The position numbers and the translations under genes are program-made. This document shows, piece after piece, positions 1-63,869 of a DNA stretch of 63,869 nucleotides (within the stretch, counting starts at the first letter, position 1; each line of letters begins with the position of its first letter). The stretch is from a virus. Its lineage: Duplodnaviria; Caudoviricetes. The stretch covers positions 1 to 63,869 of the IMG/VR virus record IMGVR_UViG_3300020469_000047; one strand, written 5' to 3'. The notes beneath the pieces were generated by a model, which ran no database searches, was not told the origin of the DNA, and saw only the letters and a program-made list of their open reading frames with translations.

Positions 1-4
1 AGGT

Positions 5-10
5 TATAAT
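5..10 (+). promoter_or_regulatory. Probable sigma70-like early promoter -10 box (the -35 would lie outside the window)
   Basis: TATAAT at 5-10, 28 nt upstream of the ATG at 39. Confidence 0.5.
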
Positions 11-38
11 ATTAGTATAAATCAGTTCAGTTTTTATT

Positions 39-248
39 ATGTTTACATACACAGTCACCGCTTATAACAAGTTCGGCGAACCAATGGTAAGAGAGTTTAC
101 CACAGACACTTGGGAAGCAACCGAGTTAAGTCTTAGCATGAGTGAGTGCTTCGGTTATGCTGAAGTGATCAACGACAACTTCCAAACACATGAGGGAGAG
201 TATGGTGAGAGACCAGCAGCACTAGGCGACAGACAGTACAACTTCTGA
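39..248 (+). CDS. Small acidic hypothetical protein (early-region type)
   Basis: 69-aa ORF between a -10 box and a GC-rich hairpin with T-tract. Confidence 0.75.
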   Translation: MFTYTVTAYNKFGEPMVREFTTDTWEATELSLSMSECFGYAEVINDNFQTHEGEYGERPAALGDRQYNF

Positions 249-266
249 TCCCTAGACAGCGACCCC

Positions 267-294
267 GCCCCTGACTGTATGTTGGGGGTTTTTT
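267..294 (+). terminator. Rho-independent terminator
   Basis: Stem GCCCCTGAC/GTTGGGGGT (with G-U pairs), loop TGTAT, T6 run at 289-294, just after the stop at 248. Confidence 0.6.
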
Positions 295-361
295 GATGGG
301 GGGTTCGCCCCTTAGCAAAATTAGAAAACGCTAACCTACAAAAGTATCCAAACGAGTGAGA

Positions 362-369
362 AATAAATA
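362..369 (+). promoter_or_regulatory. T4-type late promoter
   Basis: AATAAATA (NATAAATA consensus) in the intergenic region upstream of 431. Confidence 0.55.
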
Positions 370-430
370 TTAAAAGGAAAATGAAAAACCAAATTCAAAA
401 AAACCCAAAAAATTTTCCTGGTAAAAAAAC

Positions 431-697
431 ATGAAAAAAGTCGCACACCAATTTTTTGAAGATGACGGTCTAGACTACGAGGACATGCTCAATGACTTCG
501 ATAGTTTCTGTGACCAGTTTGAAAACCGTGCAGCAAAAGCATATAATGGAGGAGACCAGAACAATGGAAGAGTTATCGACCAGATTGAACGAATTGGAGA
601 AGACACTCCTATGGCAGTCCGAGAAATTAAACACCCTAGAGAGGACTTTGGAGAAACTGGCGAACCCATCATTGATGTACAAGCGACCAACGGGTGA
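431..697 (+). CDS. Acidic hypothetical protein
   Basis: 88-aa ORF, first ATG after the late promoter; overlaps the next ORF in another frame. Confidence 0.6.
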   Translation: MKKVAHQFFEDDGLDYEDMLNDFDSFCDQFENRAAKAYNGGDQNNGRVIDQIERIGEDTPMAVREIKHPREDFGETGEPIIDVQATNG

Positions 698-791
698 GGA
701 TTACGAGACTGTCGCTCAGACACTCGACTTCCTACACAATAATGTCGAAGGTCTCAAAGAAGATCTAGCAAAACTATCTCAAGCAGTTTAA
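546..791 (+). CDS. Coiled-coil hypothetical protein (start could be 492, 546 or 564)
   Basis: Heptad pattern LSTRLNELEKTL...LNTLERTLEKL; stop overlaps next ATG (TAATG at 789-793). Confidence 0.65.
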   Translation: MEETRTMEELSTRLNELEKTLLWQSEKLNTLERTLEKLANPSLMYKRPTGEDYETVAQTLDFLHNNVEGLKEDLAKLSQAV

Positions 792-967
792 TGTCACACT
801 ACACAATAGGTTATCACGACCAGCAAAGACATCACTTTGAAATCTGCGAGTATGCAGATAATACATTTGATGCAATGCAACATGCTAAGGAAGACGTTCC
901 TTTTCTGAAAGACCATCCTCAGTACATTGACGAATGTTTAAGAGAGAATGACAATACCAGCACCTAA
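791..967 (+). CDS. 58-aa His/Cys-containing small protein (not in ORF track)
   Basis: MSHYTIGYHDQQRHHFEICEYADNTFDAMQHAKEDVPFLKDHPQYIDECLRENDNTST; coupled by TAATG. Confidence 0.75.
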   Translation: MSHYTIGYHDQQRHHFEICEYADNTFDAMQHAKEDVPFLKDHPQYIDECLRENDNTST

Positions 968-1130
968 CAAATTACCTTATGATGCATGGTTTGATGATAA
1001 TCCTCTGAAGGATACAGAGTACATAGAGAAACCTGTGTATGAGTCATGCGAAATACCGATACATAAGATAATGTATGATTTTGCAACTCGTATGCTGAGT
1101 CAAATTGGAGGTTCTGAGAATGTTGATTGA
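948..1130 (+). CDS. Hypothetical protein
   Basis: 60-aa ORF tiling with its neighbours. Confidence 0.65.
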   Translation: MTIPAPNKLPYDAWFDDNPLKDTEYIEKPVYESCEIPIHKIMYDFATRMLSQIGGSENVD

Positions 1131-1266
1131 TGTAACTAAGAAAGAACTCGAAGTAATTGTGCTACAGTTATGGAAGAGTCGTAAATCTGAGAGTAACGTC
1201 AACGAAGTCTATGAGAAGATGGAACCACTTTTAAATATTTGTGATTGTAATGACAGTAAAAGTTGA
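1120..1266 (+). CDS. 48-aa hypothetical protein (not in ORF track)
   Basis: MLIDVTKKELEVIVLQLWKSRKSESNVNEVYEKMEPLLNICDCNDSKS fills the gap between ORFs. Confidence 0.6.
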   Translation: MLIDVTKKELEVIVLQLWKSRKSESNVNEVYEKMEPLLNICDCNDSKS

Positions 1267-1744
1267 AGATAATTTTTTATTACCGATACAATTTAAGAAA
1301 TTACAAGAATGGTTCATGAATGATTGTTTATGGATGTATTGTGATCATGTTGTAGATCATGATGTAGATCATCCTGATGACTTTCAGTTTATGCATTTAT
1401 TCTGGTATCCCAATCGTGGTGTTGTATCAGACAATATGAATATTATAGCACCTATTCTGGATAAACTTGATCCTTCTGTTTGGGTTAGAATCAAAGCAAA
1501 CTGTAGGTTAAAGACTGATAAGGTAAGAGTTGGTGGTATGCATACTGACGTAGGAGATTATGGACATACTACAAGTATATTCTATATTAATAGCAATGAT
1601 GGTCGTACTACTTTTGAGAACGGAGATAGATACAATAGTATAGAGAATCGTATGATAACGTTTCCTTCACACTTAAAGCATGCAGGGTCAACACCTAGCA
1701 ATGCTAAAGCACGTTTTGTAATCAACTTCAACTATTTTCAATAA
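1250..1744 (+). CDS. 2OG-Fe(II) oxygenase family protein
   Basis: HTD ... IFYINSNDG ... FPSHLKH ... RFVINFN (HxD..H triad plus 2OG-binding Arg). Confidence 0.8.
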   Translation: MTVKVEDNFLLPIQFKKLQEWFMNDCLWMYCDHVVDHDVDHPDDFQFMHLFWYPNRGVVSDNMNIIAPILDKLDPSVWVRIKANCRLKTDKVRVGGMHTDVGDYGHTTSIFYINSNDGRTTFENGDRYNSIENRMITFPSHLKHAGSTPSNAKARFVINFNYFQ

Positions 1745-2121
1745 TGGCATTTCTTATTAGTAAACAGACGAGTGATACACCATCGGTAGGTCCTTTCTGT
1801 GATTACCCTGCACAACCACTCGAAGGATCTCCATTTCCTTCACCAAATGTTCGAGTAGGTCAGATACCTGTACCGATATATGATGCAGCAAGTTTACCAA
1901 GCATAGTCAATGGCATTAGGAGAGGAATACCTCAGTGTCTTAGTACAGGAGATAGGGTGGTTACTCCAACTGTTAACACGTCAGTGTTTATTAATGGAAG
2001 GTTACCCGCTGTTCAAGGTGATAGTGCAACAATTGTTGGAATCAGTACACCTAGACCCTTGACAGCACCATGGTTAAGTAGTACAATACATATAGGAACT
2101 TCTGGAGGACAGAATATTTAA
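1744..2121 (+). CDS. PAAR-type spike tip protein (gp5.4-like)
   Basis: SPNVRVG ... SVFINGRLPAVQGD ... SSTIHIG motifs; upstream of gp25. Confidence 0.75.
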   Translation: MAFLISKQTSDTPSVGPFCDYPAQPLEGSPFPSPNVRVGQIPVPIYDAASLPSIVNGIRRGIPQCLSTGDRVVTPTVNTSVFINGRLPAVQGDSATIVGISTPRPLTAPWLSSTIHIGTSGGQNI

Positions 2122-2267
2122 TGGCAAAAGCAACAGGTGGTTGGAGTACAACAGATACTATAGAGTCAAAACCTAAGAAATCACGTCAAGGTACTGGATC
2201 ACATACCAAGTACTCTGCGACTAGTAGAAATAAAGCAAGGAAGAGATATAGAGGACAAGGTAAGTGA
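2121..2267 (+). CDS. 48-aa highly basic protein (not in ORF track)
   Basis: MAKATGGWSTTDTIESKPKKSRQGTGSHTKYSATSRNKARKRYRGQGK; TAATG and GTGA coupling at its ends. Confidence 0.8.
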   Translation: MAKATGGWSTTDTIESKPKKSRQGTGSHTKYSATSRNKARKRYRGQGK

Positions 2268-2506
2268 GTAAGAACTATATTACGAAAGTGAAGAATCAAT
2301 TTAAGTCATCTGCATATTACATGTTCTGGGGTACTGCTACTTTTGCAGTAGTTGCAGGACAACTTTATGTTGGGTCTGGCTACAGACAGATGTCTAAGTC
2401 GTTGGATGCATGGTTTGATAAGACCATCAGCATCATGATACAGAAACGTATGATAAGACAGCAGGATCCTTATAAGGAGTATTCACAAATGCCTGTGATA
2501 CAATGA
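2264..2506 (+). CDS. Small membrane protein
   Basis: GTG start overlapping previous stop; hydrophobic segment AYYMFWGTATFAVVAGQLYVG. Confidence 0.7.
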   Translation: MSKNYITKVKNQFKSSAYYMFWGTATFAVVAGQLYVGSGYRQMSKSLDAWFDKTISIMIQKRMIRQQDPYKEYSQMPVIQ

Positions 2507-2658
2507 AATGTTGGCATTGTGACACTGAACTGATCTGGGGTGGTGACTGTTCTATGGAAGAGTTGAATGATGGGGAAGAATCTGACTATGATTTCTTTTC
2601 TAACTTTCACTGTCCTAAGTGTGATTCATATGTAGAGGTATTTCACCGTAAATCATGA
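2503..2658 (+). CDS. 51-aa zinc-ribbon protein (not in ORF track)
   Basis: MKCWHCDTELIWGGD...FHCPKCDSYVEV; two CxxC pairs; ATGA overlaps on both sides. Confidence 0.8.
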   Translation: MKCWHCDTELIWGGDCSMEELNDGEESDYDFFSNFHCPKCDSYVEVFHRKS

Positions 2659-3311
2659 ATTTAATTTGTAATCTCCCTTCTGAGAAGGTGTGGGTAAGAA
2701 AAGAGTATCTTACTGACCATCAGAGTGGGTTTGGAGAATTTGTAGAGGGCGTCTGGGTAGCTTGTAAGAGTATACCTGGTCGTGCTTTTTATTTTGAGAC
2801 GTATTTGCCTGAGTATGGGGCGATGTATGATAAACTTCCTATAAGTGCCTTTCTCCGAGCACCGAAAACGCCGACGCCCGATATGAGTCTAGAGAATCTG
2901 CAATTTTGGAATTGTATGGATTATGGGGTGATGGCAATTAATAAAGGTTTCATATCTTCTATGGATGTGGAGATACGGACAAGAGACCATGGTCTGATGA
3001 AAGGTCAGTATATCTTTACATTAGATAATTATCATGCAAACCCTGATGTGATAGATAATAATGTAAGCGAAGTACCACAAGAGCATAAGAGTCATAATTG
3101 TATTCAATTAGAGAATGGACAGTATGCATTGTATCCTAATAATAGAATGCGTTTGTATGACCTCTCTATAACCCCTCAAGAACCGAAGACACCAGACTTT
3201 AAGGTTTCTACCATAGAGTACCAAGTCGAGAATGGGACTGATTGGGGGCGACTAGGAGATACTGATGATTATTTCTGGGAAACACCTAAGGAGAAAACAA
3301 ATGGTAATTAA
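2655..3311 (+). CDS. Conserved phage hypothetical protein
   Basis: 218-aa coupled ORF; NLP..VWVRKEYL, QFWNC, QEHKSHN and PNNRMR motifs recalled from cyanomyoviruses. Confidence 0.85.
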   Translation: MNLICNLPSEKVWVRKEYLTDHQSGFGEFVEGVWVACKSIPGRAFYFETYLPEYGAMYDKLPISAFLRAPKTPTPDMSLENLQFWNCMDYGVMAINKGFISSMDVEIRTRDHGLMKGQYIFTLDNYHANPDVIDNNVSEVPQEHKSHNCIQLENGQYALYPNNRMRLYDLSITPQEPKTPDFKVSTIEYQVENGTDWGRLGDTDDYFWETPKEKTNGN

Positions 3312-3480
3312 AGTAGATAAAAGTGAGGAATTTGTAAAGAGTGGTAAGAAACTCATCTCTGAGTACGATGCACTACCTCTAACAGATAAACTCGAAAAGA
3401 ATGATGATAGAGAATTGTTTGAGATGAAGAGAAAGAAGGAATTCCTTGACGAGTGCACTAACTTCAGAAAAGATGGATAA
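3301..3480 (+). CDS. Small charged hypothetical protein
   Basis: ATG at 3301 preceded by AAGGAG Shine-Dalgarno; preferred over the 3265 start. Confidence 0.7.
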   Translation: MVIKVDKSEEFVKSGKKLISEYDALPLTDKLEKNDDRELFEMKRKKEFLDECTNFRKDG

Positions 3481-3483
3481 ATA
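3476..3483 (+). promoter_or_regulatory. Late promoter for gp25/gp6/gp7
   Basis: GATAAATA 23 nt upstream of the gp25 ATG. Confidence 0.65.
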
Positions 3484-3506
3484 AAAGCAGCCAATGCTGT
3501 CTTTAA

Positions 3507-3899
3507 ATGCCAGAAGTCTCAACCTTCAAAGATTTGAGTGTTACATTCAAAAAACATCCTGTTACTGACGATTTAGTAACTGTGAAGGATAAGGCTGCTG
3601 TTGCACAATCAATAAAAGGACTATTACTTACAAGAAGAGGTGAAAGACCATTCCAACCTCAGTTGGGGAGTGGTTTACAGGATTTATTGTTTGAACCATT
3701 AGATTATGGTTCTGGAGCATTAATCAAAAAAGAAATTGTTGAGACTCTTAATAGGTATGAACCTAGAATACAGATTAGTAACCTTGAATGTTATCCTGAT
3801 GTTAGTAACAATGGATATGAAGTACTACTTGAGTATTTAATTTTAGGTAGAGACGACGAAGCAGTGGCAATAGATATATTTCTAGAGCGTACACGATAA
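3507..3899 (+). CDS. gp25: Baseplate wedge subunit gp25
   Basis: FKDLS..F..HP, T.RGERPF.P.LGS..LLFEP, YEPRI motifs. Confidence 0.95.
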   Translation: MPEVSTFKDLSVTFKKHPVTDDLVTVKDKAAVAQSIKGLLLTRRGERPFQPQLGSGLQDLLFEPLDYGSGALIKKEIVETLNRYEPRIQISNLECYPDVSNNGYEVLLEYLILGRDDEAVAIDIFLERTR

Positions 3900-5695
3900 T
3901 GCCTTATACTCAGGTTGCCAATTTAGATTTTGATAACATTAAGATTCAACTCAAAGAATATTTGAGGAGTCAGAATGATTTTACTGATTATGATTTTGAA
4001 GGGTCTGCACTAGCAACTCTGATAGACACTCTTGCTTATAATACTTACTATACAGCATTTAATACCAATATGGTAGTCAATGAGTTATTCATTGATTCAG
4101 CAACGTTGAGAGATAATGTAGTAGCATTAGCAAAGCAGTTAGGATATAGACCAAAGAGTGCAACATCTCCTACAGCATATATTTCTTTTACTGTTACATA
4201 TACAAATGCAACAACTGATAAAGAATTAAATTTAAAAGAAGGAACAGGATTTATTAGTAACTATGATAACGTAATTTACAATTATGTTGTTACTAGTGAT
4301 GTAAAAGCACAGGTAATTAATAACGTTGCAACATTTACTAATGTTCCAATTAGAGAAGGAACTGTATTGAATAGTGAATTTGTTATTAGTACAGTATCTA
4401 AGAATCAAAGATTTATATTAGATAACCCAAACATTGATACTAATACAGTTAAAGTTACTGTATATCCTGGTGGTGGCACATTTAATGAACCTTATTTGCT
4501 TGCTGATAATATCTTAGGTGTTGATGGTACATCGAAAGTGTTCTTTTTAGATGAGATTGAAGATGAGAGATATGAAATATTGATGGGTGATGGTGTTCTA
4601 GGTAAAAAGTTAGACAATAATACACGTATTGATGTATCATATTTGGCAACTGTAGGTCCTGCAAGCAATGGAGTGAAGGCATTTGTTTTTTCTGGTGTAC
4701 TAGAGAATGAAAATGGTGTTTCTCCTAATGCATTTACAACATCAATTGTATCAAGCGTTGCCTCTGCGGGTGGTGAAGCGATAGAAACTACACAAAAGAT
4801 AAAATACACTGCTCCTAAGGCATATGGCACACAAGACCGTGCAGTAACTGCTAATGACTATGAAGCAATTGTAAGAAAAGTATATCCAGCAACAAGTGAC
4901 ATCATTATATTTGGTGGAGAAGATCAAGATCCGCCAGAGTATGGTAAAGTATTCATCGTATTAAAACCAACTGATGCAAGTTATCTTACATCTTTAACTA
5001 AATCACAGATCATTGCTGATCTCAAGAAGTATGTTGTAGCTTCTGTAGAACCACGAATAGTAGATCCTTCTATTCTATTTGTTGAAATGAGTAGTAAAAT
5101 CTATTACAACAGTGGTATGACAGATCAAACTCCTGCTAATATTAGGGATAAGGTAATTTCTTCCATACAAACTTATATTGATGAGAGCGATACTGAGAAA
5201 TTTAATGGTAAGTTTAGGTATAGTAAGTTTGTAGGTGTAATAGATGATGCTGACGTCAGTATTAATTCTAATCTCACTAGTCTTACAATGAGAAAAGACT
5301 TCTATCCTCAGTTAAATTCTACATTCTATTATGAGGTATGTTTCCAAAATGCCTTTGATTCAGATTGTGATGATCCAGTCCTGTCATCTACTGGTTTTAG
5401 AGTAACTGAATATCCTAATTTTGATGTTTATGTTGAAGATAGATCTGGCAAAATTGTCCTATATAGACTAGATAATGTAACAGGTGAGAAGGTTGTCCTT
5501 GACAGCGATATCGGTGACATAGATTATGTAAAAGGTGAGTTAAAGATGTATGCCTTAACAATTATTAGAGGTAGTTTCTTTGATAATCGTATTTCATTAA
5601 AAGTAAAACCACTATCAAACGACATCAAGGCAATGCGTGAAGTTTACCTTGACGTTGATGTTCCTAATTCATCCTTCACTGCATATAAAGAGTAA
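3899..5695 (+). CDS. gp6: Baseplate wedge subunit gp6
   Basis: LDFDNIK, FTDYDFEGS, LAYNTYY, DSATLR, QDRAVTANDY, PPEYGKVFI. Confidence 0.95.
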   Translation: MPYTQVANLDFDNIKIQLKEYLRSQNDFTDYDFEGSALATLIDTLAYNTYYTAFNTNMVVNELFIDSATLRDNVVALAKQLGYRPKSATSPTAYISFTVTYTNATTDKELNLKEGTGFISNYDNVIYNYVVTSDVKAQVINNVATFTNVPIREGTVLNSEFVISTVSKNQRFILDNPNIDTNTVKVTVYPGGGTFNEPYLLADNILGVDGTSKVFFLDEIEDERYEILMGDGVLGKKLDNNTRIDVSYLATVGPASNGVKAFVFSGVLENENGVSPNAFTTSIVSSVASAGGEAIETTQKIKYTAPKAYGTQDRAVTANDYEAIVRKVYPATSDIIIFGGEDQDPPEYGKVFIVLKPTDASYLTSLTKSQIIADLKKYVVASVEPRIVDPSILFVEMSSKIYYNSGMTDQTPANIRDKVISSIQTYIDESDTEKFNGKFRYSKFVGVIDDADVSINSNLTSLTMRKDFYPQLNSTFYYEVCFQNAFDSDCDDPVLSSTGFRVTEYPNFDVYVEDRSGKIVLYRLDNVTGEKVVLDSDIGDIDYVKGELKMYALTIIRGSFFDNRISLKVKPLSNDIKAMREVYLDVDVPNSSFTAYKE

Positions 5696-5699
5696 GTAA

Positions 5700-8600
5700 A
5701 TGGTTGCTGTAAAAACGAAGAGAATTTCTACTCTAATAGAAACACAGCTTCCTGAGTTCATTAGCACAGAATACGAATTGTTTAGTAAATTCGTAACGAA
5801 GTACTATGAAGCACAGGAGGTACAAGGTGGTACGTTAGATGTTATTACAAATATCCAAAAATATGCAGACATTGATTATTATGAACAAAACATACTTAAA
5901 CAGCATGATAGTTTGGACACTAGTATCACTTCTACTGATACTACAATTATACTACAAGATGCAACGAGTTTTCCAGAACAAAACGGATACGTCAAAATAG
6001 ATGACGAAATAATATTATATGCAACTAGAACAGATACTACATTAGAAGGATGTACTAGAGGTGTTAGTGGTAATACAAAAATTGGAGATTTATACAGCGA
6101 GAGTAATTTTGTAAGTACAACTTCTGCAGCACATGCTTCTGGTCAAAAAGTTTACAATATCAGTAATCTTTTCTTATATGCTTTTGTCAAGAATTTTGAG
6201 AAGCAATACTTAGGTTCATTTCCTGAGAAATATCTTAGAGGTAATGTAGATAAGAGAACTTTAATTAAAAATATACAAAAGTTCTATAAAGCAAAGGGTA
6301 CTGATAGTTCAATCAAGTTTATTTTTAATACTCTTGTTGATGAAGATAAAGACACAAACGCACGTTCAAACTTAGCACAGTTTGAATGGTTTATTAAATC
6401 TGAATTTGATAACGTTGCAATAAATGTTACAAGTCCTACTGGTCAATTCTTAGTTGGAGATAGATTGAATGAGACTGGTGGTAATGCTAGTGGCGAAATT
6501 GCTAAGATTGTTAGAAATGATCAGAACGAAATTACAAGGTTATATTTAAGACAACTATCGGGTTCATTTTCTCTTGGAGATAATGTAACAGGTCCTACTG
6601 GATCATCATTTACTGCAAGTACAGTTACATCATTCCCTAATGGTATTTTCTATATTGACTTCGGTCAATTCGCACGTATCTTTGGTCCTTTTGAAACTGG
6701 CAAATACTACCTTGCACCAGAAGGTATAATAATGAGGCAGAACTGGCAAATCATATGGAACCAGTCTGATCCTTCTAATCTACCAATGCCTGTGCATCCA
6801 CAGGGACATCCAATGAAGTTTAGTACCACTAGAGAGGGTACATTACTTGGTGGTCAATTATATTACAACACTGCTCTTGTGAATGGTGTTAAAACAAATT
6901 ACACTAATGAATTCCAACCAGAATTCATGATGGATCAAGGTGAGTCTAATAAGATTTACTATTACTGTGCTTATCATCGTTATATGTCAGGTCTTGACGG
7001 TGATGAAGGTTACATGACCCTAGTAACGGGTGGTGGAAGAGAACCTAAGATTGTAAAACCTGAGGTGTATAAACCAAGAGACTTTACATACAAATCATCT
7101 AATGCTGATTGGATTAATGTATATGCACTTAAGTGTAAAGTAATATCTGGTGACGTAAAGAATTTGGTAGGAAAGAAAATTGTTCAGTCTGATACAGTTG
7201 AGTATGATTATGCAGATGCTGTTGTAGATAATGTATATGCAGATGGAACTAGAGATGGAGAAGTAATTTATAATATTATTCTAGCATCAGAAACCGTTAA
7301 TGGTACATTTGGTGTCTCAACTAAGACTCAACTTGAGAAAGTATTAACAGGTACTGCAACAGCAGAAGGACAAAGAATTGATGTATTCTCTACTACTGGA
7401 TGGGATTCTACAGGATCACTTTTAATAGGTGATGAGACAATTACATTCAGTGATAAGAATGTAACTCAATTTATTATTGATGATAGATTAGCACAAACTG
7501 CTGTACAGCATGAAGTAGGCACACCAGTATACAAACCAGTTACTATAGTAGGATCTGGTGTCACACTATTGACAATGGGTATTGTATATAATTTACAACC
7601 ATCAGATTCACATCCATATTCTGCTATAGGAGATAAGATACAAGTATCTAATCCTGGCTTTGAAACTTCTGATTCTAAGATTGTAAATGTAGGTACAAAC
7701 CAGACTAGATGGTTGTTGGGAACTGGTGCTGCAGTAAATGTTCCTACATTACCAACAGTTGCTACTTCGTTAAATCAAGTATCAACAGACGTATCTGCTA
7801 TACTTGCAGATGATCAGTATTATTACATTGCTAGTTCTAGTTTCCCATCACATAAAATTTTAGATGGTTCTAGTGTTACACAAACAGTATTAGATCAGAA
7901 ACTTCTTCGTATTATAAGAAAGCAAGCAACTAGAACTACAGAGACATATCCTACACCTAAGAGAGATATAGGTATTGGATTAAATGGTGTTCCTTTCTAT
8001 GGTCATAAAGATCCAGAAAGTATTAGATATGGAAAATTAGAACAAATTAAAGTTGACCTTCGTGGAACTGGATATGTAAGACCACCTTTTGTTTTAATTG
8101 ATCAAGTTCCTAATAAAGCGAGAGCAATACTTGCTGGACAAGTTGTAGAAAGTATCACTGTAGATACTACTGATATATTTCCTAGAACTCCTGATGTAAT
8201 TATTACATCTGGTAGAAATGCTTCTGTTCGTGCTGTAGTAACTGGTGGTAAAGTAACAAGTTTAATAATTGATAATGCTGGTGAGTTCTACTCTTCACCT
8301 CCAACAATTAATGTTAGAGATAATGCTGGTAGAGGTAGGTTTGCTGAGTTTGAAGCAGTCGTTAATACTGATGGACAGATTACTGGATTTGATAAGATTG
8401 CAGAAGGTAATTTTTATAGTCAAGATACCGTAATTGTTGATGTAGTACCAGTGGGAAGTGGAGCAAGTGGTTTACCTCTTCTTAAAGAATGGAATTACAA
8501 TAGATATAAAAAATTAGAATCTAAACTAGATACAGAGAATGGATACGTTTTTGATAATTACAATAACGTATTAGAATATGGTTATGGTTATTCTGCAAAC

Positions 8601-11600
8601 CCAAAAGCACTTAGAGTTTCTCTTAATGATAATCTTAATAATGCAGGGACAGAACCAGCAACTAAATTACATTCACCTATCATAGGGTTTGCTTATGATG
8701 GTAACCCCATATATGGTGCATTTGGTTATGAGAATCCTTTAGATTCTACGTCATCTATTATTAGAATGACATCTAGTTATTCTATCAATGGTAATCGTTC
8801 TGAAGGACCTTCATTAACAACATATCCAATAGGAACTTTTGTTAATGACTATACTTACACTCACAAGAGTGGAACATTAGATACTAACAATGGAAGATTT
8901 TGTATTACCCCAGAATTTCCGAAAGGAACTTATGCTTATTTCATTACTATTGATAGCAATCAAGTACCGCAATACCCATACATTTTAGGAGAGAATTTTT
9001 ACTCTCTACCTATTGATAGCAATTACAATTCTGATATCAATCAGAATGATATTCCTAAGAAAGCAAAACGTTTTTATCAAGCAGGAATGTCTAGAAATGG
9101 TGAAGGTTTCCTCGCTGAGATTGCAGAAGTAAAACAAGGTAATGTGGAGAGTGTTAATGTAGTAGATTCATCTGCTAACTTCTCTATAAATTCACAGATA
9201 TATTTTGATAATACAGGAACCCAAGGTTCGGAAGCAGAAGCAATTGTTAATTCTGTAAAGGGTAATACTGTATCTTACTTACAATCTAAAGAAGATAAGG
9301 TTGTTAAGCTAACAGTTATTCAAAGTGCATACTTATTTACAGATGATACATTATCACAACCATCATCTGGTGCATCTGGAACTATTGTTGGAACAGTTAA
9401 GAACGATAGTACAATTGTATTGAAAAATGTAAATGGCACGTTTGATAACACTGGTACATTTTCTGCTGCAATTAAAACATTTGATATTTTACTAGATCAA
9501 AGAAGTTCTTATACTAAAGGTGCAACTTTAAGTTTGACTGATGGTGTTAATTCACCTATTGCAACTGCTGAAGTATTAGAAGGTACAACCTCTCAAAACG
9601 TAGTCCAGATCAAGGTTCTCACTGGTACATGGATTGTTGATGATACTTACTTTATACAGTCTAGTAATTTGTTCAATACATCTGGAACTAGAATCGTAAC
9701 ACTCACATCATTGAGTGATGGTTTAGAACCATTTGAAGTTAATCAAAGTGTTGCATTAATAGAAACAACATCTTCACATGGATTAGGAATTGGAGATCAA
9801 GTAGTAGTTGATATTAATCCTAATGATGCTACTAAAACAAAAACTTATAATATAAGGAAGAGATTATATCAAGAAGCAATCTTAACTCCTCCTAGTGCTT
9901 CAACTAAAATCAATTTCACAGGGATAGGAAGATATGAAATCCTCAATGGCGGTGCTGACTACACTAGCGGTACTTACACTAGTATTAATCTCACTGGTGG
10001 ATCGGGATCTGGAGCAACTGCTACCTTTACTGTTTCTGATGCAGGGGTAGTTTCTGATATACAAATACAAGATGCTGGTGCAGGATATGCACGAGGTGAC
10101 TACTTATCAGTTGCTGATGAAGATCTTGTAAGATCTGGTGCATCTACATCAACATCAAGGTTAACTTTATATGTTGGACATGTAGGCGTTGCTGCTGGTG
10201 CAACAAAAGTTACTGTAGATAGTTCAAACGGATTTGCTACTAATGATTTGATTCAGATTGGTGGTGAGATATTAAAAATTGCTGGTATTAATGTAAATGA
10301 TATTTCTGTAATTAGAGGTCAAGAAGGAACTGCGGATGTAGATCATTTTGATGGACAAGTAGTTTCTCTTTACAAAGCTCAATATAACTTTACAAACAAT
10401 TATCAGATCTTTAGTGGATCTTTGTCAGGTTACATACAATCATATGATCCTATAACACATAAGATAATAATTGTATATGATTATGCTACACTAAACACTA
10501 ATGCAAATAAAGTTGTATTAAGTTCTAGTTTCTTTGACACTAGCACACCACAAAGATTGGTATCTGTAACTTCTGTTGATGATGTATTATACAAATTTGA
10601 ATTCTCAGAAGACAATAGTACATTTGTACCAAATCCAAATATAAATTTACAAGAGTTTTATAAGTATAAGTTTGATACGTCTCATTCTAGTCTCACTGGG
10701 ACTTACTTTGATATTAGTCCAAGTAGAAACTATAATTTAATTACTGCAGAAAAAACAGAGACAACTATATTACCTGGTAATGCAGGGTCATATACAGATG
10801 TTAAATTTGGATTTGGTTCTAGACTTGCTACTAATACATATCAAACAAAAACAGGGACAGACTTTACAAACTTCTATTACTTTGATAGAAAGAATGTAGT
10901 GAATGCAGAAGGAGCATATTTTAAATTAATAACTGATCCTTTACAAGGAACTAAAACACTCAATTATGTTACACCAAATCGTTTTGTTTATGATGTTAGT
11001 AGTTCTCCTCTTTGGGATGGTTCTGGATCCATTTCATATACTACTACTGGTCAGTTCGCAATCGGTAAGATTAATACAGTCAGCATCATCAACTTAGGAC
11101 TTAATTATAAAAAAGTTCCAGTAATTACTGGTGTAGATTCTAATGAATCTTATAGAGCTGCAGCAACTGTAACATTTGATACAGCATCACAGACTATAAC
11201 AGGAGTTGACGTTACAAATGAAGGATCTAACTACGTAAATCCTAAAGTTGTGGTTACAAAGTCTGATGGATCTGATGTAAAATTCAATGCTCTTTTAAGA
11301 GATGGAAAAGTTACTTCTATTACTATAGACAAACCTGGTAGAGGTTACACATATGCACCTGAGATAATTATTATTGAAGGAGAAGTAGAAGCATATGTTG
11401 AAAGTACTAGTATTGGTGTTCCACAGAGTGTAAGGATAACATCTAATGGTGGAGCATTCCATTTAGATGAGACAGTATCATCTACTTTCCGATCAAATTA
11501 TATTCTTGGATTAAAAAACTATAATGGCAATTTTAGAATTGGTGAAAAGGTAGTTCAGAAAATTAATAACGTAGAAGTATTCAGTGCAACTGTAGTTGAA

Positions 11601-14600
11601 TGGAGATTTGGATCTAATTTACTTAAGGTAGCAAATTCTACTGGTATCATCCGTGAAGATATTGCTATTGAATCTATATTAATGCCAGTGTCTGGTATTG
11701 TACAGTCTATTTACGTAACTACATTTAATGAAGAGATTTCTAGTTTCTATGATAACTTAGGTTACTATACTTCTGATAAAGGAAAACTAGGTGTACAGAA
11801 TCAAAAGATATTAGATAGTTTATTCTACCAAGATTATTCGTATGTTATCAAATCAGGAACATCAATAGAACAGTGGCGTGATCTTATCAAGTCTACTACA
11901 CACCCTGCTGGATTTAAGTTATTTGGTCAAGTTGATGTAGAAGCAACTGCTAAAACAGAGATGCCAAAGGAATCTCCAAAATCATCTCACTTTAGTGTTA
12001 TACAACTTTGGGATCCTGAGAAAAATAAAATTACAGTTGAAAATTCAAGAAGAACTGTTACACAAATTTTACAGAAAGTAGAGAATCAAAGAATACGTAA
12101 AGGATTTGGAACTGCTGCAACTAGTGAGTTTAATTTTAATGAAGCAGAAGCATATGAATTTACACTTGGTGCAGTATTTGATGGTTCTTATGATAATGAA
12201 GGTAAGTTACAAGGAACTACTACTTTCACTACTAAGAAAGATGGAGTAGCATTTAACTTTGCAGATAACAAATTAAAAAATATGATTGTCACACTTGATG
12301 GTGTGATACAAGAACCTGGTGTTGCTTATACTTTAAGTTCTGGAAGCATTGTATTCTCAGCAGCTCCTCTTGCTGGTGTTACTTTCTATGGTAAAGTCTT
12401 TAAATTTAAAGATGAACAATACAATACAAAATACTTTAAAAAATTAAGAAATATTTTCCAACGCAGTGGAACATGGATAGATGCTGCAAATCAAATCGAA
12501 AGAAACGTACAGTTTATTATTGATGAAACTGTTGGGTATGGTAAGGCAACTCATCCATCATTAGATTGGAGTACAAAACAAGACGATTATGAAGCAAACA
12601 TCAGAGCAATCTTAGATGCTTACCAACATGACATTAGATTTGGTGGTAATGTTAAAACTATTGATTATTCATCTATCTTTAATAGTAGTAGTGATTATCT
12701 TTATATTCAAAATTATAAAACACAGTCAACAGATATCTTTGAGTATGCTACGAGACTAGCAAAACTAGCAATTAGAAACTGGGACTTTGTTGATGTAAAT
12801 ATCGCATATATTCAAGGTCAAAATACAATGACTGTCAGCAGTACTAAGAATCTTGCTGTTGGTTTATTTGTAAGTTCTGGTAGATCATATCCAACAGGAA
12901 CTAAGATCGTATCTATTGATAGTGAGACTGAAATTACATTAAGTAATTCAGCACTAGCAAACTCTGGTGGCGGTGGTGGTGCACCAACAGGAACCACTAC
13001 TGTAACTGGCACAGGTACTACAGGAACTGTTGCTACTAGTACTGCACAGGTTCCTTTAGGAAGTACATTCACTGTGCCACCTGGCACAACTGTCACAGTA
13101 CCTGTTTCTTTCTCAGGTACAACACAAGCAAAGTTTGGATGGAGTGCTTTGAACAAAGGGATGTTCTTTAAAGCAGGGCAATTAATTACTTCTAATAGAG
13201 CATATATTATATCTCAGTCATTAGCGTGGGCACAGTCACAATATCCTTCATTAAACTGGGGAACTATTAGCACTAAGTGTGGTAGAGACATCGGTCTCAT
13301 TTTAGACTCATATGTGTATCATCTTAAGATGGGTGGTAATTTTAAGATTGTAGAAGCAGCACAGTTATACTACCAAAAGAAAGACTATCCTTATGGTGAA
13401 GAGTTATATTATATCACTGGATCTCTAACTGAGACAGTTGCGACATTTAATTATGCTAAGGATCTAATGGTACAGGCAATGAGAAACCAGTTGCCAACTA
13501 CAGATCCTAATGCGATTACAGACTCATTGAGTCCTGTTTGTGCAGAGGTAGAAAGTACACTTAATACCTACCATGGTATTGTTAATACTATTCTTACAGA
13601 AGGCAAGGGACTTATAGAGAAAACATCTGTCAATCAAAACAAATCTGGTAACTGGACTGGTACAGTAACTTATTCTAATTACAATATTCTTGGTGATCCA
13701 CTACTACCAGCACAAGAATGTACAACAGTGATATCTGCAATGGATTCATTGTATGATAACTTAAGCGATGTTATTAAAGAAGTATCCGTAACAAGAAACT
13801 TACCTGATTATGTTGATGGTGAGACTACAGACTTTGAATTATATTGGGATGATAATACTGAAGTTAATACAGAGGAAGATGAAGATTTATTCTTAACTAT
13901 AAATTCTGTATTGCAGAGACCTAAGTTCACAGAAAATTATCCTTTACAAGATTCTTACTGGATTGATAGAACTGTAATTCCTAATGTAGTTAAATTTGAT
14001 GTTGCTCCTATATGGGATCAGGATCTTGGAGCTAAGTCTATTGGTGAACCAACTGCTGTAGAAAAAGTCGTAGGTATTGGTGTTGGTAATTATAAGAGAC
14101 TTACTATTGACTATGCTTTAGTTGATGGTGTTAGAAACGGACCTTTCTTAATTGTTGATGTATTAGACTCTACTATTCAAACTATTGAATCTGAAGATAG
14201 TTTATATGTATTCTTGGATGGTGTACTACAAGTAAAAGGAAAGGCATATACTATATCAGGTCCTAACATTACATTTGTCACTCCTATTAAGAAGGAGATG
14301 AGAATTGATATGCGTTATCTCTATGGAAGAGATGTCGGACAGATATTAAACATATATGATTTTGCACCTGACTCTTACTTTGGTCAGGGAACATTTGCTT
14401 TCACTACCGCATTAATGGATACTTTACTCAGGTATGCATGGATGGGTAATAAAATTGGTTCACCAATTCACGTTTGGCAAGTAAGAGCAAATGGTACCAA
14501 GAATATAATTGGAGAAATCACAAATCCAATTAGAAATGGAAATAATGTAGTATTTGAACTTAAGTGTCAAAACCCTGTGATAGAACCAGGATTGGACTTC

Positions 14601-16667
14601 ACTTTTGCATCAAAAGGAGATTATAGTAATACTTACGTACTAGCAGATGCAGATATATCAAATGATATTCTAAACTTTAAGACAGATAGTGATGGAAGAA
14701 AAATTCTAAAAGATGCTAGTTCTGATTGGTCTGGAACATTTTATGGTAGAACATATAAACCACCATTTGTATACCTTTCCAATGGAGATAATATCAGAGT
14801 AGAAGGTGAGGAAGGATTTAGAAAGATTAAAAAATTACCTACTGAAGCAACCAGTAAAGATGGAAGACCTAACGAACAAACTAGCGATGATCATTTTGGA
14901 ACTGTCTCAGTTGAAAATTACACTGGTACTACTAGAGGAGAAGGTCTTTCAGTAGTAGCAATTATTGAGAATGGATCTGTAACATCTCTTACATGGAATC
15001 AACGTAGTTATGATCCACTTACACAACCTACTGCATATCAATACTATACACCACCTATTCTTAAGTTTGAAACTTTAGATGGTAACGGTGGTGGTGCTAG
15101 AGCAGAAGTATTAATAAGCAAAGGTCAAGTTATTAGTGTTGATCTTATTGCTGGTGGTTCTGGATATACTACAGCACCAAAAGTTATTACAACTAGAAAA
15201 TTTGATATCTTAAGTGACAGAGACATTGGTGTTTCTCTAATTGAAATTGGCATCAGCCCATTTGTTCAGAGTGGTGGAATGACTGCTACCTCAGTCATTA
15301 CTGAGATTGATGAGTCTGGTATTTCTGCAATTTCTGGTATCAGCACCTTAATAGCAAAAGTTGCAGATGATGCTAACATTAAGATTGAGAGGCAATTTGA
15401 TTTAGATGAAGTAGAGGTATTCTCTATTGGAGGACCTTTAGATCCAAAACGAGATATATTAGAATTAAATACAAATAGACCTACTCCTGCTAGTGAGGTT
15501 CAAGTATTTGATACTCATCAGCATAATGCTACTGTTGTATCTGCAGAGATTCAAGATATTGTATCTCTAAATTCTATCTCTACTGTTACTAAAGTAATTA
15601 CAGCAACTCAACAGATTGAAATTCCTAACAATGCGATTAGTAATATCAACTTCTTTGAGAATGCTGCATACCTTAACGTTGACTTCCTTATCGGTGATAG
15701 TATTGCTTATATTCCTGATACAACTAGATTTGCACCTAATGGCAAATTAATGGTTGGTGATGAAGTTATATACTATGAGAAGAAACTTGATGATAGATTC
15801 TATCAAATTATTAGAGGATATCTAGGGACTGTAGAGAAGAACTGGGTTGCGGGAACATATCTTAGACAGATTGAAGACGTAACTGTTCTATCTGCTGGAC
15901 TACTACAAGTTCAGTCTGAAAGTGATGTTAAGATGGTTAACATCGGACTTGTTGGTTCTGGATTTGAAAGACGAGTATTCAGACAAGTAACTACTCCTAG
16001 TGATTTAGAAATTACTAGAAATGCAGTAGAGGTTGTTATTACACCTCCACCTGGTGGTGCAGTTGATGGATATGCAGAAACTGCATTTATCAATGACCCT
16101 GTACAACAAAGGAATCAGAATCAAGTTGATTTGATCGAAAACGCTATTGGTAACTACACTGTTACTAAACGTGATGGAACTATAATTGAAATTAGAAATG
16201 AAACATTCGGTACTAACAATTACGTTGGTTCATATATAAAGACTACTGTAGGTCCTAACATAGGAAACTGGCAGTACATATCATTTGATGATGGAACTGC
16301 TGATGTATCAAACTTATCAATTTCTGATATATCATCATACTTCCCATCACTAACTGTTGGTGACTTCATAGAAAGAGCAGACTCTACCTTTACTAAGGCA
16401 GGAGACAAGTTCAATCTAGGACTACCATCAATACAAAATCCTGTAGCAATTAGTCAAACTGCGAGTGCATCTATACCATCTACGATTACTGTTGCTAGTA
16501 CTAACTATTTCCCTACATCAGGGTATATTATCCATAATAATGGAACATATAGTGGTATAATCAAGTATACAGGTAAGACCTCAAATACATTCACTGGATG
16601 TCTTCGTCATAATGGTGATAATCAGATTGCGTCTGGATCTGAGATAGTACCTATATCAATCATATAA
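5700..16667 (+). CDS. gp7: Giant baseplate wedge initiator (gp7-like) with YHYH-like, cupredoxin-like and phycobiliprotein-like inserts
   Basis: Between gp6 and gp8; QLPEFI, IKNI..FY.AKGT, DSLFYQDYSYVIKS and HPAGFKLFG motifs. Confidence 0.85.
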   Translation: MVAVKTKRISTLIETQLPEFISTEYELFSKFVTKYYEAQEVQGGTLDVITNIQKYADIDYYEQNILKQHDSLDTSITSTDTTIILQDATSFPEQNGYVKIDDEIILYATRTDTTLEGCTRGVSGNTKIGDLYSESNFVSTTSAAHASGQKVYNISNLFLYAFVKNFEKQYLGSFPEKYLRGNVDKRTLIKNIQKFYKAKGTDSSIKFIFNTLVDEDKDTNARSNLAQFEWFIKSEFDNVAINVTSPTGQFLVGDRLNETGGNASGEIAKIVRNDQNEITRLYLRQLSGSFSLGDNVTGPTGSSFTASTVTSFPNGIFYIDFGQFARIFGPFETGKYYLAPEGIIMRQNWQIIWNQSDPSNLPMPVHPQGHPMKFSTTREGTLLGGQLYYNTALVNGVKTNYTNEFQPEFMMDQGESNKIYYYCAYHRYMSGLDGDEGYMTLVTGGGREPKIVKPEVYKPRDFTYKSSNADWINVYALKCKVISGDVKNLVGKKIVQSDTVEYDYADAVVDNVYADGTRDGEVIYNIILASETVNGTFGVSTKTQLEKVLTGTATAEGQRIDVFSTTGWDSTGSLLIGDETITFSDKNVTQFIIDDRLAQTAVQHEVGTPVYKPVTIVGSGVTLLTMGIVYNLQPSDSHPYSAIGDKIQVSNPGFETSDSKIVNVGTNQTRWLLGTGAAVNVPTLPTVATSLNQVSTDVSAILADDQYYYIASSSFPSHKILDGSSVTQTVLDQKLLRIIRKQATRTTETYPTPKRDIGIGLNGVPFYGHKDPESIRYGKLEQIKVDLRGTGYVRPPFVLIDQVPNKARAILAGQVVESITVDTTDIFPRTPDVIITSGRNASVRAVVTGGKVTSLIIDNAGEFYSSPPTINVRDNAGRGRFAEFEAVVNTDGQITGFDKIAEGNFYSQDTVIVDVVPVGSGASGLPLLKEWNYNRYKKLESKLDTENGYVFDNYNNVLEYGYGYSANPKALRVSLNDNLNNAGTEPATKLHSPIIGFAYDGNPIYGAFGYENPLDSTSSIIRMTSSYSINGNRSEGPSLTTYPIGTFVNDYTYTHKSGTLDTNNGRFCITPEFPKGTYAYFITIDSNQVPQYPYILGENFYSLPIDSNYNSDINQNDIPKKAKRFYQAGMSRNGEGFLAEIAEVKQGNVESVNVVDSSANFSINSQIYFDNTGTQGSEAEAIVNSVKGNTVSYLQSKEDKVVKLTVIQSAYLFTDDTLSQPSSGASGTIVGTVKNDSTIVLKNVNGTFDNTGTFSAAIKTFDILLDQRSSYTKGATLSLTDGVNSPIATAEVLEGTTSQNVVQIKVLTGTWIVDDTYFIQSSNLFNTSGTRIVTLTSLSDGLEPFEVNQSVALIETTSSHGLGIGDQVVVDINPNDATKTKTYNIRKRLYQEAILTPPSASTKINFTGIGRYEILNGGADYTSGTYTSINLTGGSGSGATATFTVSDAGVVSDIQIQDAGAGYARGDYLSVADEDLVRSGASTSTSRLTLYVGHVGVAAGATKVTVDSSNGFATNDLIQIGGEILKIAGINVNDISVIRGQEGTADVDHFDGQVVSLYKAQYNFTNNYQIFSGSLSGYIQSYDPITHKIIIVYDYATLNTNANKVVLSSSFFDTSTPQRLVSVTSVDDVLYKFEFSEDNSTFVPNPNINLQEFYKYKFDTSHSSLTGTYFDISPSRNYNLITAEKTETTILPGNAGSYTDVKFGFGSRLATNTYQTKTGTDFTNFYYFDRKNVVNAEGAYFKLITDPLQGTKTLNYVTPNRFVYDVSSSPLWDGSGSISYTTTGQFAIGKINTVSIINLGLNYKKVPVITGVDSNESYRAAATVTFDTASQTITGVDVTNEGSNYVNPKVVVTKSDGSDVKFNALLRDGKVTSITIDKPGRGYTYAPEIIIIEGEVEAYVESTSIGVPQSVRITSNGGAFHLDETVSSTFRSNYILGLKNYNGNFRIGEKVVQKINNVEVFSATVVEWRFGSNLLKVANSTGIIREDIAIESILMPVSGIVQSIYVTTFNEEISSFYDNLGYYTSDKGKLGVQNQKILDSLFYQDYSYVIKSGTSIEQWRDLIKSTTHPAGFKLFGQVDVEATAKTEMPKESPKSSHFSVIQLWDPEKNKITVENSRRTVTQILQKVENQRIRKGFGTAATSEFNFNEAEAYEFTLGAVFDGSYDNEGKLQGTTTFTTKKDGVAFNFADNKLKNMIVTLDGVIQEPGVAYTLSSGSIVFSAAPLAGVTFYGKVFKFKDEQYNTKYFKKLRNIFQRSGTWIDAANQIERNVQFIIDETVGYGKATHPSLDWSTKQDDYEANIRAILDAYQHDIRFGGNVKTIDYSSIFNSSSDYLYIQNYKTQSTDIFEYATRLAKLAIRNWDFVDVNIAYIQGQNTMTVSSTKNLAVGLFVSSGRSYPTGTKIVSIDSETEITLSNSALANSGGGGGAPTGTTTVTGTGTTGTVATSTAQVPLGSTFTVPPGTTVTVPVSFSGTTQAKFGWSALNKGMFFKAGQLITSNRAYIISQSLAWAQSQYPSLNWGTISTKCGRDIGLILDSYVYHLKMGGNFKIVEAAQLYYQKKDYPYGEELYYITGSLTETVATFNYAKDLMVQAMRNQLPTTDPNAITDSLSPVCAEVESTLNTYHGIVNTILTEGKGLIEKTSVNQNKSGNWTGTVTYSNYNILGDPLLPAQECTTVISAMDSLYDNLSDVIKEVSVTRNLPDYVDGETTDFELYWDDNTEVNTEEDEDLFLTINSVLQRPKFTENYPLQDSYWIDRTVIPNVVKFDVAPIWDQDLGAKSIGEPTAVEKVVGIGVGNYKRLTIDYALVDGVRNGPFLIVDVLDSTIQTIESEDSLYVFLDGVLQVKGKAYTISGPNITFVTPIKKEMRIDMRYLYGRDVGQILNIYDFAPDSYFGQGTFAFTTALMDTLLRYAWMGNKIGSPIHVWQVRANGTKNIIGEITNPIRNGNNVVFELKCQNPVIEPGLDFTFASKGDYSNTYVLADADISNDILNFKTDSDGRKILKDASSDWSGTFYGRTYKPPFVYLSNGDNIRVEGEEGFRKIKKLPTEATSKDGRPNEQTSDDHFGTVSVENYTGTTRGEGLSVVAIIENGSVTSLTWNQRSYDPLTQPTAYQYYTPPILKFETLDGNGGGARAEVLISKGQVISVDLIAGGSGYTTAPKVITTRKFDILSDRDIGVSLIEIGISPFVQSGGMTATSVITEIDESGISAISGISTLIAKVADDANIKIERQFDLDEVEVFSIGGPLDPKRDILELNTNRPTPASEVQVFDTHQHNATVVSAEIQDIVSLNSISTVTKVITATQQIEIPNNAISNINFFENAAYLNVDFLIGDSIAYIPDTTRFAPNGKLMVGDEVIYYEKKLDDRFYQIIRGYLGTVEKNWVAGTYLRQIEDVTVLSAGLLQVQSESDVKMVNIGLVGSGFERRVFRQVTTPSDLEITRNAVEVVITPPPGGAVDGYAETAFINDPVQQRNQNQVDLIENAIGNYTVTKRDGTIIEIRNETFGTNNYVGSYIKTTVGPNIGNWQYISFDDGTADVSNLSISDISSYFPSLTVGDFIERADSTFTKAGDKFNLGLPSIQNPVAISQTASASIPSTITVASTNYFPTSGYIIHNNGTYSGIIKYTGKTSNTFTGCLRHNGDNQIASGSEIVPISII

Positions 16668-16682
16668 ATAAACGTATAAATA
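16663..16682 (+). promoter_or_regulatory. Two tandem perfect late promoters
   Basis: TATAAATA at 16663-16670 and 16675-16682 upstream of gp8. Confidence 0.8.
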
Positions 16683-16723
16683 ACTCAGGCACTTAATAAA
16701 ATAACGTCGGAACAGGAAAAACA

Positions 16724-18538
16724 ATGGCTGCTATTATCTCTGATAAGTTTAGAATCTTTAACGCTAAACAATTTTTAGAATCTTTAACCGAAGGACCTAG
16801 TGACACTAGCTCGGAAAGATCAAGGATGTATTTCTTTGTGGGAAGACCACAACCATGGAAAGCATATTTAGAAATACATACCAAAAACTCTACGGCTTTC
16901 GTAGTCGGTAATGAAGTGTACATAGGTACATACGCATCGACTGCTTTCCGTGCCACAGTTGCTGCAGTTTACGACAGTGCTTTATTATTGACCGACGTTT
17001 TTGGAAGTGCTGGTGTTAACTCTGCTCCTCCTCTTGGATCTGCATTAAAAGGTAGAACTGGTGGATCTGGAGGTTCTGACACAGGTGCCACTGCAGTCTC
17101 TGGTATATACCGCTATGCAACAGAGGATGTTCCACCATTACCATTAGACAATCAGAGCGAAAAGATTGCTTTATACGACGAATTAATTGCTGCCAAACGT
17201 ATTACTGATTCTTTTGCAAGAACAGTTATCCGCCGTTACAACTGGGATCTAGTTGCTAACCCCAAGTTCGACATGTTTAAACCCGATTACTCTGCTACTC
17301 CTGGTGGCGGTGGTCAAATTGGTAAAGCAACTGCGACAGGTGCTACAAGCATTGCAGATGCTAAGTTCTATGTAATGAACTCATACTATGAAGTATTCAA
17401 GTGTCTTTACAACGGTGAAGATCCTTCTAATACAACTGGACAGAACGCAACAGAAGAACCATATGTAGCTGGTGGTAACTATGACTCAGCAACTGGTCTT
17501 TATACAGAAACAACTGGTGCTAAGTATATCTGGAAGTACATGTATACTATTCCTACTGATGATGTTCTTAAGTTCCTTTCTTCAGACTTCATGCCTATAG
17601 TTCTTCCTGCTAACGTAAGTAGAACTGCAGTTGCTGCTCTTGCAGTTGCTGGTGCTGTTGATGTTGCACTTATTGAGAATGCTGGATCAGGTCTTCCTGC
17701 TTCACAGACTCTATACACAAGTATTAAAGGTGATGGAACTGGTGGTATTGTAAAATTTGTTACAAACGGTGCTGGTACAATCACATCTGCTGAAATTCAA
17801 GCACGTGGATCAGGTTACACATATGGTAATGTTTTATTTGCAAATGGTAACTTATTCTCTAACACTGGATTATCAAGTGCTGTAACAACTGGTGGTTCTG
17901 CTGTTGGTGCTATTGAAGTTGTTCTTGCTCCACAAGGTGGACATGGTTCAGATCAAGAAACAGAATTGAATGGTAAGCGTGTTATGACAAACATCCGTCT
18001 TACATATTCTGAAGGATCAGGAGATTTCCCTGTAGATAACGACTTCCGTAGAATTGGTATTATTTCAGATCCATTTAACTATGGTACTACTACATTCTCT
18101 ACTGCTGATACATTATCAGGATTAAAAGCAATTAAGATTACTGGTGCTTCAGCAGATTACTCACCTGATGAGAAGATTACACAGACTGTAACTGGTGGTA
18201 CTGCATATGGTACAGTTGTATCATGGACATTAGACAGTGGTTCTACTACTGCTGGAGTTCTTAAGTATATCCAAACAAACGATCAGCATACAGATTCTGG
18301 TAAAGTATATGCATTTGAATCTAATGGTTCAAACGCAGTTACAGGAGAAGCATCTACCGCCTCTGGTAATGTAGACACTGCATATGGTAGTACAATACTT
18401 GGCGTTACTTTCTCATCTGGTCTTGCTACTCCAGAGATTGAAAATAACTCTGGTGATGTGATTTATGTTGAGAACAGAAGACTAATCACTCGTGCTGCTG
18501 ACCAAATCGAAGATATCAAACTAGTTATCGAGTTTTAA
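16724..18538 (+). CDS. gp8: Baseplate wedge subunit gp8
   Basis: MAAIISDKFRI.NA, FYVMNS..VFKCL.N, YIWKYMYTI, NDFRRIG, YVENR..I.RA.DQ.EDIK.VIEF. Confidence 0.93.
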   Translation: MAAIISDKFRIFNAKQFLESLTEGPSDTSSERSRMYFFVGRPQPWKAYLEIHTKNSTAFVVGNEVYIGTYASTAFRATVAAVYDSALLLTDVFGSAGVNSAPPLGSALKGRTGGSGGSDTGATAVSGIYRYATEDVPPLPLDNQSEKIALYDELIAAKRITDSFARTVIRRYNWDLVANPKFDMFKPDYSATPGGGGQIGKATATGATSIADAKFYVMNSYYEVFKCLYNGEDPSNTTGQNATEEPYVAGGNYDSATGLYTETTGAKYIWKYMYTIPTDDVLKFLSSDFMPIVLPANVSRTAVAALAVAGAVDVALIENAGSGLPASQTLYTSIKGDGTGGIVKFVTNGAGTITSAEIQARGSGYTYGNVLFANGNLFSNTGLSSAVTTGGSAVGAIEVVLAPQGGHGSDQETELNGKRVMTNIRLTYSEGSGDFPVDNDFRRIGIISDPFNYGTTTFSTADTLSGLKAIKITGASADYSPDEKITQTVTGGTAYGTVVSWTLDSGSTTAGVLKYIQTNDQHTDSGKVYAFESNGSNAVTGEASTASGNVDTAYGSTILGVTFSSGLATPEIENNSGDVIYVENRRLITRAADQIEDIKLVIEF

Positions 18539-18544
18539 AACTAC

Positions 18545-18552
18545 GCTAAATA
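18545..18552 (+). promoter_or_regulatory. Late promoter (CTAAATA variant)
   Basis: GCTAAATA in the intergenic region upstream of 18589. Confidence 0.6.
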
Positions 18553-18588
18553 CTTTAACGAGAATACTAGTATTATTGGCGGAGTAAG

Positions 18589-21500
18589 ATGCCTCAAAAG
18601 ACGAACCTAAACGTAAGCCCATATTACGAAGATTTTGATGCGAATAAGAATTTTTATAAGATTCTTTTTCGACCTGGTTATTCTATACAAGGAAGAGAAC
18701 TAACACAGGTTCAATCAATTCTTCAGAATCAAGTTGAAAGCTTTGGAAAGTATGCCTTCAAGCAAGGTGAACTTGTAATTCCTGGCGAAGTAGGACTTAA
18801 CACAAAATTAGATTACGTAAAACTATCATCTGTTTCAGAAGTTGCAGTTAATGATGGTAGCAACAATATTGTTTATAAGAAATATGATATTTCTCAATTA
18901 ATCGGTCAAGAATTAATTGGGTTAACTTCTGGTGTCAAGGGAAGAATAGTTTCTACGAAACTGGCAACAGAAAGCACAGCAGATACTTTGTTTGTAAATT
19001 ACGTCAACAGTGGTTCGTCTAACACTGAGACTACTTTTAGACAAGGTGAGACTCTAGAGGTAGTTGATGGTGTCAATACTCCTTTACTCGTTGTAGGTAC
19101 AGATGGTAGTGTTCTACCAACCAGTATTAAAGTTACAAATCCAGATACTAATGAAACAACTTCATTAGAAAGTTCTGCAATGGGATTTGCTTCTGCTGTT
19201 AAGGTAGAAGAAGGTATTTACTTTGTTAATGGTTATTTTGTTCGTTGTGATGCAGAACTTTTAATTATTGATGAGTATTACAATAAACCATCTGCTAAAG
19301 TTGGTTTTACAATCAAAGAAGAAATTGTTACTCCAGAAGAAGATGCATCTTTATATGATAATGCAATTGGATCTTCTAACTACACTGCACCTGGTGGTCA
19401 TAGATTAAAAATATCTTTGGTATTAAAAGAATTTGCTCTTAATGCAATTACTGATAAGAATTTTATACAACTTCTTACAGTATCAAGAGGAGTAATTCAA
19501 AGAAAAATTGAATCAACAGATTTTAGTGTTCTAGAACAGACTCTTGCTCGTAGAACATTTGATGAGTCTGGTGATTATGTTGTTGATAATTTTACAGTAG
19601 ACGTTCGAGAATGGGCACAGAAGGACGGTAATACAGGTTTGTATGCTGTAGATGCTTTTGGTTTATATAACGGATACAACGCAACTGAGTCCTCTAGGAA
19701 GATGGTTGCTAGTATAGGTCCAGGTAAGGCATATATTAAGGGATATGAGATTGTCAATAAAGAGACTAAGTATCTTGAGATTAATAAAGCAAGAGAAAGT
19801 CTTTCTACTGACAATGTTAATTTAAAATCTAAAGGTCTTCCATCTTTTAGTGTTACTAATGTATATGGTAGTGTACCTTTAAACAAAGAGGGATCTGATC
19901 TTACTGCATATCCAGACGTATTTTTGTACAATACATTTAATGATGGTTCTGTCGGATTAAACAATACTGAACTATCTACAGATCACAGACAAACTATTAG
20001 TAGAAGGGGTCTTAGTTTTACTCCTAATGATGGAATAAAAACTATCACTTTACAAATAACAAACACAACTACACTTATCGGTGCTGTAACTGATGCAACA
20101 TTTCAAAGTCAATTTGGAACTCTCTATTATATTAAGACAAGAAGTGACACTGGTACTCCAACAGCAATTGGTTCTTTTAAAACATTATCTTTTGCCACTA
20201 CTAATAAACCACTTGTTAATGCATCCGAGTCTGTTCAGTTTTTAGAGCTCACAGTATATGGTCCTAAGAATGAATTAGAATCTTTATTATTAGAGTATGA
20301 TTTATCTGATACTGAGTTTAAAAGAAAGATTTTCTTAACAGAAGCAAATGCACAAACAAACTCAGGTGATGAGTTTGGATTTGTTGTGGATTATTCTTCA
20401 ACAGTTACTCCTGTAATTGGTAAAGTAAAACCAAATAACTTTTTCTTAAAGAAGAGAGGTTCTGGTTTTAATTCAGATTCTGACATTATACTTTCTAGAG
20501 GTCGTCTTGCTGCTGGAACAAGTGCATATAATAGTACATTTGGACTATCTTATTTTGATCCTCAGTTCTTCACCAAAATTATTTTAGAGTCAGTTCCTAC
20601 TGGAACCAATGCTTTTGATGAAGGTAAGTATGTGTTTGGTATTAATAGTGGTGCTTATGGAGTTGTTGAAGGAACTGCCTCTGGTGTTTATAGTACAGGT
20701 GTACTATTATTTGTAAAAACTCTATCAGGAAGATTTTTATCTGGTGAAACAATTAGAGATGAAGGTGGCAGCACTGTAAGAATTGCTAGAGAAAATACAC
20801 TATCTCATTTTGTTGTTCAAAGTAGAGGATTGGGTTATGCAGACGGTGCAACACTATTAATTAATGGATTAGAATTTGATAGTTCTAAAATAGATTTATC
20901 AAGAACTACAGATGGAAAAATTTATAAAGCATCTGTTGCTAATAGATCTGCAGTAAGTGTTGAATACGCACAACCTCCTGCAGTTACTGTAAAGAATCCT
21001 GATGGAGCATCTGCTCCAAATGCTGCTGCTAATATTGAACCTGTATTGTATAGAGATACAGTTACTACATATACACCACAAAATGTTAAGTCTGTGGCTT
21101 GTTCTTATGGATCAGGTAATGCAAATACTTTCTCTGCAGACGTTGTAGTAGATAGTCAAATTTATTCAGAAATTAAAACTGTAACTGACTACGCATTCTT
21201 TGGTAGTCAAGGATCTACATTTATAGAGTCTACAAGTTTTAGTGCAGATGCATCAACAGATGTACAACAAGGAGATTTAGTACAATTTTCTGATGATAGT
21301 AATAATCTCGTTAGGTCAATCGTTCAGTATGCTACAGAACAAGAAGGATCATATAAATCTAGAATTTACTTAGACACTGCTTTACCAGGTGCAGTTACTA
21401 ATGCTAGTATTGTAAGATTACGTCCGAAAGTAGATAATTCTACAAGTGGTACATTACTATTTTCTACTGGTAGTAAACAGGTATCTCAAATTTCTTCTGG

Positions 21501-24500
21501 TGGGGATGATACTAAGATTAAGTATTACTTCCGTAGAGATTTTGTAACTACTGCAACTACAGGTGGTGGTACAATTACATTTGCTGCACAGTTACCATTT
21601 GGTACACAAAGGTTTGCTGCATTTACCGAAGAGAATTATATTATTACTGTATTAGATCCTGGCGATGCACCTGATATTGTGAAAGGTGATATCATTTATG
21701 TTGGAGCAGATGTTGTAGATATATCATCTGCTACTGATACTGCTAGTGGTCTAACATCTGGTAGTATTAGTTTACAGTTAGCATCATCATATTTTGGAAC
21801 TATTCCTACTAATGGTGCTTATCCTAAACTTAAGTTAACTGCAACTCTAGAAGTATCTAATGCAAAACCAAGACTTAAAACTGTAGTAAAAAATAAGAGA
21901 ATTACAGTTACATCTGCTGGTGATCGTGTTGTTCCTTTAAGAGGTACTGACTACGATACTGAAGTTGTAGAGATACTTTCATATTCTGATGCATACAAGT
22001 TAAACTATGTTTATGAAGGAACATCAGCACAACCACCTGAGATTGATACTGCTGGTAATCTAATTTCTGGTACTGATGTTACATCAAGATATACATTTGA
22101 TAGTGGACAGAGAGATACGTTATATGATGTTTCTAGAGTAGTTTTAAAACCAGGTTTTGATGAGACTACAGGTCAACTTGTTATTTCTTTTGATTACTTT
22201 GAACATTCACAAGGTGACTTCTGTACAATTGATAGTTACTTACATGAAGCAGGAGTTTCTGAAGATGAGATTCCTACATTCGATTCTTCTGTTCTTGGTA
22301 TTACTGAACTTAAAAATGTAATTGATTTCAGACCTAAGGTTGACAGTGGTAGTATTATACCAGGTTTCTTAGATACTTCTACTTTAGAAGTAACTAATGG
22401 ATCTTTCTCTGGTGCTGGTGCAATTATTGCAAGTAGTCCTGCCCCTGATAAAGGTTTAGAATATACATTCTCATTCAGTCAAGTACAATACTTAGATCGT
22501 ATTGATGGTATCTTCTTAGACAAGAAAGGTAGTTTTATAGTTAAAGAAGGTAACTCATCTCTTAATCCTACAAAACCAGATGCGATAGAAGACGCAGTAC
22601 CATTATTCTATGCTTATATCCCTGCATTTACAAAGACAAGTAAAGACGTAAGACTTACCCCAGTTGATAATCGTCGTTATACAATGCGTGATATCGGTAA
22701 GTTAGAGAAACGTATTGAAAGATTAGAATACTATACAACACTTAGTATCCTAGAACAGCAAGCACTTAACATGCAAGTTAAGGATGAAATAGGTCTTGAT
22801 AGATTTAAGTCTGGTTTTGTTGTTGATAACTTTGAAGCACATAAAGTTGGTAATCTTAGATCACTTGATTATCGTTGTGCTGTTGATGCTCAACAATCTG
22901 TTCTTCGTCCACAGTCTAAAGAAGATTCTTTAGATTTAGTAGAAGTTAATAGAAGAGAAGATCAAAGAGCAGTTTCTGGATATAAAAAATCTGGAAACAT
23001 GGTAACGTTACCATATTCTCCATTATCATTATTAGGAAATAATTTCGCTTCATCAACACTAAATCCAAATCCATTTGTTGTTCTACAATATGTTGGTGAT
23101 AGTGATATATCTCCAGCGATAGATCAATGGTATGATTCTAGTATAGAACCAGTTGTTGTAGATACTAATACAGATCTCTTTAATATATTCTTAGCAAAAG
23201 AAAGTGTAAAAGAAAGTTTCTCCAGTTTACATAACTCATTTGTTATTAACTGGGTTGGAGCATCATCATCTTTTACTGCAATTAATTCTCTTGGTGGAGT
23301 TAATTCACAAATTGCTAACACATCTGTACAGAATGCATCTGTTGGTAGTTCTTCTAATATCAGTCCTCAAAATAATGAGGTTGGTAAGGGATTACAAACT
23401 AAATCTGTAGGTAATAGTATTGTTTCTACATCACTATCATTCTTTGCTAGAAGTGCACCTATCAAATTTAAAGTTGGTAGAATGAAACCTAATACTAGAA
23501 TATACGTGTTCTTAGAAGGTAGAGATGTTAGTCGTTGGGTTAACCCTGATCTTAGATATACAGGAATTGCAGGAAACTCATTATCAGCATTTAATGGTCC
23601 TATAACCACAGATGAATATGGTAATGCTAGTGGTTTAATTATTCTACCAGCTGGATCACCTCCTAATGAAAATGCTATTTGGGGTGGAGACATTGATACT
23701 GTTGGATATGATGCATCAGCAGAAGCATTGAATTTTACTGTTGGAACTCTTACATTTAGATTTACTTCTAGTTCTACTAACGAAGAAAAATCAAGTGTAG
23801 ATTCTTATACAGAAGTTAAGTATTATGCCACTGGTATTTTACCAGAAAATCCTTCTAGTATTGTTTCTACAAAACCATCTATATTCAAATCCAATGAAGG
23901 TGTTCAGTTAATTGAAAGTAATACTGACAATCCTGTAAGACCTAATCCTCTTGCACAGACATTTAAAGTAGAAAACTTAGATGGTGGTTGTTTTGTAACT
24001 GGTATTGATCTTTACTTCAATAAGAAAAGTGCAACTATACCAGTCAAAACTTATATTACAAATGTAGATGCTGAAAAACCAGCAAAAAATATTGTACCTG
24101 GTAGTGAAAAAACATTAACACCAAATACTTTCCTTAAATGTTTTGCTAGTGGTAACATGGCAATTTACAAAAATGAAAATGTTACTGGTGCATCTTCTAC
24201 TGCCTCAGGTCCTATACTTAAAGTATTTGATAAGAACAATGTAGAATTAGTTGCTACTGCATCTGGTAAGTATAGTCTTACTAATGAGCAAGTATATACT
24301 GTTGTTCTCAGTAATCATAATGGTAAATCATTTATACCAAATGAAGATTTAATTATCCCATCAGTAACTCTTGCAAATGCAACAGATGGTACTGATTTTA
24401 TTCTTTCTATTGCAAAAGATAGTGGAAAGTTATCTGATGTCAGAGTTACAAATACTGGTTTAAATTATGACAGTGCAATTCTTACTATTGAAAGTCCACA

Positions 24501-26691
24501 ATTACCTGGTGGATCTACTGCTACTGCAAACATAGAAGTATCTGGTGGTAAGATTTACAATGCTGAGATATCACTAAGCGGATTTGGATATACAGAAGCA
24601 CCAGCAGTTGTTGTGAAAGGTGTTGGTAATGGGTCTGGAGGATGTCAAATCCAAACCTTTATAGAAATAGATACACCAGCAGTTAGAATGGGTGTAGCGA
24701 CTGATCAGACAGGTGTTACAGAATCAACTACTCCTACACATTTTGGATTTGATTATCCAGTATACTTACAGAATGATACTGAGTATGCTCTTGTAGTAGA
24801 GACAGATTCTATCGACTATGAACTATGGTCATCCAAATTAGGAGAAACCGACATAGCGACAAGTACGGTTATTACAACCCAACCTTCATTAGGTTCGGTT
24901 TACCGATCACAAAACACTGAGAGTTGGACAGAAGATATATTTGAGGATCTTAAGTTTACAATGTATCGTGCTGAATTTGATACATCAAGACCAGCAGAAT
25001 TGTTAGTTAAGAATGATAATCTTGGATATGAATTATTAGAAAGTAATCCATTTGAAACTAATGCAAGTGCTAATACAAACTCTACTTCTAAATTATTTAA
25101 AAATAATAACTCTATACTAAAAGTAAGTCATAGGGATCATGGATTTGAAACTGGTGGAAATTCATATGTGTTCTATAGAACTGCTAATGAAATTGGTGGT
25201 GTAACTGCATCTATATTGAACAGTACATTATTCCAAGTATCTAACTCTGGTGTTGACACATATAATATTCAATCAAGTTCTCAAGCTGCTGGCAACTCTA
25301 TTGGTGGTGGAGATCTTGTATATGCTTCATTTAATAGAAAATATGAAACTCTATATCCACAAGTTTCATACTTATCATTTACTAATACAACTTTAAATAC
25401 AGAAGTTAAAACAACTAATGTAGTTCCTGTTGATTCAGCATCAACAAATTATAATTCTTATTCACAATCAGATTATGAAAAGACATTTTTAAATGAACCA
25501 CATTATTTTACTAATCAGAAATTTGTTGCATCTAGTATTAATGAAACTCTAAACAGTGTTTCTCAATCATTAGTTTATAAAATGTCATTATCGTCTACTG
25601 TGTCTCATTTGAGTCCAGCAATAGACTTATCAAATGCTACTGTAAAAACAGTAACTAATAGAATTGAAAATGCAAGTGGTCAAGAAGATAGATTTGGTAG
25701 AAGAGATCAGGTTGTTGAGTTCTATCCAGTATATCAATTCAATCTTGCTGGAAATGGTGCAACCCAATTACAAGCAGATCAAACAATCAAAGGAGTTACA
25801 ACAAAAACAACTGGTACTATTGCTAGAGTAAATGGTCAAGTTGTTTACGTTAGAGTTAAGACAAGTCAATTCTTCCAAAAAGGAGAGACAGTAACATTAG
25901 GAAATCAATTAGGTCTTTCTGCTGTTACAGTTGACTCAAATCCATCACAAGTATTTGCTACTATCGCTGATGCATCTACTATTGTTGCACGTAATCCAAA
26001 CGTATTAAATGAAACATATGATAATATAATTACTGGTAAAACAACTATCTGGAATACTCAAACTCAAGAACTAACATTGAGAGTTGATACAAACCCAATC
26101 AATGATAGTTTTACAGACAGAATTATAGACAATGCTCTTTATAATAGAAATGCAGTTACTGCAAATCAACTTGCTGATATATTCCGTGTAGGAGATTTTG
26201 TCAAGTATCCTAATCAACCCGATGAAGAGAATGCGTATCTTGAGGTTGGAAAAATATCTTATACAAATGGTTCAGACTTTGTTGCTGAGGACACATCTAA
26301 GAATGGTTCTTCAATTGCTAAGTATGTAACTAAAGAAGTTACGATTGCAAATCCAGCAACTGCTATTGATGTACATCTACTAGCAAATGTTAGAGATATT
26401 GAAAACCTTAAAGTATTCTACAAGTATAAGAAAGCATCTAGTCAAGAAAACTTTGAAGATATTGATTGGATCTATTTCAATACATCAGGTGAACCAGATG
26501 TGTTTGATATTGCAACAAGTGAGAATACAATATCAGGTATTGTAGAGAAACAATCTTCTTATCAAGATTTAAAATATAGTGCTTCTAAACTTCCAGAATA
26601 TTCATCATTTGCTATTAAAATTGTGATGTCTGGTGTAGATCCTTCCTATGTTCCTAAAGTACAGGACATCAGAGCAGTCGCTGCGTTCTAA
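18589..26691 (+). CDS. Large virion structural protein, VrlC/DUF4815-like
   Basis: NLNVSPYYEDFD..FRPG..Q.RELT, LARRTFDESGDY, RYTMRDIGKLEKRI..LEYYT.L, PLAQTF, EDLKF motifs. Confidence 0.9.
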   Translation: MPQKTNLNVSPYYEDFDANKNFYKILFRPGYSIQGRELTQVQSILQNQVESFGKYAFKQGELVIPGEVGLNTKLDYVKLSSVSEVAVNDGSNNIVYKKYDISQLIGQELIGLTSGVKGRIVSTKLATESTADTLFVNYVNSGSSNTETTFRQGETLEVVDGVNTPLLVVGTDGSVLPTSIKVTNPDTNETTSLESSAMGFASAVKVEEGIYFVNGYFVRCDAELLIIDEYYNKPSAKVGFTIKEEIVTPEEDASLYDNAIGSSNYTAPGGHRLKISLVLKEFALNAITDKNFIQLLTVSRGVIQRKIESTDFSVLEQTLARRTFDESGDYVVDNFTVDVREWAQKDGNTGLYAVDAFGLYNGYNATESSRKMVASIGPGKAYIKGYEIVNKETKYLEINKARESLSTDNVNLKSKGLPSFSVTNVYGSVPLNKEGSDLTAYPDVFLYNTFNDGSVGLNNTELSTDHRQTISRRGLSFTPNDGIKTITLQITNTTTLIGAVTDATFQSQFGTLYYIKTRSDTGTPTAIGSFKTLSFATTNKPLVNASESVQFLELTVYGPKNELESLLLEYDLSDTEFKRKIFLTEANAQTNSGDEFGFVVDYSSTVTPVIGKVKPNNFFLKKRGSGFNSDSDIILSRGRLAAGTSAYNSTFGLSYFDPQFFTKIILESVPTGTNAFDEGKYVFGINSGAYGVVEGTASGVYSTGVLLFVKTLSGRFLSGETIRDEGGSTVRIARENTLSHFVVQSRGLGYADGATLLINGLEFDSSKIDLSRTTDGKIYKASVANRSAVSVEYAQPPAVTVKNPDGASAPNAAANIEPVLYRDTVTTYTPQNVKSVACSYGSGNANTFSADVVVDSQIYSEIKTVTDYAFFGSQGSTFIESTSFSADASTDVQQGDLVQFSDDSNNLVRSIVQYATEQEGSYKSRIYLDTALPGAVTNASIVRLRPKVDNSTSGTLLFSTGSKQVSQISSGGDDTKIKYYFRRDFVTTATTGGGTITFAAQLPFGTQRFAAFTEENYIITVLDPGDAPDIVKGDIIYVGADVVDISSATDTASGLTSGSISLQLASSYFGTIPTNGAYPKLKLTATLEVSNAKPRLKTVVKNKRITVTSAGDRVVPLRGTDYDTEVVEILSYSDAYKLNYVYEGTSAQPPEIDTAGNLISGTDVTSRYTFDSGQRDTLYDVSRVVLKPGFDETTGQLVISFDYFEHSQGDFCTIDSYLHEAGVSEDEIPTFDSSVLGITELKNVIDFRPKVDSGSIIPGFLDTSTLEVTNGSFSGAGAIIASSPAPDKGLEYTFSFSQVQYLDRIDGIFLDKKGSFIVKEGNSSLNPTKPDAIEDAVPLFYAYIPAFTKTSKDVRLTPVDNRRYTMRDIGKLEKRIERLEYYTTLSILEQQALNMQVKDEIGLDRFKSGFVVDNFEAHKVGNLRSLDYRCAVDAQQSVLRPQSKEDSLDLVEVNRREDQRAVSGYKKSGNMVTLPYSPLSLLGNNFASSTLNPNPFVVLQYVGDSDISPAIDQWYDSSIEPVVVDTNTDLFNIFLAKESVKESFSSLHNSFVINWVGASSSFTAINSLGGVNSQIANTSVQNASVGSSSNISPQNNEVGKGLQTKSVGNSIVSTSLSFFARSAPIKFKVGRMKPNTRIYVFLEGRDVSRWVNPDLRYTGIAGNSLSAFNGPITTDEYGNASGLIILPAGSPPNENAIWGGDIDTVGYDASAEALNFTVGTLTFRFTSSSTNEEKSSVDSYTEVKYYATGILPENPSSIVSTKPSIFKSNEGVQLIESNTDNPVRPNPLAQTFKVENLDGGCFVTGIDLYFNKKSATIPVKTYITNVDAEKPAKNIVPGSEKTLTPNTFLKCFASGNMAIYKNENVTGASSTASGPILKVFDKNNVELVATASGKYSLTNEQVYTVVLSNHNGKSFIPNEDLIIPSVTLANATDGTDFILSIAKDSGKLSDVRVTNTGLNYDSAILTIESPQLPGGSTATANIEVSGGKIYNAEISLSGFGYTEAPAVVVKGVGNGSGGCQIQTFIEIDTPAVRMGVATDQTGVTESTTPTHFGFDYPVYLQNDTEYALVVETDSIDYELWSSKLGETDIATSTVITTQPSLGSVYRSQNTESWTEDIFEDLKFTMYRAEFDTSRPAELLVKNDNLGYELLESNPFETNASANTNSTSKLFKNNNSILKVSHRDHGFETGGNSYVFYRTANEIGGVTASILNSTLFQVSNSGVDTYNIQSSSQAAGNSIGGGDLVYASFNRKYETLYPQVSYLSFTNTTLNTEVKTTNVVPVDSASTNYNSYSQSDYEKTFLNEPHYFTNQKFVASSINETLNSVSQSLVYKMSLSSTVSHLSPAIDLSNATVKTVTNRIENASGQEDRFGRRDQVVEFYPVYQFNLAGNGATQLQADQTIKGVTTKTTGTIARVNGQVVYVRVKTSQFFQKGETVTLGNQLGLSAVTVDSNPSQVFATIADASTIVARNPNVLNETYDNIITGKTTIWNTQTQELTLRVDTNPINDSFTDRIIDNALYNRNAVTANQLADIFRVGDFVKYPNQPDEENAYLEVGKISYTNGSDFVAEDTSKNGSSIAKYVTKEVTIANPATAIDVHLLANVRDIENLKVFYKYKKASSQENFEDIDWIYFNTSGEPDVFDIATSENTISGIVEKQSSYQDLKYSASKLPEYSSFAIKIVMSGVDPSYVPKVQDIRAVAAF

Positions 26692-26700
26692 TTTCCGCAC

Positions 26701-26907
26701 ATGGATTTTGTAAAAGTGTCTGGACATGATGGTCTCGTAAGAGATCAAAAGACTGGTGCCATCATCAATGTGGATGATTCTGCTATTGAATCTAGACGTA
26801 AGTCAAAACAATTGAGTTCCGCATTGGACGACATAAATAACTTGAAGAATGATGTCTCTGAAATCAAGTCCTTACTGAGAGAGTTAATCCAAAATGCCAG
26901 CAGTTAA
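26701..26907 (+). CDS. Small conserved coiled-coil protein
   Basis: KV.GH..LVRD..TGAIIN followed by a C-terminal heptad repeat. Confidence 0.85.
   Translation: MDFVKVSGHDGLVRDQKTGAIINVDDSAIESRRKSKQLSSALDDINNLKNDVSEIKSLLRELIQNASS
26832..26839 (+). promoter_or_regulatory. Late promoter
   Basis: CATAAATA 54 nt upstream of 26894. Confidence 0.5.
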
Positions 26908-29900
26908 TGTAGCACGTACTGACACCTTTGAACAGCAAAGGGTCAAAATAAACGAAATAGGTACCCAGATATTTACAGTTACTGCTGGAGGTTCAGACCT
27001 TTCAACAGGTAACTTAAAACTAGGAGATGGTCTAGTAACAGCTCCCAGTTTAGCATTTGTAAATGATGTTAGCGTAGGACTATACCGTAATGGTACAGGT
27101 GTACTAGGTTTTGCAGCAGGAGGCAAAAAATTATCTGACCTCTCAGCATCAAGTGTCAAATACTATAGAGATTTTTTAATTGAGAAAAACAGTCTTGATA
27201 CATTAGGTATTGCAATTACTAATGCAGGACAAAATTATGATGGTGGAACTTATACAGAAATTCCTGCTATTGGTGGTACTGGTGACGGAGCAACTTTTGG
27301 TGTAACAATTGATGGATTTGATGGAACGATTACTAATACAGGTACTGGATATACACCTGGCGTTTACTTAAACATCCCTGTCATAAGTAATGGAAGTGGT
27401 ACTGGTGCTACTTTTGACTTTACAGTAGATCAGATATCAGGACAGATTACACAAGGTGGTGTTAACTACTATCCAGGATCATATACAAATATCGCCATGA
27501 CTGGTGGTAATGGTTTGCAAATGACTGGTGACATTGTAGTTGCTTCATTTTCTGCAACTGTTACTTCTGGTTCTAACTATCCTGACGGTTTATATAAAAG
27601 TATTCCGTTAACAGGTGGTAATGGAACTGGTATGTTAACTAACCTCTACGTAGTAAATGGTGGAGTACAACCATTTGGTGGAGTTACTAGTAGTGAATAC
27701 GTATCTACCACAACAAATTATACTATAGGTGATGTATTAACAGGAAGTATTCCACTTGCAGGAACTCAAACCTTTATAGTTAAATCTTCACTAGGAAACA
27801 AATATTTTATTGATGGATTTTTAGGTGGAAACTTTAATCTATTAAAAGGAAAGACATATGTCTTTGATTGTAGTGATGCTACAAATGATCCACATCCACT
27901 GTTCATATCAACTGTTGATGCAGATCAAAATACTATTCTTGATGCAGCTGATGGTGTTACATACGAACTAGATGGTGCTACTGTAACTGGTGCACAATTT
28001 CTTTCTGGATATTTTGGAGCAACAACAAGTAGAACAATAACTTTTGCAGTTCCAACAAACCCTGCAACAACAAGTGTTTGGTATGGATGTTCTGTTCACC
28101 CTCTTCAAGGTGGAGAGTTAACTTTTTCTGATCCTAATTCACAACAAAATAGTTTCTCATTAGTTGTTGATGCAATTGGTGGTACAGTTACTGAGTTTAT
28201 TGTTAACGCACCAGGCGATGGAAATTATCAAGTAGGAGATGTTTTAAGTGTTGCTGCAGCAGATCTTTATGATGCAAACTCAGCAGATGCTGGTACAGCA
28301 GGATCTGGATTACAGATTACTCTTGGTGGTAACTTTGGTGCCATTCCAGCATTAGATAAAATATCTCTATTCGGTAGTGGTTATGTAACTGGAGAAATTC
28401 TTACTCTTGCTAGTGCAGTTAATAATGTTTCAACATATGCTAGAGGAGAATTAACATTTAATGGAGTTACATTTAGTTCTAACGCTGGTGTAACTGCAAT
28501 ACAGTTTACTGGTATAGCGACTGGTGCTGCTCAAACTTATAGTAATATTTTAGTTTCAACTATAAGTTCTAATGGTTCTGGATTACGTGTTGACGTTGTA
28601 AAATCAGTTGGAGGAGGAAATACATCATACTCTGCAGTTAACATCGTTGCAGCGGGTACAGGATACTTACCAGGCGACACACTGTATATTCCAGGTAACG
28701 CACTTGGTGGTGCAGCGGGTGGTCAACCAGGTTCTGGTGGTAACGATCTTGCAATTTCTGTTTCTACAATTGAAGCAGGAAGTGCACAAGTCACAGTTTC
28801 TAGTACAACAGGTGTTGAAGTAGGAGATGGTGTTGAGATAGTTCAAAATATTAATAATCCAGGACAAATTCCTGGTGGAGTTACTGTTGCTAGTGTCGAT
28901 AGTGCAACACAATTTACAATGTCTGCAGGACCTACAATACCAGGTGCTGCTGATCTTAAAGTTGTTAACCAAAACACATCTTACTTAACAGTTCCAGACA
29001 CATCTGGAATTATTAATGGAATGGTTGTTGTATATGTGAGTGGTAATGGTGGGATTATTGCTGGAACCACAGTCACAGGAATTATAGATGCAACTACTGT
29101 ACAAATAGGAATTTTACCAACTGTAGCTGGTGCTATGGTTGTTAACTTTGAACCTGAGTATGGAGGTGGATCAAGTTTTGCATATACTGTTGGAACACTT
29201 GGTTTAGCAAGTGAAGTAACTATTGTTAATGGTGGTAATGGTTATACCATAGGTGATACTTTAACAGCAAATGCTACTGACCTTGTTCAACCAGAGGTTT
29301 ATGCTGTTATCAACAAGACTATTGATAAAGTTACGTTTACTAGCACTTATGCATCTGCAACGTTTAGTGTAGGAGATGTGGTTAGAGATGCAGGAGGAGG
29401 AGTTGTTGCAAGTACAGTTACTACATCAACCACAGTTGCTGCAGGAGCAAATGGAAGTTATACTGCAGTTTCTCCATCTTCAACGAGTGGAAATGGTGCT
29501 GGTGCAACATTTGATATTAGTAGAGATGGAAATGGTGATATCATATCTGCAGTTGTTACCGTAGGAGCTGAAGGTTATTTCTTCGTAGCGAATGAAACTG
29601 TTACGATACCAGGTGCTAGTGTTGGTGGATCAACCCCAGCTGATAACGTAGTATTAACAATAACTAACGTAACTTCTTCTACATCTACTACTACAGTTAC
29701 TAAAGTCGGAACTTCTGGTGGTAATATTTCTTATCTTATTACCGATACATTTGGTTTCCAAGATGGAGAAGTTTTAGTAAAAGATAGTGCTCCAACAGTA
29801 GGATATGCTATCAACACTGCTGTTTCAGAGTTCCGTTATTTCGTTGATATAAATGATGGCAATGGTTCTGTAATGACTCCTTCTTGGACAGTGTATGCTG

Positions 29901-32392
29901 GCAACAGTTATACTTTTGATCTAAGCGATGCGTCAAATGGTGCTCATGACTTTGCTTTATCAAAATTTAGAGATGGTCAGTGGGCACCTGGTAGAAATGA
30001 AAATATAAGTACAACACTGTCTGCCAACACACCAACTATTACAGTCAATAGCACTGCTGGAATTGAAGTAGGAATGGAGGTTGTGAAAGTTTCTGGAGAT
30101 GGTATTCTTTCTACTGGAACAACTGTAATAGCAGTTGTAAACTCAACCACATTGACATTAAGTTCAAACCCAACAACTGCAGGAGCTATTGTTGTTAATA
30201 TTGTCGGTTCAAAATACACCACAGGTGTTACTGTAGATGGAACCAATTATACAATTAAAATTTCTGATACTACACCTACATTATACTATTTCTGTGCTAC
30301 TGATGATCCTCAACATCAAAACGAAGGTGGAGATGATAATGAAGAAGCAGCAATTACAGTTAATACAAATAACCCTAAAACATTTGGTACTGGATTTGAA
30401 ATTGCTGTCACTGACGTTACTGTAGAAGAAGTTGTAAAAGGTAAAGTAGATGATGGTGAATTTAGTGTACAAAAATTAATAACACCATCCGCACAAATAA
30501 CTGCTGCTGATATTTCAAATGCTACAGTTGCTGCAACTGCAACTCTTGCTGCTACTGTAACAAGTTCTATTACTGCTGTGGCAGGAGAAAACCTTGCGAT
30601 TGCTGTTACAGATCCATTGACAAATAACGTTTCTGTGGATGCTGCTGGTCTTAATGTAGGATCTACAATTCAAATTGCAGCAACTACTGGTGATATCACA
30701 GCATCTAATGAACTTAAAGGTGGTTCAGTTAGTGTTGGTGATTACCTAAAATTATTAAGTTCTAATAACAGTCTATCATCTCTTGGTGGATATGATGTTG
30801 TGGTTGCTCCTGACACAGGAAGAATTGCTGATGTATTAACCAACACTGCTATTGCTATTCCTACTGGTAATACATCAGAAAGACCGACTGCTGGTATTGT
30901 AAAAGATGGTTGTATCAGATATAACACAGACACAAATCAATATGAAGGATATAGTTCTAACTCTACATCATGGTCATCTTTGGGTGGTGTTAGAGACTTA
31001 GATGGAAATACTTACATCTTAGCAGAGCAAACTGTTGGTTCTAATGATAATACATTATGGTTCATCAACGACAATATTAATACAGTCAAGTTTACACCTA
31101 ATCATTTTGAATTTGTAAACATGAAGAAGATGCGTTCTGTGAGCGTATCTGCTCCTGTATATACAGAGTGGGCAGCAAACACTCCTGCAACTTTAGGAAC
31201 ATATCTTAAGTATAAAAATAATCTGTATGAGGTAACTAGTGCTGGTACTACTGCTACAAGTGGTAGTGAACCAGTTCATACATCTGGTGCATTACAAAAT
31301 GGTTCTTGTGAACTTACATATTCTCAGTTAGCGGTTGCTCCTCTAACATTTGAAGATATTGAAGAACTAAGAATAGGACCTACAGGAAGTCTTCCATTAA
31401 GTATTAATGGTGATTTGAGATTAGCAACTAACGTTGTTTCTACAGACATCAATGATTTATTATTAAGACCTAACTCTGGTAAAAAAGTTACTATTGATGC
31501 TGCAACATCTCTTGTAATTCCAAATGGAACTACTGCTGAGAGAGGATCTGCTGCTCAAGGATCTATCAGATACAATACTACAACTCTAACTTATGAAGGT
31601 TATGATGGAACTAACTGGGGTTCTCTTGGTGGTGTTAAAGACGTAGATCAAAATACTTATATCATTCCAGAATTATCTGCTGGATCTAACGAAAATATAT
31701 TGTATTTCTATAACGATGGAAACAATACAATGCAGTTAACAACAACTGCGTTAGATTTCTTTGCTGTAGATACAATCAGATCTCAAACAAGTAACCAGTT
31801 TGAAATCACTGCAAACTTGATGACGTTCAATAATGCAGATACTACATTTGACAATACAGATGCAACTAAGACTTTCCTACATACTTCAAAGCAATACTTT
31901 GATCTTGGTGTTTCTACAGGTGTATATGTAGATCCTATTTTAAGATTAGATGATCAAGGTGATGTGTATTTAAATACTGGTTTTGGAACTGGTAGTTATA
32001 ATGGTGTTAAAGTCTTTGACGGAGATCTAAAAGAGTTTGAACTTGCTGATGTTAAAATCTTATCTGAGGTTATAACACTTGTTAAAGGATCATCAAACAA
32101 CGGTGGATCTAACATATATTCTGTTGCAACTGCTAAAGGAGCGAAGGTAGTTGTTGTTGCAGAAAACCTTGCTGATGGTGAAAAAGAGTTTATTGAATTT
32201 GGTGTCACAGATGATGGCACAGATATATTCCATACTGAGTATGGTAACTTGAGAACAGATTATCAACTCATTATTCCTACGTTTGAATATACTGCTGGAA
32301 ATGAAGCAAGATTAAATATATTATTAGGAGCAAATGTTCCTGCTACCAACTCAGTGAAGATTACCTTCTCATCAACAATCACTAAGAAATAA
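26894..32392 (+). CDS. Baseplate-attached fibre / virion structural protein (gp9-gp10 position)
   Basis: N-terminal V..TDTFEQQR.KIN, many G.GY..G/GGxGxG repeats, duplicated IP.G.T.ER..G.IRYN module. Confidence 0.85.
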   Translation: MPAVNVARTDTFEQQRVKINEIGTQIFTVTAGGSDLSTGNLKLGDGLVTAPSLAFVNDVSVGLYRNGTGVLGFAAGGKKLSDLSASSVKYYRDFLIEKNSLDTLGIAITNAGQNYDGGTYTEIPAIGGTGDGATFGVTIDGFDGTITNTGTGYTPGVYLNIPVISNGSGTGATFDFTVDQISGQITQGGVNYYPGSYTNIAMTGGNGLQMTGDIVVASFSATVTSGSNYPDGLYKSIPLTGGNGTGMLTNLYVVNGGVQPFGGVTSSEYVSTTTNYTIGDVLTGSIPLAGTQTFIVKSSLGNKYFIDGFLGGNFNLLKGKTYVFDCSDATNDPHPLFISTVDADQNTILDAADGVTYELDGATVTGAQFLSGYFGATTSRTITFAVPTNPATTSVWYGCSVHPLQGGELTFSDPNSQQNSFSLVVDAIGGTVTEFIVNAPGDGNYQVGDVLSVAAADLYDANSADAGTAGSGLQITLGGNFGAIPALDKISLFGSGYVTGEILTLASAVNNVSTYARGELTFNGVTFSSNAGVTAIQFTGIATGAAQTYSNILVSTISSNGSGLRVDVVKSVGGGNTSYSAVNIVAAGTGYLPGDTLYIPGNALGGAAGGQPGSGGNDLAISVSTIEAGSAQVTVSSTTGVEVGDGVEIVQNINNPGQIPGGVTVASVDSATQFTMSAGPTIPGAADLKVVNQNTSYLTVPDTSGIINGMVVVYVSGNGGIIAGTTVTGIIDATTVQIGILPTVAGAMVVNFEPEYGGGSSFAYTVGTLGLASEVTIVNGGNGYTIGDTLTANATDLVQPEVYAVINKTIDKVTFTSTYASATFSVGDVVRDAGGGVVASTVTTSTTVAAGANGSYTAVSPSSTSGNGAGATFDISRDGNGDIISAVVTVGAEGYFFVANETVTIPGASVGGSTPADNVVLTITNVTSSTSTTTVTKVGTSGGNISYLITDTFGFQDGEVLVKDSAPTVGYAINTAVSEFRYFVDINDGNGSVMTPSWTVYAGNSYTFDLSDASNGAHDFALSKFRDGQWAPGRNENISTTLSANTPTITVNSTAGIEVGMEVVKVSGDGILSTGTTVIAVVNSTTLTLSSNPTTAGAIVVNIVGSKYTTGVTVDGTNYTIKISDTTPTLYYFCATDDPQHQNEGGDDNEEAAITVNTNNPKTFGTGFEIAVTDVTVEEVVKGKVDDGEFSVQKLITPSAQITAADISNATVAATATLAATVTSSITAVAGENLAIAVTDPLTNNVSVDAAGLNVGSTIQIAATTGDITASNELKGGSVSVGDYLKLLSSNNSLSSLGGYDVVVAPDTGRIADVLTNTAIAIPTGNTSERPTAGIVKDGCIRYNTDTNQYEGYSSNSTSWSSLGGVRDLDGNTYILAEQTVGSNDNTLWFINDNINTVKFTPNHFEFVNMKKMRSVSVSAPVYTEWAANTPATLGTYLKYKNNLYEVTSAGTTATSGSEPVHTSGALQNGSCELTYSQLAVAPLTFEDIEELRIGPTGSLPLSINGDLRLATNVVSTDINDLLLRPNSGKKVTIDAATSLVIPNGTTAERGSAAQGSIRYNTTTLTYEGYDGTNWGSLGGVKDVDQNTYIIPELSAGSNENILYFYNDGNNTMQLTTTALDFFAVDTIRSQTSNQFEITANLMTFNNADTTFDNTDATKTFLHTSKQYFDLGVSTGVYVDPILRLDDQGDVYLNTGFGTGSYNGVKVFDGDLKEFELADVKILSEVITLVKGSSNNGGSNIYSVATAKGAKVVVVAENLADGEKEFIEFGVTDDGTDIFHTEYGNLRTDYQLIIPTFEYTAGNEARLNILLGANVPATNSVKITFSSTITKK

Positions 32393-32395
32393 AAA

Positions 32396-32896
32396 ATGGC
32401 AACTACTATAGATAAGTTTGACTCGACTGGTGGTTTTTCTATTGCTAGAACCTCAGTTATTGATGAACTCAGGAATGGTAAAGATTTCAACACACTTGAA
32501 ATTAAAAATTCACAATACACAGATAGCAATACAACAACATATATTTTGAGAGGTGTTAATACTGCATCTCTGGCATTGGATAGTGTAGGTACACAAATTC
32601 CTATTGCTAATAATACTATGAATTTTGTGACTGGTCACATCATTGCAGTTAATGATTCTGGCGTTGTTTTTACAAACAAACTAGAGTCTGCAGTCTATTG
32701 CGATGGTAGTGGCAACGTTTCTGTCATGTCTACAATGGAGACTGTGATTAAAGATGACATTCCCTCAGGTCAAACTTGGTCTATCGTTCCCGTAGGTGCT
32801 GCTAGTAGATTTTCATACTCAACAGTTAGAGCTGGTACAACTGCTACAATTAAATGGGCAGCATCTACCAGAGTTACTAGTCTAGCTTGGGTTTGA
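32396..32896 (+). CDS. Virion structural protein (beta-rich)
   Basis: 166-aa ORF between two fibre genes. Confidence 0.8.
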   Translation: MATTIDKFDSTGGFSIARTSVIDELRNGKDFNTLEIKNSQYTDSNTTTYILRGVNTASLALDSVGTQIPIANNTMNFVTGHIIAVNDSGVVFTNKLESAVYCDGSGNVSVMSTMETVIKDDIPSGQTWSIVPVGAASRFSYSTVRAGTTATIKWAASTRVTSLAWV

Positions 32897-32900
32897 TGAT

Positions 32901-32908
32901 GCTAAATA
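32901..32908 (+). promoter_or_regulatory. Late promoter (CTAAATA variant)
   Basis: GCTAAATA upstream of 32949. Confidence 0.6.
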
Positions 32909-32948
32909 TAACTGAGGATAATACAGGTTCTGGGAGTTAAACTGAGAC

Positions 32949-35900
32949 ATGGCAATTCATATTAATTCCGATAAAGAAAAGTTTAGGGGCGTCAACCCAA
33001 AACTTATCGGAGACAATGAACTTACTATAAGGAGTGGAACTGGTTCTAATGAGAAGGAAATTCTTAGAACGCAGTTAGATTCTAGTACAGGATTGCCCCG
33101 TGTTGGTATCAACAGAACGGGTCAACGAGTTAATGACGTTCAAATAGATGCTGGTGGTTCTGGATACATATCTGCACCAACTGTAACCATTGCTCCACCT
33201 CCCAGTGGAGTTCAAGCACAAGGTTCTGCTTTTATTTTTAACGGACAAGTAGTTTCTATTGCTGTTAACGAACCAGGCAACGGATATACTAGTGCTCCAT
33301 TAGTTACTCTATCAGGCGGTGGTGGTGTTGGTGCTGCTGCAACAGCGGTACTTGATACTGTAGACTATGAACTTGATATTAACGGTGCGATTAGAACTTC
33401 TACATCTATCATTTCTGACACTGCGAGAATACTAAACCTTGATATTGATAACTTTGTTACTCCTAACGCAGCATTTAGAGCACCATCTTTAAAAACTTTT
33501 ATTAATAATTCTGGTACTCTTTGGTCACCAAATATTATTCTACAGGAAAATGCTTACAGATATTTCGGACAGAACGTATATCAAGCAATAACTTCTGGAC
33601 AAACAGGTGCTAGTGCTCCTACACATACAGATGGAACTGCCTTAAATGGTGAAGTTACATTTAAACATATTGGTTTTCGTGTTGTAGATACAAATGCATA
33701 TGGATATAGTGCAACAGGACCTGCTGGAGAGTTTCCAAAATCTATCACACCTCTATTAGGTGATAGATCAGATAAGATTGCTACTACAGAATACGTCCTT
33801 AACCTAGCAACAAATGACGTTGGTGGTCGTGTTTATGTTTCACAGCAGATTGGTTCTGACCTTAACGATGGTAGATCTGCTGTAAACCCAGTAAGAAGTA
33901 TTAAGAAGGCAGCACAATTAGCATGGTCAACACCTGGTGTCAAAGAAACTATTATTGTATCTGGTGGTGACTACGTAGAAGATAACCCAATATCATTACC
34001 TCCTGATGCATCAGTTGTTGGAGATAACTTACGTCTTGTTATCATTCGTCCTGCTAATCCACAGAAACATATCTTTAAGTTTGGTGATAAGAACTATGTA
34101 ATTGGTGTTACTTATAGAGATAAGATTGACTCTAATGGTGACGCAGTTGCTACTTGGGACTTTGCTATGGTCTTTGACGATAAGCAAAGAGTCATAATTG
34201 ATAAAGATGCAAATGGAGATGCTGGAACATCTTGGCCTATAGGTCATCAGATATTTGGTCCTCAGCAGTTCCGTGTTGGTTTCCAAGACAATACTGGTTT
34301 AGCAAATTTAACTACTGGTTTACAAGTTGTTGGTGCTAACACTGGTGCTAGAGCATCTATTATTGCTGTAAATTTTGCTCAAACTACAGGTGCGAGTGCA
34401 TATGTAACTGGTACAATTGACGTCAAACTAGACAGTGGTTCTTTTGTAGAAGGTGAACAATTTAATTACGTAGTTTCAATTCAAACTGGTGCTCAACAAT
34501 CATTAACAACATCAGGCACAACAGCTGCTAATAAAATTACATACACACAAGATCCTACAAGTGCAATTCCTGCAGGAACATATGTGTATCTTTCTGATGC
34601 TGGTAATGCAGCATTTACTGCATCAACTGGATATTATGAGGTTGCTTTAATTGCACCTAATGATGTAAACAGTCCTACAGCATGGGAAGTAACATTTGTA
34701 CCTCTTCTAGGTTCTGTTGGTTGGAATAATATATTCACAGCACAAATAGAAACTTTCACAGGAAATGCTACAGTAAATACTTTAAACACTAATTCTCTCA
34801 AATCAATTAGAGCTGAGGGTGAAGTTGTATCAGTAGATGAAGATTACGTTACATCTCTACCTATTTCTAGAATTGACTTCTCTTTACAAGGTGATGCTAG
34901 TATTGCTCAAGGTGGTTTCCAGAATGCACAGTTTGGTAACGCTGAAGATCTAGGTGGTATTGTATTCTATACAAACGCACTGGTTGGTAGAAATAATACT
35001 CACGAGTTTAAAGAAGGTCAAGAAATTTTAATTGAAGGATTACCAACTACAACTCCAGACTTATCCATGTTAAATGGTAAGCAAAGAATTTATAAAGTAT
35101 TAGAAGATGCTGATGGTCGTTGCAGAAGATTTGTAATTCCTAAAAAATTACCAGCAATTACTGATGCTAATCTAGATCCTGGTCAATTTGCAATTGTTAA
35201 GACTTTCTCAAAGTCAATCACACTTTCACTTCTAAACTCTCCAAACAGTTTCCCAATATCTACACCAGTAGAAAGAAGATTCCAAGACGCTTGTACATTC
35301 CTTCGTAACAACAGAGAATTTATTGCAGAAGAAGTTCTTGGTGAGATTAATAATCAGTTTGCAAGATTCCATTATTCTGTTTATGATATTGGTGCTGGTG
35401 GTGGAAATGATTTCAAAATATTTGTTGGACTTACTGGACAAGAACACACATATGTTTCTGGTGGTACAGTAACATTTGGTGGAACTACTGTTAATGTAAC
35501 TAATTTTATTTACGATAATACTGTCACAGGTAATGCAACTATTACAACTGCATCTCCTATAGCAGGATTGGCAGAAGATGATGTAATAAAACTAGAAGGA
35601 ATGACTCTATCCTGTAGTGCTGGTAATAAAATATATCCTGCATACAGTGCATATAGTGCAGCAGGAGATGATGGTGATACACAATGTAAGCAAGATGTTA
35701 TTCACTTTATCAATGCTCTTATAAGAGACTTAGAATTTGGTACAAACCATAACGTTCTTGAAGGTTCTCAGAAGTATATTGTTGGCGGTAAGATAACATA
35801 TATTGATGATGAAATTATAGAGAATGTTCGTGCTATTGAATATGCTAGACAGTTAGCAATATATTGCGTAAGAAACTGGAGAACTGGAAATGGAACTCCT

Positions 35901-38900
35901 TCAGAACCAATCTACACACCAAAATATTCTAGTCTAACAAGATACTTTGATGACACTGTAATTACATCTACAGCTTTATTAAATGCAGATGGTAGTTCTA
36001 ATGGTAGTGGAAATGCTTGTAATGATGTAACATCTGCTATTGATACTTTATCATTCTTATGGAATGATGTTATTGCTAACAACGCTAGTGGAACATATCT
36101 AGACGCTGCATATTTAATATCAAGAAATAAAACACTTATTGCTGATCAAGCATTACGTGACACAGAGGCATACTTCCCATTCTTAGATTTAAGTGATGTA
36201 CATGAAAGAAAATGTCGTAGAGATGTTAGAAAGATATTAGATGGTCTAATTAGAGACTTAGTATTGGGTGGTAACGATGGTATCTTAACTGCTGCTGAAT
36301 CATACTTTACAGGAACACAATTAACTGGTGTTCAAGAAGCACAACGTGCACCAACTTTATATGCTGTTGGAAGAGCAAAATTATATGCTATCGCAGCAAT
36401 GCGTAACTGGACTGATGGTAACGTCGTAACAGTCACACCAAATAACTCCACATATAATTCTACATCAGGTGAATTAACTGTTTCATTCCCAAATCCTACA
36501 ATCGCAGTTTCCATAGGAGACAGAATTGCATTTAAGGAAGAAGCACTTAATTTCTCATGTACATACAATGGCGTAACAGCAAACCATCCTGGTCCTGCAA
36601 AAACAGATCCATCATATGGAAAGAGTTTTAATATATCAAACCTTGTAAGTAACGGAACTACAACAACAATTACATGTAATGTTGGAGATGCAGGTCCTGC
36701 TGCTGGTATTGCTCACTCATATGTAAGTTCTGTAACTGATGGAACAATCATAGTTTACAATCCTACAACACTATCATCACCTATTCCTAAGTTTGAGGAT
36801 TGGAATATACTTCTTGATGCTACTTCAAGTGCTGCGTCTAACATATTATCTCCAACAAATGCTACTTATGAACCAGGAACTGGTTTACTAGAATTAACAG
36901 TTCCATCTGGTCATGGTGTAACTACATCTAACGAAGTTAGAATTGCTGAAAATGCAATAACAATGACTTGTGCGATGGATAATAATATCACAGAGCATAG
37001 TTATCCACAAGAAGGACAACCAGCATATGGTAATAACAGATCAGTAACTGCAACAACTGCAACTACAATCACAGTTGACGTTGGTGTGGCAGGATCAAAC
37101 CTAACATTTACACCTACAAATGCTACTTACGATCCATCAACTGGTTTATTAGTTCTAACTATTGGTTCTCATAGTTTGACTATAGATGAGGGTATTGTTA
37201 TTGCTAACGATGCACTTACATTTACATGTACAATGGATGGCAATCAGAGTCAGAAGACTTATCCTCGTGCATCTACTGATTATGCTGCTGAAAGATCTCT
37301 TCCAATCGTAGCAATAGGAGCTGAAACTATTACTCTTGATGTAGGAACTGCTGGTGCTAACAGAACATTTACTGCTACTGATGCAACATACGTACCTTCA
37401 ACAGGAGTCATGGAACTTACTGTTGGTCAGCATGGTTTAGGTGTTGGAAAAGGTATTGTAATAGTTGATAACTCTTTGGTATTCACATGTGCTCAAGATG
37501 GTAATGCATCAAACCATTCATATCCAAGAGCTTCTGATCCTGCATCTGGAACTTCTAGAACAATTACTGCTGTGGGTGAATCGCAGCACACAGTTTCAAA
37601 CGCAGTATACACAACTACTACTGGTGTAATGGTGGTTACCAGTGCTGGTCATGGATTTAGTAATGGTGATTATGTTAAATTTGATGATAATTCATTAACA
37701 TTTACATGTGCTTTAGATAGTAATGCAACAAACCATACTTACCCACGTCCTACAGATCGTGCTAGTGGTAGATGGTTACTCATATCAAACAAAACAAATG
37801 ATACATTTGAAGTTAATGTTGGTATTAATACAAAAGGTGGGACACATGCTTTCGTTAGTGCAGTAACAAATGGATTGAAGAGACAGACTGGAACATTAAC
37901 TGTTAATGTTGGGACATCATCTAATACAACAAACCATACATTTGTAAGTGCTGCTGCTGATGGTATTACACATTCCCCATCAACTGTTCACACATTTGTA
38001 TCTGCAGCAAGTGGTTCAGTAATTCATCAACCATCTGCTGTTCATACATTCAAGAGAATGGATGCAAACTCTGTGTCTGTATATGCTGCAGGAGCTGCAC
38101 CATTATGTGCTAGTGTTGCAACATCTATCAACACAATAATGAGTACACTTACTGATGTGTTAGATGGTACGACTTCTGCTGGTTCTACAGCAAGAACATA
38201 TGGAACTCTATTTGATGCCTCACTACTCTTTACATATCCAGATGCTTTCTTATATGATTCTACTAATAATAGAGTTGCGATTCGTGGTGACTATGATGAT
38301 TATCCAATCATTGAAGCATCTCCATATACACAGAACGCATCTGTTATCTCCTTCTTAGGTGGTGGTGGTGCTGAGGTTGATGGTGCTAAAGTTAAACAAC
38401 CTAACTGTCCATTTCCTGGTCTTGAACTAGATGGAACCGCATCCTTCCCGAACCAAGGTAAGTCGATGGTTGCATCGGCATTCACGATTGTTTCCTTTGG
38501 TGGTACTGGATATAAAGTTATTAACGATGGTTATACACAGTTAGTTTCTGTGTTTGTTATCTTCTGTCAAGATGGTGTGCTTGCTGAGTCAGGTGGTTAT
38601 TGTTCTATTACAAACTCTGCTACTAACTTTGGTACATATGCATTAAGAGGTATTGGATATAGATCTGAATGTTATACATTTGACCAAGGTACAATTAGTA
38701 ACGTATCTGCTACACCTACTGGTAGAACAATTCTTACAGTCAGTGGATTAGGAAGAGAACCACTAGAGCATTATGTTGGTAAAATTGATGGATACAGAAA
38801 TACAAACGTAAATATAGAATACTTCATTGATGTCGTTGCTGGCGTTACTGTAGGTCCTCCATTCTCTGCACAGTTAACATTTGATGATGGTACTGGTCAA

Positions 38901-41900
38901 GGAATGGATCTTACTGATACTACCACTAACGCAGCAGTTGCTACAGGTGTTCTTCTTGGTAAATCAATTAAGTTACATAGACCATCTATCGTTAACTCCT
39001 CATCACACACTTGGGAATTTGCTGGATCTGGTACTAACTACTTAGCACTACCTGAGAACGGTGGTACTAAGATTGAAGCATACGAACAAGTTTCTGAACA
39101 GTATGGTCGTGTATACGTTTCTGGTACTGACGAACTTGGAGACTTTAAGGTTGGTACATTTGCTAGAATTGAAAACAGAACTGGTGCTATTACCTTTACT
39201 GGTACGGTTACAATCTCTGAAGTTGAATTCTTGAAACTAAAAGGTGGTGACGTTGTTGTTACTGGTTTTGATGCATCTAATACATTAGGTGGTGCTAACT
39301 CTAGTGACTCTAAACTACCTACACAGAAAGCGGTTAGAGACTACATCACTAACTCTTTAGGACCTTACATTAACAAACCATACTCTACTAACGCTGTTCC
39401 TAGAGCACTGGTTGAATTGACTGACTCTGGTAAGATATCTATTGACCAGATTCCTGCATTAAGACCATTCAGTGTATTTACAGTTGCTAGTCAAACAGAA
39501 AGAACATCTCTAGAAGGTGCACTTGCTGGTGATATCGCTATTCAACAGGATACATCACAGTCATTCATCTTAAACAATGACCTAGAAAGTTTATTCTTAG
39601 GATTTGCAGTAGATACTAGTTTAGCATTTACAATTGGAGATATATTCGAGGGTAGTATATCTGGTGGTCGTATACAGTCAACAGAATACAGACAAGGTGT
39701 TGTATATACAATCAACATTAGTAACGGTGGTTCTGGTTATACTGTTGCACCAACTGTTAGTTTCTCAGGTGGTAACCCTGCAGCTGGTGCTGTGGCAGCA
39801 GCAGCAACTTGTACAATTGCAAATGGTCAGGTTGTTACTGTTACTATCGTTGAGTTTAATGGATTCAAAGGTGGTAAAGGATATACCACACAACCTACTG
39901 TTACATTCTCTGCTCCTCCAGGTGCTGGTCAACAAGCACAGGGTAATCCTTTAATTGAAAGTAGACTCTATGGTAATATTGTTAACAATATCAAAATAGA
40001 AGATACTGATACTATTAATGATAGTACAACACCAAGTGCAAATACAGTTAATATTAATAGAACGATCAACACATCTTCATTCAATGTTAACAACTGGGTA
40101 TCTCTATCATCTAACCAGATTGCTGCATCAGATATTACATCAGGTGTTATTGAAACAGATAGATTAGCATCAGGTGGTGCTGCTAACTCATTCACATTCT
40201 TAAGAGGTGATCAGAACTTTGCATTAGCAGTTCAGTCTATCAAAGGTGCTGAAACAAGATACTTTGCTAAATTAGCAGCACAGTGTAATACTGGATCATC
40301 ATCTATGATCTTTACCACGAACTCTGACGTTCTTATCGGTCACGATGTTCTTTCTGGTATTGCTGGAATACAATCTAATTCAAGTATTACTGGTGTTATT
40401 ACTGCTGCTGGTCTAACAACCATATCAATAAACAATCCAGTTACTCAAAACATTCCATTGGGAACAATCATTGAGTTTGAGCGTGGTGCATCACCAATGA
40501 CATTTGAGTCTACCTTCACACAGGGTGGATTTGTTGATGATGTTATCATTGCAAACGGCGGATCAGGATTTACAAACGGACAATATTTTGATCAATCTCT
40601 ATCAGGTGGTACAGGAACAGGATTAAAAGCAAACATTGTTGTTGCTGGTAACGCTGTTACAGAAATGACTGTTACTGATGGTGGTACTGGATACAATGCC
40701 GACTTCTCAATTACAGTTGCACCTTCATCAATTGGTGGTGGATCTAGTTTAGTATTAAATGCTAAAGTAAGTACAGTTAATAGACAGTATGCAAACGTCT
40801 CTCTTGATATTAATAGAGTTACTGACCTAACAATTTCTGCAGACCTTTACGGAACAATTGGTGTTTCCAGATATAAGAAATCACAATTTAATATTGGTCA
40901 GGCAGGAAACGGATCTGTTGAACTTAAGACTGGTGCCGATAGTGGACTTGATGCTGACTTATTAGATGGACAGCAAGGTAATTACTATACTAGTGCGACT
41001 AACTTGTTCTCTGGAACAGTTCCACAAGATAGACTGGGTGGTATATATGGTATTGACATTAGTGGATCTTCTGCTAACACAATTAGATTACAGACTGGTA
41101 CTAACAACCCAACCTCTAACCCAAATCCAAACAGTTTCGTTGAAGGTGCTATTTCTAACACAGTATTCAATAGTTCTAACGGATTAGGAACTGCATATCC
41201 TTCAGTTAACACAGGTATTGGAACTGGAACATCAACCAAGCACTTAGTTCTAACTTTAAGAAACGGTGCGTCTGGTTTCGACGCATCATTCGGTGGTGTA
41301 AGACAACTTGCATTTGCCAATGATGACAACATGTATCTTCGTGGTTCTGGTAACGGAGTTAGCACATGGAACTCATGGTCGAAGGTATGGACATCATTAA
41401 GTGATGGTGTTGATTCTGGAATGGATGCTGACAAACTAGACAACAGACAAGGTGTTTGGTATCAGAATGCATTAAACATTAACTACGGAACATTATCTGA
41501 TAATAGACTTCCTAGTTTTATTAGCGAAACTAAGTTTAGAGATAAGGTTACAATCAAAGCGTTTGCTGGTGATCCTAAGTTTAGAATATATGTCTCAGGT
41601 TCAATATTAAATACAGCACCATTTATACCTGGCGATCCATTAAATCCATCTGTAAACCTTTACAATGCTAACGCACAGGGTGTTGGTAGTTTTGTTATTG
41701 ACAACGTTATAACAAATGATGATGTCAATGATAACTTTAATGACTTTACAATCTTAATTGGTAGATTAACATCTGGTAACTTTGCTGGTGCTCTAACAGT
41801 TGGTACTGCATCTAACAGAGTAGAGTTTGACGACTTTACTATTGAAGATGGTAACACACTAGAAGTTTGTAATTTACATAGTGATGGTGGTGTTGGACAG

Positions 41901-43358
41901 TTACAGTTAGGTAGAAAAGATGGTAACGCAACCACACCTAGAATATTATTCAACTCATCTCAACTTGCTGCTAGTTACAACGCTAAGATAGAAGCATCAG
42001 GTGGTAACGCATCTGCAGGATCTGGTTCTCTTAACGTTGACGTTGTAAATTCTGACGGATTTACAATTAGAAACCAAGTTATTTGGAACGCTGGTAATAT
42101 ACAATTCTCAAGTTCTAACACACCACTATATGCTGTACAACGTGATGCATCTGGTAATTTCTCTGCTGGAACAATCACAGCAAACTTAGTTGGTTCTGCA
42201 TCACTTAACGTATTGAAGACTGGTGATACAATGACTGGTTCATTGAACATCACTGGTGCTAGTTCAACACTTACAGTTGCTGGTACTACAAATCTCAATA
42301 GCACAGTTAACATTGCAAATGATCTTGCAGTAGATACTGACACATTATTTGTTGATGTATCTGCTGATGAGGTTGGTATTAATACTTCAAATCCATTGGC
42401 AACACTTGATGTTTTAGGTGATAGTGGTATCTATGTTCGTGCTTTAACTAATGCTGTTGGTGCTCAAATTAGGTTTAGTGATACAGCAGGAACTCCAAGT
42501 CAAATTGGAACATTTAGGTATAAGCATTCAGATGCATCTATTGCTGGTACTCCATGGAACGATGGATTTGAGATCTTTGGATCAGAAACACTTACTGGAT
42601 TAAAAGTATATGGAGATATAGTTGCTGAAAGAAGACTTGGTGTTAACAATAACAGTCCAAGTTACACTCTTGATGTTGCTGGTAATGCAAGATTTACTAC
42701 TGGTGCATATATAGATTCTGCTAATGATAACTCTGGTGCTCCAATATACTTCTTAGGTTCTTCATCACAAAGGAACTTTAGAATTGGTAACCAGATCGGT
42801 CACAGTAATGCGTTTGAGATAACACCATCTACAAACAATGGTGGTCAGAACTGGGATGGCACTCCTGCAATTTATGTAAGAGGTGACAGAAGAGTTGCTA
42901 TCAATACATCAGCAATATCTGGTGTTGACTCTGAATCAAACACAACTAGAAGTTACTACTTAAATGTCCAAGGTGACATGAACATCAATGGTCAGTTGTT
43001 CCAGAATAACTCTGAATTCGTAACATCTAGATGGACAGAAGCATCTAACAATCTAGATATTTACAGACTATCCAAAGTTGGAGTCAATAAACAAGATCCT
43101 ACATATGACTTACATGTTCTTGGTGGAGTTAACATTGAAGGTTCCACATTTAGTGGTGGACAGAACACATCTGTTCTTTATGCTAACGGTGTTAAACAGT
43201 GGATTGACTCTTATGGAATATTCAAGGCAAACTCAAATACAGTTGCTGAAAACGTAACCGTACCAGCGAACGTTAACTGTGTAAGTGCAGGACCTATCAC
43301 TATTGCTAACGGTTATACAGTGACTATAAATAACAATGGTAACTGGGCTATTGTATAA
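32949..43358 (+). CDS. Giant tail fibre protein (split beta-helix, phycobiliprotein-like domains, nested beta repeats, fibre shaft)
   Basis: KIATTEYV, VYVS..G.D.NDG..P..SIK.A, GLDADLLDG, RDASGNFSAGTITA, VGIN..P..TLDV.G fibre motifs. Confidence 0.9.
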   Translation: MAIHINSDKEKFRGVNPKLIGDNELTIRSGTGSNEKEILRTQLDSSTGLPRVGINRTGQRVNDVQIDAGGSGYISAPTVTIAPPPSGVQAQGSAFIFNGQVVSIAVNEPGNGYTSAPLVTLSGGGGVGAAATAVLDTVDYELDINGAIRTSTSIISDTARILNLDIDNFVTPNAAFRAPSLKTFINNSGTLWSPNIILQENAYRYFGQNVYQAITSGQTGASAPTHTDGTALNGEVTFKHIGFRVVDTNAYGYSATGPAGEFPKSITPLLGDRSDKIATTEYVLNLATNDVGGRVYVSQQIGSDLNDGRSAVNPVRSIKKAAQLAWSTPGVKETIIVSGGDYVEDNPISLPPDASVVGDNLRLVIIRPANPQKHIFKFGDKNYVIGVTYRDKIDSNGDAVATWDFAMVFDDKQRVIIDKDANGDAGTSWPIGHQIFGPQQFRVGFQDNTGLANLTTGLQVVGANTGARASIIAVNFAQTTGASAYVTGTIDVKLDSGSFVEGEQFNYVVSIQTGAQQSLTTSGTTAANKITYTQDPTSAIPAGTYVYLSDAGNAAFTASTGYYEVALIAPNDVNSPTAWEVTFVPLLGSVGWNNIFTAQIETFTGNATVNTLNTNSLKSIRAEGEVVSVDEDYVTSLPISRIDFSLQGDASIAQGGFQNAQFGNAEDLGGIVFYTNALVGRNNTHEFKEGQEILIEGLPTTTPDLSMLNGKQRIYKVLEDADGRCRRFVIPKKLPAITDANLDPGQFAIVKTFSKSITLSLLNSPNSFPISTPVERRFQDACTFLRNNREFIAEEVLGEINNQFARFHYSVYDIGAGGGNDFKIFVGLTGQEHTYVSGGTVTFGGTTVNVTNFIYDNTVTGNATITTASPIAGLAEDDVIKLEGMTLSCSAGNKIYPAYSAYSAAGDDGDTQCKQDVIHFINALIRDLEFGTNHNVLEGSQKYIVGGKITYIDDEIIENVRAIEYARQLAIYCVRNWRTGNGTPSEPIYTPKYSSLTRYFDDTVITSTALLNADGSSNGSGNACNDVTSAIDTLSFLWNDVIANNASGTYLDAAYLISRNKTLIADQALRDTEAYFPFLDLSDVHERKCRRDVRKILDGLIRDLVLGGNDGILTAAESYFTGTQLTGVQEAQRAPTLYAVGRAKLYAIAAMRNWTDGNVVTVTPNNSTYNSTSGELTVSFPNPTIAVSIGDRIAFKEEALNFSCTYNGVTANHPGPAKTDPSYGKSFNISNLVSNGTTTTITCNVGDAGPAAGIAHSYVSSVTDGTIIVYNPTTLSSPIPKFEDWNILLDATSSAASNILSPTNATYEPGTGLLELTVPSGHGVTTSNEVRIAENAITMTCAMDNNITEHSYPQEGQPAYGNNRSVTATTATTITVDVGVAGSNLTFTPTNATYDPSTGLLVLTIGSHSLTIDEGIVIANDALTFTCTMDGNQSQKTYPRASTDYAAERSLPIVAIGAETITLDVGTAGANRTFTATDATYVPSTGVMELTVGQHGLGVGKGIVIVDNSLVFTCAQDGNASNHSYPRASDPASGTSRTITAVGESQHTVSNAVYTTTTGVMVVTSAGHGFSNGDYVKFDDNSLTFTCALDSNATNHTYPRPTDRASGRWLLISNKTNDTFEVNVGINTKGGTHAFVSAVTNGLKRQTGTLTVNVGTSSNTTNHTFVSAAADGITHSPSTVHTFVSAASGSVIHQPSAVHTFKRMDANSVSVYAAGAAPLCASVATSINTIMSTLTDVLDGTTSAGSTARTYGTLFDASLLFTYPDAFLYDSTNNRVAIRGDYDDYPIIEASPYTQNASVISFLGGGGAEVDGAKVKQPNCPFPGLELDGTASFPNQGKSMVASAFTIVSFGGTGYKVINDGYTQLVSVFVIFCQDGVLAESGGYCSITNSATNFGTYALRGIGYRSECYTFDQGTISNVSATPTGRTILTVSGLGREPLEHYVGKIDGYRNTNVNIEYFIDVVAGVTVGPPFSAQLTFDDGTGQGMDLTDTTTNAAVATGVLLGKSIKLHRPSIVNSSSHTWEFAGSGTNYLALPENGGTKIEAYEQVSEQYGRVYVSGTDELGDFKVGTFARIENRTGAITFTGTVTISEVEFLKLKGGDVVVTGFDASNTLGGANSSDSKLPTQKAVRDYITNSLGPYINKPYSTNAVPRALVELTDSGKISIDQIPALRPFSVFTVASQTERTSLEGALAGDIAIQQDTSQSFILNNDLESLFLGFAVDTSLAFTIGDIFEGSISGGRIQSTEYRQGVVYTINISNGGSGYTVAPTVSFSGGNPAAGAVAAAATCTIANGQVVTVTIVEFNGFKGGKGYTTQPTVTFSAPPGAGQQAQGNPLIESRLYGNIVNNIKIEDTDTINDSTTPSANTVNINRTINTSSFNVNNWVSLSSNQIAASDITSGVIETDRLASGGAANSFTFLRGDQNFALAVQSIKGAETRYFAKLAAQCNTGSSSMIFTTNSDVLIGHDVLSGIAGIQSNSSITGVITAAGLTTISINNPVTQNIPLGTIIEFERGASPMTFESTFTQGGFVDDVIIANGGSGFTNGQYFDQSLSGGTGTGLKANIVVAGNAVTEMTVTDGGTGYNADFSITVAPSSIGGGSSLVLNAKVSTVNRQYANVSLDINRVTDLTISADLYGTIGVSRYKKSQFNIGQAGNGSVELKTGADSGLDADLLDGQQGNYYTSATNLFSGTVPQDRLGGIYGIDISGSSANTIRLQTGTNNPTSNPNPNSFVEGAISNTVFNSSNGLGTAYPSVNTGIGTGTSTKHLVLTLRNGASGFDASFGGVRQLAFANDDNMYLRGSGNGVSTWNSWSKVWTSLSDGVDSGMDADKLDNRQGVWYQNALNINYGTLSDNRLPSFISETKFRDKVTIKAFAGDPKFRIYVSGSILNTAPFIPGDPLNPSVNLYNANAQGVGSFVIDNVITNDDVNDNFNDFTILIGRLTSGNFAGALTVGTASNRVEFDDFTIEDGNTLEVCNLHSDGGVGQLQLGRKDGNATTPRILFNSSQLAASYNAKIEASGGNASAGSGSLNVDVVNSDGFTIRNQVIWNAGNIQFSSSNTPLYAVQRDASGNFSAGTITANLVGSASLNVLKTGDTMTGSLNITGASSTLTVAGTTNLNSTVNIANDLAVDTDTLFVDVSADEVGINTSNPLATLDVLGDSGIYVRALTNAVGAQIRFSDTAGTPSQIGTFRYKHSDASIAGTPWNDGFEIFGSETLTGLKVYGDIVAERRLGVNNNSPSYTLDVAGNARFTTGAYIDSANDNSGAPIYFLGSSSQRNFRIGNQIGHSNAFEITPSTNNGGQNWDGTPAIYVRGDRRVAINTSAISGVDSESNTTRSYYLNVQGDMNINGQLFQNNSEFVTSRWTEASNNLDIYRLSKVGVNKQDPTYDLHVLGGVNIEGSTFSGGQNTSVLYANGVKQWIDSYGIFKANSNTVAENVTVPANVNCVSAGPITIANGYTVTINNNGNWAIV
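36420..38075 (+). repeat. Five ~90-100-aa protein-level repeats (T.ATY.P.TG...H...FTC..D...H.YP...HTFVSA), four of them nested
   Basis: Visible in the translation of 32949..43358. Confidence 0.85.
43325..43332 (+). promoter_or_regulatory. Late promoter
   Basis: Perfect TATAAATA 38 nt upstream of 43371. Confidence 0.65.
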
Positions 43359-43370
43359 AGGAATTAAAAG

Positions 43371-44126
43371 ATGGCAGGTATTTTAAAAGTAGACCAGATC
43401 CAAAACACCGCTGGTGTTAATATAATGGATCTGCAAAACGATAATTTGAGAATATGGAACGGAAGTGGTTATTCTGAGATGTCAACTCCTGGTGCCTTAA
43501 TTGGTATCAAGACATATACATCACAGAATGGTAACTGGGCAGACAGGTCACAATCTAGTGGATCTGGTACTTGGACAAAACCATCTGGTTGTGGTCATGT
43601 TTTAGTATATGTCACTGGTGGTGGTGGCGGTGCTCGTTGTAATGATAATAGCTACCGTGGTGGCGGTGGTGGTGGTGGAGCTACTACAATAAAATATATT
43701 GATGTTTCTAGTGTGAACAGCGTAAACTATACATACGGTGGCGGTGGGTCATACGTAAGAAATGGTGGTCGTGCAGGATCAGGAGGAACTAGTTCTTTTG
43801 GTTCTTATTGTACTGCTAGTGGTGGTTCTGGTGGTTACACAGATAATCCATATGAAGGTGGAAGAGGAGGAGATGCCTCTGGAGGAGATATAAATTTACC
43901 TGGAGGTCCTGGTAGTATGTCTCATGGAGATAACAACGAGAACGTAGGTGGTATGTCATTCTGGCATAAAGCTGGTTCTCATCACCACAATGAAAATAAC
44001 GGTGCTGAAAACACTCACGGACAGTGGGGATCTGGTGGAGGTATGGGTTATTATTCACAAAACAGTTATGCATACGGTAACAGTAACGGTGGTGCTGGAT
44101 GCGTTATAGTATGGGAGTATACCTAA
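43371..44126 (+). CDS. Glycine-rich fibre-tip/adhesin-like protein
   Basis: MAGILKVDQI start; SGTWTKPSG..V.V.GGGGG, GGTSSFG, A.GG.GG and C-terminal GAGCVIVWEY. Confidence 0.8.
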   Translation: MAGILKVDQIQNTAGVNIMDLQNDNLRIWNGSGYSEMSTPGALIGIKTYTSQNGNWADRSQSSGSGTWTKPSGCGHVLVYVTGGGGGARCNDNSYRGGGGGGGATTIKYIDVSSVNSVNYTYGGGGSYVRNGGRAGSGGTSSFGSYCTASGGSGGYTDNPYEGGRGGDASGGDINLPGGPGSMSHGDNNENVGGMSFWHKAGSHHHNENNGAENTHGQWGSGGGMGYYSQNSYAYGNSNGGAGCVIVWEYT

Positions 44127-44479
44127 TGTATCAAGCACTCGTAAATAAGTACACAGGAACTGTACTTCAATTCATAAAAGGTGGATCAGACGTAAGGTTT
44201 GAAACTCATGAAGATTTCATGTGGGTAACTTTCATGAATGAAATAGATAATGGTTGTGCTGAAGCAGATTATAAATTTAATCTTGGATTAAATGAAATTC
44301 AAAAGATTGAACATGCTGCTCCACCATATGATCTTGCTCGCAGAATGGAATATCCTGATGTTGCAGACCAATTAGATATGCTATATCATGACATGGAATC
44401 TGGTAAAGTACCAGGTAAAGATTCTTCTAATTGGTATTCTGCTGTGAAGGATGTTAAAGAAAATAATCCAAAACCATAA
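44126..44479 (+). CDS. Tail fibre assembly-like protein
   Basis: TAATG-coupled start at 44126; C-terminal R..EYP...DQLDMLYHD...W...VK...PKP. Confidence 0.75.
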   Translation: MYQALVNKYTGTVLQFIKGGSDVRFETHEDFMWVTFMNEIDNGCAEADYKFNLGLNEIQKIEHAAPPYDLARRMEYPDVADQLDMLYHDMESGKVPGKDSSNWYSAVKDVKENNPKP

Positions 44480-44482
44480 ATA
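44475..44482 (+). promoter_or_regulatory. Late promoter
   Basis: CATAAATA 24 nt upstream of 44507. Confidence 0.65.
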
Positions 44483-44506
44483 AACTTATAGGAAAGTAGT
44501 ATAACC

Positions 44507-45793
44507 ATGTCTCAGTTAACAGTTGGAACAGTTTTAACAGGTAATGCGAGTTTAACGACCCAAGGTCTTAAGCTCCCGTCATTTACTACTGCAAACTTAC
44601 CAACAAGTCCTAACGTAGGACAATTAGTTTTTAATACAACCGAAGGTAAAGCACAGATCTGGAATGGAACTGCGTGGGATGAGGTTGGTGGTGGTATACC
44701 AGAACCAGCAGATGTAACTAGAGGTTCTTATCTAGTATCTGATGGAAGTAATGGTGTTTTCTGGGCGTATCCTGGTCAGACGGTTGCATCTGCACCTTTA
44801 ACAGGATTTAGATATAGAAGTTTGATAACACATGGTTATCTGGTGGCGGGGTATAAAGGATCTAATCCTTGGAGAACGGTTAATAAAACATGGCATGCAA
44901 ATGATATTACTTTCTATTGTGGAGAACAATTAACTAGAGCACTTACTTACGCTGACTGTACATGGAGTGATTACTTCGGTTATGGTCATGGTTGCATTAA
45001 CGCATTCACGGGATCTTCTAACTTTACAGACTCAATCAACCTACACACAGGTATGAGACGAATGTTTGGTACTACAGGATCAAACCCTGGCGGTGGTACT
45101 TATTCTCCAACCTCACCATATGGTTGGGAAGGAGATGATCCTAGAGGAGTTATGGGATACACCGTTGTTGGTGGTTGGAATATGCCAGTTAACCGAGATA
45201 GAAACTCAACTGCTACTGCACAGGTACAACAGTTTGGTTATAACTTAGGTGGAGGTAACTCTGCTGTAGGTAAACTTCACTACCCATCTGAGATCATGTA
45301 TCAGGTAGGTAACTCACCATCTGGTAATGACCACACTGCATCTTGTGGTGATGAGAATAGATCTTGGGCATCTTTCAGTGGTAATAGATACTACGTTGAC
45401 CATTCTAACGATAGTTGGGGTAACTGGTCTTCTAACATGGCTCCTGACGGAGTTTGTAAACCGCTTCCTTCTAAGTGGGGTCACTTCTATTGCGGAACTG
45501 GTAACAACGTTACATCACCTTGGACTAAATACAGTGGATCATCAGGAGCTGGTCTTAAGAACGGAACTAAGGTTCGTGCTTATGGTGAAGAAAATATGAT
45601 GATGGGTCAAGACAAAGGATACATGATGGGACAATACGACGGGCAGCAGAACAACCATACTACTAAGTGGGATTACTCTACTGACGTTGAAACAAACATG
45701 CCAGCTGCTACTAGACCAAAAGGACATTATGGAACATCATCTGGTGGTTGCTGTTCAGCATCCGCTTCTGTTACTGCTAAACGAGCACAATAA
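44507..45793 (+). CDS. Short fibre / adhesin with kelch-like beta-propeller head
   Basis: N-terminal LP..TT..LP..G.L.FNTT...W.G..W fibre module; repeats GYLVAGY, GYNLGGG, GYMMGQYDG..KWDYSTD. Confidence 0.7.
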   Translation: MSQLTVGTVLTGNASLTTQGLKLPSFTTANLPTSPNVGQLVFNTTEGKAQIWNGTAWDEVGGGIPEPADVTRGSYLVSDGSNGVFWAYPGQTVASAPLTGFRYRSLITHGYLVAGYKGSNPWRTVNKTWHANDITFYCGEQLTRALTYADCTWSDYFGYGHGCINAFTGSSNFTDSINLHTGMRRMFGTTGSNPGGGTYSPTSPYGWEGDDPRGVMGYTVVGGWNMPVNRDRNSTATAQVQQFGYNLGGGNSAVGKLHYPSEIMYQVGNSPSGNDHTASCGDENRSWASFSGNRYYVDHSNDSWGNWSSNMAPDGVCKPLPSKWGHFYCGTGNNVTSPWTKYSGSSGAGLKNGTKVRAYGEENMMMGQDKGYMMGQYDGQQNNHTTKWDYSTDVETNMPAATRPKGHYGTSSGGCCSASASVTAKRAQ

Positions 45794-45796
45794 AAA

Positions 45797-46606
45797 ATGA
45801 GATACTTAATCGTCAACGAAAAAGAAATCAATCCAGAACAGTTTGTTAACATGACTGCTACTGGAGATACCAGACTGCACTACAGCGAAATGTTCTCGTT
45901 GATGCATTTCTCATGTGTAGAAGTTAGTGAAATGGTTTTCCAAACTATATCTAAAGAATGGGAACACAAATACTTAGAGGTCACAAAAGCACAAGCGTAT
46001 AACGGATCAAACTTCTTCTCAGAAATTAGACCGTTTGGTAAAGTTGCTGCATCAGTTGATTCATCTGGTTATGCATGGACTCCTGCTAACCCAGTTTTAA
46101 AAGTTCCCATCGAACTTACAGATGCAATTAAAAAAGAAGTTATGGACTTCATGATATATTTTGCAAGAGAAATTATTGAAGATGAATTTAACACACGCCT
46201 TAAAAACCTTAAGAATACCACAGATCTAGAAGTAGCATCTTGGGAGATTCAAAAGCACGAAGCAAGAGAATGGTTAACTAACAAAGGACTAGGTGGTAGT
46301 AAAACTCCTTTCTTAGATTACCTATCTACTGAAAGACATATTGATAAAGATACTCTTGCTAATAAAATACTTACAAATGCAGAATCTTGGGAAGATAAAC
46401 TTTCTACAATGTTAGTACAGTACCAAACATTAATAAAGAAATTTGAAAATTGCACTTCTGTATGGGATATAAATATATTATATGAAGATCACATTGGTAT
46501 CATGTTGCCCCAAAAGCAAGCAATTGAGATGGGAAGAACAAAATCTGATACTGACTGGGATCGCAAACCAGAGTATGAGGTAGAACCCTATGTCTTTACA
46601 TTCTGA
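45797..46606 (+). CDS. Tail fibre assembly/chaperone-like protein
   Basis: E..SW..Q..EA..W...TPFL..L...R....LA.KIL motif. Confidence 0.65.
   Translation: MRYLIVNEKEINPEQFVNMTATGDTRLHYSEMFSLMHFSCVEVSEMVFQTISKEWEHKYLEVTKAQAYNGSNFFSEIRPFGKVAASVDSSGYAWTPANPVLKVPIELTDAIKKEVMDFMIYFAREIIEDEFNTRLKNLKNTTDLEVASWEIQKHEAREWLTNKGLGGSKTPFLDYLSTERHIDKDTLANKILTNAESWEDKLSTMLVQYQTLIKKFENCTSVWDINILYEDHIGIMLPQKQAIEMGRTKSDTDWDRKPEYEVEPYVFTF
46468..46475 (+). promoter_or_regulatory. Possible internal late promoter
   Basis: Perfect TATAAATA 114 nt upstream of 46590, inside the preceding CDS. Confidence 0.4.
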
Positions 46607-47420
46607 CGCTAATCTCTCAGATATTGTTTCCGACGTTAAAAATATAATAAGTTCAGACACAAACGAAGTTCACTTATCAAAGTCATTTGTAGACGAGTTC
46701 GCACTCACTAAAAAAGATTTTGATTGGTTGTCTGCATCCATGCGTTTTGATAGCGGGATGACTAGATATCAGTGTGAACATTTTGTTGCTGATACACAAT
46801 TAACTCCATGGAGAAAAGTCCGTCAAGCAATGATGGAACTAGAAACCAGATACCATGCGTACATGGAGAACAGAAATAGTCTTAGGAAGGCAGAGATTCT
46901 TAGAAAAAGATTGGTACGGGATATAGAATTAATTCCTGACGAACTTGATAAAGAATTAATGCAGATAGATTATGAGAAAAACGATTATGATATTGGTATC
47001 TGGAAAAGAAAACTCAGACAGTCTGAGTTAGAACTCAAGTATTTTTTAGAAGTAATTGACAAATATGTTGACGATGAGCACCCTATAGAGTATTATTGTA
47101 CTGAACACGAGCACGAAGAAAGACTATACTGGATTGCTCGTATGGGCAAGCAAGCAGCAATGGACATCGTTTCTTATGGAAGAATCGGTTCTGGTAACAT
47201 GACTACAATCATGGACATGCCAGAGGAAGATCAAGTAGAAACACTTGGTGTTGCTGTTAAGTATTCTGGTATGATTGGTGGTGGTATTGACAAACTTAAT
47301 AAAATGATTGCACCACAACTACAGAATCAGTTAGCACAAGAAGGTATAGCAATGCCTAAACTGTTAGAGCATAAATATACAGGACAGGGACAAATTCAAC
47401 CAAAGAAAGACAATGGATAG
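46590..47420 (+). CDS. Coiled-coil hypothetical protein of the fibre-tip cassette
   Basis: 276 aa, helical; FV...Q.TP.R..RQ..E and YW..R..KQA..D...GRI..GN motifs. Confidence 0.85.
   Translation: MSLHSDANLSDIVSDVKNIISSDTNEVHLSKSFVDEFALTKKDFDWLSASMRFDSGMTRYQCEHFVADTQLTPWRKVRQAMMELETRYHAYMENRNSLRKAEILRKRLVRDIELIPDELDKELMQIDYEKNDYDIGIWKRKLRQSELELKYFLEVIDKYVDDEHPIEYYCTEHEHEERLYWIARMGKQAAMDIVSYGRIGSGNMTTIMDMPEEDQVETLGVAVKYSGMIGGGIDKLNKMIAPQLQNQLAQEGIAMPKLLEHKYTGQGQIQPKKDNG
47370..47377 (+). promoter_or_regulatory. Late promoter upstream of the U32/oxygenase cluster
   Basis: CATAAATA 35 nt upstream of 47413. Confidence 0.55.
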
Positions 47421-47661
47421 ATTTCCAGAAGCAACAACTAGACATCTTCAGTTGTTACCTATAATTCACCATGCAGTATGGCAGAGGTATAGTCTCCAAA
47501 CAGAAGAAGATGGGAAAGTTGTTTATCCTAAAATTAACGAAGCAAAATTAAATGAATTAGCAGAATCTTATAAAGGTATGCTAGTAGAGAATCCAGTTGA
47601 TGAACATTTATACATGGAGAAAGTGATAGTAGAATATGGCCTCATTCTCAATACCGCTTAA
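47413..47661 (+). CDS. Hypothetical protein
   Basis: 82-aa ORF overlapping both neighbours. Confidence 0.7.
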   Translation: MDRFPEATTRHLQLLPIIHHAVWQRYSLQTEEDGKVVYPKINEAKLNELAESYKGMLVENPVDEHLYMEKVIVEYGLILNTA

Positions 47662-49318
47662 TACAAAACTACCTGAGGATTTCGTAGTAAACCAATTTAT
47701 TCCTTTTCTAAAAGAACATAAGGAATATATCTATGATATCTATTTTACATGTCGTATGCCACCCTTCACACAAGATGCGATGGGTGACGTAATTGATGGT
47801 GACATCAGAGAGACAACTTTAAATGCTTTGTTTGTGTCACAGGAGACTGGGATACCTTTGTCAGCAACATTCAATAATATCCAAGTAGATCCTACACAGG
47901 AGAACTTGGATATTTTTATTGAAAATTTTAGATTCTTATATGAGAACGGAGTTCGTATAGTTACTCTACCTCATACAACATGGATGTTGACTGGTCAAAT
48001 ACAGAAAGCATTTCCAGAGTTAAAAGTAAAGAATACTATTCTTAGAGAAGTTACTAGACCAAATGAAATAGTAAATCTTGCAAAGGCAGGATTCTATTAT
48101 ATTAATCTAGATAGAGACCTCATGCGTGATAGAGATTCTCTACTAAGAATTAAAAAAGCAAAGGAGTATTGTGCATCTATAGGTAAACCTGTTAAAGTAT
48201 CATTACTTTCTAATGAGTGGTGTTGGGGTGGATGTCCAATCATGCCAGAACATTATCATTACAATATGGTGAGAGAAAAAGATGATCCACAATATTTTAA
48301 TGATAGTATTAGTAGAGTGTCTTGTTCTACATGGGATGAGAAAGATCCTGCTGCATCATTAAAAGCAGCAACTATTCCTCCATGGAAAAAAGATTGGGAA
48401 GAGTTTATTGATCTTGGTATAGATGTATTTAAGATGCATGGAAGAGAAAATGCTATGCGTCTTATGGAAAGCATGACTATTATCAGTAGGTGGAAAAACA
48501 ATGAAGAGATTTTACATCCACAGTTTAATGATTATATTGAAGACGTATCTCTAGAAGAAAGACCTATTGATATATGGCGTGAAAAAATTAAGACTTGTAA
48601 GTTTGATTGTTGGGATTGTAATTACTGTGATTCTGTTGTTCAGTCTAGAATGAAAAAGAACGACAGACATTTTGATGATGATATCAAATTAGTATTAGAA
48701 TCTATTGATAAGGCAGCAAGAAAGGAGAGTAATTTTGTAGAAGAAGGATATAAGTATAAAGGTTTGTCATCAAATATAGTAAGACATTTTTTAAATAATT
48801 TGTTATCTAAACCAGATGCTATCTATATGGAACTTGGCGTTAATGCTGGTAGTACATTCTTTGCTGCTACTATGAATAGAGATGTAGAATCATTTGCTGT
48901 AGATAATTATTCTGAAAAAGAAATCTCACCATTCAGAGATGATGTAGAGGTAGAAGGATATGAAGACCCTAAGAAAATATTCTGGGCAGGACTACAAGAG
49001 AAACAATATTTTTGTGCTAAGACTATTCAAGATCTAACCCCTGCAAATGTACATAAACAACCTAATGTTATTTTCTATGATGCTGACCATGATCCACAAG
49101 CTCAGTTTGATAATCTTACATTTTTAATTCCATGTTTTGCTGACAAGTTTATTCTTGTTGTTGATGATGCAAACTTTATGGGAGTTGTGCAATCATGTGA
49201 ATTTTGGATTAAAGAAAATAAACTCAATTTATTGTTTGAGAGAAAAATTCTAACTAAGGTTCCAGAAGATCCTAATGGTTGGTGGAATGGTTTACATATT
49301 ATGGTTCTACAAAAATGA
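47636..49318 (+). CDS. U32-family-like Fe-S protein fused to a class I SAM-dependent methyltransferase
   Basis: INLDRDLMRD, NEWCWGGCP..H..SC, DVFKMHGR, CKFDCWDCNYC; then YMELGVNAGS, AVDN, IFYDADH, LVVDD. Confidence 0.75.
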   Translation: MASFSIPLNTKLPEDFVVNQFIPFLKEHKEYIYDIYFTCRMPPFTQDAMGDVIDGDIRETTLNALFVSQETGIPLSATFNNIQVDPTQENLDIFIENFRFLYENGVRIVTLPHTTWMLTGQIQKAFPELKVKNTILREVTRPNEIVNLAKAGFYYINLDRDLMRDRDSLLRIKKAKEYCASIGKPVKVSLLSNEWCWGGCPIMPEHYHYNMVREKDDPQYFNDSISRVSCSTWDEKDPAASLKAATIPPWKKDWEEFIDLGIDVFKMHGRENAMRLMESMTIISRWKNNEEILHPQFNDYIEDVSLEERPIDIWREKIKTCKFDCWDCNYCDSVVQSRMKKNDRHFDDDIKLVLESIDKAARKESNFVEEGYKYKGLSSNIVRHFLNNLLSKPDAIYMELGVNAGSTFFAATMNRDVESFAVDNYSEKEISPFRDDVEVEGYEDPKKIFWAGLQEKQYFCAKTIQDLTPANVHKQPNVIFYDADHDPQAQFDNLTFLIPCFADKFILVVDDANFMGVVQSCEFWIKENKLNLLFERKILTKVPEDPNGWWNGLHIMVLQK

Positions 49319-49881
49319 ATTCATTCAAACATCAGTATATGATAGTACATCTTGATGATGATTTCTTTCCACAATTAGAAAAAGCAATAGAACCATATCA
49401 AGATTATGAATCAGGTAAGACAGATCAATGGGATGGTAACAAATATCAAGCACAAGATAATAAAGATAGAAGTTCAAAGTTATGCTGGATAGACAATGAT
49501 GAAGTTTATGCAATGATGGATGGTCTTGTGTATTTTGCTAACAAACAATGTGGATGGGATTTAGATGTAGATTTTATAGAACCTTTACAACGTACAAAAT
49601 ATGATGTAGGTGATTTTTATGATTGGCATTGTGATGAGATGGGTTGGACAAAAGATAAGAGACCTGAGGGTAGGATACGTAAAATAAGTTTCACAGTTTT
49701 GTTGAATGATGATTTTGAAGGTGGTGAATTTGAAATACAGACAACTGAGAAAATTGTGGTACAATTAAAGAAGAGAGATGTAATAATATTTCATGCTGAT
49801 ACTCCACATAGAGTTAAACCAGTGACTAAAGGTGTTAGACATTCTCTCGTTGGGTGGACACAAGGACCTGCATATAAATGA
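49315..49881 (+). CDS. 2OG-Fe(II) oxygenase (PKHD/P4H-like)
   Basis: WHCD, RKIS, DFEGGEF, HRVKPVTKGVRHSLVGW; ATGA-coupled start at 49315. Confidence 0.9.
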   Translation: MNSFKHQYMIVHLDDDFFPQLEKAIEPYQDYESGKTDQWDGNKYQAQDNKDRSSKLCWIDNDEVYAMMDGLVYFANKQCGWDLDVDFIEPLQRTKYDVGDFYDWHCDEMGWTKDKRPEGRIRKISFTVLLNDDFEGGEFEIQTTEKIVVQLKKRDVIIFHADTPHRVKPVTKGVRHSLVGWTQGPAYK

Positions 49882-50441
49882 GATTTATAAAAGAATATAC
49901 ATTGAGTGATCTTGGTATATGTGATCGTCTTATAGATCTATACAAAGACGCCGATAAAAAAGATCTAACTTACGCTGGTCGTGTAGGTGGTGGAAGTGTT
50001 GTGCCTGAGATAAAAAAGAGTAGAGATTTTTTTATTGAAGATGCTGGTGCACTAGGAGAACCTAGTGATTATAAATTCGATCTATATCAAGAAGAGTTAA
50101 ATGGATTTATTGATAATTACTTGAACTCTTTGACTATTCACAATCAAGAATTTGTAATGCAAAGACTACCACAGATTCAATACTATAAACCAGGTGATGG
50201 TTTTTATACTTGGCATGTGGATGCATCAGGATCTGACGGGTGTGATAGAGCATTTGTATACATCACATATCTAAATGATGTTCCTAATGGAGGAACTGAA
50301 TTCTTTTATCAGGAATATAATGTAGAAGCAAAGAAAGGAAAAACATTAATTTTTCCTGCTGGACTTACCCATAAGCATAGAGGTGTGATATCAGAGGAAC
50401 ATGAGAAGTATATTTGTACAGGATGGCTTTGGTGGGTATGA
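49878..50441 (+). CDS. 2OG-Fe(II) oxygenase
   Basis: WHVD, YLNDV..GGTEF, IFPA..TH.HRG, KYI.TGW. Confidence 0.9.
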   Translation: MRFIKEYTLSDLGICDRLIDLYKDADKKDLTYAGRVGGGSVVPEIKKSRDFFIEDAGALGEPSDYKFDLYQEELNGFIDNYLNSLTIHNQEFVMQRLPQIQYYKPGDGFYTWHVDASGSDGCDRAFVYITYLNDVPNGGTEFFYQEYNVEAKKGKTLIFPAGLTHKHRGVISEEHEKYICTGWLWWV

Positions 50442-50965
50442 AAATTATAAAGAACTTTTTACCTAAACAATTACTTGATGCATGTGTAGACGACTTTAGA
50501 TCTAAGTTGAATACTGATTGCTGGTCATCTAGTAACTTTGCATGGAAACCATTTTTAAGACAGGGTATTCATGGATCAACTATTGCTACTGATATTCCTA
50601 AAGTATTCAGCGATGAGATATCAACACATTTAAAACCACATGCTGAGTTTAAGGAGTTGACATGTAGATATAATGTGTGGCAACCTGGTGCTGGTATTGG
50701 AATACATTCTGACACTCATCATTTGTTTGGTGCAACATTATATTTAAATGAACATTGGCATCCAAATGCTGGTGGTTGGTTTGTATGGATGGATCATGCT
50801 GATCTAAATCTAGATGAAGATTCAAATCAACCTGATGTATACAGAGCAGTTTTACCAGAGCAAAATATGTTAGTATTGAATGACTGTAGTGAAAGTCATC
50901 TAGTAACTACTGTTGGACATGATGCACCTGAGCATAGATATACAATTCAAATATGGGGTGATTAA
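50438..50965 (+). CDS. 2OG-Fe(II) oxygenase
   Basis: IHSD, TLYLNEHW..GG, HLVT, RYTIQ; ATGA-coupled start at 50438. Confidence 0.85.
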   Translation: MKIIKNFLPKQLLDACVDDFRSKLNTDCWSSSNFAWKPFLRQGIHGSTIATDIPKVFSDEISTHLKPHAEFKELTCRYNVWQPGAGIGIHSDTHHLFGATLYLNEHWHPNAGGWFVWMDHADLNLDEDSNQPDVYRAVLPEQNMLVLNDCSESHLVTTVGHDAPEHRYTIQIWGD

Positions 50966-51546
50966 TGAATAAACCTCACGTCATTTATAATGTATTATCT
51001 AAAGAAGAGATAATACCATTGTGGGATTACTTTGATCGTAAGTCTCCTTCTATGAGCACTCTTGCTACATGGACATTTAATAATGCATCTTATGGTAAAG
51101 GAGATCCAGTATCATGGCAACACCCATTAAGAACAGATTTAATATTTACTAAGTGTGCTACTACTATTAGATTAAAGATAATGAAATTTCTTAGGAGAGA
51201 TATAAAACTCTGTAAGATACATGCTAATGGACAGACAGCAGGACAAAATACAATGTTTCATAAAGACTGGGAAGAACATGGTGTGTGGACATTTATATAC
51301 TTTAATCAACCACATTGGGATCAGGAATGGGGTGGTGAATTTGTGTGTCAAACACCAGATGAAGAATATCATCACGTACCATACATACCCAATACAGGTG
51401 CATTACTTCCCTCAAACTGGTTGCATAAAGGACAACCACCTAACACATTGATAGGTAATGAGATCAGAACTACAATTGCTTTTTCATTTTGTGATCCTGA
51501 TATTCACGATAATATAATTGCACAGAATACAAGAAAATGGTACTAG
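50965..51546 (+). CDS. 2OG-Fe(II) oxygenase
   Basis: FHKD, W..EWGGE, LHKG.PP, RTTIAF. Confidence 0.85.
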   Translation: MNKPHVIYNVLSKEEIIPLWDYFDRKSPSMSTLATWTFNNASYGKGDPVSWQHPLRTDLIFTKCATTIRLKIMKFLRRDIKLCKIHANGQTAGQNTMFHKDWEEHGVWTFIYFNQPHWDQEWGGEFVCQTPDEEYHHVPYIPNTGALLPSNWLHKGQPPNTLIGNEIRTTIAFSFCDPDIHDNIIAQNTRKWY

Positions 51547-52052
51547 GAATTAGAGAATATCCAGTAGACATTGATGCAAATGAACTGGTAAAATTTATCG
51601 ACACTTCTGTTGAGGAGAGTGCTCTTACTAAAAATATGGCTCACGTATCTAAACTTACTTTCACTGATGGTAAAGATGACTTCTTAGAGTATGATGAACC
51701 TATTATTAAAAAATTAAAATGGTCATTTCACGATGCTTGTTCTAGATATTGGGGTATGGATATATTTGATTTCCAAATAAATTCATGGGTGTATGTAGAT
51801 TGGGATGATAATCCAATAGAACCATATATGCACTCACATAATCCAGAGAATCCTTTTACATTATCTGGTATAATGTATATAAAGTTAGGTGAGTCTGGAA
51901 CTACTATGTTCCCTATGCCAAAAAGAGATCCATATTTTTTACCTAAAAAAATGTTAACTTGGTTTATCTTTCCATCTAACCTACCACACATACCTGGCAA
52001 AGGTATTCAAAATGAAAAACGATACAGTTTAAGTGCTGACTTATACGCATGA
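51537..52052 (+). CDS. 2OG-Fe(II) oxygenase-like protein (HxH type)
   Basis: HSH, LSGIMYI, IFPSNLPH, RYSLS. Confidence 0.8.
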   Translation: MVLGIREYPVDIDANELVKFIDTSVEESALTKNMAHVSKLTFTDGKDDFLEYDEPIIKKLKWSFHDACSRYWGMDIFDFQINSWVYVDWDDNPIEPYMHSHNPENPFTLSGIMYIKLGESGTTMFPMPKRDPYFLPKKMLTWFIFPSNLPHIPGKGIQNEKRYSLSADLYA

Positions 52053-52645
52053 TGTACAGTCAAGATAGTTTCTCTTTTCTATCAGAGAAAATGCCACAAA
52101 ATTTATATCAAGAATTACTTTCTTACACACAGAGAAGAAGGAAGGAAGAGACTTGGAATTACAACAACAAACTTGCTGGTGCATTAGAACAACAATCTAG
52201 TTTATCTGATTGGAGTTCGCAGTTTGAAGAATATGTTGTTAGACTATCTACACAGTTATGGTCTCAGGTATATCAAACATGCCCGTGGGATTTTCAAGAT
52301 ACTAAAAATGTAACTCCTTTCATAAGACTAAGAAACCTATGGGTAAATTATCAGCAACAGTATGAATACAATCCTATACATACTCATTCTGGTATTGTAA
52401 GTTTTGTGATCTTTACAGATATACCATATGGTTCTGAAGAAAGAGAATCACATAATAGTAATGGTTCATTTCAATTAGAAGCAGATGTGCTTCCAGTAGA
52501 TAACTCTTGGAACGGTGTGATACTTATGTTTCCATCTACAACTAAACATGCTGTATATCCTTTCAAATCTACACAGAAAGAAAGGGTTACAGTATCTGGC
52601 AATTTGATATGGAATGTGGAGGGTGTAGATGAAGAACATTATTAA
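52049..52645 (+). CDS. 2OG-Fe(II) oxygenase-like protein (HxH type)
   Basis: WVNYQ..EYNPIHTH.G..SFV, FPS..KHAVYPF, RVTVSGN. Confidence 0.85.
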   Translation: MMYSQDSFSFLSEKMPQNLYQELLSYTQRRRKEETWNYNNKLAGALEQQSSLSDWSSQFEEYVVRLSTQLWSQVYQTCPWDFQDTKNVTPFIRLRNLWVNYQQQYEYNPIHTHSGIVSFVIFTDIPYGSEERESHNSNGSFQLEADVLPVDNSWNGVILMFPSTTKHAVYPFKSTQKERVTVSGNLIWNVEGVDEEHY

Positions 52646-53171
52646 AGACAATTGTATCAATCCTAACTATCAAAATCTTCTAGAGAGCACTATGAGATAT
52701 GATACAGATTTTAGGTGGGTGTATCATGACAATCTTAGTGAAGATGGTGAGAGTCAGTTAGTAGGTTTCTCTCATATGTTTATATTGAATGGTAATTCTA
52801 CAAGTAAATACTCTGGATTGTTTCTTCCATTAGTATTTGAAGCATGTCATAACACAGGCATATCAATATCAAAGGTCATACGTGGTAGATGTTTTTTACA
52901 AACGCCAGGTGTAAGAACAAAAGAGTATGATTCTATGCATGTTGACCTACCAGATCCACATTTGACATGCCTATATTATGCATCAAACAGTGATGGTGAC
53001 ACGTATTTTAGCGAAAGGATGTACGGAGAACCGCTTGCTGAATATGGTATAAATAGTAGAGTATCTCCTATAAAAGGTAGATGCGTTTTCTTTGATGGTC
53101 TACGATTTCATTCGAGTAGTAAACCAACAGAAAAACCTCGATTCGTAATAAACTTTAATTTCATACCCTGA
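52629..53171 (+). CDS. 2OG-Fe(II) oxygenase
   Basis: MHVD, LYY..SDGDT, FFDG..FHSSS.P, RFVINFN (same subfamily as 1250..1744). Confidence 0.85.
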   Translation: MKNIIKDNCINPNYQNLLESTMRYDTDFRWVYHDNLSEDGESQLVGFSHMFILNGNSTSKYSGLFLPLVFEACHNTGISISKVIRGRCFLQTPGVRTKEYDSMHVDLPDPHLTCLYYASNSDGDTYFSERMYGEPLAEYGINSRVSPIKGRCVFFDGLRFHSSSKPTEKPRFVINFNFIP

Positions 53172-53176
53172 TAACC

Positions 53177-53374
53177 ATGGATCCTGCACAACTGAAAACA
53201 AACTTTGAAGAGCAAATAGGTAAGACTGATGCTCAAATAACAGAGTTAGAAACAAATTTAGCAAAAGCAAAAGAATATAAACTTAAATTAGTAGGTGGTC
53301 TAGAAACTCTAGGATTACTAGAACAAAAAGAAGAAACACCTGACGCAGCACCCGCAAGCATCGAACCTTCCTAA
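53177..53374 (+). CDS. Small coiled-coil protein
   Basis: 65-aa heptad-rich ORF; TATAAATA upstream at 53048-53055. Confidence 0.8.
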   Translation: MDPAQLKTNFEEQIGKTDAQITELETNLAKAKEYKLKLVGGLETLGLLEQKEETPDAAPASIEPS

Positions 53375-53377
53375 ATA
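53370..53377 (+). promoter_or_regulatory. Late promoter for neck genes
   Basis: CCTAAATA 24 nt upstream of gp13. Confidence 0.55.
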
Positions 53378-53401
53378 GGAACGAAGGGATTATAGTATCT
53401 A

Positions 53402-54214
53402 ATGGCAACGCCAGCATCTAAAACTGATCTGATTACATATTGTAAGAGGAATTTGGGAGAACCTGTGTTACAGGTTAACGTTGATGATGAACAAGTAAAT
53501 AATGTTATAGACGACACGTTTCAGTTCTTCCAAGAGAATTGTTACAATGGTATGGAGCGTTGTTATCTTGTGCATGAGATAACTGCTGCTGATAAGACTC
53601 GTCTTGCAGCAACTGTTTCTACAACAAAAACAGATGGTTCAGATACTGTAACTTGGAATGAAGCAACAAATTATATACCTATACCAGCTCATGTAACTGG
53701 TATCAGTAAGGTTTTTGGAATGGTAGGTAACTCTATTCGTTCTAACTTATTTGGTGTTGAGTACAGAATGTTCTTAAATGACTTGTATGCTTTTGGATCC
53801 CTTGATATCTTAAACTACTACATGACCAAACAATATCTAGAGACTCTAGATATGGTTTTAAACAATGGTTCATTCCAGCAGTTTAGATATACTCAGCGTC
53901 GTGATCGTTTGTATCTTGACATAGATAAAGACTTCTTACAAGAAGGACAGAATCTATTGATAGAGGCTCATCGTATGATTGATCCTACAGATGCAACAGA
54001 AATGTATAATGATATATTTGTAAAAAGATATGCTACTTCACTGTTAAAGAAACAGTGGGGACAGAACTTAATCAAATATAATAATGTACAACTACCAGGT
54101 GGTGTAACACTTAATGGTAGAGAACTTTACATGGACGCACTAGCAGAAATTGAGAAGATCGAAGCAGAAGTTCTCAGTAAGTATGCTATACCGCCAATGG
54201 ATATGATCGGATAA
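53402..54214 (+). CDS. gp13: Neck protein gp13
   Basis: YC.R.LG.PV..VNVD..Q, K.QWGQNL.KY...LPGGV.LNG. Confidence 0.95.
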   Translation: MATPASKTDLITYCKRNLGEPVLQVNVDDEQVNNVIDDTFQFFQENCYNGMERCYLVHEITAADKTRLAATVSTTKTDGSDTVTWNEATNYIPIPAHVTGISKVFGMVGNSIRSNLFGVEYRMFLNDLYAFGSLDILNYYMTKQYLETLDMVLNNGSFQQFRYTQRRDRLYLDIDKDFLQEGQNLLIEAHRMIDPTDATEMYNDIFVKRYATSLLKKQWGQNLIKYNNVQLPGGVTLNGRELYMDALAEIEKIEAEVLSKYAIPPMDMIG

Positions 54215-54215
54215 A

Positions 54216-55106
54216 ATGCCTACCAGTTCCTATTTCCCAACTTATCATCAAGGTCACAGTGGTGAACAAACCCTCGTTCAGAATCTTGTGGATGAGCAAA
54301 TCAAACTGTTTGGTTCTGACATATACTATCTACCCAAAACAATCTTAGCAGATAGCACTTTGGATGAAGTTAGATACACCAAGTATCAAGACCAATTCCA
54401 AATAGAAATGATGTTAGTTAACGTCATGGGTTTTGGAGATAATGCAGAATTCATAAGTAAATTTGGTTTGACCATCACAGACGAGATAATTTTTCGTGTG
54501 TCTACAAAAAGATGGGATGAAGAAGTAGCAGAGCATAGTATGTCTGCAAAACTCACAGTTCCTGAGAGACCTAATGAGGGAGACTTATTATATTATCCTC
54601 TCACACAGAACTTGTATGAAATTAAGTATGTTGGAAAGGAAGAACCATTCTTCCAGTTTGGTAAGATTCAATTTTATGCGATTACTGCAGAACTATATCA
54701 GGTTGGTTCAGACGATCTTGCAACTGGTATTGCAGAGATAGATGCAATAGAAGTATTATTCGATACTGCTATATCTCTTACAATGGGTGTCGGGGGCACA
54801 GGAGACTTTACTGTTGGTGAGACGGTAACTGGTGGTACTACTTCTACCACTGCAGAAGTCAAAGCATGGGATAGTTCTACAAGAATACTACAGGTAATTA
54901 ATAGGACTGGAACATTTGCTGCAAATGAATCACTCACAGGAAATGATAGTAGTGCTGTATGGGTTGTATCAACCTTTGATACATTACAGAATACAGCAAG
55001 TGAATACGATCAGAATAGAGCAATCGAAAATGAAGCTGACAATGTAGTTGATTGGTCAGAAGGTAATCCATTCGGTGAATTTGGTAATTTTACAGGTAGT
55101 ATCTAA
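54216..55106 (+). CDS. gp14: Neck protein gp14
   Basis: EQ.L..LVDEQIK.FG.D.YYLP, SKFG, RPNEGDL.Y.P, PFFQ.GK, E.NPFG. Confidence 0.95.
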   Translation: MPTSSYFPTYHQGHSGEQTLVQNLVDEQIKLFGSDIYYLPKTILADSTLDEVRYTKYQDQFQIEMMLVNVMGFGDNAEFISKFGLTITDEIIFRVSTKRWDEEVAEHSMSAKLTVPERPNEGDLLYYPLTQNLYEIKYVGKEEPFFQFGKIQFYAITAELYQVGSDDLATGIAEIDAIEVLFDTAISLTMGVGGTGDFTVGETVTGGTTSTTAEVKAWDSSTRILQVINRTGTFAANESLTGNDSSAVWVVSTFDTLQNTASEYDQNRAIENEADNVVDWSEGNPFGEFGNFTGSI

Positions 55107-55906
55107 TGTTAGGATCACACTTTTACAACCAGATAGTTCGTAAGAACATCATAGCATTTGGAACACTCTTCAATAATATTACACTGAAGAGCACAGATCC
55201 AAGCACTGGTGCTGTATTAGAAGAATTAAAAGTACCGTTGGCATACGGTCCTAAACAAAAATTTATTGTACGTTTAGAAGAGAACGCTAGTTCTAGAAAA
55301 GTAGCGATTACTTTACCTAGACTGTACTTTGAAATGACAAGTATTGATTATGATCCTACCCGTAAAACTTCTCCTATACAAAAATATAAAACAATTATCA
55401 ATGGGAATCAAGAAGAGGTAAGAGTACAGTACGTTCCCGTGCCATACAACTTATCATTTGAACTTGGTGTCATGGCAAAGTCACAGGACGATGCTCTACA
55501 AATTACTGAGCAGATACTACCATACTTCCAACCATCATTCTCTGTAACTCTTAACATGATTCCTGATATGAATGAGAAGAGAGATATTGCTGTTGTATTA
55601 AACAATGTATCATACGAAGATACATGGGACGACAGTTTCTATGAACGTAGATACATCATCTATACTTTACAGTTCCAGATGAAGACTTATCTATACGGTC
55701 CTTACAACACATCAGATGTTATTAAGAAAGCAATCATACATGAAACACTTGGTGATACTGCAACTAGTCGTAGAACTATTACTAGAACATATACACCAAA
55801 AGCAAAAACAGATATCAATAGTGATGGTCAGATAGATGCTGCTGATGACGTATTAGTAGATGCTGGTGATGACTTTGGATTTAATGAAGGGATAGAATTC
55901 TTATGA
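55106..55906 (+). CDS. gp15: Tail terminator / sheath stabiliser gp15
   Basis: FGTLFNNI, VPLAYGPKQKF, LPR..FE, PVPYN, EQILPYFQP. Confidence 0.95.
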   Translation: MLGSHFYNQIVRKNIIAFGTLFNNITLKSTDPSTGAVLEELKVPLAYGPKQKFIVRLEENASSRKVAITLPRLYFEMTSIDYDPTRKTSPIQKYKTIINGNQEEVRVQYVPVPYNLSFELGVMAKSQDDALQITEQILPYFQPSFSVTLNMIPDMNEKRDIAVVLNNVSYEDTWDDSFYERRYIIYTLQFQMKTYLYGPYNTSDVIKKAIIHETLGDTATSRRTITRTYTPKAKTDINSDGQIDAADDVLVDAGDDFGFNEGIEFL

Positions 55907-56304
55907 ACCTAGAAGATAATATGGAAGAACTTCTTAACATGGAAGTAGAACCAGTGACAAAACCTAATATTCCTAAAGTAAAATCTAAGGAAGATGATCT
56001 AGAGAAAGACTATGAATATACTCGTGGAGAGTTATACTCTCTCATAGATCAGGGTCAGGAGGCAGTCAGAGGAGCGTTAGAGGTTGCACAGGAAAGTGGG
56101 CATCCAAGAGCATATGAAGTTGCTGTAGCAGCAATGAAGCATGTTTCAGATATGACTGAAAAATTACAAGACTTACATAAAAAAATGAAGGATATTTCTG
56201 CAGAGGAGAGAGGTCCTAGTAAGGTTACTAACAACGCTATGTTTGTTGGTAGCACTACAGAGTTACAAAAAATGCTTAAAGAAATGGGTGGTGGCAAGAG
56301 ATAG
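55903..56304 (+). CDS. gp16: Terminase small subunit gp16
   Basis: DYEY.R..LY, A.ES.HPRAYEV, NNA.FVGST.ELQK. Confidence 0.95.
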   Translation: MNLEDNMEELLNMEVEPVTKPNIPKVKSKEDDLEKDYEYTRGELYSLIDQGQEAVRGALEVAQESGHPRAYEVAVAAMKHVSDMTEKLQDLHKKMKDISAEERGPSKVTNNAMFVGSTTELQKMLKEMGGGKR

Positions 56305-56307
56305 TAG

Positions 56308-56315
56308 CATAAATA
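56308..56315 (+). promoter_or_regulatory. Late promoter
   Basis: CATAAATA 24 nt upstream of 56340. Confidence 0.65.
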
Positions 56316-56339
56316 AATGCAGAGACCCTGACATGGTAC

Positions 56340-56651
56340 ATGAGATACAAAGAATTTAAAAGACTCGCTGAGTCTGCCAATGTGCAGGATAACGGAATTT
56401 TAGAAGGTGCAGCCTGGACAAAGAAGGCTGGCAAGAACAAAGAAGGTGGACTTAATGAGAAGGGTAGGAAGTCTTACGAAAGATCAAATCCTGGATCTGA
56501 CCTTAAAGCACCAAGCAAGAAGGTTGGAAATCCCCGTAGAGCATCATTCTGTTCTAGAATGAAGGGAATGAAAAAGAAATTAACTTCAAAGAAAACTGCC
56601 AGTGATCCTGATAGTAGGATCAATAAATCACTAAGAGCTTGGAATTGCTAA
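56340..56651 (+). CDS. Basic conserved phage protein (DUF6321-like), possible internal head protein
   Basis: AW....GK...GGLN.KG, RR.SFC.RM.G, SLR.W.C. Confidence 0.8.
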   Translation: MRYKEFKRLAESANVQDNGILEGAAWTKKAGKNKEGGLNEKGRKSYERSNPGSDLKAPSKKVGNPRRASFCSRMKGMKKKLTSKKTASDPDSRINKSLRAWNC

Positions 56652-56703
56652 CACAACGTGTAATGTGATATAATATTGAGTATAATTATAGTATGAATAC
56701 CTA

Positions 56704-56865
56704 ATGAGAAAAATGCGTCTTAACAATGGCGATGTTCAATATCTAATCAGAGCTTGTTTGGTCTACCAAGAGCAGACAGGATCGGAAGATATATGGGAAA
56801 AATACGATGATTTAATTAATAAACTCAGAGTTTATTCAGACCAAAATTTGACCCCATCAGAATAA
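56704..56865 (+). CDS. 53-aa hypothetical protein (not in ORF track)
   Basis: MRKMRLNNGDVQYLIRACLVYQEQTGSEDIWEKYDDLINKLRVYSDQNLTPSE; TATAAT boxes upstream at 56671 and 56681. Confidence 0.75.
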   Translation: MRKMRLNNGDVQYLIRACLVYQEQTGSEDIWEKYDDLINKLRVYSDQNLTPSE

Positions 56866-57041
56866 TGAAACTTAGAACAAGATTTGAAACTTTCTCTACG
56901 CAAGAAAGACAGATGCTTGCGGAAGCAATTTGGAGAAGGCAGAGATGTTATATTGCTGGTGATAAACTCTTCAATGAGTATGGCAAGATGTTGTCAGAAG
57001 TCCTAGACAAAATGGATTACATGCCAGGCAGAGTAGTATAA
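56865..57041 (+). CDS. 58-aa hypothetical protein (not in ORF track)
   Basis: MKLRTRFETFSTQERQMLAEAIWRRQRCYIAGDKLFNEYGKMLSEVLDKMDYMPGRVV; TAATG-coupled. Confidence 0.75.
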   Translation: MKLRTRFETFSTQERQMLAEAIWRRQRCYIAGDKLFNEYGKMLSEVLDKMDYMPGRVV

Positions 57042-57044
57042 ATA
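57037..57044 (+). promoter_or_regulatory. Late promoter for heme oxygenase
   Basis: Perfect TATAAATA 12 nt upstream of the ho1 ATG. Confidence 0.65.
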
Positions 57045-57056
57045 CCTATTAATATT

Positions 57057-57758
57057 ATGTTCAGTAAAGAATTAAAAGAAGCAACTAAGGAATCTCATTC
57101 CGCAGCAGAGAATACAAAATTTGTTGCAGGATTTCTTAGAGGGGTTGTTGACCCAGAGGAGTACCGTAAACTAATTGCCAACTTCTGGTATGTTTATAGT
57201 ACTATGGAAAAACTAATCAATGATTCTGAAGACCCAACTGTAAGAATATTACAGGGATGGCAATCAGAACTTGATCGTAGTCAATCATTGGAAAAGGATC
57301 TAGTATATTATTACGGTCCTTATTGGAAAGAGAAGATAGAGTCTTCACCAGCATGTGATACCTATTGTTCTAGACTAACTGAATTAGCACAAGAAGATCC
57401 ATATCTTCTACTTGCTCATCATTATACTAGGTACATAGGTGATCTATCAGGTGGACAAATTCTTTGTAAAATAGCAAAGAGTGCACTCAATCCTCCTGCA
57501 GGAGAGGGTTTAAATTTCTACGAATTTCCTGAGATTCATGATGCTAAAGAATGGAAAACAACTTATAGGGCAGTCCTTGATCAATTAGATTTAGATCTAT
57601 CACAAAAGAATGCTGTGTTTGTAGAAGCAAATCATGCGTTTAAATTAAACATGTATATGTTTGATGAAATTAAATCTGAAGATCCTTACCCTGTGATGAC
57701 AGCACTATATGGTTTCTGGAAAGTAATTACTGGTTCTATTACAAACAAAGGAAAATGA
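57057..57758 (+). CDS. ho1: Heme oxygenase (biliverdin-producing)
   Basis: LKEATKESHSAAEN (proximal His), LLAHHYTRYIGDLSGGQIL signature, EAN.AF.LNM. Confidence 0.95.
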   Translation: MFSKELKEATKESHSAAENTKFVAGFLRGVVDPEEYRKLIANFWYVYSTMEKLINDSEDPTVRILQGWQSELDRSQSLEKDLVYYYGPYWKEKIESSPACDTYCSRLTELAQEDPYLLLAHHYTRYIGDLSGGQILCKIAKSALNPPAGEGLNFYEFPEIHDAKEWKTTYRAVLDQLDLDLSQKNAVFVEANHAFKLNMYMFDEIKSEDPYPVMTALYGFWKVITGSITNKGK

Positions 57759-57859
57759 AAAACTTACCATTTAAATCATCATGTATAATATTTGGTTTAA
57801 TTATTGGAACAGGAACATTCCTCATACCAGTAGCGTGGGCACATCCTATATTAGTGTGA
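57755..57859 (+). CDS. 34-aa hydrophobic peptide (not in ORF track)
   Basis: MKNLPFKSSCIIFGLIIGTGTFLIPVAWAHPILV; ATGA-coupled to ho1, abuts next ATG. Confidence 0.6.
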   Translation: MKNLPFKSSCIIFGLIIGTGTFLIPVAWAHPILV

Positions 57860-58390
57860 ATGTTTAATACTTTATTATTTGGAGTTGGGTTATCTCAATT
57901 TCACCTCAGTGATATTGATAATGAAAAAATCTCAGATCTAGTTAGATCAGGAGACGACCATAGAAATTTGGATATTTCTGATCCATCATTATCAGAGTTA
58001 AATTGTCGCATCTTAAAAGAAGGCAAACTTATATTAAACTCAACCTGTAAAAGCAAAGAGTTAAAGATAAAAAAAGTTTGGTGTAATTACAATTTCAATA
58101 AAGATATAGAAGAACCACATAATCATAGAAATAGTTTTTTGTCTGCTATTTACTATCCACTATCTACTGATGGAGTAATACAATTTTTCTCTCCATTCTC
58201 TGATTATTTTCTATCACAAATACCTATCGAAGATGTATATGATATGAACTGCTATAACTCTAGTTTCTATGAGTTGCCAGTTAGATCTGGTGACTTAGTA
58301 ATATTTAATTCAATGCTCTACCATAGAGCAAAACTATCCACAGATGAACGGATATCAATAGCGTATGATATTAATATCAAATCATGGTAG
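57860..58390 (+). CDS. 2OG-Fe(II) oxygenase-like protein (HxH, TIGR02466-like)
   Basis: W.N...PHNH..LSAIYY, GDLVIF.S.L.H, RISIAY. Confidence 0.85.
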   Translation: MFNTLLFGVGLSQFHLSDIDNEKISDLVRSGDDHRNLDISDPSLSELNCRILKEGKLILNSTCKSKELKIKKVWCNYNFNKDIEEPHNHRNSFLSAIYYPLSTDGVIQFFSPFSDYFLSQIPIEDVYDMNCYNSSFYELPVRSGDLVIFNSMLYHRAKLSTDERISIAYDINIKSW

Positions 58391-58509
58391 TCTGGGGAGT
58401 CATATGGATGGTTGGAATACTGGTCATAATAGTGACTTGGTACATCTACTATATACTAAAGATGTCATTTATGGAGATGAAAGATGGGAGCGATGACACC
58501 ACCAAGTAG
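58384..58509 (+). CDS. 41-aa single-TM protein (not in ORF track)
   Basis: MVVWGVIWMVGILVIIVTWYIYYILKMSFMEMKDGSDDTTK. Confidence 0.65.
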   Translation: MVVWGVIWMVGILVIIVTWYIYYILKMSFMEMKDGSDDTTK

Positions 58510-58945
58510 GAAGTCCTGCTATAACTTTAGAGTAACGGAGATTAACCGTGTTCTTGACGGCGATACTATTGATGTCACCATTGATCTTGGGTTTGACTTA
58601 TACAAGAAAGAAAGAGTTAGAATTGCAGGAATTGATACGCCAGAGAAAAGAACTAGAGACTTGGAAGAAAAGGCATTGGGAATAGATGCAACTAATTATC
58701 TAAAGAAGAAACTAGAGGACACAATAGCAGGAGATGAAGAACTCACCATCAGAACCGAACTTAAAGGGGGCATGGGTAAGTATGGTCGTCTTCTTGGGTG
58801 GTTGTATATTGGCGAGGATACTCTTTCCGTAAATGAAGTTATGATTGACGAAGGGTACGCATGGTGCTATGATGGAGGCACTAAGCAAAAAAATTTCGAG
58901 GAGCTACGTGAGATACGTAGATCTTTCGGTACACTTACTGAATAA
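58484..58945 (+). CDS. Thermonuclease (SNase-like) family nuclease
   Basis: RVLDGDTID, RVRIAGIDTPE, KYGRLLG, N..MI.EGYA. Confidence 0.9.
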   Translation: MGAMTPPSRKSCYNFRVTEINRVLDGDTIDVTIDLGFDLYKKERVRIAGIDTPEKRTRDLEEKALGIDATNYLKKKLEDTIAGDEELTIRTELKGGMGKYGRLLGWLYIGEDTLSVNEVMIDEGYAWCYDGGTKQKNFEELREIRRSFGTLTE

Positions 58946-58950
58946 AAATT

Positions 58951-59178
58951 ATGAAAAGTAGAATGATTGAAGCTCTTAAAGCATCTGCTAAAGGAGAAAT
59001 CAAAAAACATTTAGTTAACATTGATGTTTACTTACATAATCCTGTTGGTATTGGTGAGCACTCTAATATTATGGATGCAGTTACAACAGAACTTGATGCC
59101 ATTGCTAAACAAGATGATAGATTAGAAGCACTGGAAAAATATGTAGAAGGTAGAGTAGATAACACTTGCTTTAAATAA
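58951..59178 (+). CDS. Conserved marine phage hypothetical protein
   Basis: N..VYL.NPVGIGEHS.I motif. Confidence 0.85.
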   Translation: MKSRMIEALKASAKGEIKKHLVNIDVYLHNPVGIGEHSNIMDAVTTELDAIAKQDDRLEALEKYVEGRVDNTCFK

Positions 59179-59183
59179 CTCAA

Positions 59184-59384
59184 ATGAACTTAGAAGATCT
59201 ATCACCAGATGAAGACTGGATTGTTCATCTAGATATCGGTATTACCGATGTTAGAGAATTGTATCGTGTAGTATCTTTTGCTCTAGAGAATGGTTATAAA
59301 GAAGAAGATAAAGAATATCTAGAAGCACTGAAAGGACAGTTGTATGCTATGTTATTAGAGTATTCATTTACCCATATAGAATAA
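59184..59384 (+). CDS. Small acidic hypothetical protein
   Basis: 66-aa ORF, TAATG-coupled to the next gene. Confidence 0.75.
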   Translation: MNLEDLSPDEDWIVHLDIGITDVRELYRVVSFALENGYKEEDKEYLEALKGQLYAMLLEYSFTHIE

Positions 59385-59617
59385 TGAATGAGATTACAGT
59401 ATTCGTTTACTTAGTATTCTTTGTTGCATTGTTTGGAATGACGTTTGCATTTATGTTTAAGATGATGGGTTCTGTCTTGTCGGATATAGATAGAAAACCT
59501 GTCAATAGTTATGGTGATGCAATGAGAGCATATAAACCTCATCCAGAAATGAAAGATGTTAAAGATGGAGATGAACTACTAGTATTCAAGTCGTTAGAAG
59601 ACCTTGAAGATAAATAA
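59384..59617 (+). CDS. Small membrane protein, DUF2973-like
   Basis: N-terminal TM helix and HPEM....GDELLV motif. Confidence 0.75.
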   Translation: MNEITVFVYLVFFVALFGMTFAFMFKMMGSVLSDIDRKPVNSYGDAMRAYKPHPEMKDVKDGDELLVFKSLEDLEDK

Positions 59618-59620
59618 GGT

Positions 59621-61270
59621 ATGGCAATTACTGATGTATATCTAGGTAACCCCAACCTTAAGAAGGCGGGTACTCCTATACAGTTTACAAAGAAGCAAGT
59701 TAATGAATGGATCAAATGTAAAAAAGATCCAATATATTTTGCTACTCATTATATAAAAATAATCAACTTAGATGAAGGTCTAGTTCCTTTTGACATGTAT
59801 GATTTTCAGAAAAAAATCTTAGAAGATTTTCATAACAATAGATTTAACATCGCAAAACTACCTCGTCAAACAGGTAAGAGTACTACTGTTGTGGCTTACC
59901 TATTATATTATGCTATCTTTTATGACAGTGTTAACATTGGTATACTCGCTAACAAGGCAAGTACTGCAAGAGAACTACTTGGAAGACTTCAATTAGCATA
60001 TGAGAATCTACCAAAATGGATGCAACATGGAATATTAGTTTGGAACAAAGGTAATGTCGAACTTGAAAACGGATCTAAAATACTCGCTGCTTCTACATCT
60101 GCTAGTGCAGTTAGAGGTATGTCCTTCAACATTCTATTCCTTGACGAGTTTGCATTCGTCCCTAACCATGTCGCAGAGCAATTCTTTGCCTCGGTTTATC
60201 CTACTATTACTTCTGGTAAATCAACTAAAGTCATAATTATATCTACACCCAATGGTATGAACCACTTCTATAAGATGTGGGAAGATGCTAGAAACGATAA
60301 GAATGATTATATAACTAACGAAGTTCATTGGTCTCAGGTACCTGGTAGAGATAAGAAGTGGAAAGATGAGACAATAAAGAACACATCTAAAAGACAATTT
60401 GCACAGGAGTTTGAATGCGACTTCCTAGGATCTGCTGATACACTTATCAGTCCATCTAAATTACAATGCATTCCGTTCAATGACCCAATTAGAAGCAATG
60501 CAGGACTTGATGTTTATGAGAGAGCAGAAGAAGATCACGAATATATTATTACTGTCGATGTTGCCAGAGGAATTGGTGGCGACTATTCTGCTTTCATCGT
60601 GTTTGATATCACCACTCTCCCGTACAAGATCGTTGCGAAGTACAGAAATAATGAGATTAAACCTGTACTGTTTCCCTCGGTCATATTTCAAGTAGCAAAG
60701 GAATATAATAATCCTTATATACTTGTCGAGGTAAACGACGTAGGTGATCTTATAGCAGCAACACTAAACTATGATCTAGAATATCCTAACGTACTCATGT
60801 GTGCCATGAGAGGTAGGGCAGGGCAGATAGTAGGACAAGGATTCTCAGGTAACAAAACACAACTAGGTGTCAAGATGAGTGTAACTGTCAAGAAGATCGG
60901 TTGCTCCAATCTCAAAGCTATTATTGAAGAAGATAAGTTATTGTTTAATGACTTCCAAATCTTTCAAGAGTTAACTACGTTTGTACAAAAGAAACAAGCA
61001 TGGGAAGCAGACGAAGGTTATCATGATGATCTAGTCATGTGTATGGTATTGTTTGCATGGTTAGTCATGCAAGAGTATTTTAAAGAGATGACTGACCAAG
61101 ATATAAGAAGAAGAATATATGAAGAACAGAGAAATCAAATAGAACAAGACATGGCACCATTTGGTTTTATAGATGATGGTATGGGAGATGATACATTTGT
61201 AGATGCTGATGGATCATTCTGGTACGGAGATAAAGAAGAAACGGTTGATTATATGATTCCTGATTTGTAA
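59621..61270 (+). CDS. gp17: Terminase large subunit gp17
   Basis: YLGNPNLK, Walker A PRQTGKST, Walker B LFLDEFAF, STPNG, VDVARG, HDDLVM. Confidence 0.98.
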   Translation: MAITDVYLGNPNLKKAGTPIQFTKKQVNEWIKCKKDPIYFATHYIKIINLDEGLVPFDMYDFQKKILEDFHNNRFNIAKLPRQTGKSTTVVAYLLYYAIFYDSVNIGILANKASTARELLGRLQLAYENLPKWMQHGILVWNKGNVELENGSKILAASTSASAVRGMSFNILFLDEFAFVPNHVAEQFFASVYPTITSGKSTKVIIISTPNGMNHFYKMWEDARNDKNDYITNEVHWSQVPGRDKKWKDETIKNTSKRQFAQEFECDFLGSADTLISPSKLQCIPFNDPIRSNAGLDVYERAEEDHEYIITVDVARGIGGDYSAFIVFDITTLPYKIVAKYRNNEIKPVLFPSVIFQVAKEYNNPYILVEVNDVGDLIAATLNYDLEYPNVLMCAMRGRAGQIVGQGFSGNKTQLGVKMSVTVKKIGCSNLKAIIEEDKLLFNDFQIFQELTTFVQKKQAWEADEGYHDDLVMCMVLFAWLVMQEYFKEMTDQDIRRRIYEEQRNQIEQDMAPFGFIDDGMGDDTFVDADGSFWYGDKEETVDYMIPDL

Positions 61271-61500
61271 TGGATCTTGATAATCAGTTTGAGTTAGAAC
61301 ATTTATTATTCAAAGACAGAGAGTGTAGAACTTGTAATCAAATTAAGAATCTACTAGAAGATTTCTATATGTCGAGGAAACAAAAGAAAGGTTTGCCATC
61401 TGCATATTCTTATGAATGTAAAGAGTGTACGATTAAAAGAATAACAATAAAAAGAAAAAGTAAAAAGAAAATCGTAGAGGGTCAATATCCAGACTGGTAG
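61270..61500 (+). CDS. Small zinc-binding protein
   Basis: RECRTC...K....FY...YSYECKEC. Confidence 0.8.
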   Translation: MDLDNQFELEHLLFKDRECRTCNQIKNLLEDFYMSRKQKKGLPSAYSYECKECTIKRITIKRKSKKKIVEGQYPDW

Positions 61501-61540
61501 AGTGTTCGTGTGTTGTTTCCCCTGTGGAGTGATGGAAATC

Positions 61541-61548
61541 TCTAAATA
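61541..61548 (+). promoter_or_regulatory. Late promoter for gp18
   Basis: TCTAAATA upstream of an AGAGG Shine-Dalgarno and the ATG at 61585. Confidence 0.6.
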
Positions 61549-61584
61549 CTTTTAGATAAATTGATATCTTAGAGGTAAAATTAA

Positions 61585-63498
61585 ATGGCAAGTCAAGTCT
61601 CGCCTGGTGTTGTTATTAGAGAACGTGATCTATCTACTGGTGTTTTGACTGGAGTATCTGGACTACGTGCTGGATTCGCTTCATCATTCCGCAGTGGACC
61701 TGTAGGCAAAATTACAAATATAGGATCTGAAAGAGAATTACTTAATACTTTCGGAGCACCAGCTGAGGCAAACGCTGCAGACTGGTTAGTAGCAGGAGAA
61801 TTTCTCCGTTACGGTGGACAACTAGCAGTTGTTCGTGTAGCAACTGGCGTATTAAACGCAACGTTGGATGGTTCAGCAGTATTAGTCGGATCAAAATCTG
61901 ATTACGATGCTGGTGCTGGTTCATCAGAAAAGTTTATTGCTCGTACTGCTGGTGCAGACGGAAACAATCTTTATGTTGTTGTAGTGGACAAAGGTCCTGA
62001 CTTTACAATCGTAAAAACTGGACACGGTTTAAGTGTTGGTGGTACATACACTGATGACGGTGCTGTTGGACATGAGGTTGTAGAAGTTGTTGACGCAAAC
62101 ACAGTTAGAATTATTCAAGGAACTGCTGCTCCTACTCCAGCATCTGGAGATACATCAACAGCATTCAGTAATTCAATGTGGAACGCAACTACAATTGGAT
62201 CAACTGGTTTAACATATAAAGAAATAGGTCCTAGACCTGGTACTTCAGCATTTGCATCAGAGCGTTATGTTTCATATGACGAAATGCATGTTGCAGTTAT
62301 TGATACTTCAACAAATACAGTTGTTGAGAGAATGACATATCTCTCTAAGATATCTGACGCTAAGTCTGCAGAAGGTTCTTCAATCTACTGGAAAGATTAC
62401 GTCAACGAATTCTCTGGATACATTTACGCTAGTGCATTAACATCTGCTGAGTTTACTACACTAGGATCAGATCCTGGTGCTGCTGTTGCATCTTACGGTG
62501 CTACATCTGCTGCACCTATCTCTATAGCAAGAATTCTTAAGACTGCTGGTGGATCATTATCAGGTGGTACTGATGACTATGCATATACTACAGGAGAAAT
62601 TTCTGCAGCATATACATTATTCCAAGACACAGAAGAAACATCACTTGATTTCGTTCTTATGGGTGGATCAATGGGTTCTGAAGCAGACACTCTAGTAAAA
62701 GCGGGTGCTGTTGCTGCTGTTGCAAACACAAGAAAGGATTGCATCGCATTCATCTCACCGTTTAATGGTAACCAAGTTGCTACATCTGGTGGTTCCGCAC
62801 TGACTCCAGCATTACAATTAGAAAATACTATTGATTACTTCTCTAGTATTGGTTCTAGTTCATACGTTGTTAAGGACAGTGGAATCAAATACACATACGA
62901 TAGATTCAACGACAAGTATCGTTACATCGGTACTAACGGAGACATCGCTGGTCTATGTGTTTCTACTTCTACAATTGGTGACGACTGGATTTCTCCAGCA
63001 GGAACATCAAGAGGTGGATTACAGAATGTAGTTAAACTTGCATTTAATCCTAACAAAGCACAAAGAGATGATCTTTATACTTCAGCAATTAACCCTGTAG
63101 TATCATTTCCTGGTGCAGGTCCTATCTTATTTGGAGATAAGACTGCTCTTGCTTCACCATCTGCATTTGATAGAATCAATGTTAGACGTCTTTTCCTCAA
63201 TATTGAGAAGAGAGCAAGACTACTTGCAGAAGGTGTGTTGTTTGAACAGAACGATACTATTACTCGTTCAAGTTTCAACGCTGCACTTAGTGGATATCTA
63301 AGTGAAATTCAAGCACGTAGAGGAGTAACAGACTACTTAGTTGTTTGTGATGATACAAACAATACTGCTGAAGTTATAGATAGAAATGAGTTTGTCGCAG
63401 AAATATTTGTGAAACCAACTCGTTCTATCAATTATGTAACTGTGACTGTTACAGCAACGAAGACAGGAGTTACATTCTCCGAAGTCGTTGGTAGATAA
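61585..63498 (+). CDS. gp18: Tail sheath protein gp18
   Basis: SPGV..RE.D, W.SPAG..RG, FDRINVRRLF, FEQND, KP.RSIN. Confidence 0.98.
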   Translation: MASQVSPGVVIRERDLSTGVLTGVSGLRAGFASSFRSGPVGKITNIGSERELLNTFGAPAEANAADWLVAGEFLRYGGQLAVVRVATGVLNATLDGSAVLVGSKSDYDAGAGSSEKFIARTAGADGNNLYVVVVDKGPDFTIVKTGHGLSVGGTYTDDGAVGHEVVEVVDANTVRIIQGTAAPTPASGDTSTAFSNSMWNATTIGSTGLTYKEIGPRPGTSAFASERYVSYDEMHVAVIDTSTNTVVERMTYLSKISDAKSAEGSSIYWKDYVNEFSGYIYASALTSAEFTTLGSDPGAAVASYGATSAAPISIARILKTAGGSLSGGTDDYAYTTGEISAAYTLFQDTEETSLDFVLMGGSMGSEADTLVKAGAVAAVANTRKDCIAFISPFNGNQVATSGGSALTPALQLENTIDYFSSIGSSSYVVKDSGIKYTYDRFNDKYRYIGTNGDIAGLCVSTSTIGDDWISPAGTSRGGLQNVVKLAFNPNKAQRDDLYTSAINPVVSFPGAGPILFGDKTALASPSAFDRINVRRLFLNIEKRARLLAEGVLFEQNDTITRSSFNAALSGYLSEIQARRGVTDYLVVCDDTNNTAEVIDRNEFVAEIFVKPTRSINYVTVTVTATKTGVTFSEVVGR

Positions 63499-63519
63499 TT
63501 AAACAAAAGGTAAAAACAA

Positions 63520-63869
63520 ATGGCAACTAACAACGTATCTTCGTTTCTCCAAGTCATTGGTCAAGGCGTCAAGCCTAATATGTTCAATGTGGACATCCAA
63601 TTTCCTTCTGGTTTCAGCGATGCAACAATCAACGATTTAGCAGGAGGAGCATTAGCATCTGAAGGTGCTGGTGCAAATGCAGGAAAAGAATTAACTTCTA
63701 TTCTTTGCAAGTCCGCAGCATTACCAGGATCTAACTTAGGTGTAATCGAAGTTCCTTTCAGAGGTAGAACAGTTAAAATCGCTGGTGATCGTACCTTCGA
63801 TACATGGACTGCTACATTCTTTAACGATAAGAACTTCAAAATCCGTGCTCTATTTGAGTCATGGGCAAA
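63520..63869 (+). CDS. gp19: Tail tube protein gp19 (runs off the window end)
   Basis: MATNNV...KPNMF.V...LCKSAALPGSNLGVIEVPFRGRTVKIAGDRTFDTW. Confidence 0.95.
   Translation, partial: MATNNVSSFLQVIGQGVKPNMFNVDIQFPSGFSDATINDLAGGALASEGAGANAGKELTSILCKSAALPGSNLGVIEVPFRGRTVKIAGDRTFDTWTATFFNDKNFKIRALFESWA

Follow-up and report, generated by a model that had tools for sequence, protein, structure and literature searches.

The island between g16 and g17

The window analyzed here is the whole of a 63,869-nucleotide record, which amounts to about 33% of a phage genome, covers the structural block only, and has a G+C content of 36.0%. The phage belongs to an uncultured and widespread lineage of T4-like cyanomyoviruses. 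A heme oxygenase gene, ho1, is found between g16 and g17, which encode the small and large terminase subunits, with the neck genes before this region and those for sheath and tube after it. All features described below lie on the plus strand. The left border of this variable island is g16 (55903-56304; DNA_Packaging, 4.8e-10; phrog_445, 7.5e-52), and the right border is g17 (59621-61270; Terminase_6N, 2.3e-25; Terminase_6C, 6.7e-13), whose ATG is preceded at a distance of 4 nt by the box GATAAATA (59609-59616). The interval between these two genes is a known site for auxiliary genes.

A late-promoter-like box, CATAAATA (56308-56315), stands 24 nt before the first gene of the island, which encodes a DUF6321 protein of 103 residues (56340-56651; PF19846, 1e-23), and the NATAAATA motif in this position is kept in 21 of 21 aligned sequences, loci L022 and L085 included. 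The intergenic gap that follows (56652-56703) has a palindromic TATAATTATA core, likewise kept in all 21 sequences. The best sigma-70-like site in the island, TTGCTA-18-TATAAT, occupies 56645-56674; its -10 hexamer is not conserved in about half of the relatives, and in the gap it is the second TATAAT, not the first, that is kept in 21 of 21 sequences. Sigma-70-like promoters in the island were set aside as a class, since they are found at the level expected by chance (14 versus 17 +/- 3.9). Two conserved cyanophage small proteins are encoded next, one of 53 residues (56704-56865; phrog_5190, 9.1e-23) and one of 58 residues (56865-57041; phrog_2064, 1.7e-25), and ho1 follows.

The stop codon of ho1 shares an ATGA overlap with the start of a hydrophobic 34-residue ORF (57755-57859), which every one of the 20 loci in the lineage carries and none of the other 56. 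No Pfam or PHROG match was found for this ORF, and the product is likely a single-pass membrane peptide. Beyond it lies a 2OG-Fe(II) oxygenase gene of 176 codons (57860-58390; PF13759, 1.6e-11). In 15 loci of the lineage this oxygenase follows the 34-residue ORF as the next large ORF after ho1; in 5 it is missing, and one contig, from run X2, joins position 57855 to 58384, omitting it. The oxygenase gene is thus a cassette that is present or absent within the lineage. A staphylococcal-nuclease-like endonuclease gene (58484-58945; PF00565, 4.9e-12; phrog_452, 3.2e-71) lies farther downstream, and no terminator-like site above chance was found between ho1 and g17.

Identity of the heme oxygenase

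The ho1 reading frame (57057-57758) runs from an ATG at 57057 to a TGA stop codon at 57756-57758 and encodes 233 residues. Residues 2-204 match the Pfam profile Heme_oxygenase, PF01126, with an E-value of 2.7e-66 and a score of 223.7 bits against a curated cut-off of 23, covering positions 3-204 of the 204 in the profile, and a six-frame search of the window with the same profile agrees with the ORF-based result. Residues 3-207 match HO-1 of Synechocystis (PDB 1WE1; E-value 1.1e-53), and two regions, the heme-ligand helix SH(S)xAEN and YTRYIGDLSGGQ, align with the solved structure, the latter being identical or nearly so to 1WE1. His14 lines up with the SHS-motif histidine of 1WE1 and does not vary across 31 aligned sequences; nor do G128, D129, L130, S131, G132 and G133 of the GDLSGG helix. 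From structures of the family, we take His14 to be the proximal histidine ligand of heme in the first helix, and the GDLSGGQ stretch is presumably the glycine-rich distal helix of the HO-1 family. An AlphaFold2 model is all-helical, with a mean pLDDT of 87.2 and a pTM of 0.83. Values of dN/dS against four relatives fall between 0.12 and 0.15. Judged by sequence, then, the gene encodes an HO-1-type heme oxygenase, a cyanophage auxiliary metabolic gene, that is under purifying selection and has its catalytic motifs intact. In this family, heme is opened to biliverdin IXalpha at the expense of O2 and reduced ferredoxin, and Fe(II) and CO are set free.

The sequence-only reading that preceded this analysis had described an amphipathic C-terminal extension. 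The peptide in question, PVMTALYGFWKVITG, is indeed present, but it does not constitute an extension. The match to phrog_17328, the profile of the phage family, takes in residues 1-229, a comparable tail follows the conserved NMYMFDEI motif in 76 of 76 phage ho1 loci examined, and the overall lengths are similar: 240 residues with homology to residue 208 for 1WE1, 233 residues with homology to residue 207 for the phage protein. On this comparison of phage Ho1 sequences and the length of 1WE1, the tail is a family-wide trait.

A scan of genome contigs for cellular Ho1 returned a single match, 91% identical, and retrieved no cyanobacterial Ho1. The matching copy sits close to one end of a contig of 2.57 Mb that bears the label of a Gammaproteobacteria metagenome-assembled genome.

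Among cultured phages, tblastn identity to this Ho1 is 63.9% for P-RSM6, 59% for MED4-213, P-HM1 and P-HM2, 50% for P-SSM2 and P-SSM5, and 43% for S-SSM7 and S-SSM6a. The nearest cultured Ho1 sequences, at no more than 64%, therefore come from Prochlorococcus phages, whereas the nearest cultured relatives of the g17-g18 region by megablast are Synechococcus phages, at about 77% nucleotide identity. With the two signals pointing to different hosts, the Prochlorococcus host named earlier for this phage is an assumption.

Genomic neighborhoods of ho1

The gene moves among at least five neighborhoods: nrdA-nrdB, thyX, psbA/hli, other auxiliary-gene clusters, and the g16-g17 island. Across the 76 loci it directly follows nrdA in 23, three of which have nrdB next, and a 2OG-Fe(II) oxygenase gene lies directly downstream of it in six and directly upstream in two. 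A bilin reductase gene accompanies ho1 on the one complete ho1-bearing record and on six other contigs; on two of the reductase-bearing contigs, where Ho1 is 83-84% identical to ours by tblastn, the reductase is encoded about 3.3 kb downstream. A reductase directly adjoining ho1 was seen in none of the five cultured-phage contexts inspected, and such separation is usual for cyanomyovirus ho1.

A conserved late-type box upstream of ho1

The octamer TATAAATA at 57037-57044 is an exact 8-bp match to the T4-type late promoter box. It is separated from the ho1 ATG by exactly 12 nt, the spacer CCTATTAATATT (57045-57056), in which 10 of 12 positions are A or T, so that an A/T-rich segment directly downstream of the box is present. 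The box also overlaps the TAA stop codon (57039-57041) of the upstream 58-residue ORF, and the stop codon within it raises the prior chance of finding such a box here. By raw count TATAAATA is not enriched in the window, with six occurrences on both strands against 8.6 +/- 2.9 expected. Its placement is what stands out. All six copies of TATAAATA, and all 13 copies of the core ATAAATA, are on the coding strand, with none on the other. Ten of the 13 ATAAATA words precede a called start by 4-60 nt, versus 24 of 329 (7.3%) for controls, namely the other 20 words that can be built from five A and two T (p about 1e-9 in a binomial test). Since the non-coding strand and the gene interiors of the window are purged of ATAAATA, a perfect box that arose by accident in a transcribed gap between genes would be unusual.

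Conservation points the same way. Among 21 sequences, the window plus 20 related metagenomic loci, none of the 20 positions of box and spacer varies, and neither do any of the first 21 nt of ho1, while 22-27% of sites vary elsewhere (47 of 172 in the upstream ORF and 155 of 699 in ho1) and 28 of 57 third codon positions of the upstream ORF are variable. The box is not a chance occurrence: its placement is non-random and its sequence is conserved. The strand and position statistics, together with this conservation, make a genuine late promoter signal of the gp55 type very probable. If the box corresponds to positions -13 to -6, following the geometry of gp55-type boxes and start sites and the A/T-rich downstream criterion given in the accessible part of Geiduschek and Kassavetis (2010), transcription would begin near 57050 and leave a 7-nt leader. 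The genes for the factors involved, g55, g33 and g45, are absent from the window with its third or so of the genome; since g55 is reported in all sequenced cyanomyoviruses in the available text of Clokie et al. (2010), this phage may be presumed to have the gp55 factor.

Other features of the box invite caution. Its 12-nt distance to the ATG is shorter than the 23-54 nt of most boxes in the window, and shorter than the 20-35 nt usual for boxes before Late (E) genes in P-HM2. Sister locus L022, which has the same upstream gene and an Ho1 85% identical to that of the window, lacks the box through an 11-nt indel, which means that ho1 is maintained there without it. Outside the lineage ATAAATA occurs within 70 nt of the ho1 start in 0 of 56 loci. 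RNA libraries, represented by assembled contigs of four runs, include contigs that bridge the box (X2 record 10, 56493-57181, and X6 record 28, 56940-57264) and cover ho1. Such contigs show presence only, not starts, strand or timing, with DNA carry-over possible, and uncovered bins in X5 and X6 are uninformative.

Timing in P-HM2 as a calibration

The expression classes determined for P-HM2 (Thompson et al. 2016, S2 Table) allow the meaning of such boxes to be calibrated. Twenty-one P-HM2 genes have ATAAATA 4-60 nt upstream, and these comprise 15 Late (E), four Mid (C), two Mid (B), and no Early genes. Expression of the Late class sets in about 2.5 h into a latent period of 8 h, and PHM2_110-115, which include the g16-g17 gap genes PHM2_111-114, are Late E or D (Thompson et al. 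2016). The six box-bearing genes that are middle include psbA and PHM2_208. The latter is the co-oriented gene directly preceding P-HM2 ho1 (PHM2_209), and it has a GATAAATA box 23 nt upstream; nevertheless PHM2_208 was classed as Mid (B) and ho1, in light as in dark, as Mid (C) (Thompson et al. 2016). The ho1 unit of P-HM2 thus carries a NATAAATA box and yet was measured as middle, and the analogy for the timing of ho1 points both ways. The P-HM2 Late class also contains non-structural genes, uvsY, uvsW and regA among them (Thompson et al. 2016), so late timing does not imply association with the virion.

Proposed role and alternatives

We consider it likely that this is a functional ho1 housed in the late packaging module, provided with a late promoter of its own and serving its usual cytoplasmic role. 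An ordinary cyanophage auxiliary gene would have been relocated into the g16-g17 island, where a gp55-type promoter would start RNA near 57050, with a short leader that lacks a Shine-Dalgarno sequence. Transcription would most likely have two origins, one being read-through from the conserved box ahead of the DUF6321 gene and the other the internal box, and the latter probably also drives the 34-residue peptide, the 2OG-Fe(II) oxygenase, the nuclease and small ORFs and helps to sustain g17 expression beyond the insertion. One would expect middle-to-late or late timing. In the cytoplasm the enzyme could furnish biliverdin to host or phage bilin reductases and possibly release iron, functions that would not be virion-related.

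The strongest rival holds that the box is conserved for some other reason, or is only weakly active, and that in practice ho1 is a middle gene, as it is in P-HM2, transcribed by read-through from promoters farther upstream. Possible other roles for the box are its overlap with a stop codon and with translation initiation, or a processing or regulatory site. The Mid (C) class of P-HM2 ho1 despite a box before PHM2_208, the retention of ho1 without the box in L022, the conserved TATAAT-containing gap about 380 nt upstream, and the RNA-library contigs that span the box all fit this alternative, as does the invariance extending 21 nt into ho1, which a constraint on translation initiation would also produce. 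Against it stand the purging of ATAAATA from the non-coding strand and gene interiors of the window, the 15 of 21 box-bearing P-HM2 genes that are Late (E), and the late expression of the P-HM2 genes in the g16-g17 gap. We regard it as unlikely, if to be taken seriously.

A further proposal concerns benefit rather than timing and is compatible with a late ho1 in its usual role: the main gain might be iron salvage, supplying Fe(II) from degraded heme to phage iron enzymes. For this window the candidates would be its eight or nine 2OG-Fe(II) oxygenases, for other lineages the di-iron NrdB. Seven oxygenase paralogs stand in tandem at 49315-53171, ho1 neighbors nrdA/nrdB or 2OG-Fe(II) oxygenase genes in many of the 76 loci, and the accessible portions of Fuchsman et al. 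(2023) include an entry "Iron acquisition?" and have ho1-bearing myophages reach their largest proportion (~0.6) at stations deemed iron-limited, a pattern that the same portions call unclear. That an iron-supply role has been under discussion is also noted in the available text of a 2024 Nature Communications paper. The argument from adjacency is weak, however, given how widespread 2OG-Fe(II) oxygenases are among cyanophages and how auxiliary genes gather in islands; the adjoining oxygenase gene is absent from 5 of the lineage's 20 loci, two of which have an Ho1 100% identical to that of the window, and the seven records that pair a bilin reductase with ho1 also count against the proposal. 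As the principal benefit, iron salvage seems distinctly improbable.

More specific, and very improbable in our estimate, is a version in which ho1 has been rewired, out of the pigment and nucleotide-metabolism settings with middle genes that it has elsewhere, to the late module with a late promoter of its own, mainly to recycle iron for an unusually large oxygenase battery, with the 34-residue peptide tethering or targeting the enzyme. Late in infection Ho1 would then strip host heme of its Fe(II); the membrane peptide would be co-translated with ho1, and the battery would consist of the seven tandem genes at 49.3-53.2 kb and the gene beside ho1, with perhaps another at 1250-1744.

The sequence-only reading had joined its observations in another way. 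It had correctly seen a perfect late box 12 nt before the ho1 ATG, the position of the gene inside the morphogenesis block, and the lack of an adjacent bilin reductase gene, and from these it went on to phage-made bilin destined for phycobiliprotein-like domains of virion proteins in the window. The late-promoter signal and the late location hold; the step to virions does not. No match to the phycobiliprotein domain PF00502 occurs in the six frames of the window even at E <= 10, and Pfam and PDB sequence searches detect no such domain. The window has no match to CpeT, a six-frame search of all of it with PF05996 is empty, and no gene of the pcyA, pebS or cpeT type is found within the 63,869 bases, about 33% of the genome, nor does the only long sister contig, G001 (74.8 kb), which spans largely the same structural region, carry any bilin reductase. 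Bilin-related Pfam domains are absent from 53 ORFs, among them four giant structural ORFs in which Pfam finds only YHYH and DUF4815; two smaller structural ORFs match gp8 and gp6. PDB sequence searches of the giant ORFs return only a DUF4815 protein and nothing bilin-related, and the remaining 30 ORFs likewise show nothing bilin-related. Phycobiliproteins do not use biliverdin itself as their chromophore: a reductase, and usually also a lyase, is required. Supply of bilin to virion proteins by a late ho1 is therefore scarcely credible: it can draw on the late-type box, the structural-block location, and the statement in the accessible text of Sullivan et al. (2010) that the role of Prochlorococcus-phage bilin genes is unresolved, and it is opposed by these searches, by the non-structural members of the P-HM2 Late class, by the boxless L022, and by the P-HM2 ho1 unit, boxed yet middle.

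The locus opens no new biological principle, and the sequence gives the idea of pigmented virions no backing. As an auxiliary gene of cyanophages ho1 is known, and whether its benefit lies in pigment or in iron is debated; what the present lineage adds is a strongly conserved late-type promoter that it acquired, or kept, by way of an 11-nt indel. The box-bearing loci and the boxless L022 form a natural pair in which promoter gain can be set against the timing of an auxiliary gene.

Comparison with known systems

The Ho1 proteins of cultured cyanomyoviruses belong to the same family and share the length and C-terminal tail seen here, and that of P-SSM2 is reported to work in vitro (Dammeyer et al. 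2008, cited from the accessible text of Sullivan et al. 2010). Their genes are placed differently: in the psbA/hli region in P-HM2, MED4-213 and P-SSM2, near talC and split in S-SSM7, and in the order nrdA-ho1-nrdB in P-RSM6, and in none of the cultured phages inspected is ho1 between g16 and g17 as it is here. HO-1 of Synechocystis sp. PCC 6803 (1WE1) resembles the phage protein in its heme-ligand and GDLSGG helices, which align, and in length (240 versus 233 residues), but it is a cellular enzyme whose tail past residue 208 cannot be aligned. The hemO-pcyX and hemO-pcyA cassettes of uncultured marine and freshwater phages, as described in the available part of the 2024 Nature Communications paper, also include a biliverdin-making phage heme oxygenase; there the reductase gene is adjacent, whereas none was found in the 64 kb here.

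The promoter signal has close parallels. With T4 late promoters (TATAAATA, dependent on gp55, gp33 and gp45) and the NATAAATA motif of cyanophages S-PM2 and Syn9, as described in the available portions of Geiduschek and Kassavetis (2010) and Clokie et al. (2010), it shares a perfect 8-bp box, an A/T-rich segment after the box, placement on the coding strand and a position ahead of a late-module gene. Compared with these systems, the gap of 12 nt between box and ATG is shorter than most. For the island itself the closest counterpart is the Synechococcus phage ACG-2014i, in which the same flanking genes, gp13-gp16 and gp17-gp19, enclose a gap with small ORFs and a nuclease; that gap carries petE, whereas the one described here carries ho1, the 34-residue membrane peptide and the 2OG-Fe(II) oxygenase.

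Gene content of the window

All substantial ORFs called in the window, whose 63,869 bases are one entire IMG/VR record estimated to hold about 33% of a genome, lie on the + strand, and the G+C content is 36.0%. They include genes for baseplate proteins gp25, gp6 and gp8 and a run of 2OG-Fe(II) oxygenases, four giant ORFs of 1,832 to 3,655 aa, tail-fibre-like genes, and genes for gp13, gp14, gp15, the g16 small terminase, the g17 large terminase, endonuclease VII, the gp18 sheath and the gp19 tube. Together these ORFs make up the block of a T4-like cyanomyovirus that encodes its structure and DNA packaging. The 2,700-aa ORF at 18589-26691 contains a DUF4815 domain, and a PDB search matches it to a DUF4815 protein of 1,152 aa with a solved structure (PDB 9EUF, 3.1e-22). 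Just upstream of gp13, seven 2OG-Fe(II) oxygenase-like genes follow one another in tandem at 49315-53171; a further one beside ho1 (57860-58390) and a weak ninth candidate (1250-1744) bring the count to 8 or 9 in 64 kb, whereas in Table 3 of Sullivan et al. 2010 a complete cyanomyovirus genome has five at most. Some of these carry the PHROG label 'DNA endonuclease V' against Pfam 2OG-FeII_Oxy_3 or _5.

Across g17-g18, the closest cultured relatives are Synechococcus phages ACG-2014i/j/e and S-CAM4, at ~77% nucleotide identity, with 85 of the 87 matching records belonging to Synechococcus phages and two to Prochlorococcus phages. The closest cultured Ho1 proteins, by contrast, come from Prochlorococcus phages (P-RSM6, 63.9%; MED4-213, P-HM1 and P-HM2, 59%; P-SSM2, 50%). 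Relatives therefore do not fix the host, and Prochlorococcus, named as host in the sequence-only reading, is an assumption.

Identity of ho1

The 233-aa ORF with its ATG at 57057 (57057-57758), taken earlier for a heme oxygenase gene, is one. Its product matches Pfam PF01126 (2.7e-66, residues 2-204), the phage family profile phrog_17328 (5.8e-106, residues 1-229, which takes in the tail) and Synechocystis HO-1 (1WE1; 1.1e-53), and both His14 in the first helix and the distal-helix motif YTRYIGDLSGGQ line up with the solved Synechocystis enzyme and are invariant across a 31-sequence alignment. An AlphaFold2 model built from that alignment is all-helical, with a mean pLDDT of 87.2. Against four relatives dN/dS comes to 0.12-0.15, and ho1 is an intact gene that purifying selection maintains. 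The C-terminal peptide PVMTALYGFWKVITG exists, but its description as an extension does not hold, as a tail alike in length and character follows the conserved NMYMFDEI motif in 76 of 76 phage loci (e.g. GDAGKSLWKILWNTIRGK). Homology stops at residue 208 of the 240-aa Synechocystis HO-1 and at 207 of the 233-aa Ho1 here, and in the model residues 212-229 form a helix of low confidence (pLDDT 57-70). The tail is a family trait, with no addition special to the window's gene.

The late-promoter-like box upstream of ho1

As first noticed in the sequence, TATAAATA stands at 57037-57044, with the 12 bases CCTATTAATATT separating it from the ho1 ATG; the box contains the TAA stop (57039-57041) with which the preceding 58-aa ORF ends. 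Over both strands of the window TATAAATA shows no raw enrichment (6 copies, 8.6 +/- 2.9 expected). The coding strand holds 6 of 6 copies, and 13 of 13 copies of the core ATAAATA, while the opposite strand holds none. Ten of the thirteen core copies lie 4-60 nt upstream of a gene start in our own ORF calls (binomial p ~1e-9), against a pooled 24 of 329 (7.3%) for the other 20 words of five A and two T, whose minus-strand counts are 3-27 each. Because both placement and strand are biased, as a real promoter signal would show, ATAAATA is kept before genes and purged elsewhere, and the box is a well-supported candidate late-type promoter signal.

In T4 late promoters the TATA box has 8 bp and lies roughly a helical turn ahead of the start; its first base is at -13, and A/T-rich DNA comes next (Geiduschek & Kassavetis 2010). 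Applied here, this geometry would put the ho1 start near 57050, with a 7-nt leader and no space for a Shine-Dalgarno sequence. The 12-nt gap is short compared with those of the window's other boxes (23, 24, 24, 35, 38, 41, 53 and 54 nt, and one of 4 nt at g17) and with those of Late (E) boxes in P-HM2, a cultured Prochlorococcus phage with published expression classes (mostly 20-35 nt, one 5 nt). Two perfect TATAAATA boxes at 16663-16682, 12 nt apart start to start and 41 and 53 nt before gp8, look like a tandem late promoter. Just 4 nt separate the GATAAATA box at 59609-59616 from the g17 ATG, and use of this box would make transcripts begin at or within the start codon, giving a leaderless g17 mRNA or an internal-start message.

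A Ho1 protein scan of IMG/VR yielded 79 loci, for 76 of which upstream DNA was inspected. TATAAATACCTATTAATATT-ATG is unchanged in all 20 closest loci (L002-L021, Ho1 86-100% identical), which form the lineage of the window; none of the remaining 56 has ATAAATA 70 nt or less from the ho1 start. When the window is aligned with its lineage (17 distinct rows among 21), variable positions number 0 of 20 in box and spacer and 0 of 21 in the first 21 nt of ho1, compared with 47 of 172 in the upstream ORF (28 of 57 third codon positions) and 155 of 699 in ho1; the probability of 0/20 at coding-region rates is 0.002-0.007. In the sister locus L022 (Ho1 85% identical, same upstream gene), an 11-nt indel takes out exactly the box (...GTGGTTTAATATTATG), so the box marks a gain or loss specific to one lineage, and ho1 is maintained even where it is missing. 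One ho1 copy (L085), 91% identical and sharing both box and upstream genes, sits less than 10 kb from an end of a 2.57-Mb contig that bears the label of a Gammaproteobacteria MAG; chimeric assembly or mis-binning of cyanophage DNA is the most likely cause.

The g16-g17 island

The island, a variable gene set between g16 and g17, is encoded on the + strand. A CATAAATA box at 56308-56315, conserved in 21 of 21 aligned sequences, is followed by a DUF6321 gene (Pfam). The conserved gap before a 53-aa ORF (56652-56703) has a palindromic core, TATAATTATA here and ACTATAATTATAGT in most relatives, which is kept in 21 of 21 aligned sequences while the surrounding DNA varies; this core may act as a -10 element or bind a protein. 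Two small conserved ORFs lie between this gap and the ho1 box, which ho1 follows. The start of a 34-aa hydrophobic ORF (57755-57859; MKNLP...AWAHPILV) overlaps the ho1 stop (ATGA). This ORF has no Pfam or PHROG match and occurs in 20 of 20 lineage loci, its C-terminal AWAHPILV invariant, and in 0 of 56 other ho1 loci; its product may be a membrane partner of Ho1. A 2OG-Fe(II) oxygenase gene (57860-58390), a staphylococcal-nuclease-like gene and three small ORFs come next, and the GATAAATA box before g17 is last in the order. The oxygenase gene is a present/absent cassette: in five loci (L002, L003, L013, L014, L019) the nuclease gene directly follows the 34-aa ORF, and a contig from sequencing run X2 connects 57855 to 58384 with 5 other letters in between. 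Terminator-like sites between ho1 and g17 do not rise above chance. The simplest reason for the arrangement would be that internal late boxes keep the island and g17 transcribed, ho1 being merely the first gene behind one of them.

Expected timing of expression

The P-HM2 genome and gene table were rebuilt, and genes with ATAAATA 4-60 nt upstream were listed against the class given for each gene in S2 Table of Thompson et al. 2016. The 21 box-bearing genes comprise 15 Late (E), 4 Mid (C), 2 Mid (B) and no Early or Late (D) genes, or 0/20 of class A, 2/49 of B, 4/88 of C, 0/34 of D and 15/51 of E, so that ATAAATA predicts late expression well, though not perfectly, in this phage. Middle-class exceptions include psbA and PHM2_208, a gene with GATAAATA 23 nt before it and its end 2 bases before P-HM2 ho1 (PHM2_209); in light and dark alike, PHM2_208 is Mid (B) and PHM2_209 Mid (C) (Thompson et al. 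2016). Genes of S-PM2 and Syn9 that have both early and late promoters act as 'middle' (Clokie et al. 2010), a view that the boxed middle genes of P-HM2 would fit. In P-HM2, g16 belongs to Late (E) and g17 to Late (D), and the four genes of the gap between them are classed Late E, D, D and D (Thompson et al. 2016). Motif and position together make it probable that the window's ho1 is expressed late or middle-to-late.

Twelve of the 20 run rows containing all or part of the region are recorded as RNA. One RNA-library contig (X1 record 3, 57351-57912) covers ho1 with 0 mismatches, and two others, X2 record 10 (56493-57181) and X6 record 28 (56940-57264), bridge the box. Because such contigs carry no start, strand or level information, and DNA is possible in these libraries, the bridging is merely compatible with read-through and decides nothing.

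Iron and bilin as possible benefits

Heme oxygenase releases Fe(II), and a minority, non-exclusive reading holds that iron is the benefit of phage ho1. The nrdA-ho1-nrdB neighbourhoods, the unusually many 2OG-Fe(II) oxygenase genes in the window and the occurrence of ho1 beside such oxygenases in three separate contexts fit this reading, although auxiliary genes cluster anyway, and the adjoining oxygenase gene is missing in 5 of 20 lineage loci, two of them with identical Ho1. For ho1, Fuchsman et al. 2023 give 'Iron acquisition? Phytobilin biosynthesis' and report the ho1-bearing myophage share as highest at South Pacific stations regarded as iron-limited, a pattern called unclear; a 2024 Nat Commun paper also notes discussion of an iron-supply role.

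In the window, no frame matched Fe_bilin_red (PF05996), nor CpeT (PF06206) or phycobiliprotein (PF00502) at E <= 10. A bilin reductase is present on 7 of 50 ho1 contigs, which we picked from 79 with long ones favoured; these include the sole complete record (G031). In G003 and G004 (Ho1 83-84% identical, tblastn) it lies ~3.3 kb downstream. Absence from the other contigs is uninformative because most are small fragments. Pfam scans returned only YHYH and DUF4815 for the four giant ORFs, and gp8 and gp6 domains for two smaller structural ORFs; PDB sequence searches with the giant ORFs returned only the DUF4815 protein, and the remaining 30 ORFs gave nothing bilin-related. The observation of ho1 behind a late-type box is real, but the idea built on it, that late ho1 supplies bilin to phycobiliprotein-like virion domains, is unsupported, since these sequence-level searches of the window found no such domain and biliverdin becomes a phycobiliprotein chromophore only after the action of a reductase and, as a rule, a lyase.

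Comparison with other ho1 neighbourhoods

Neighbours, defined as the nearest ORF of at least 60 aa, were clustered and Pfam-scanned for 76 loci. In 23 loci nrdA lies directly upstream of ho1, in most cases so close that its stop and the ho1 ATG overlap, and nrdB is next in 3. The DUF6321 gene is the upstream neighbour in 19 (18 of the lineage plus L022; upstream DNA was too short for a call in two further lineage loci). Upstream thyX occurs in 12, six of these with a 2OG-Fe(II) oxygenase downstream, and downstream psbA in 4. A 2OG-Fe(II) oxygenase lies upstream in 2; the other contexts, with NAD synthase, purN or plastocyanin as neighbours, occur once or twice each. The commonest phage arrangement is ho1 wedged between nrdA and nrdB (23 loci among L027-L064; P-RSM6 is L086), and the ATG on the nrdA stop (tgtaATG in most cases) suggests translational coupling to ribonucleotide reductase.

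In each of five cultured phages (P-RSM6, P-HM2, MED4-213, P-SSM2, S-SSM7), ho1 lies outside the g16-g17 gap and has no bilin reductase adjoining it, so the lack of one beside the window's ho1 is ordinary. What the window carries is an ordinary cyanophage ho1 whose location is unusual yet unsurprising. Whereas the window has ho1 between g16 and g17, P-RSM6 has it between nrdA and nrdB, P-HM2, MED4-213 and P-SSM2 have it in the hli/psbA region, and S-SSM7 has it near talC and split. The g16-g17 gap itself is a usual site for auxiliary genes: ACG-2014i, for one, has petE, a nuclease gene and small ORFs there.
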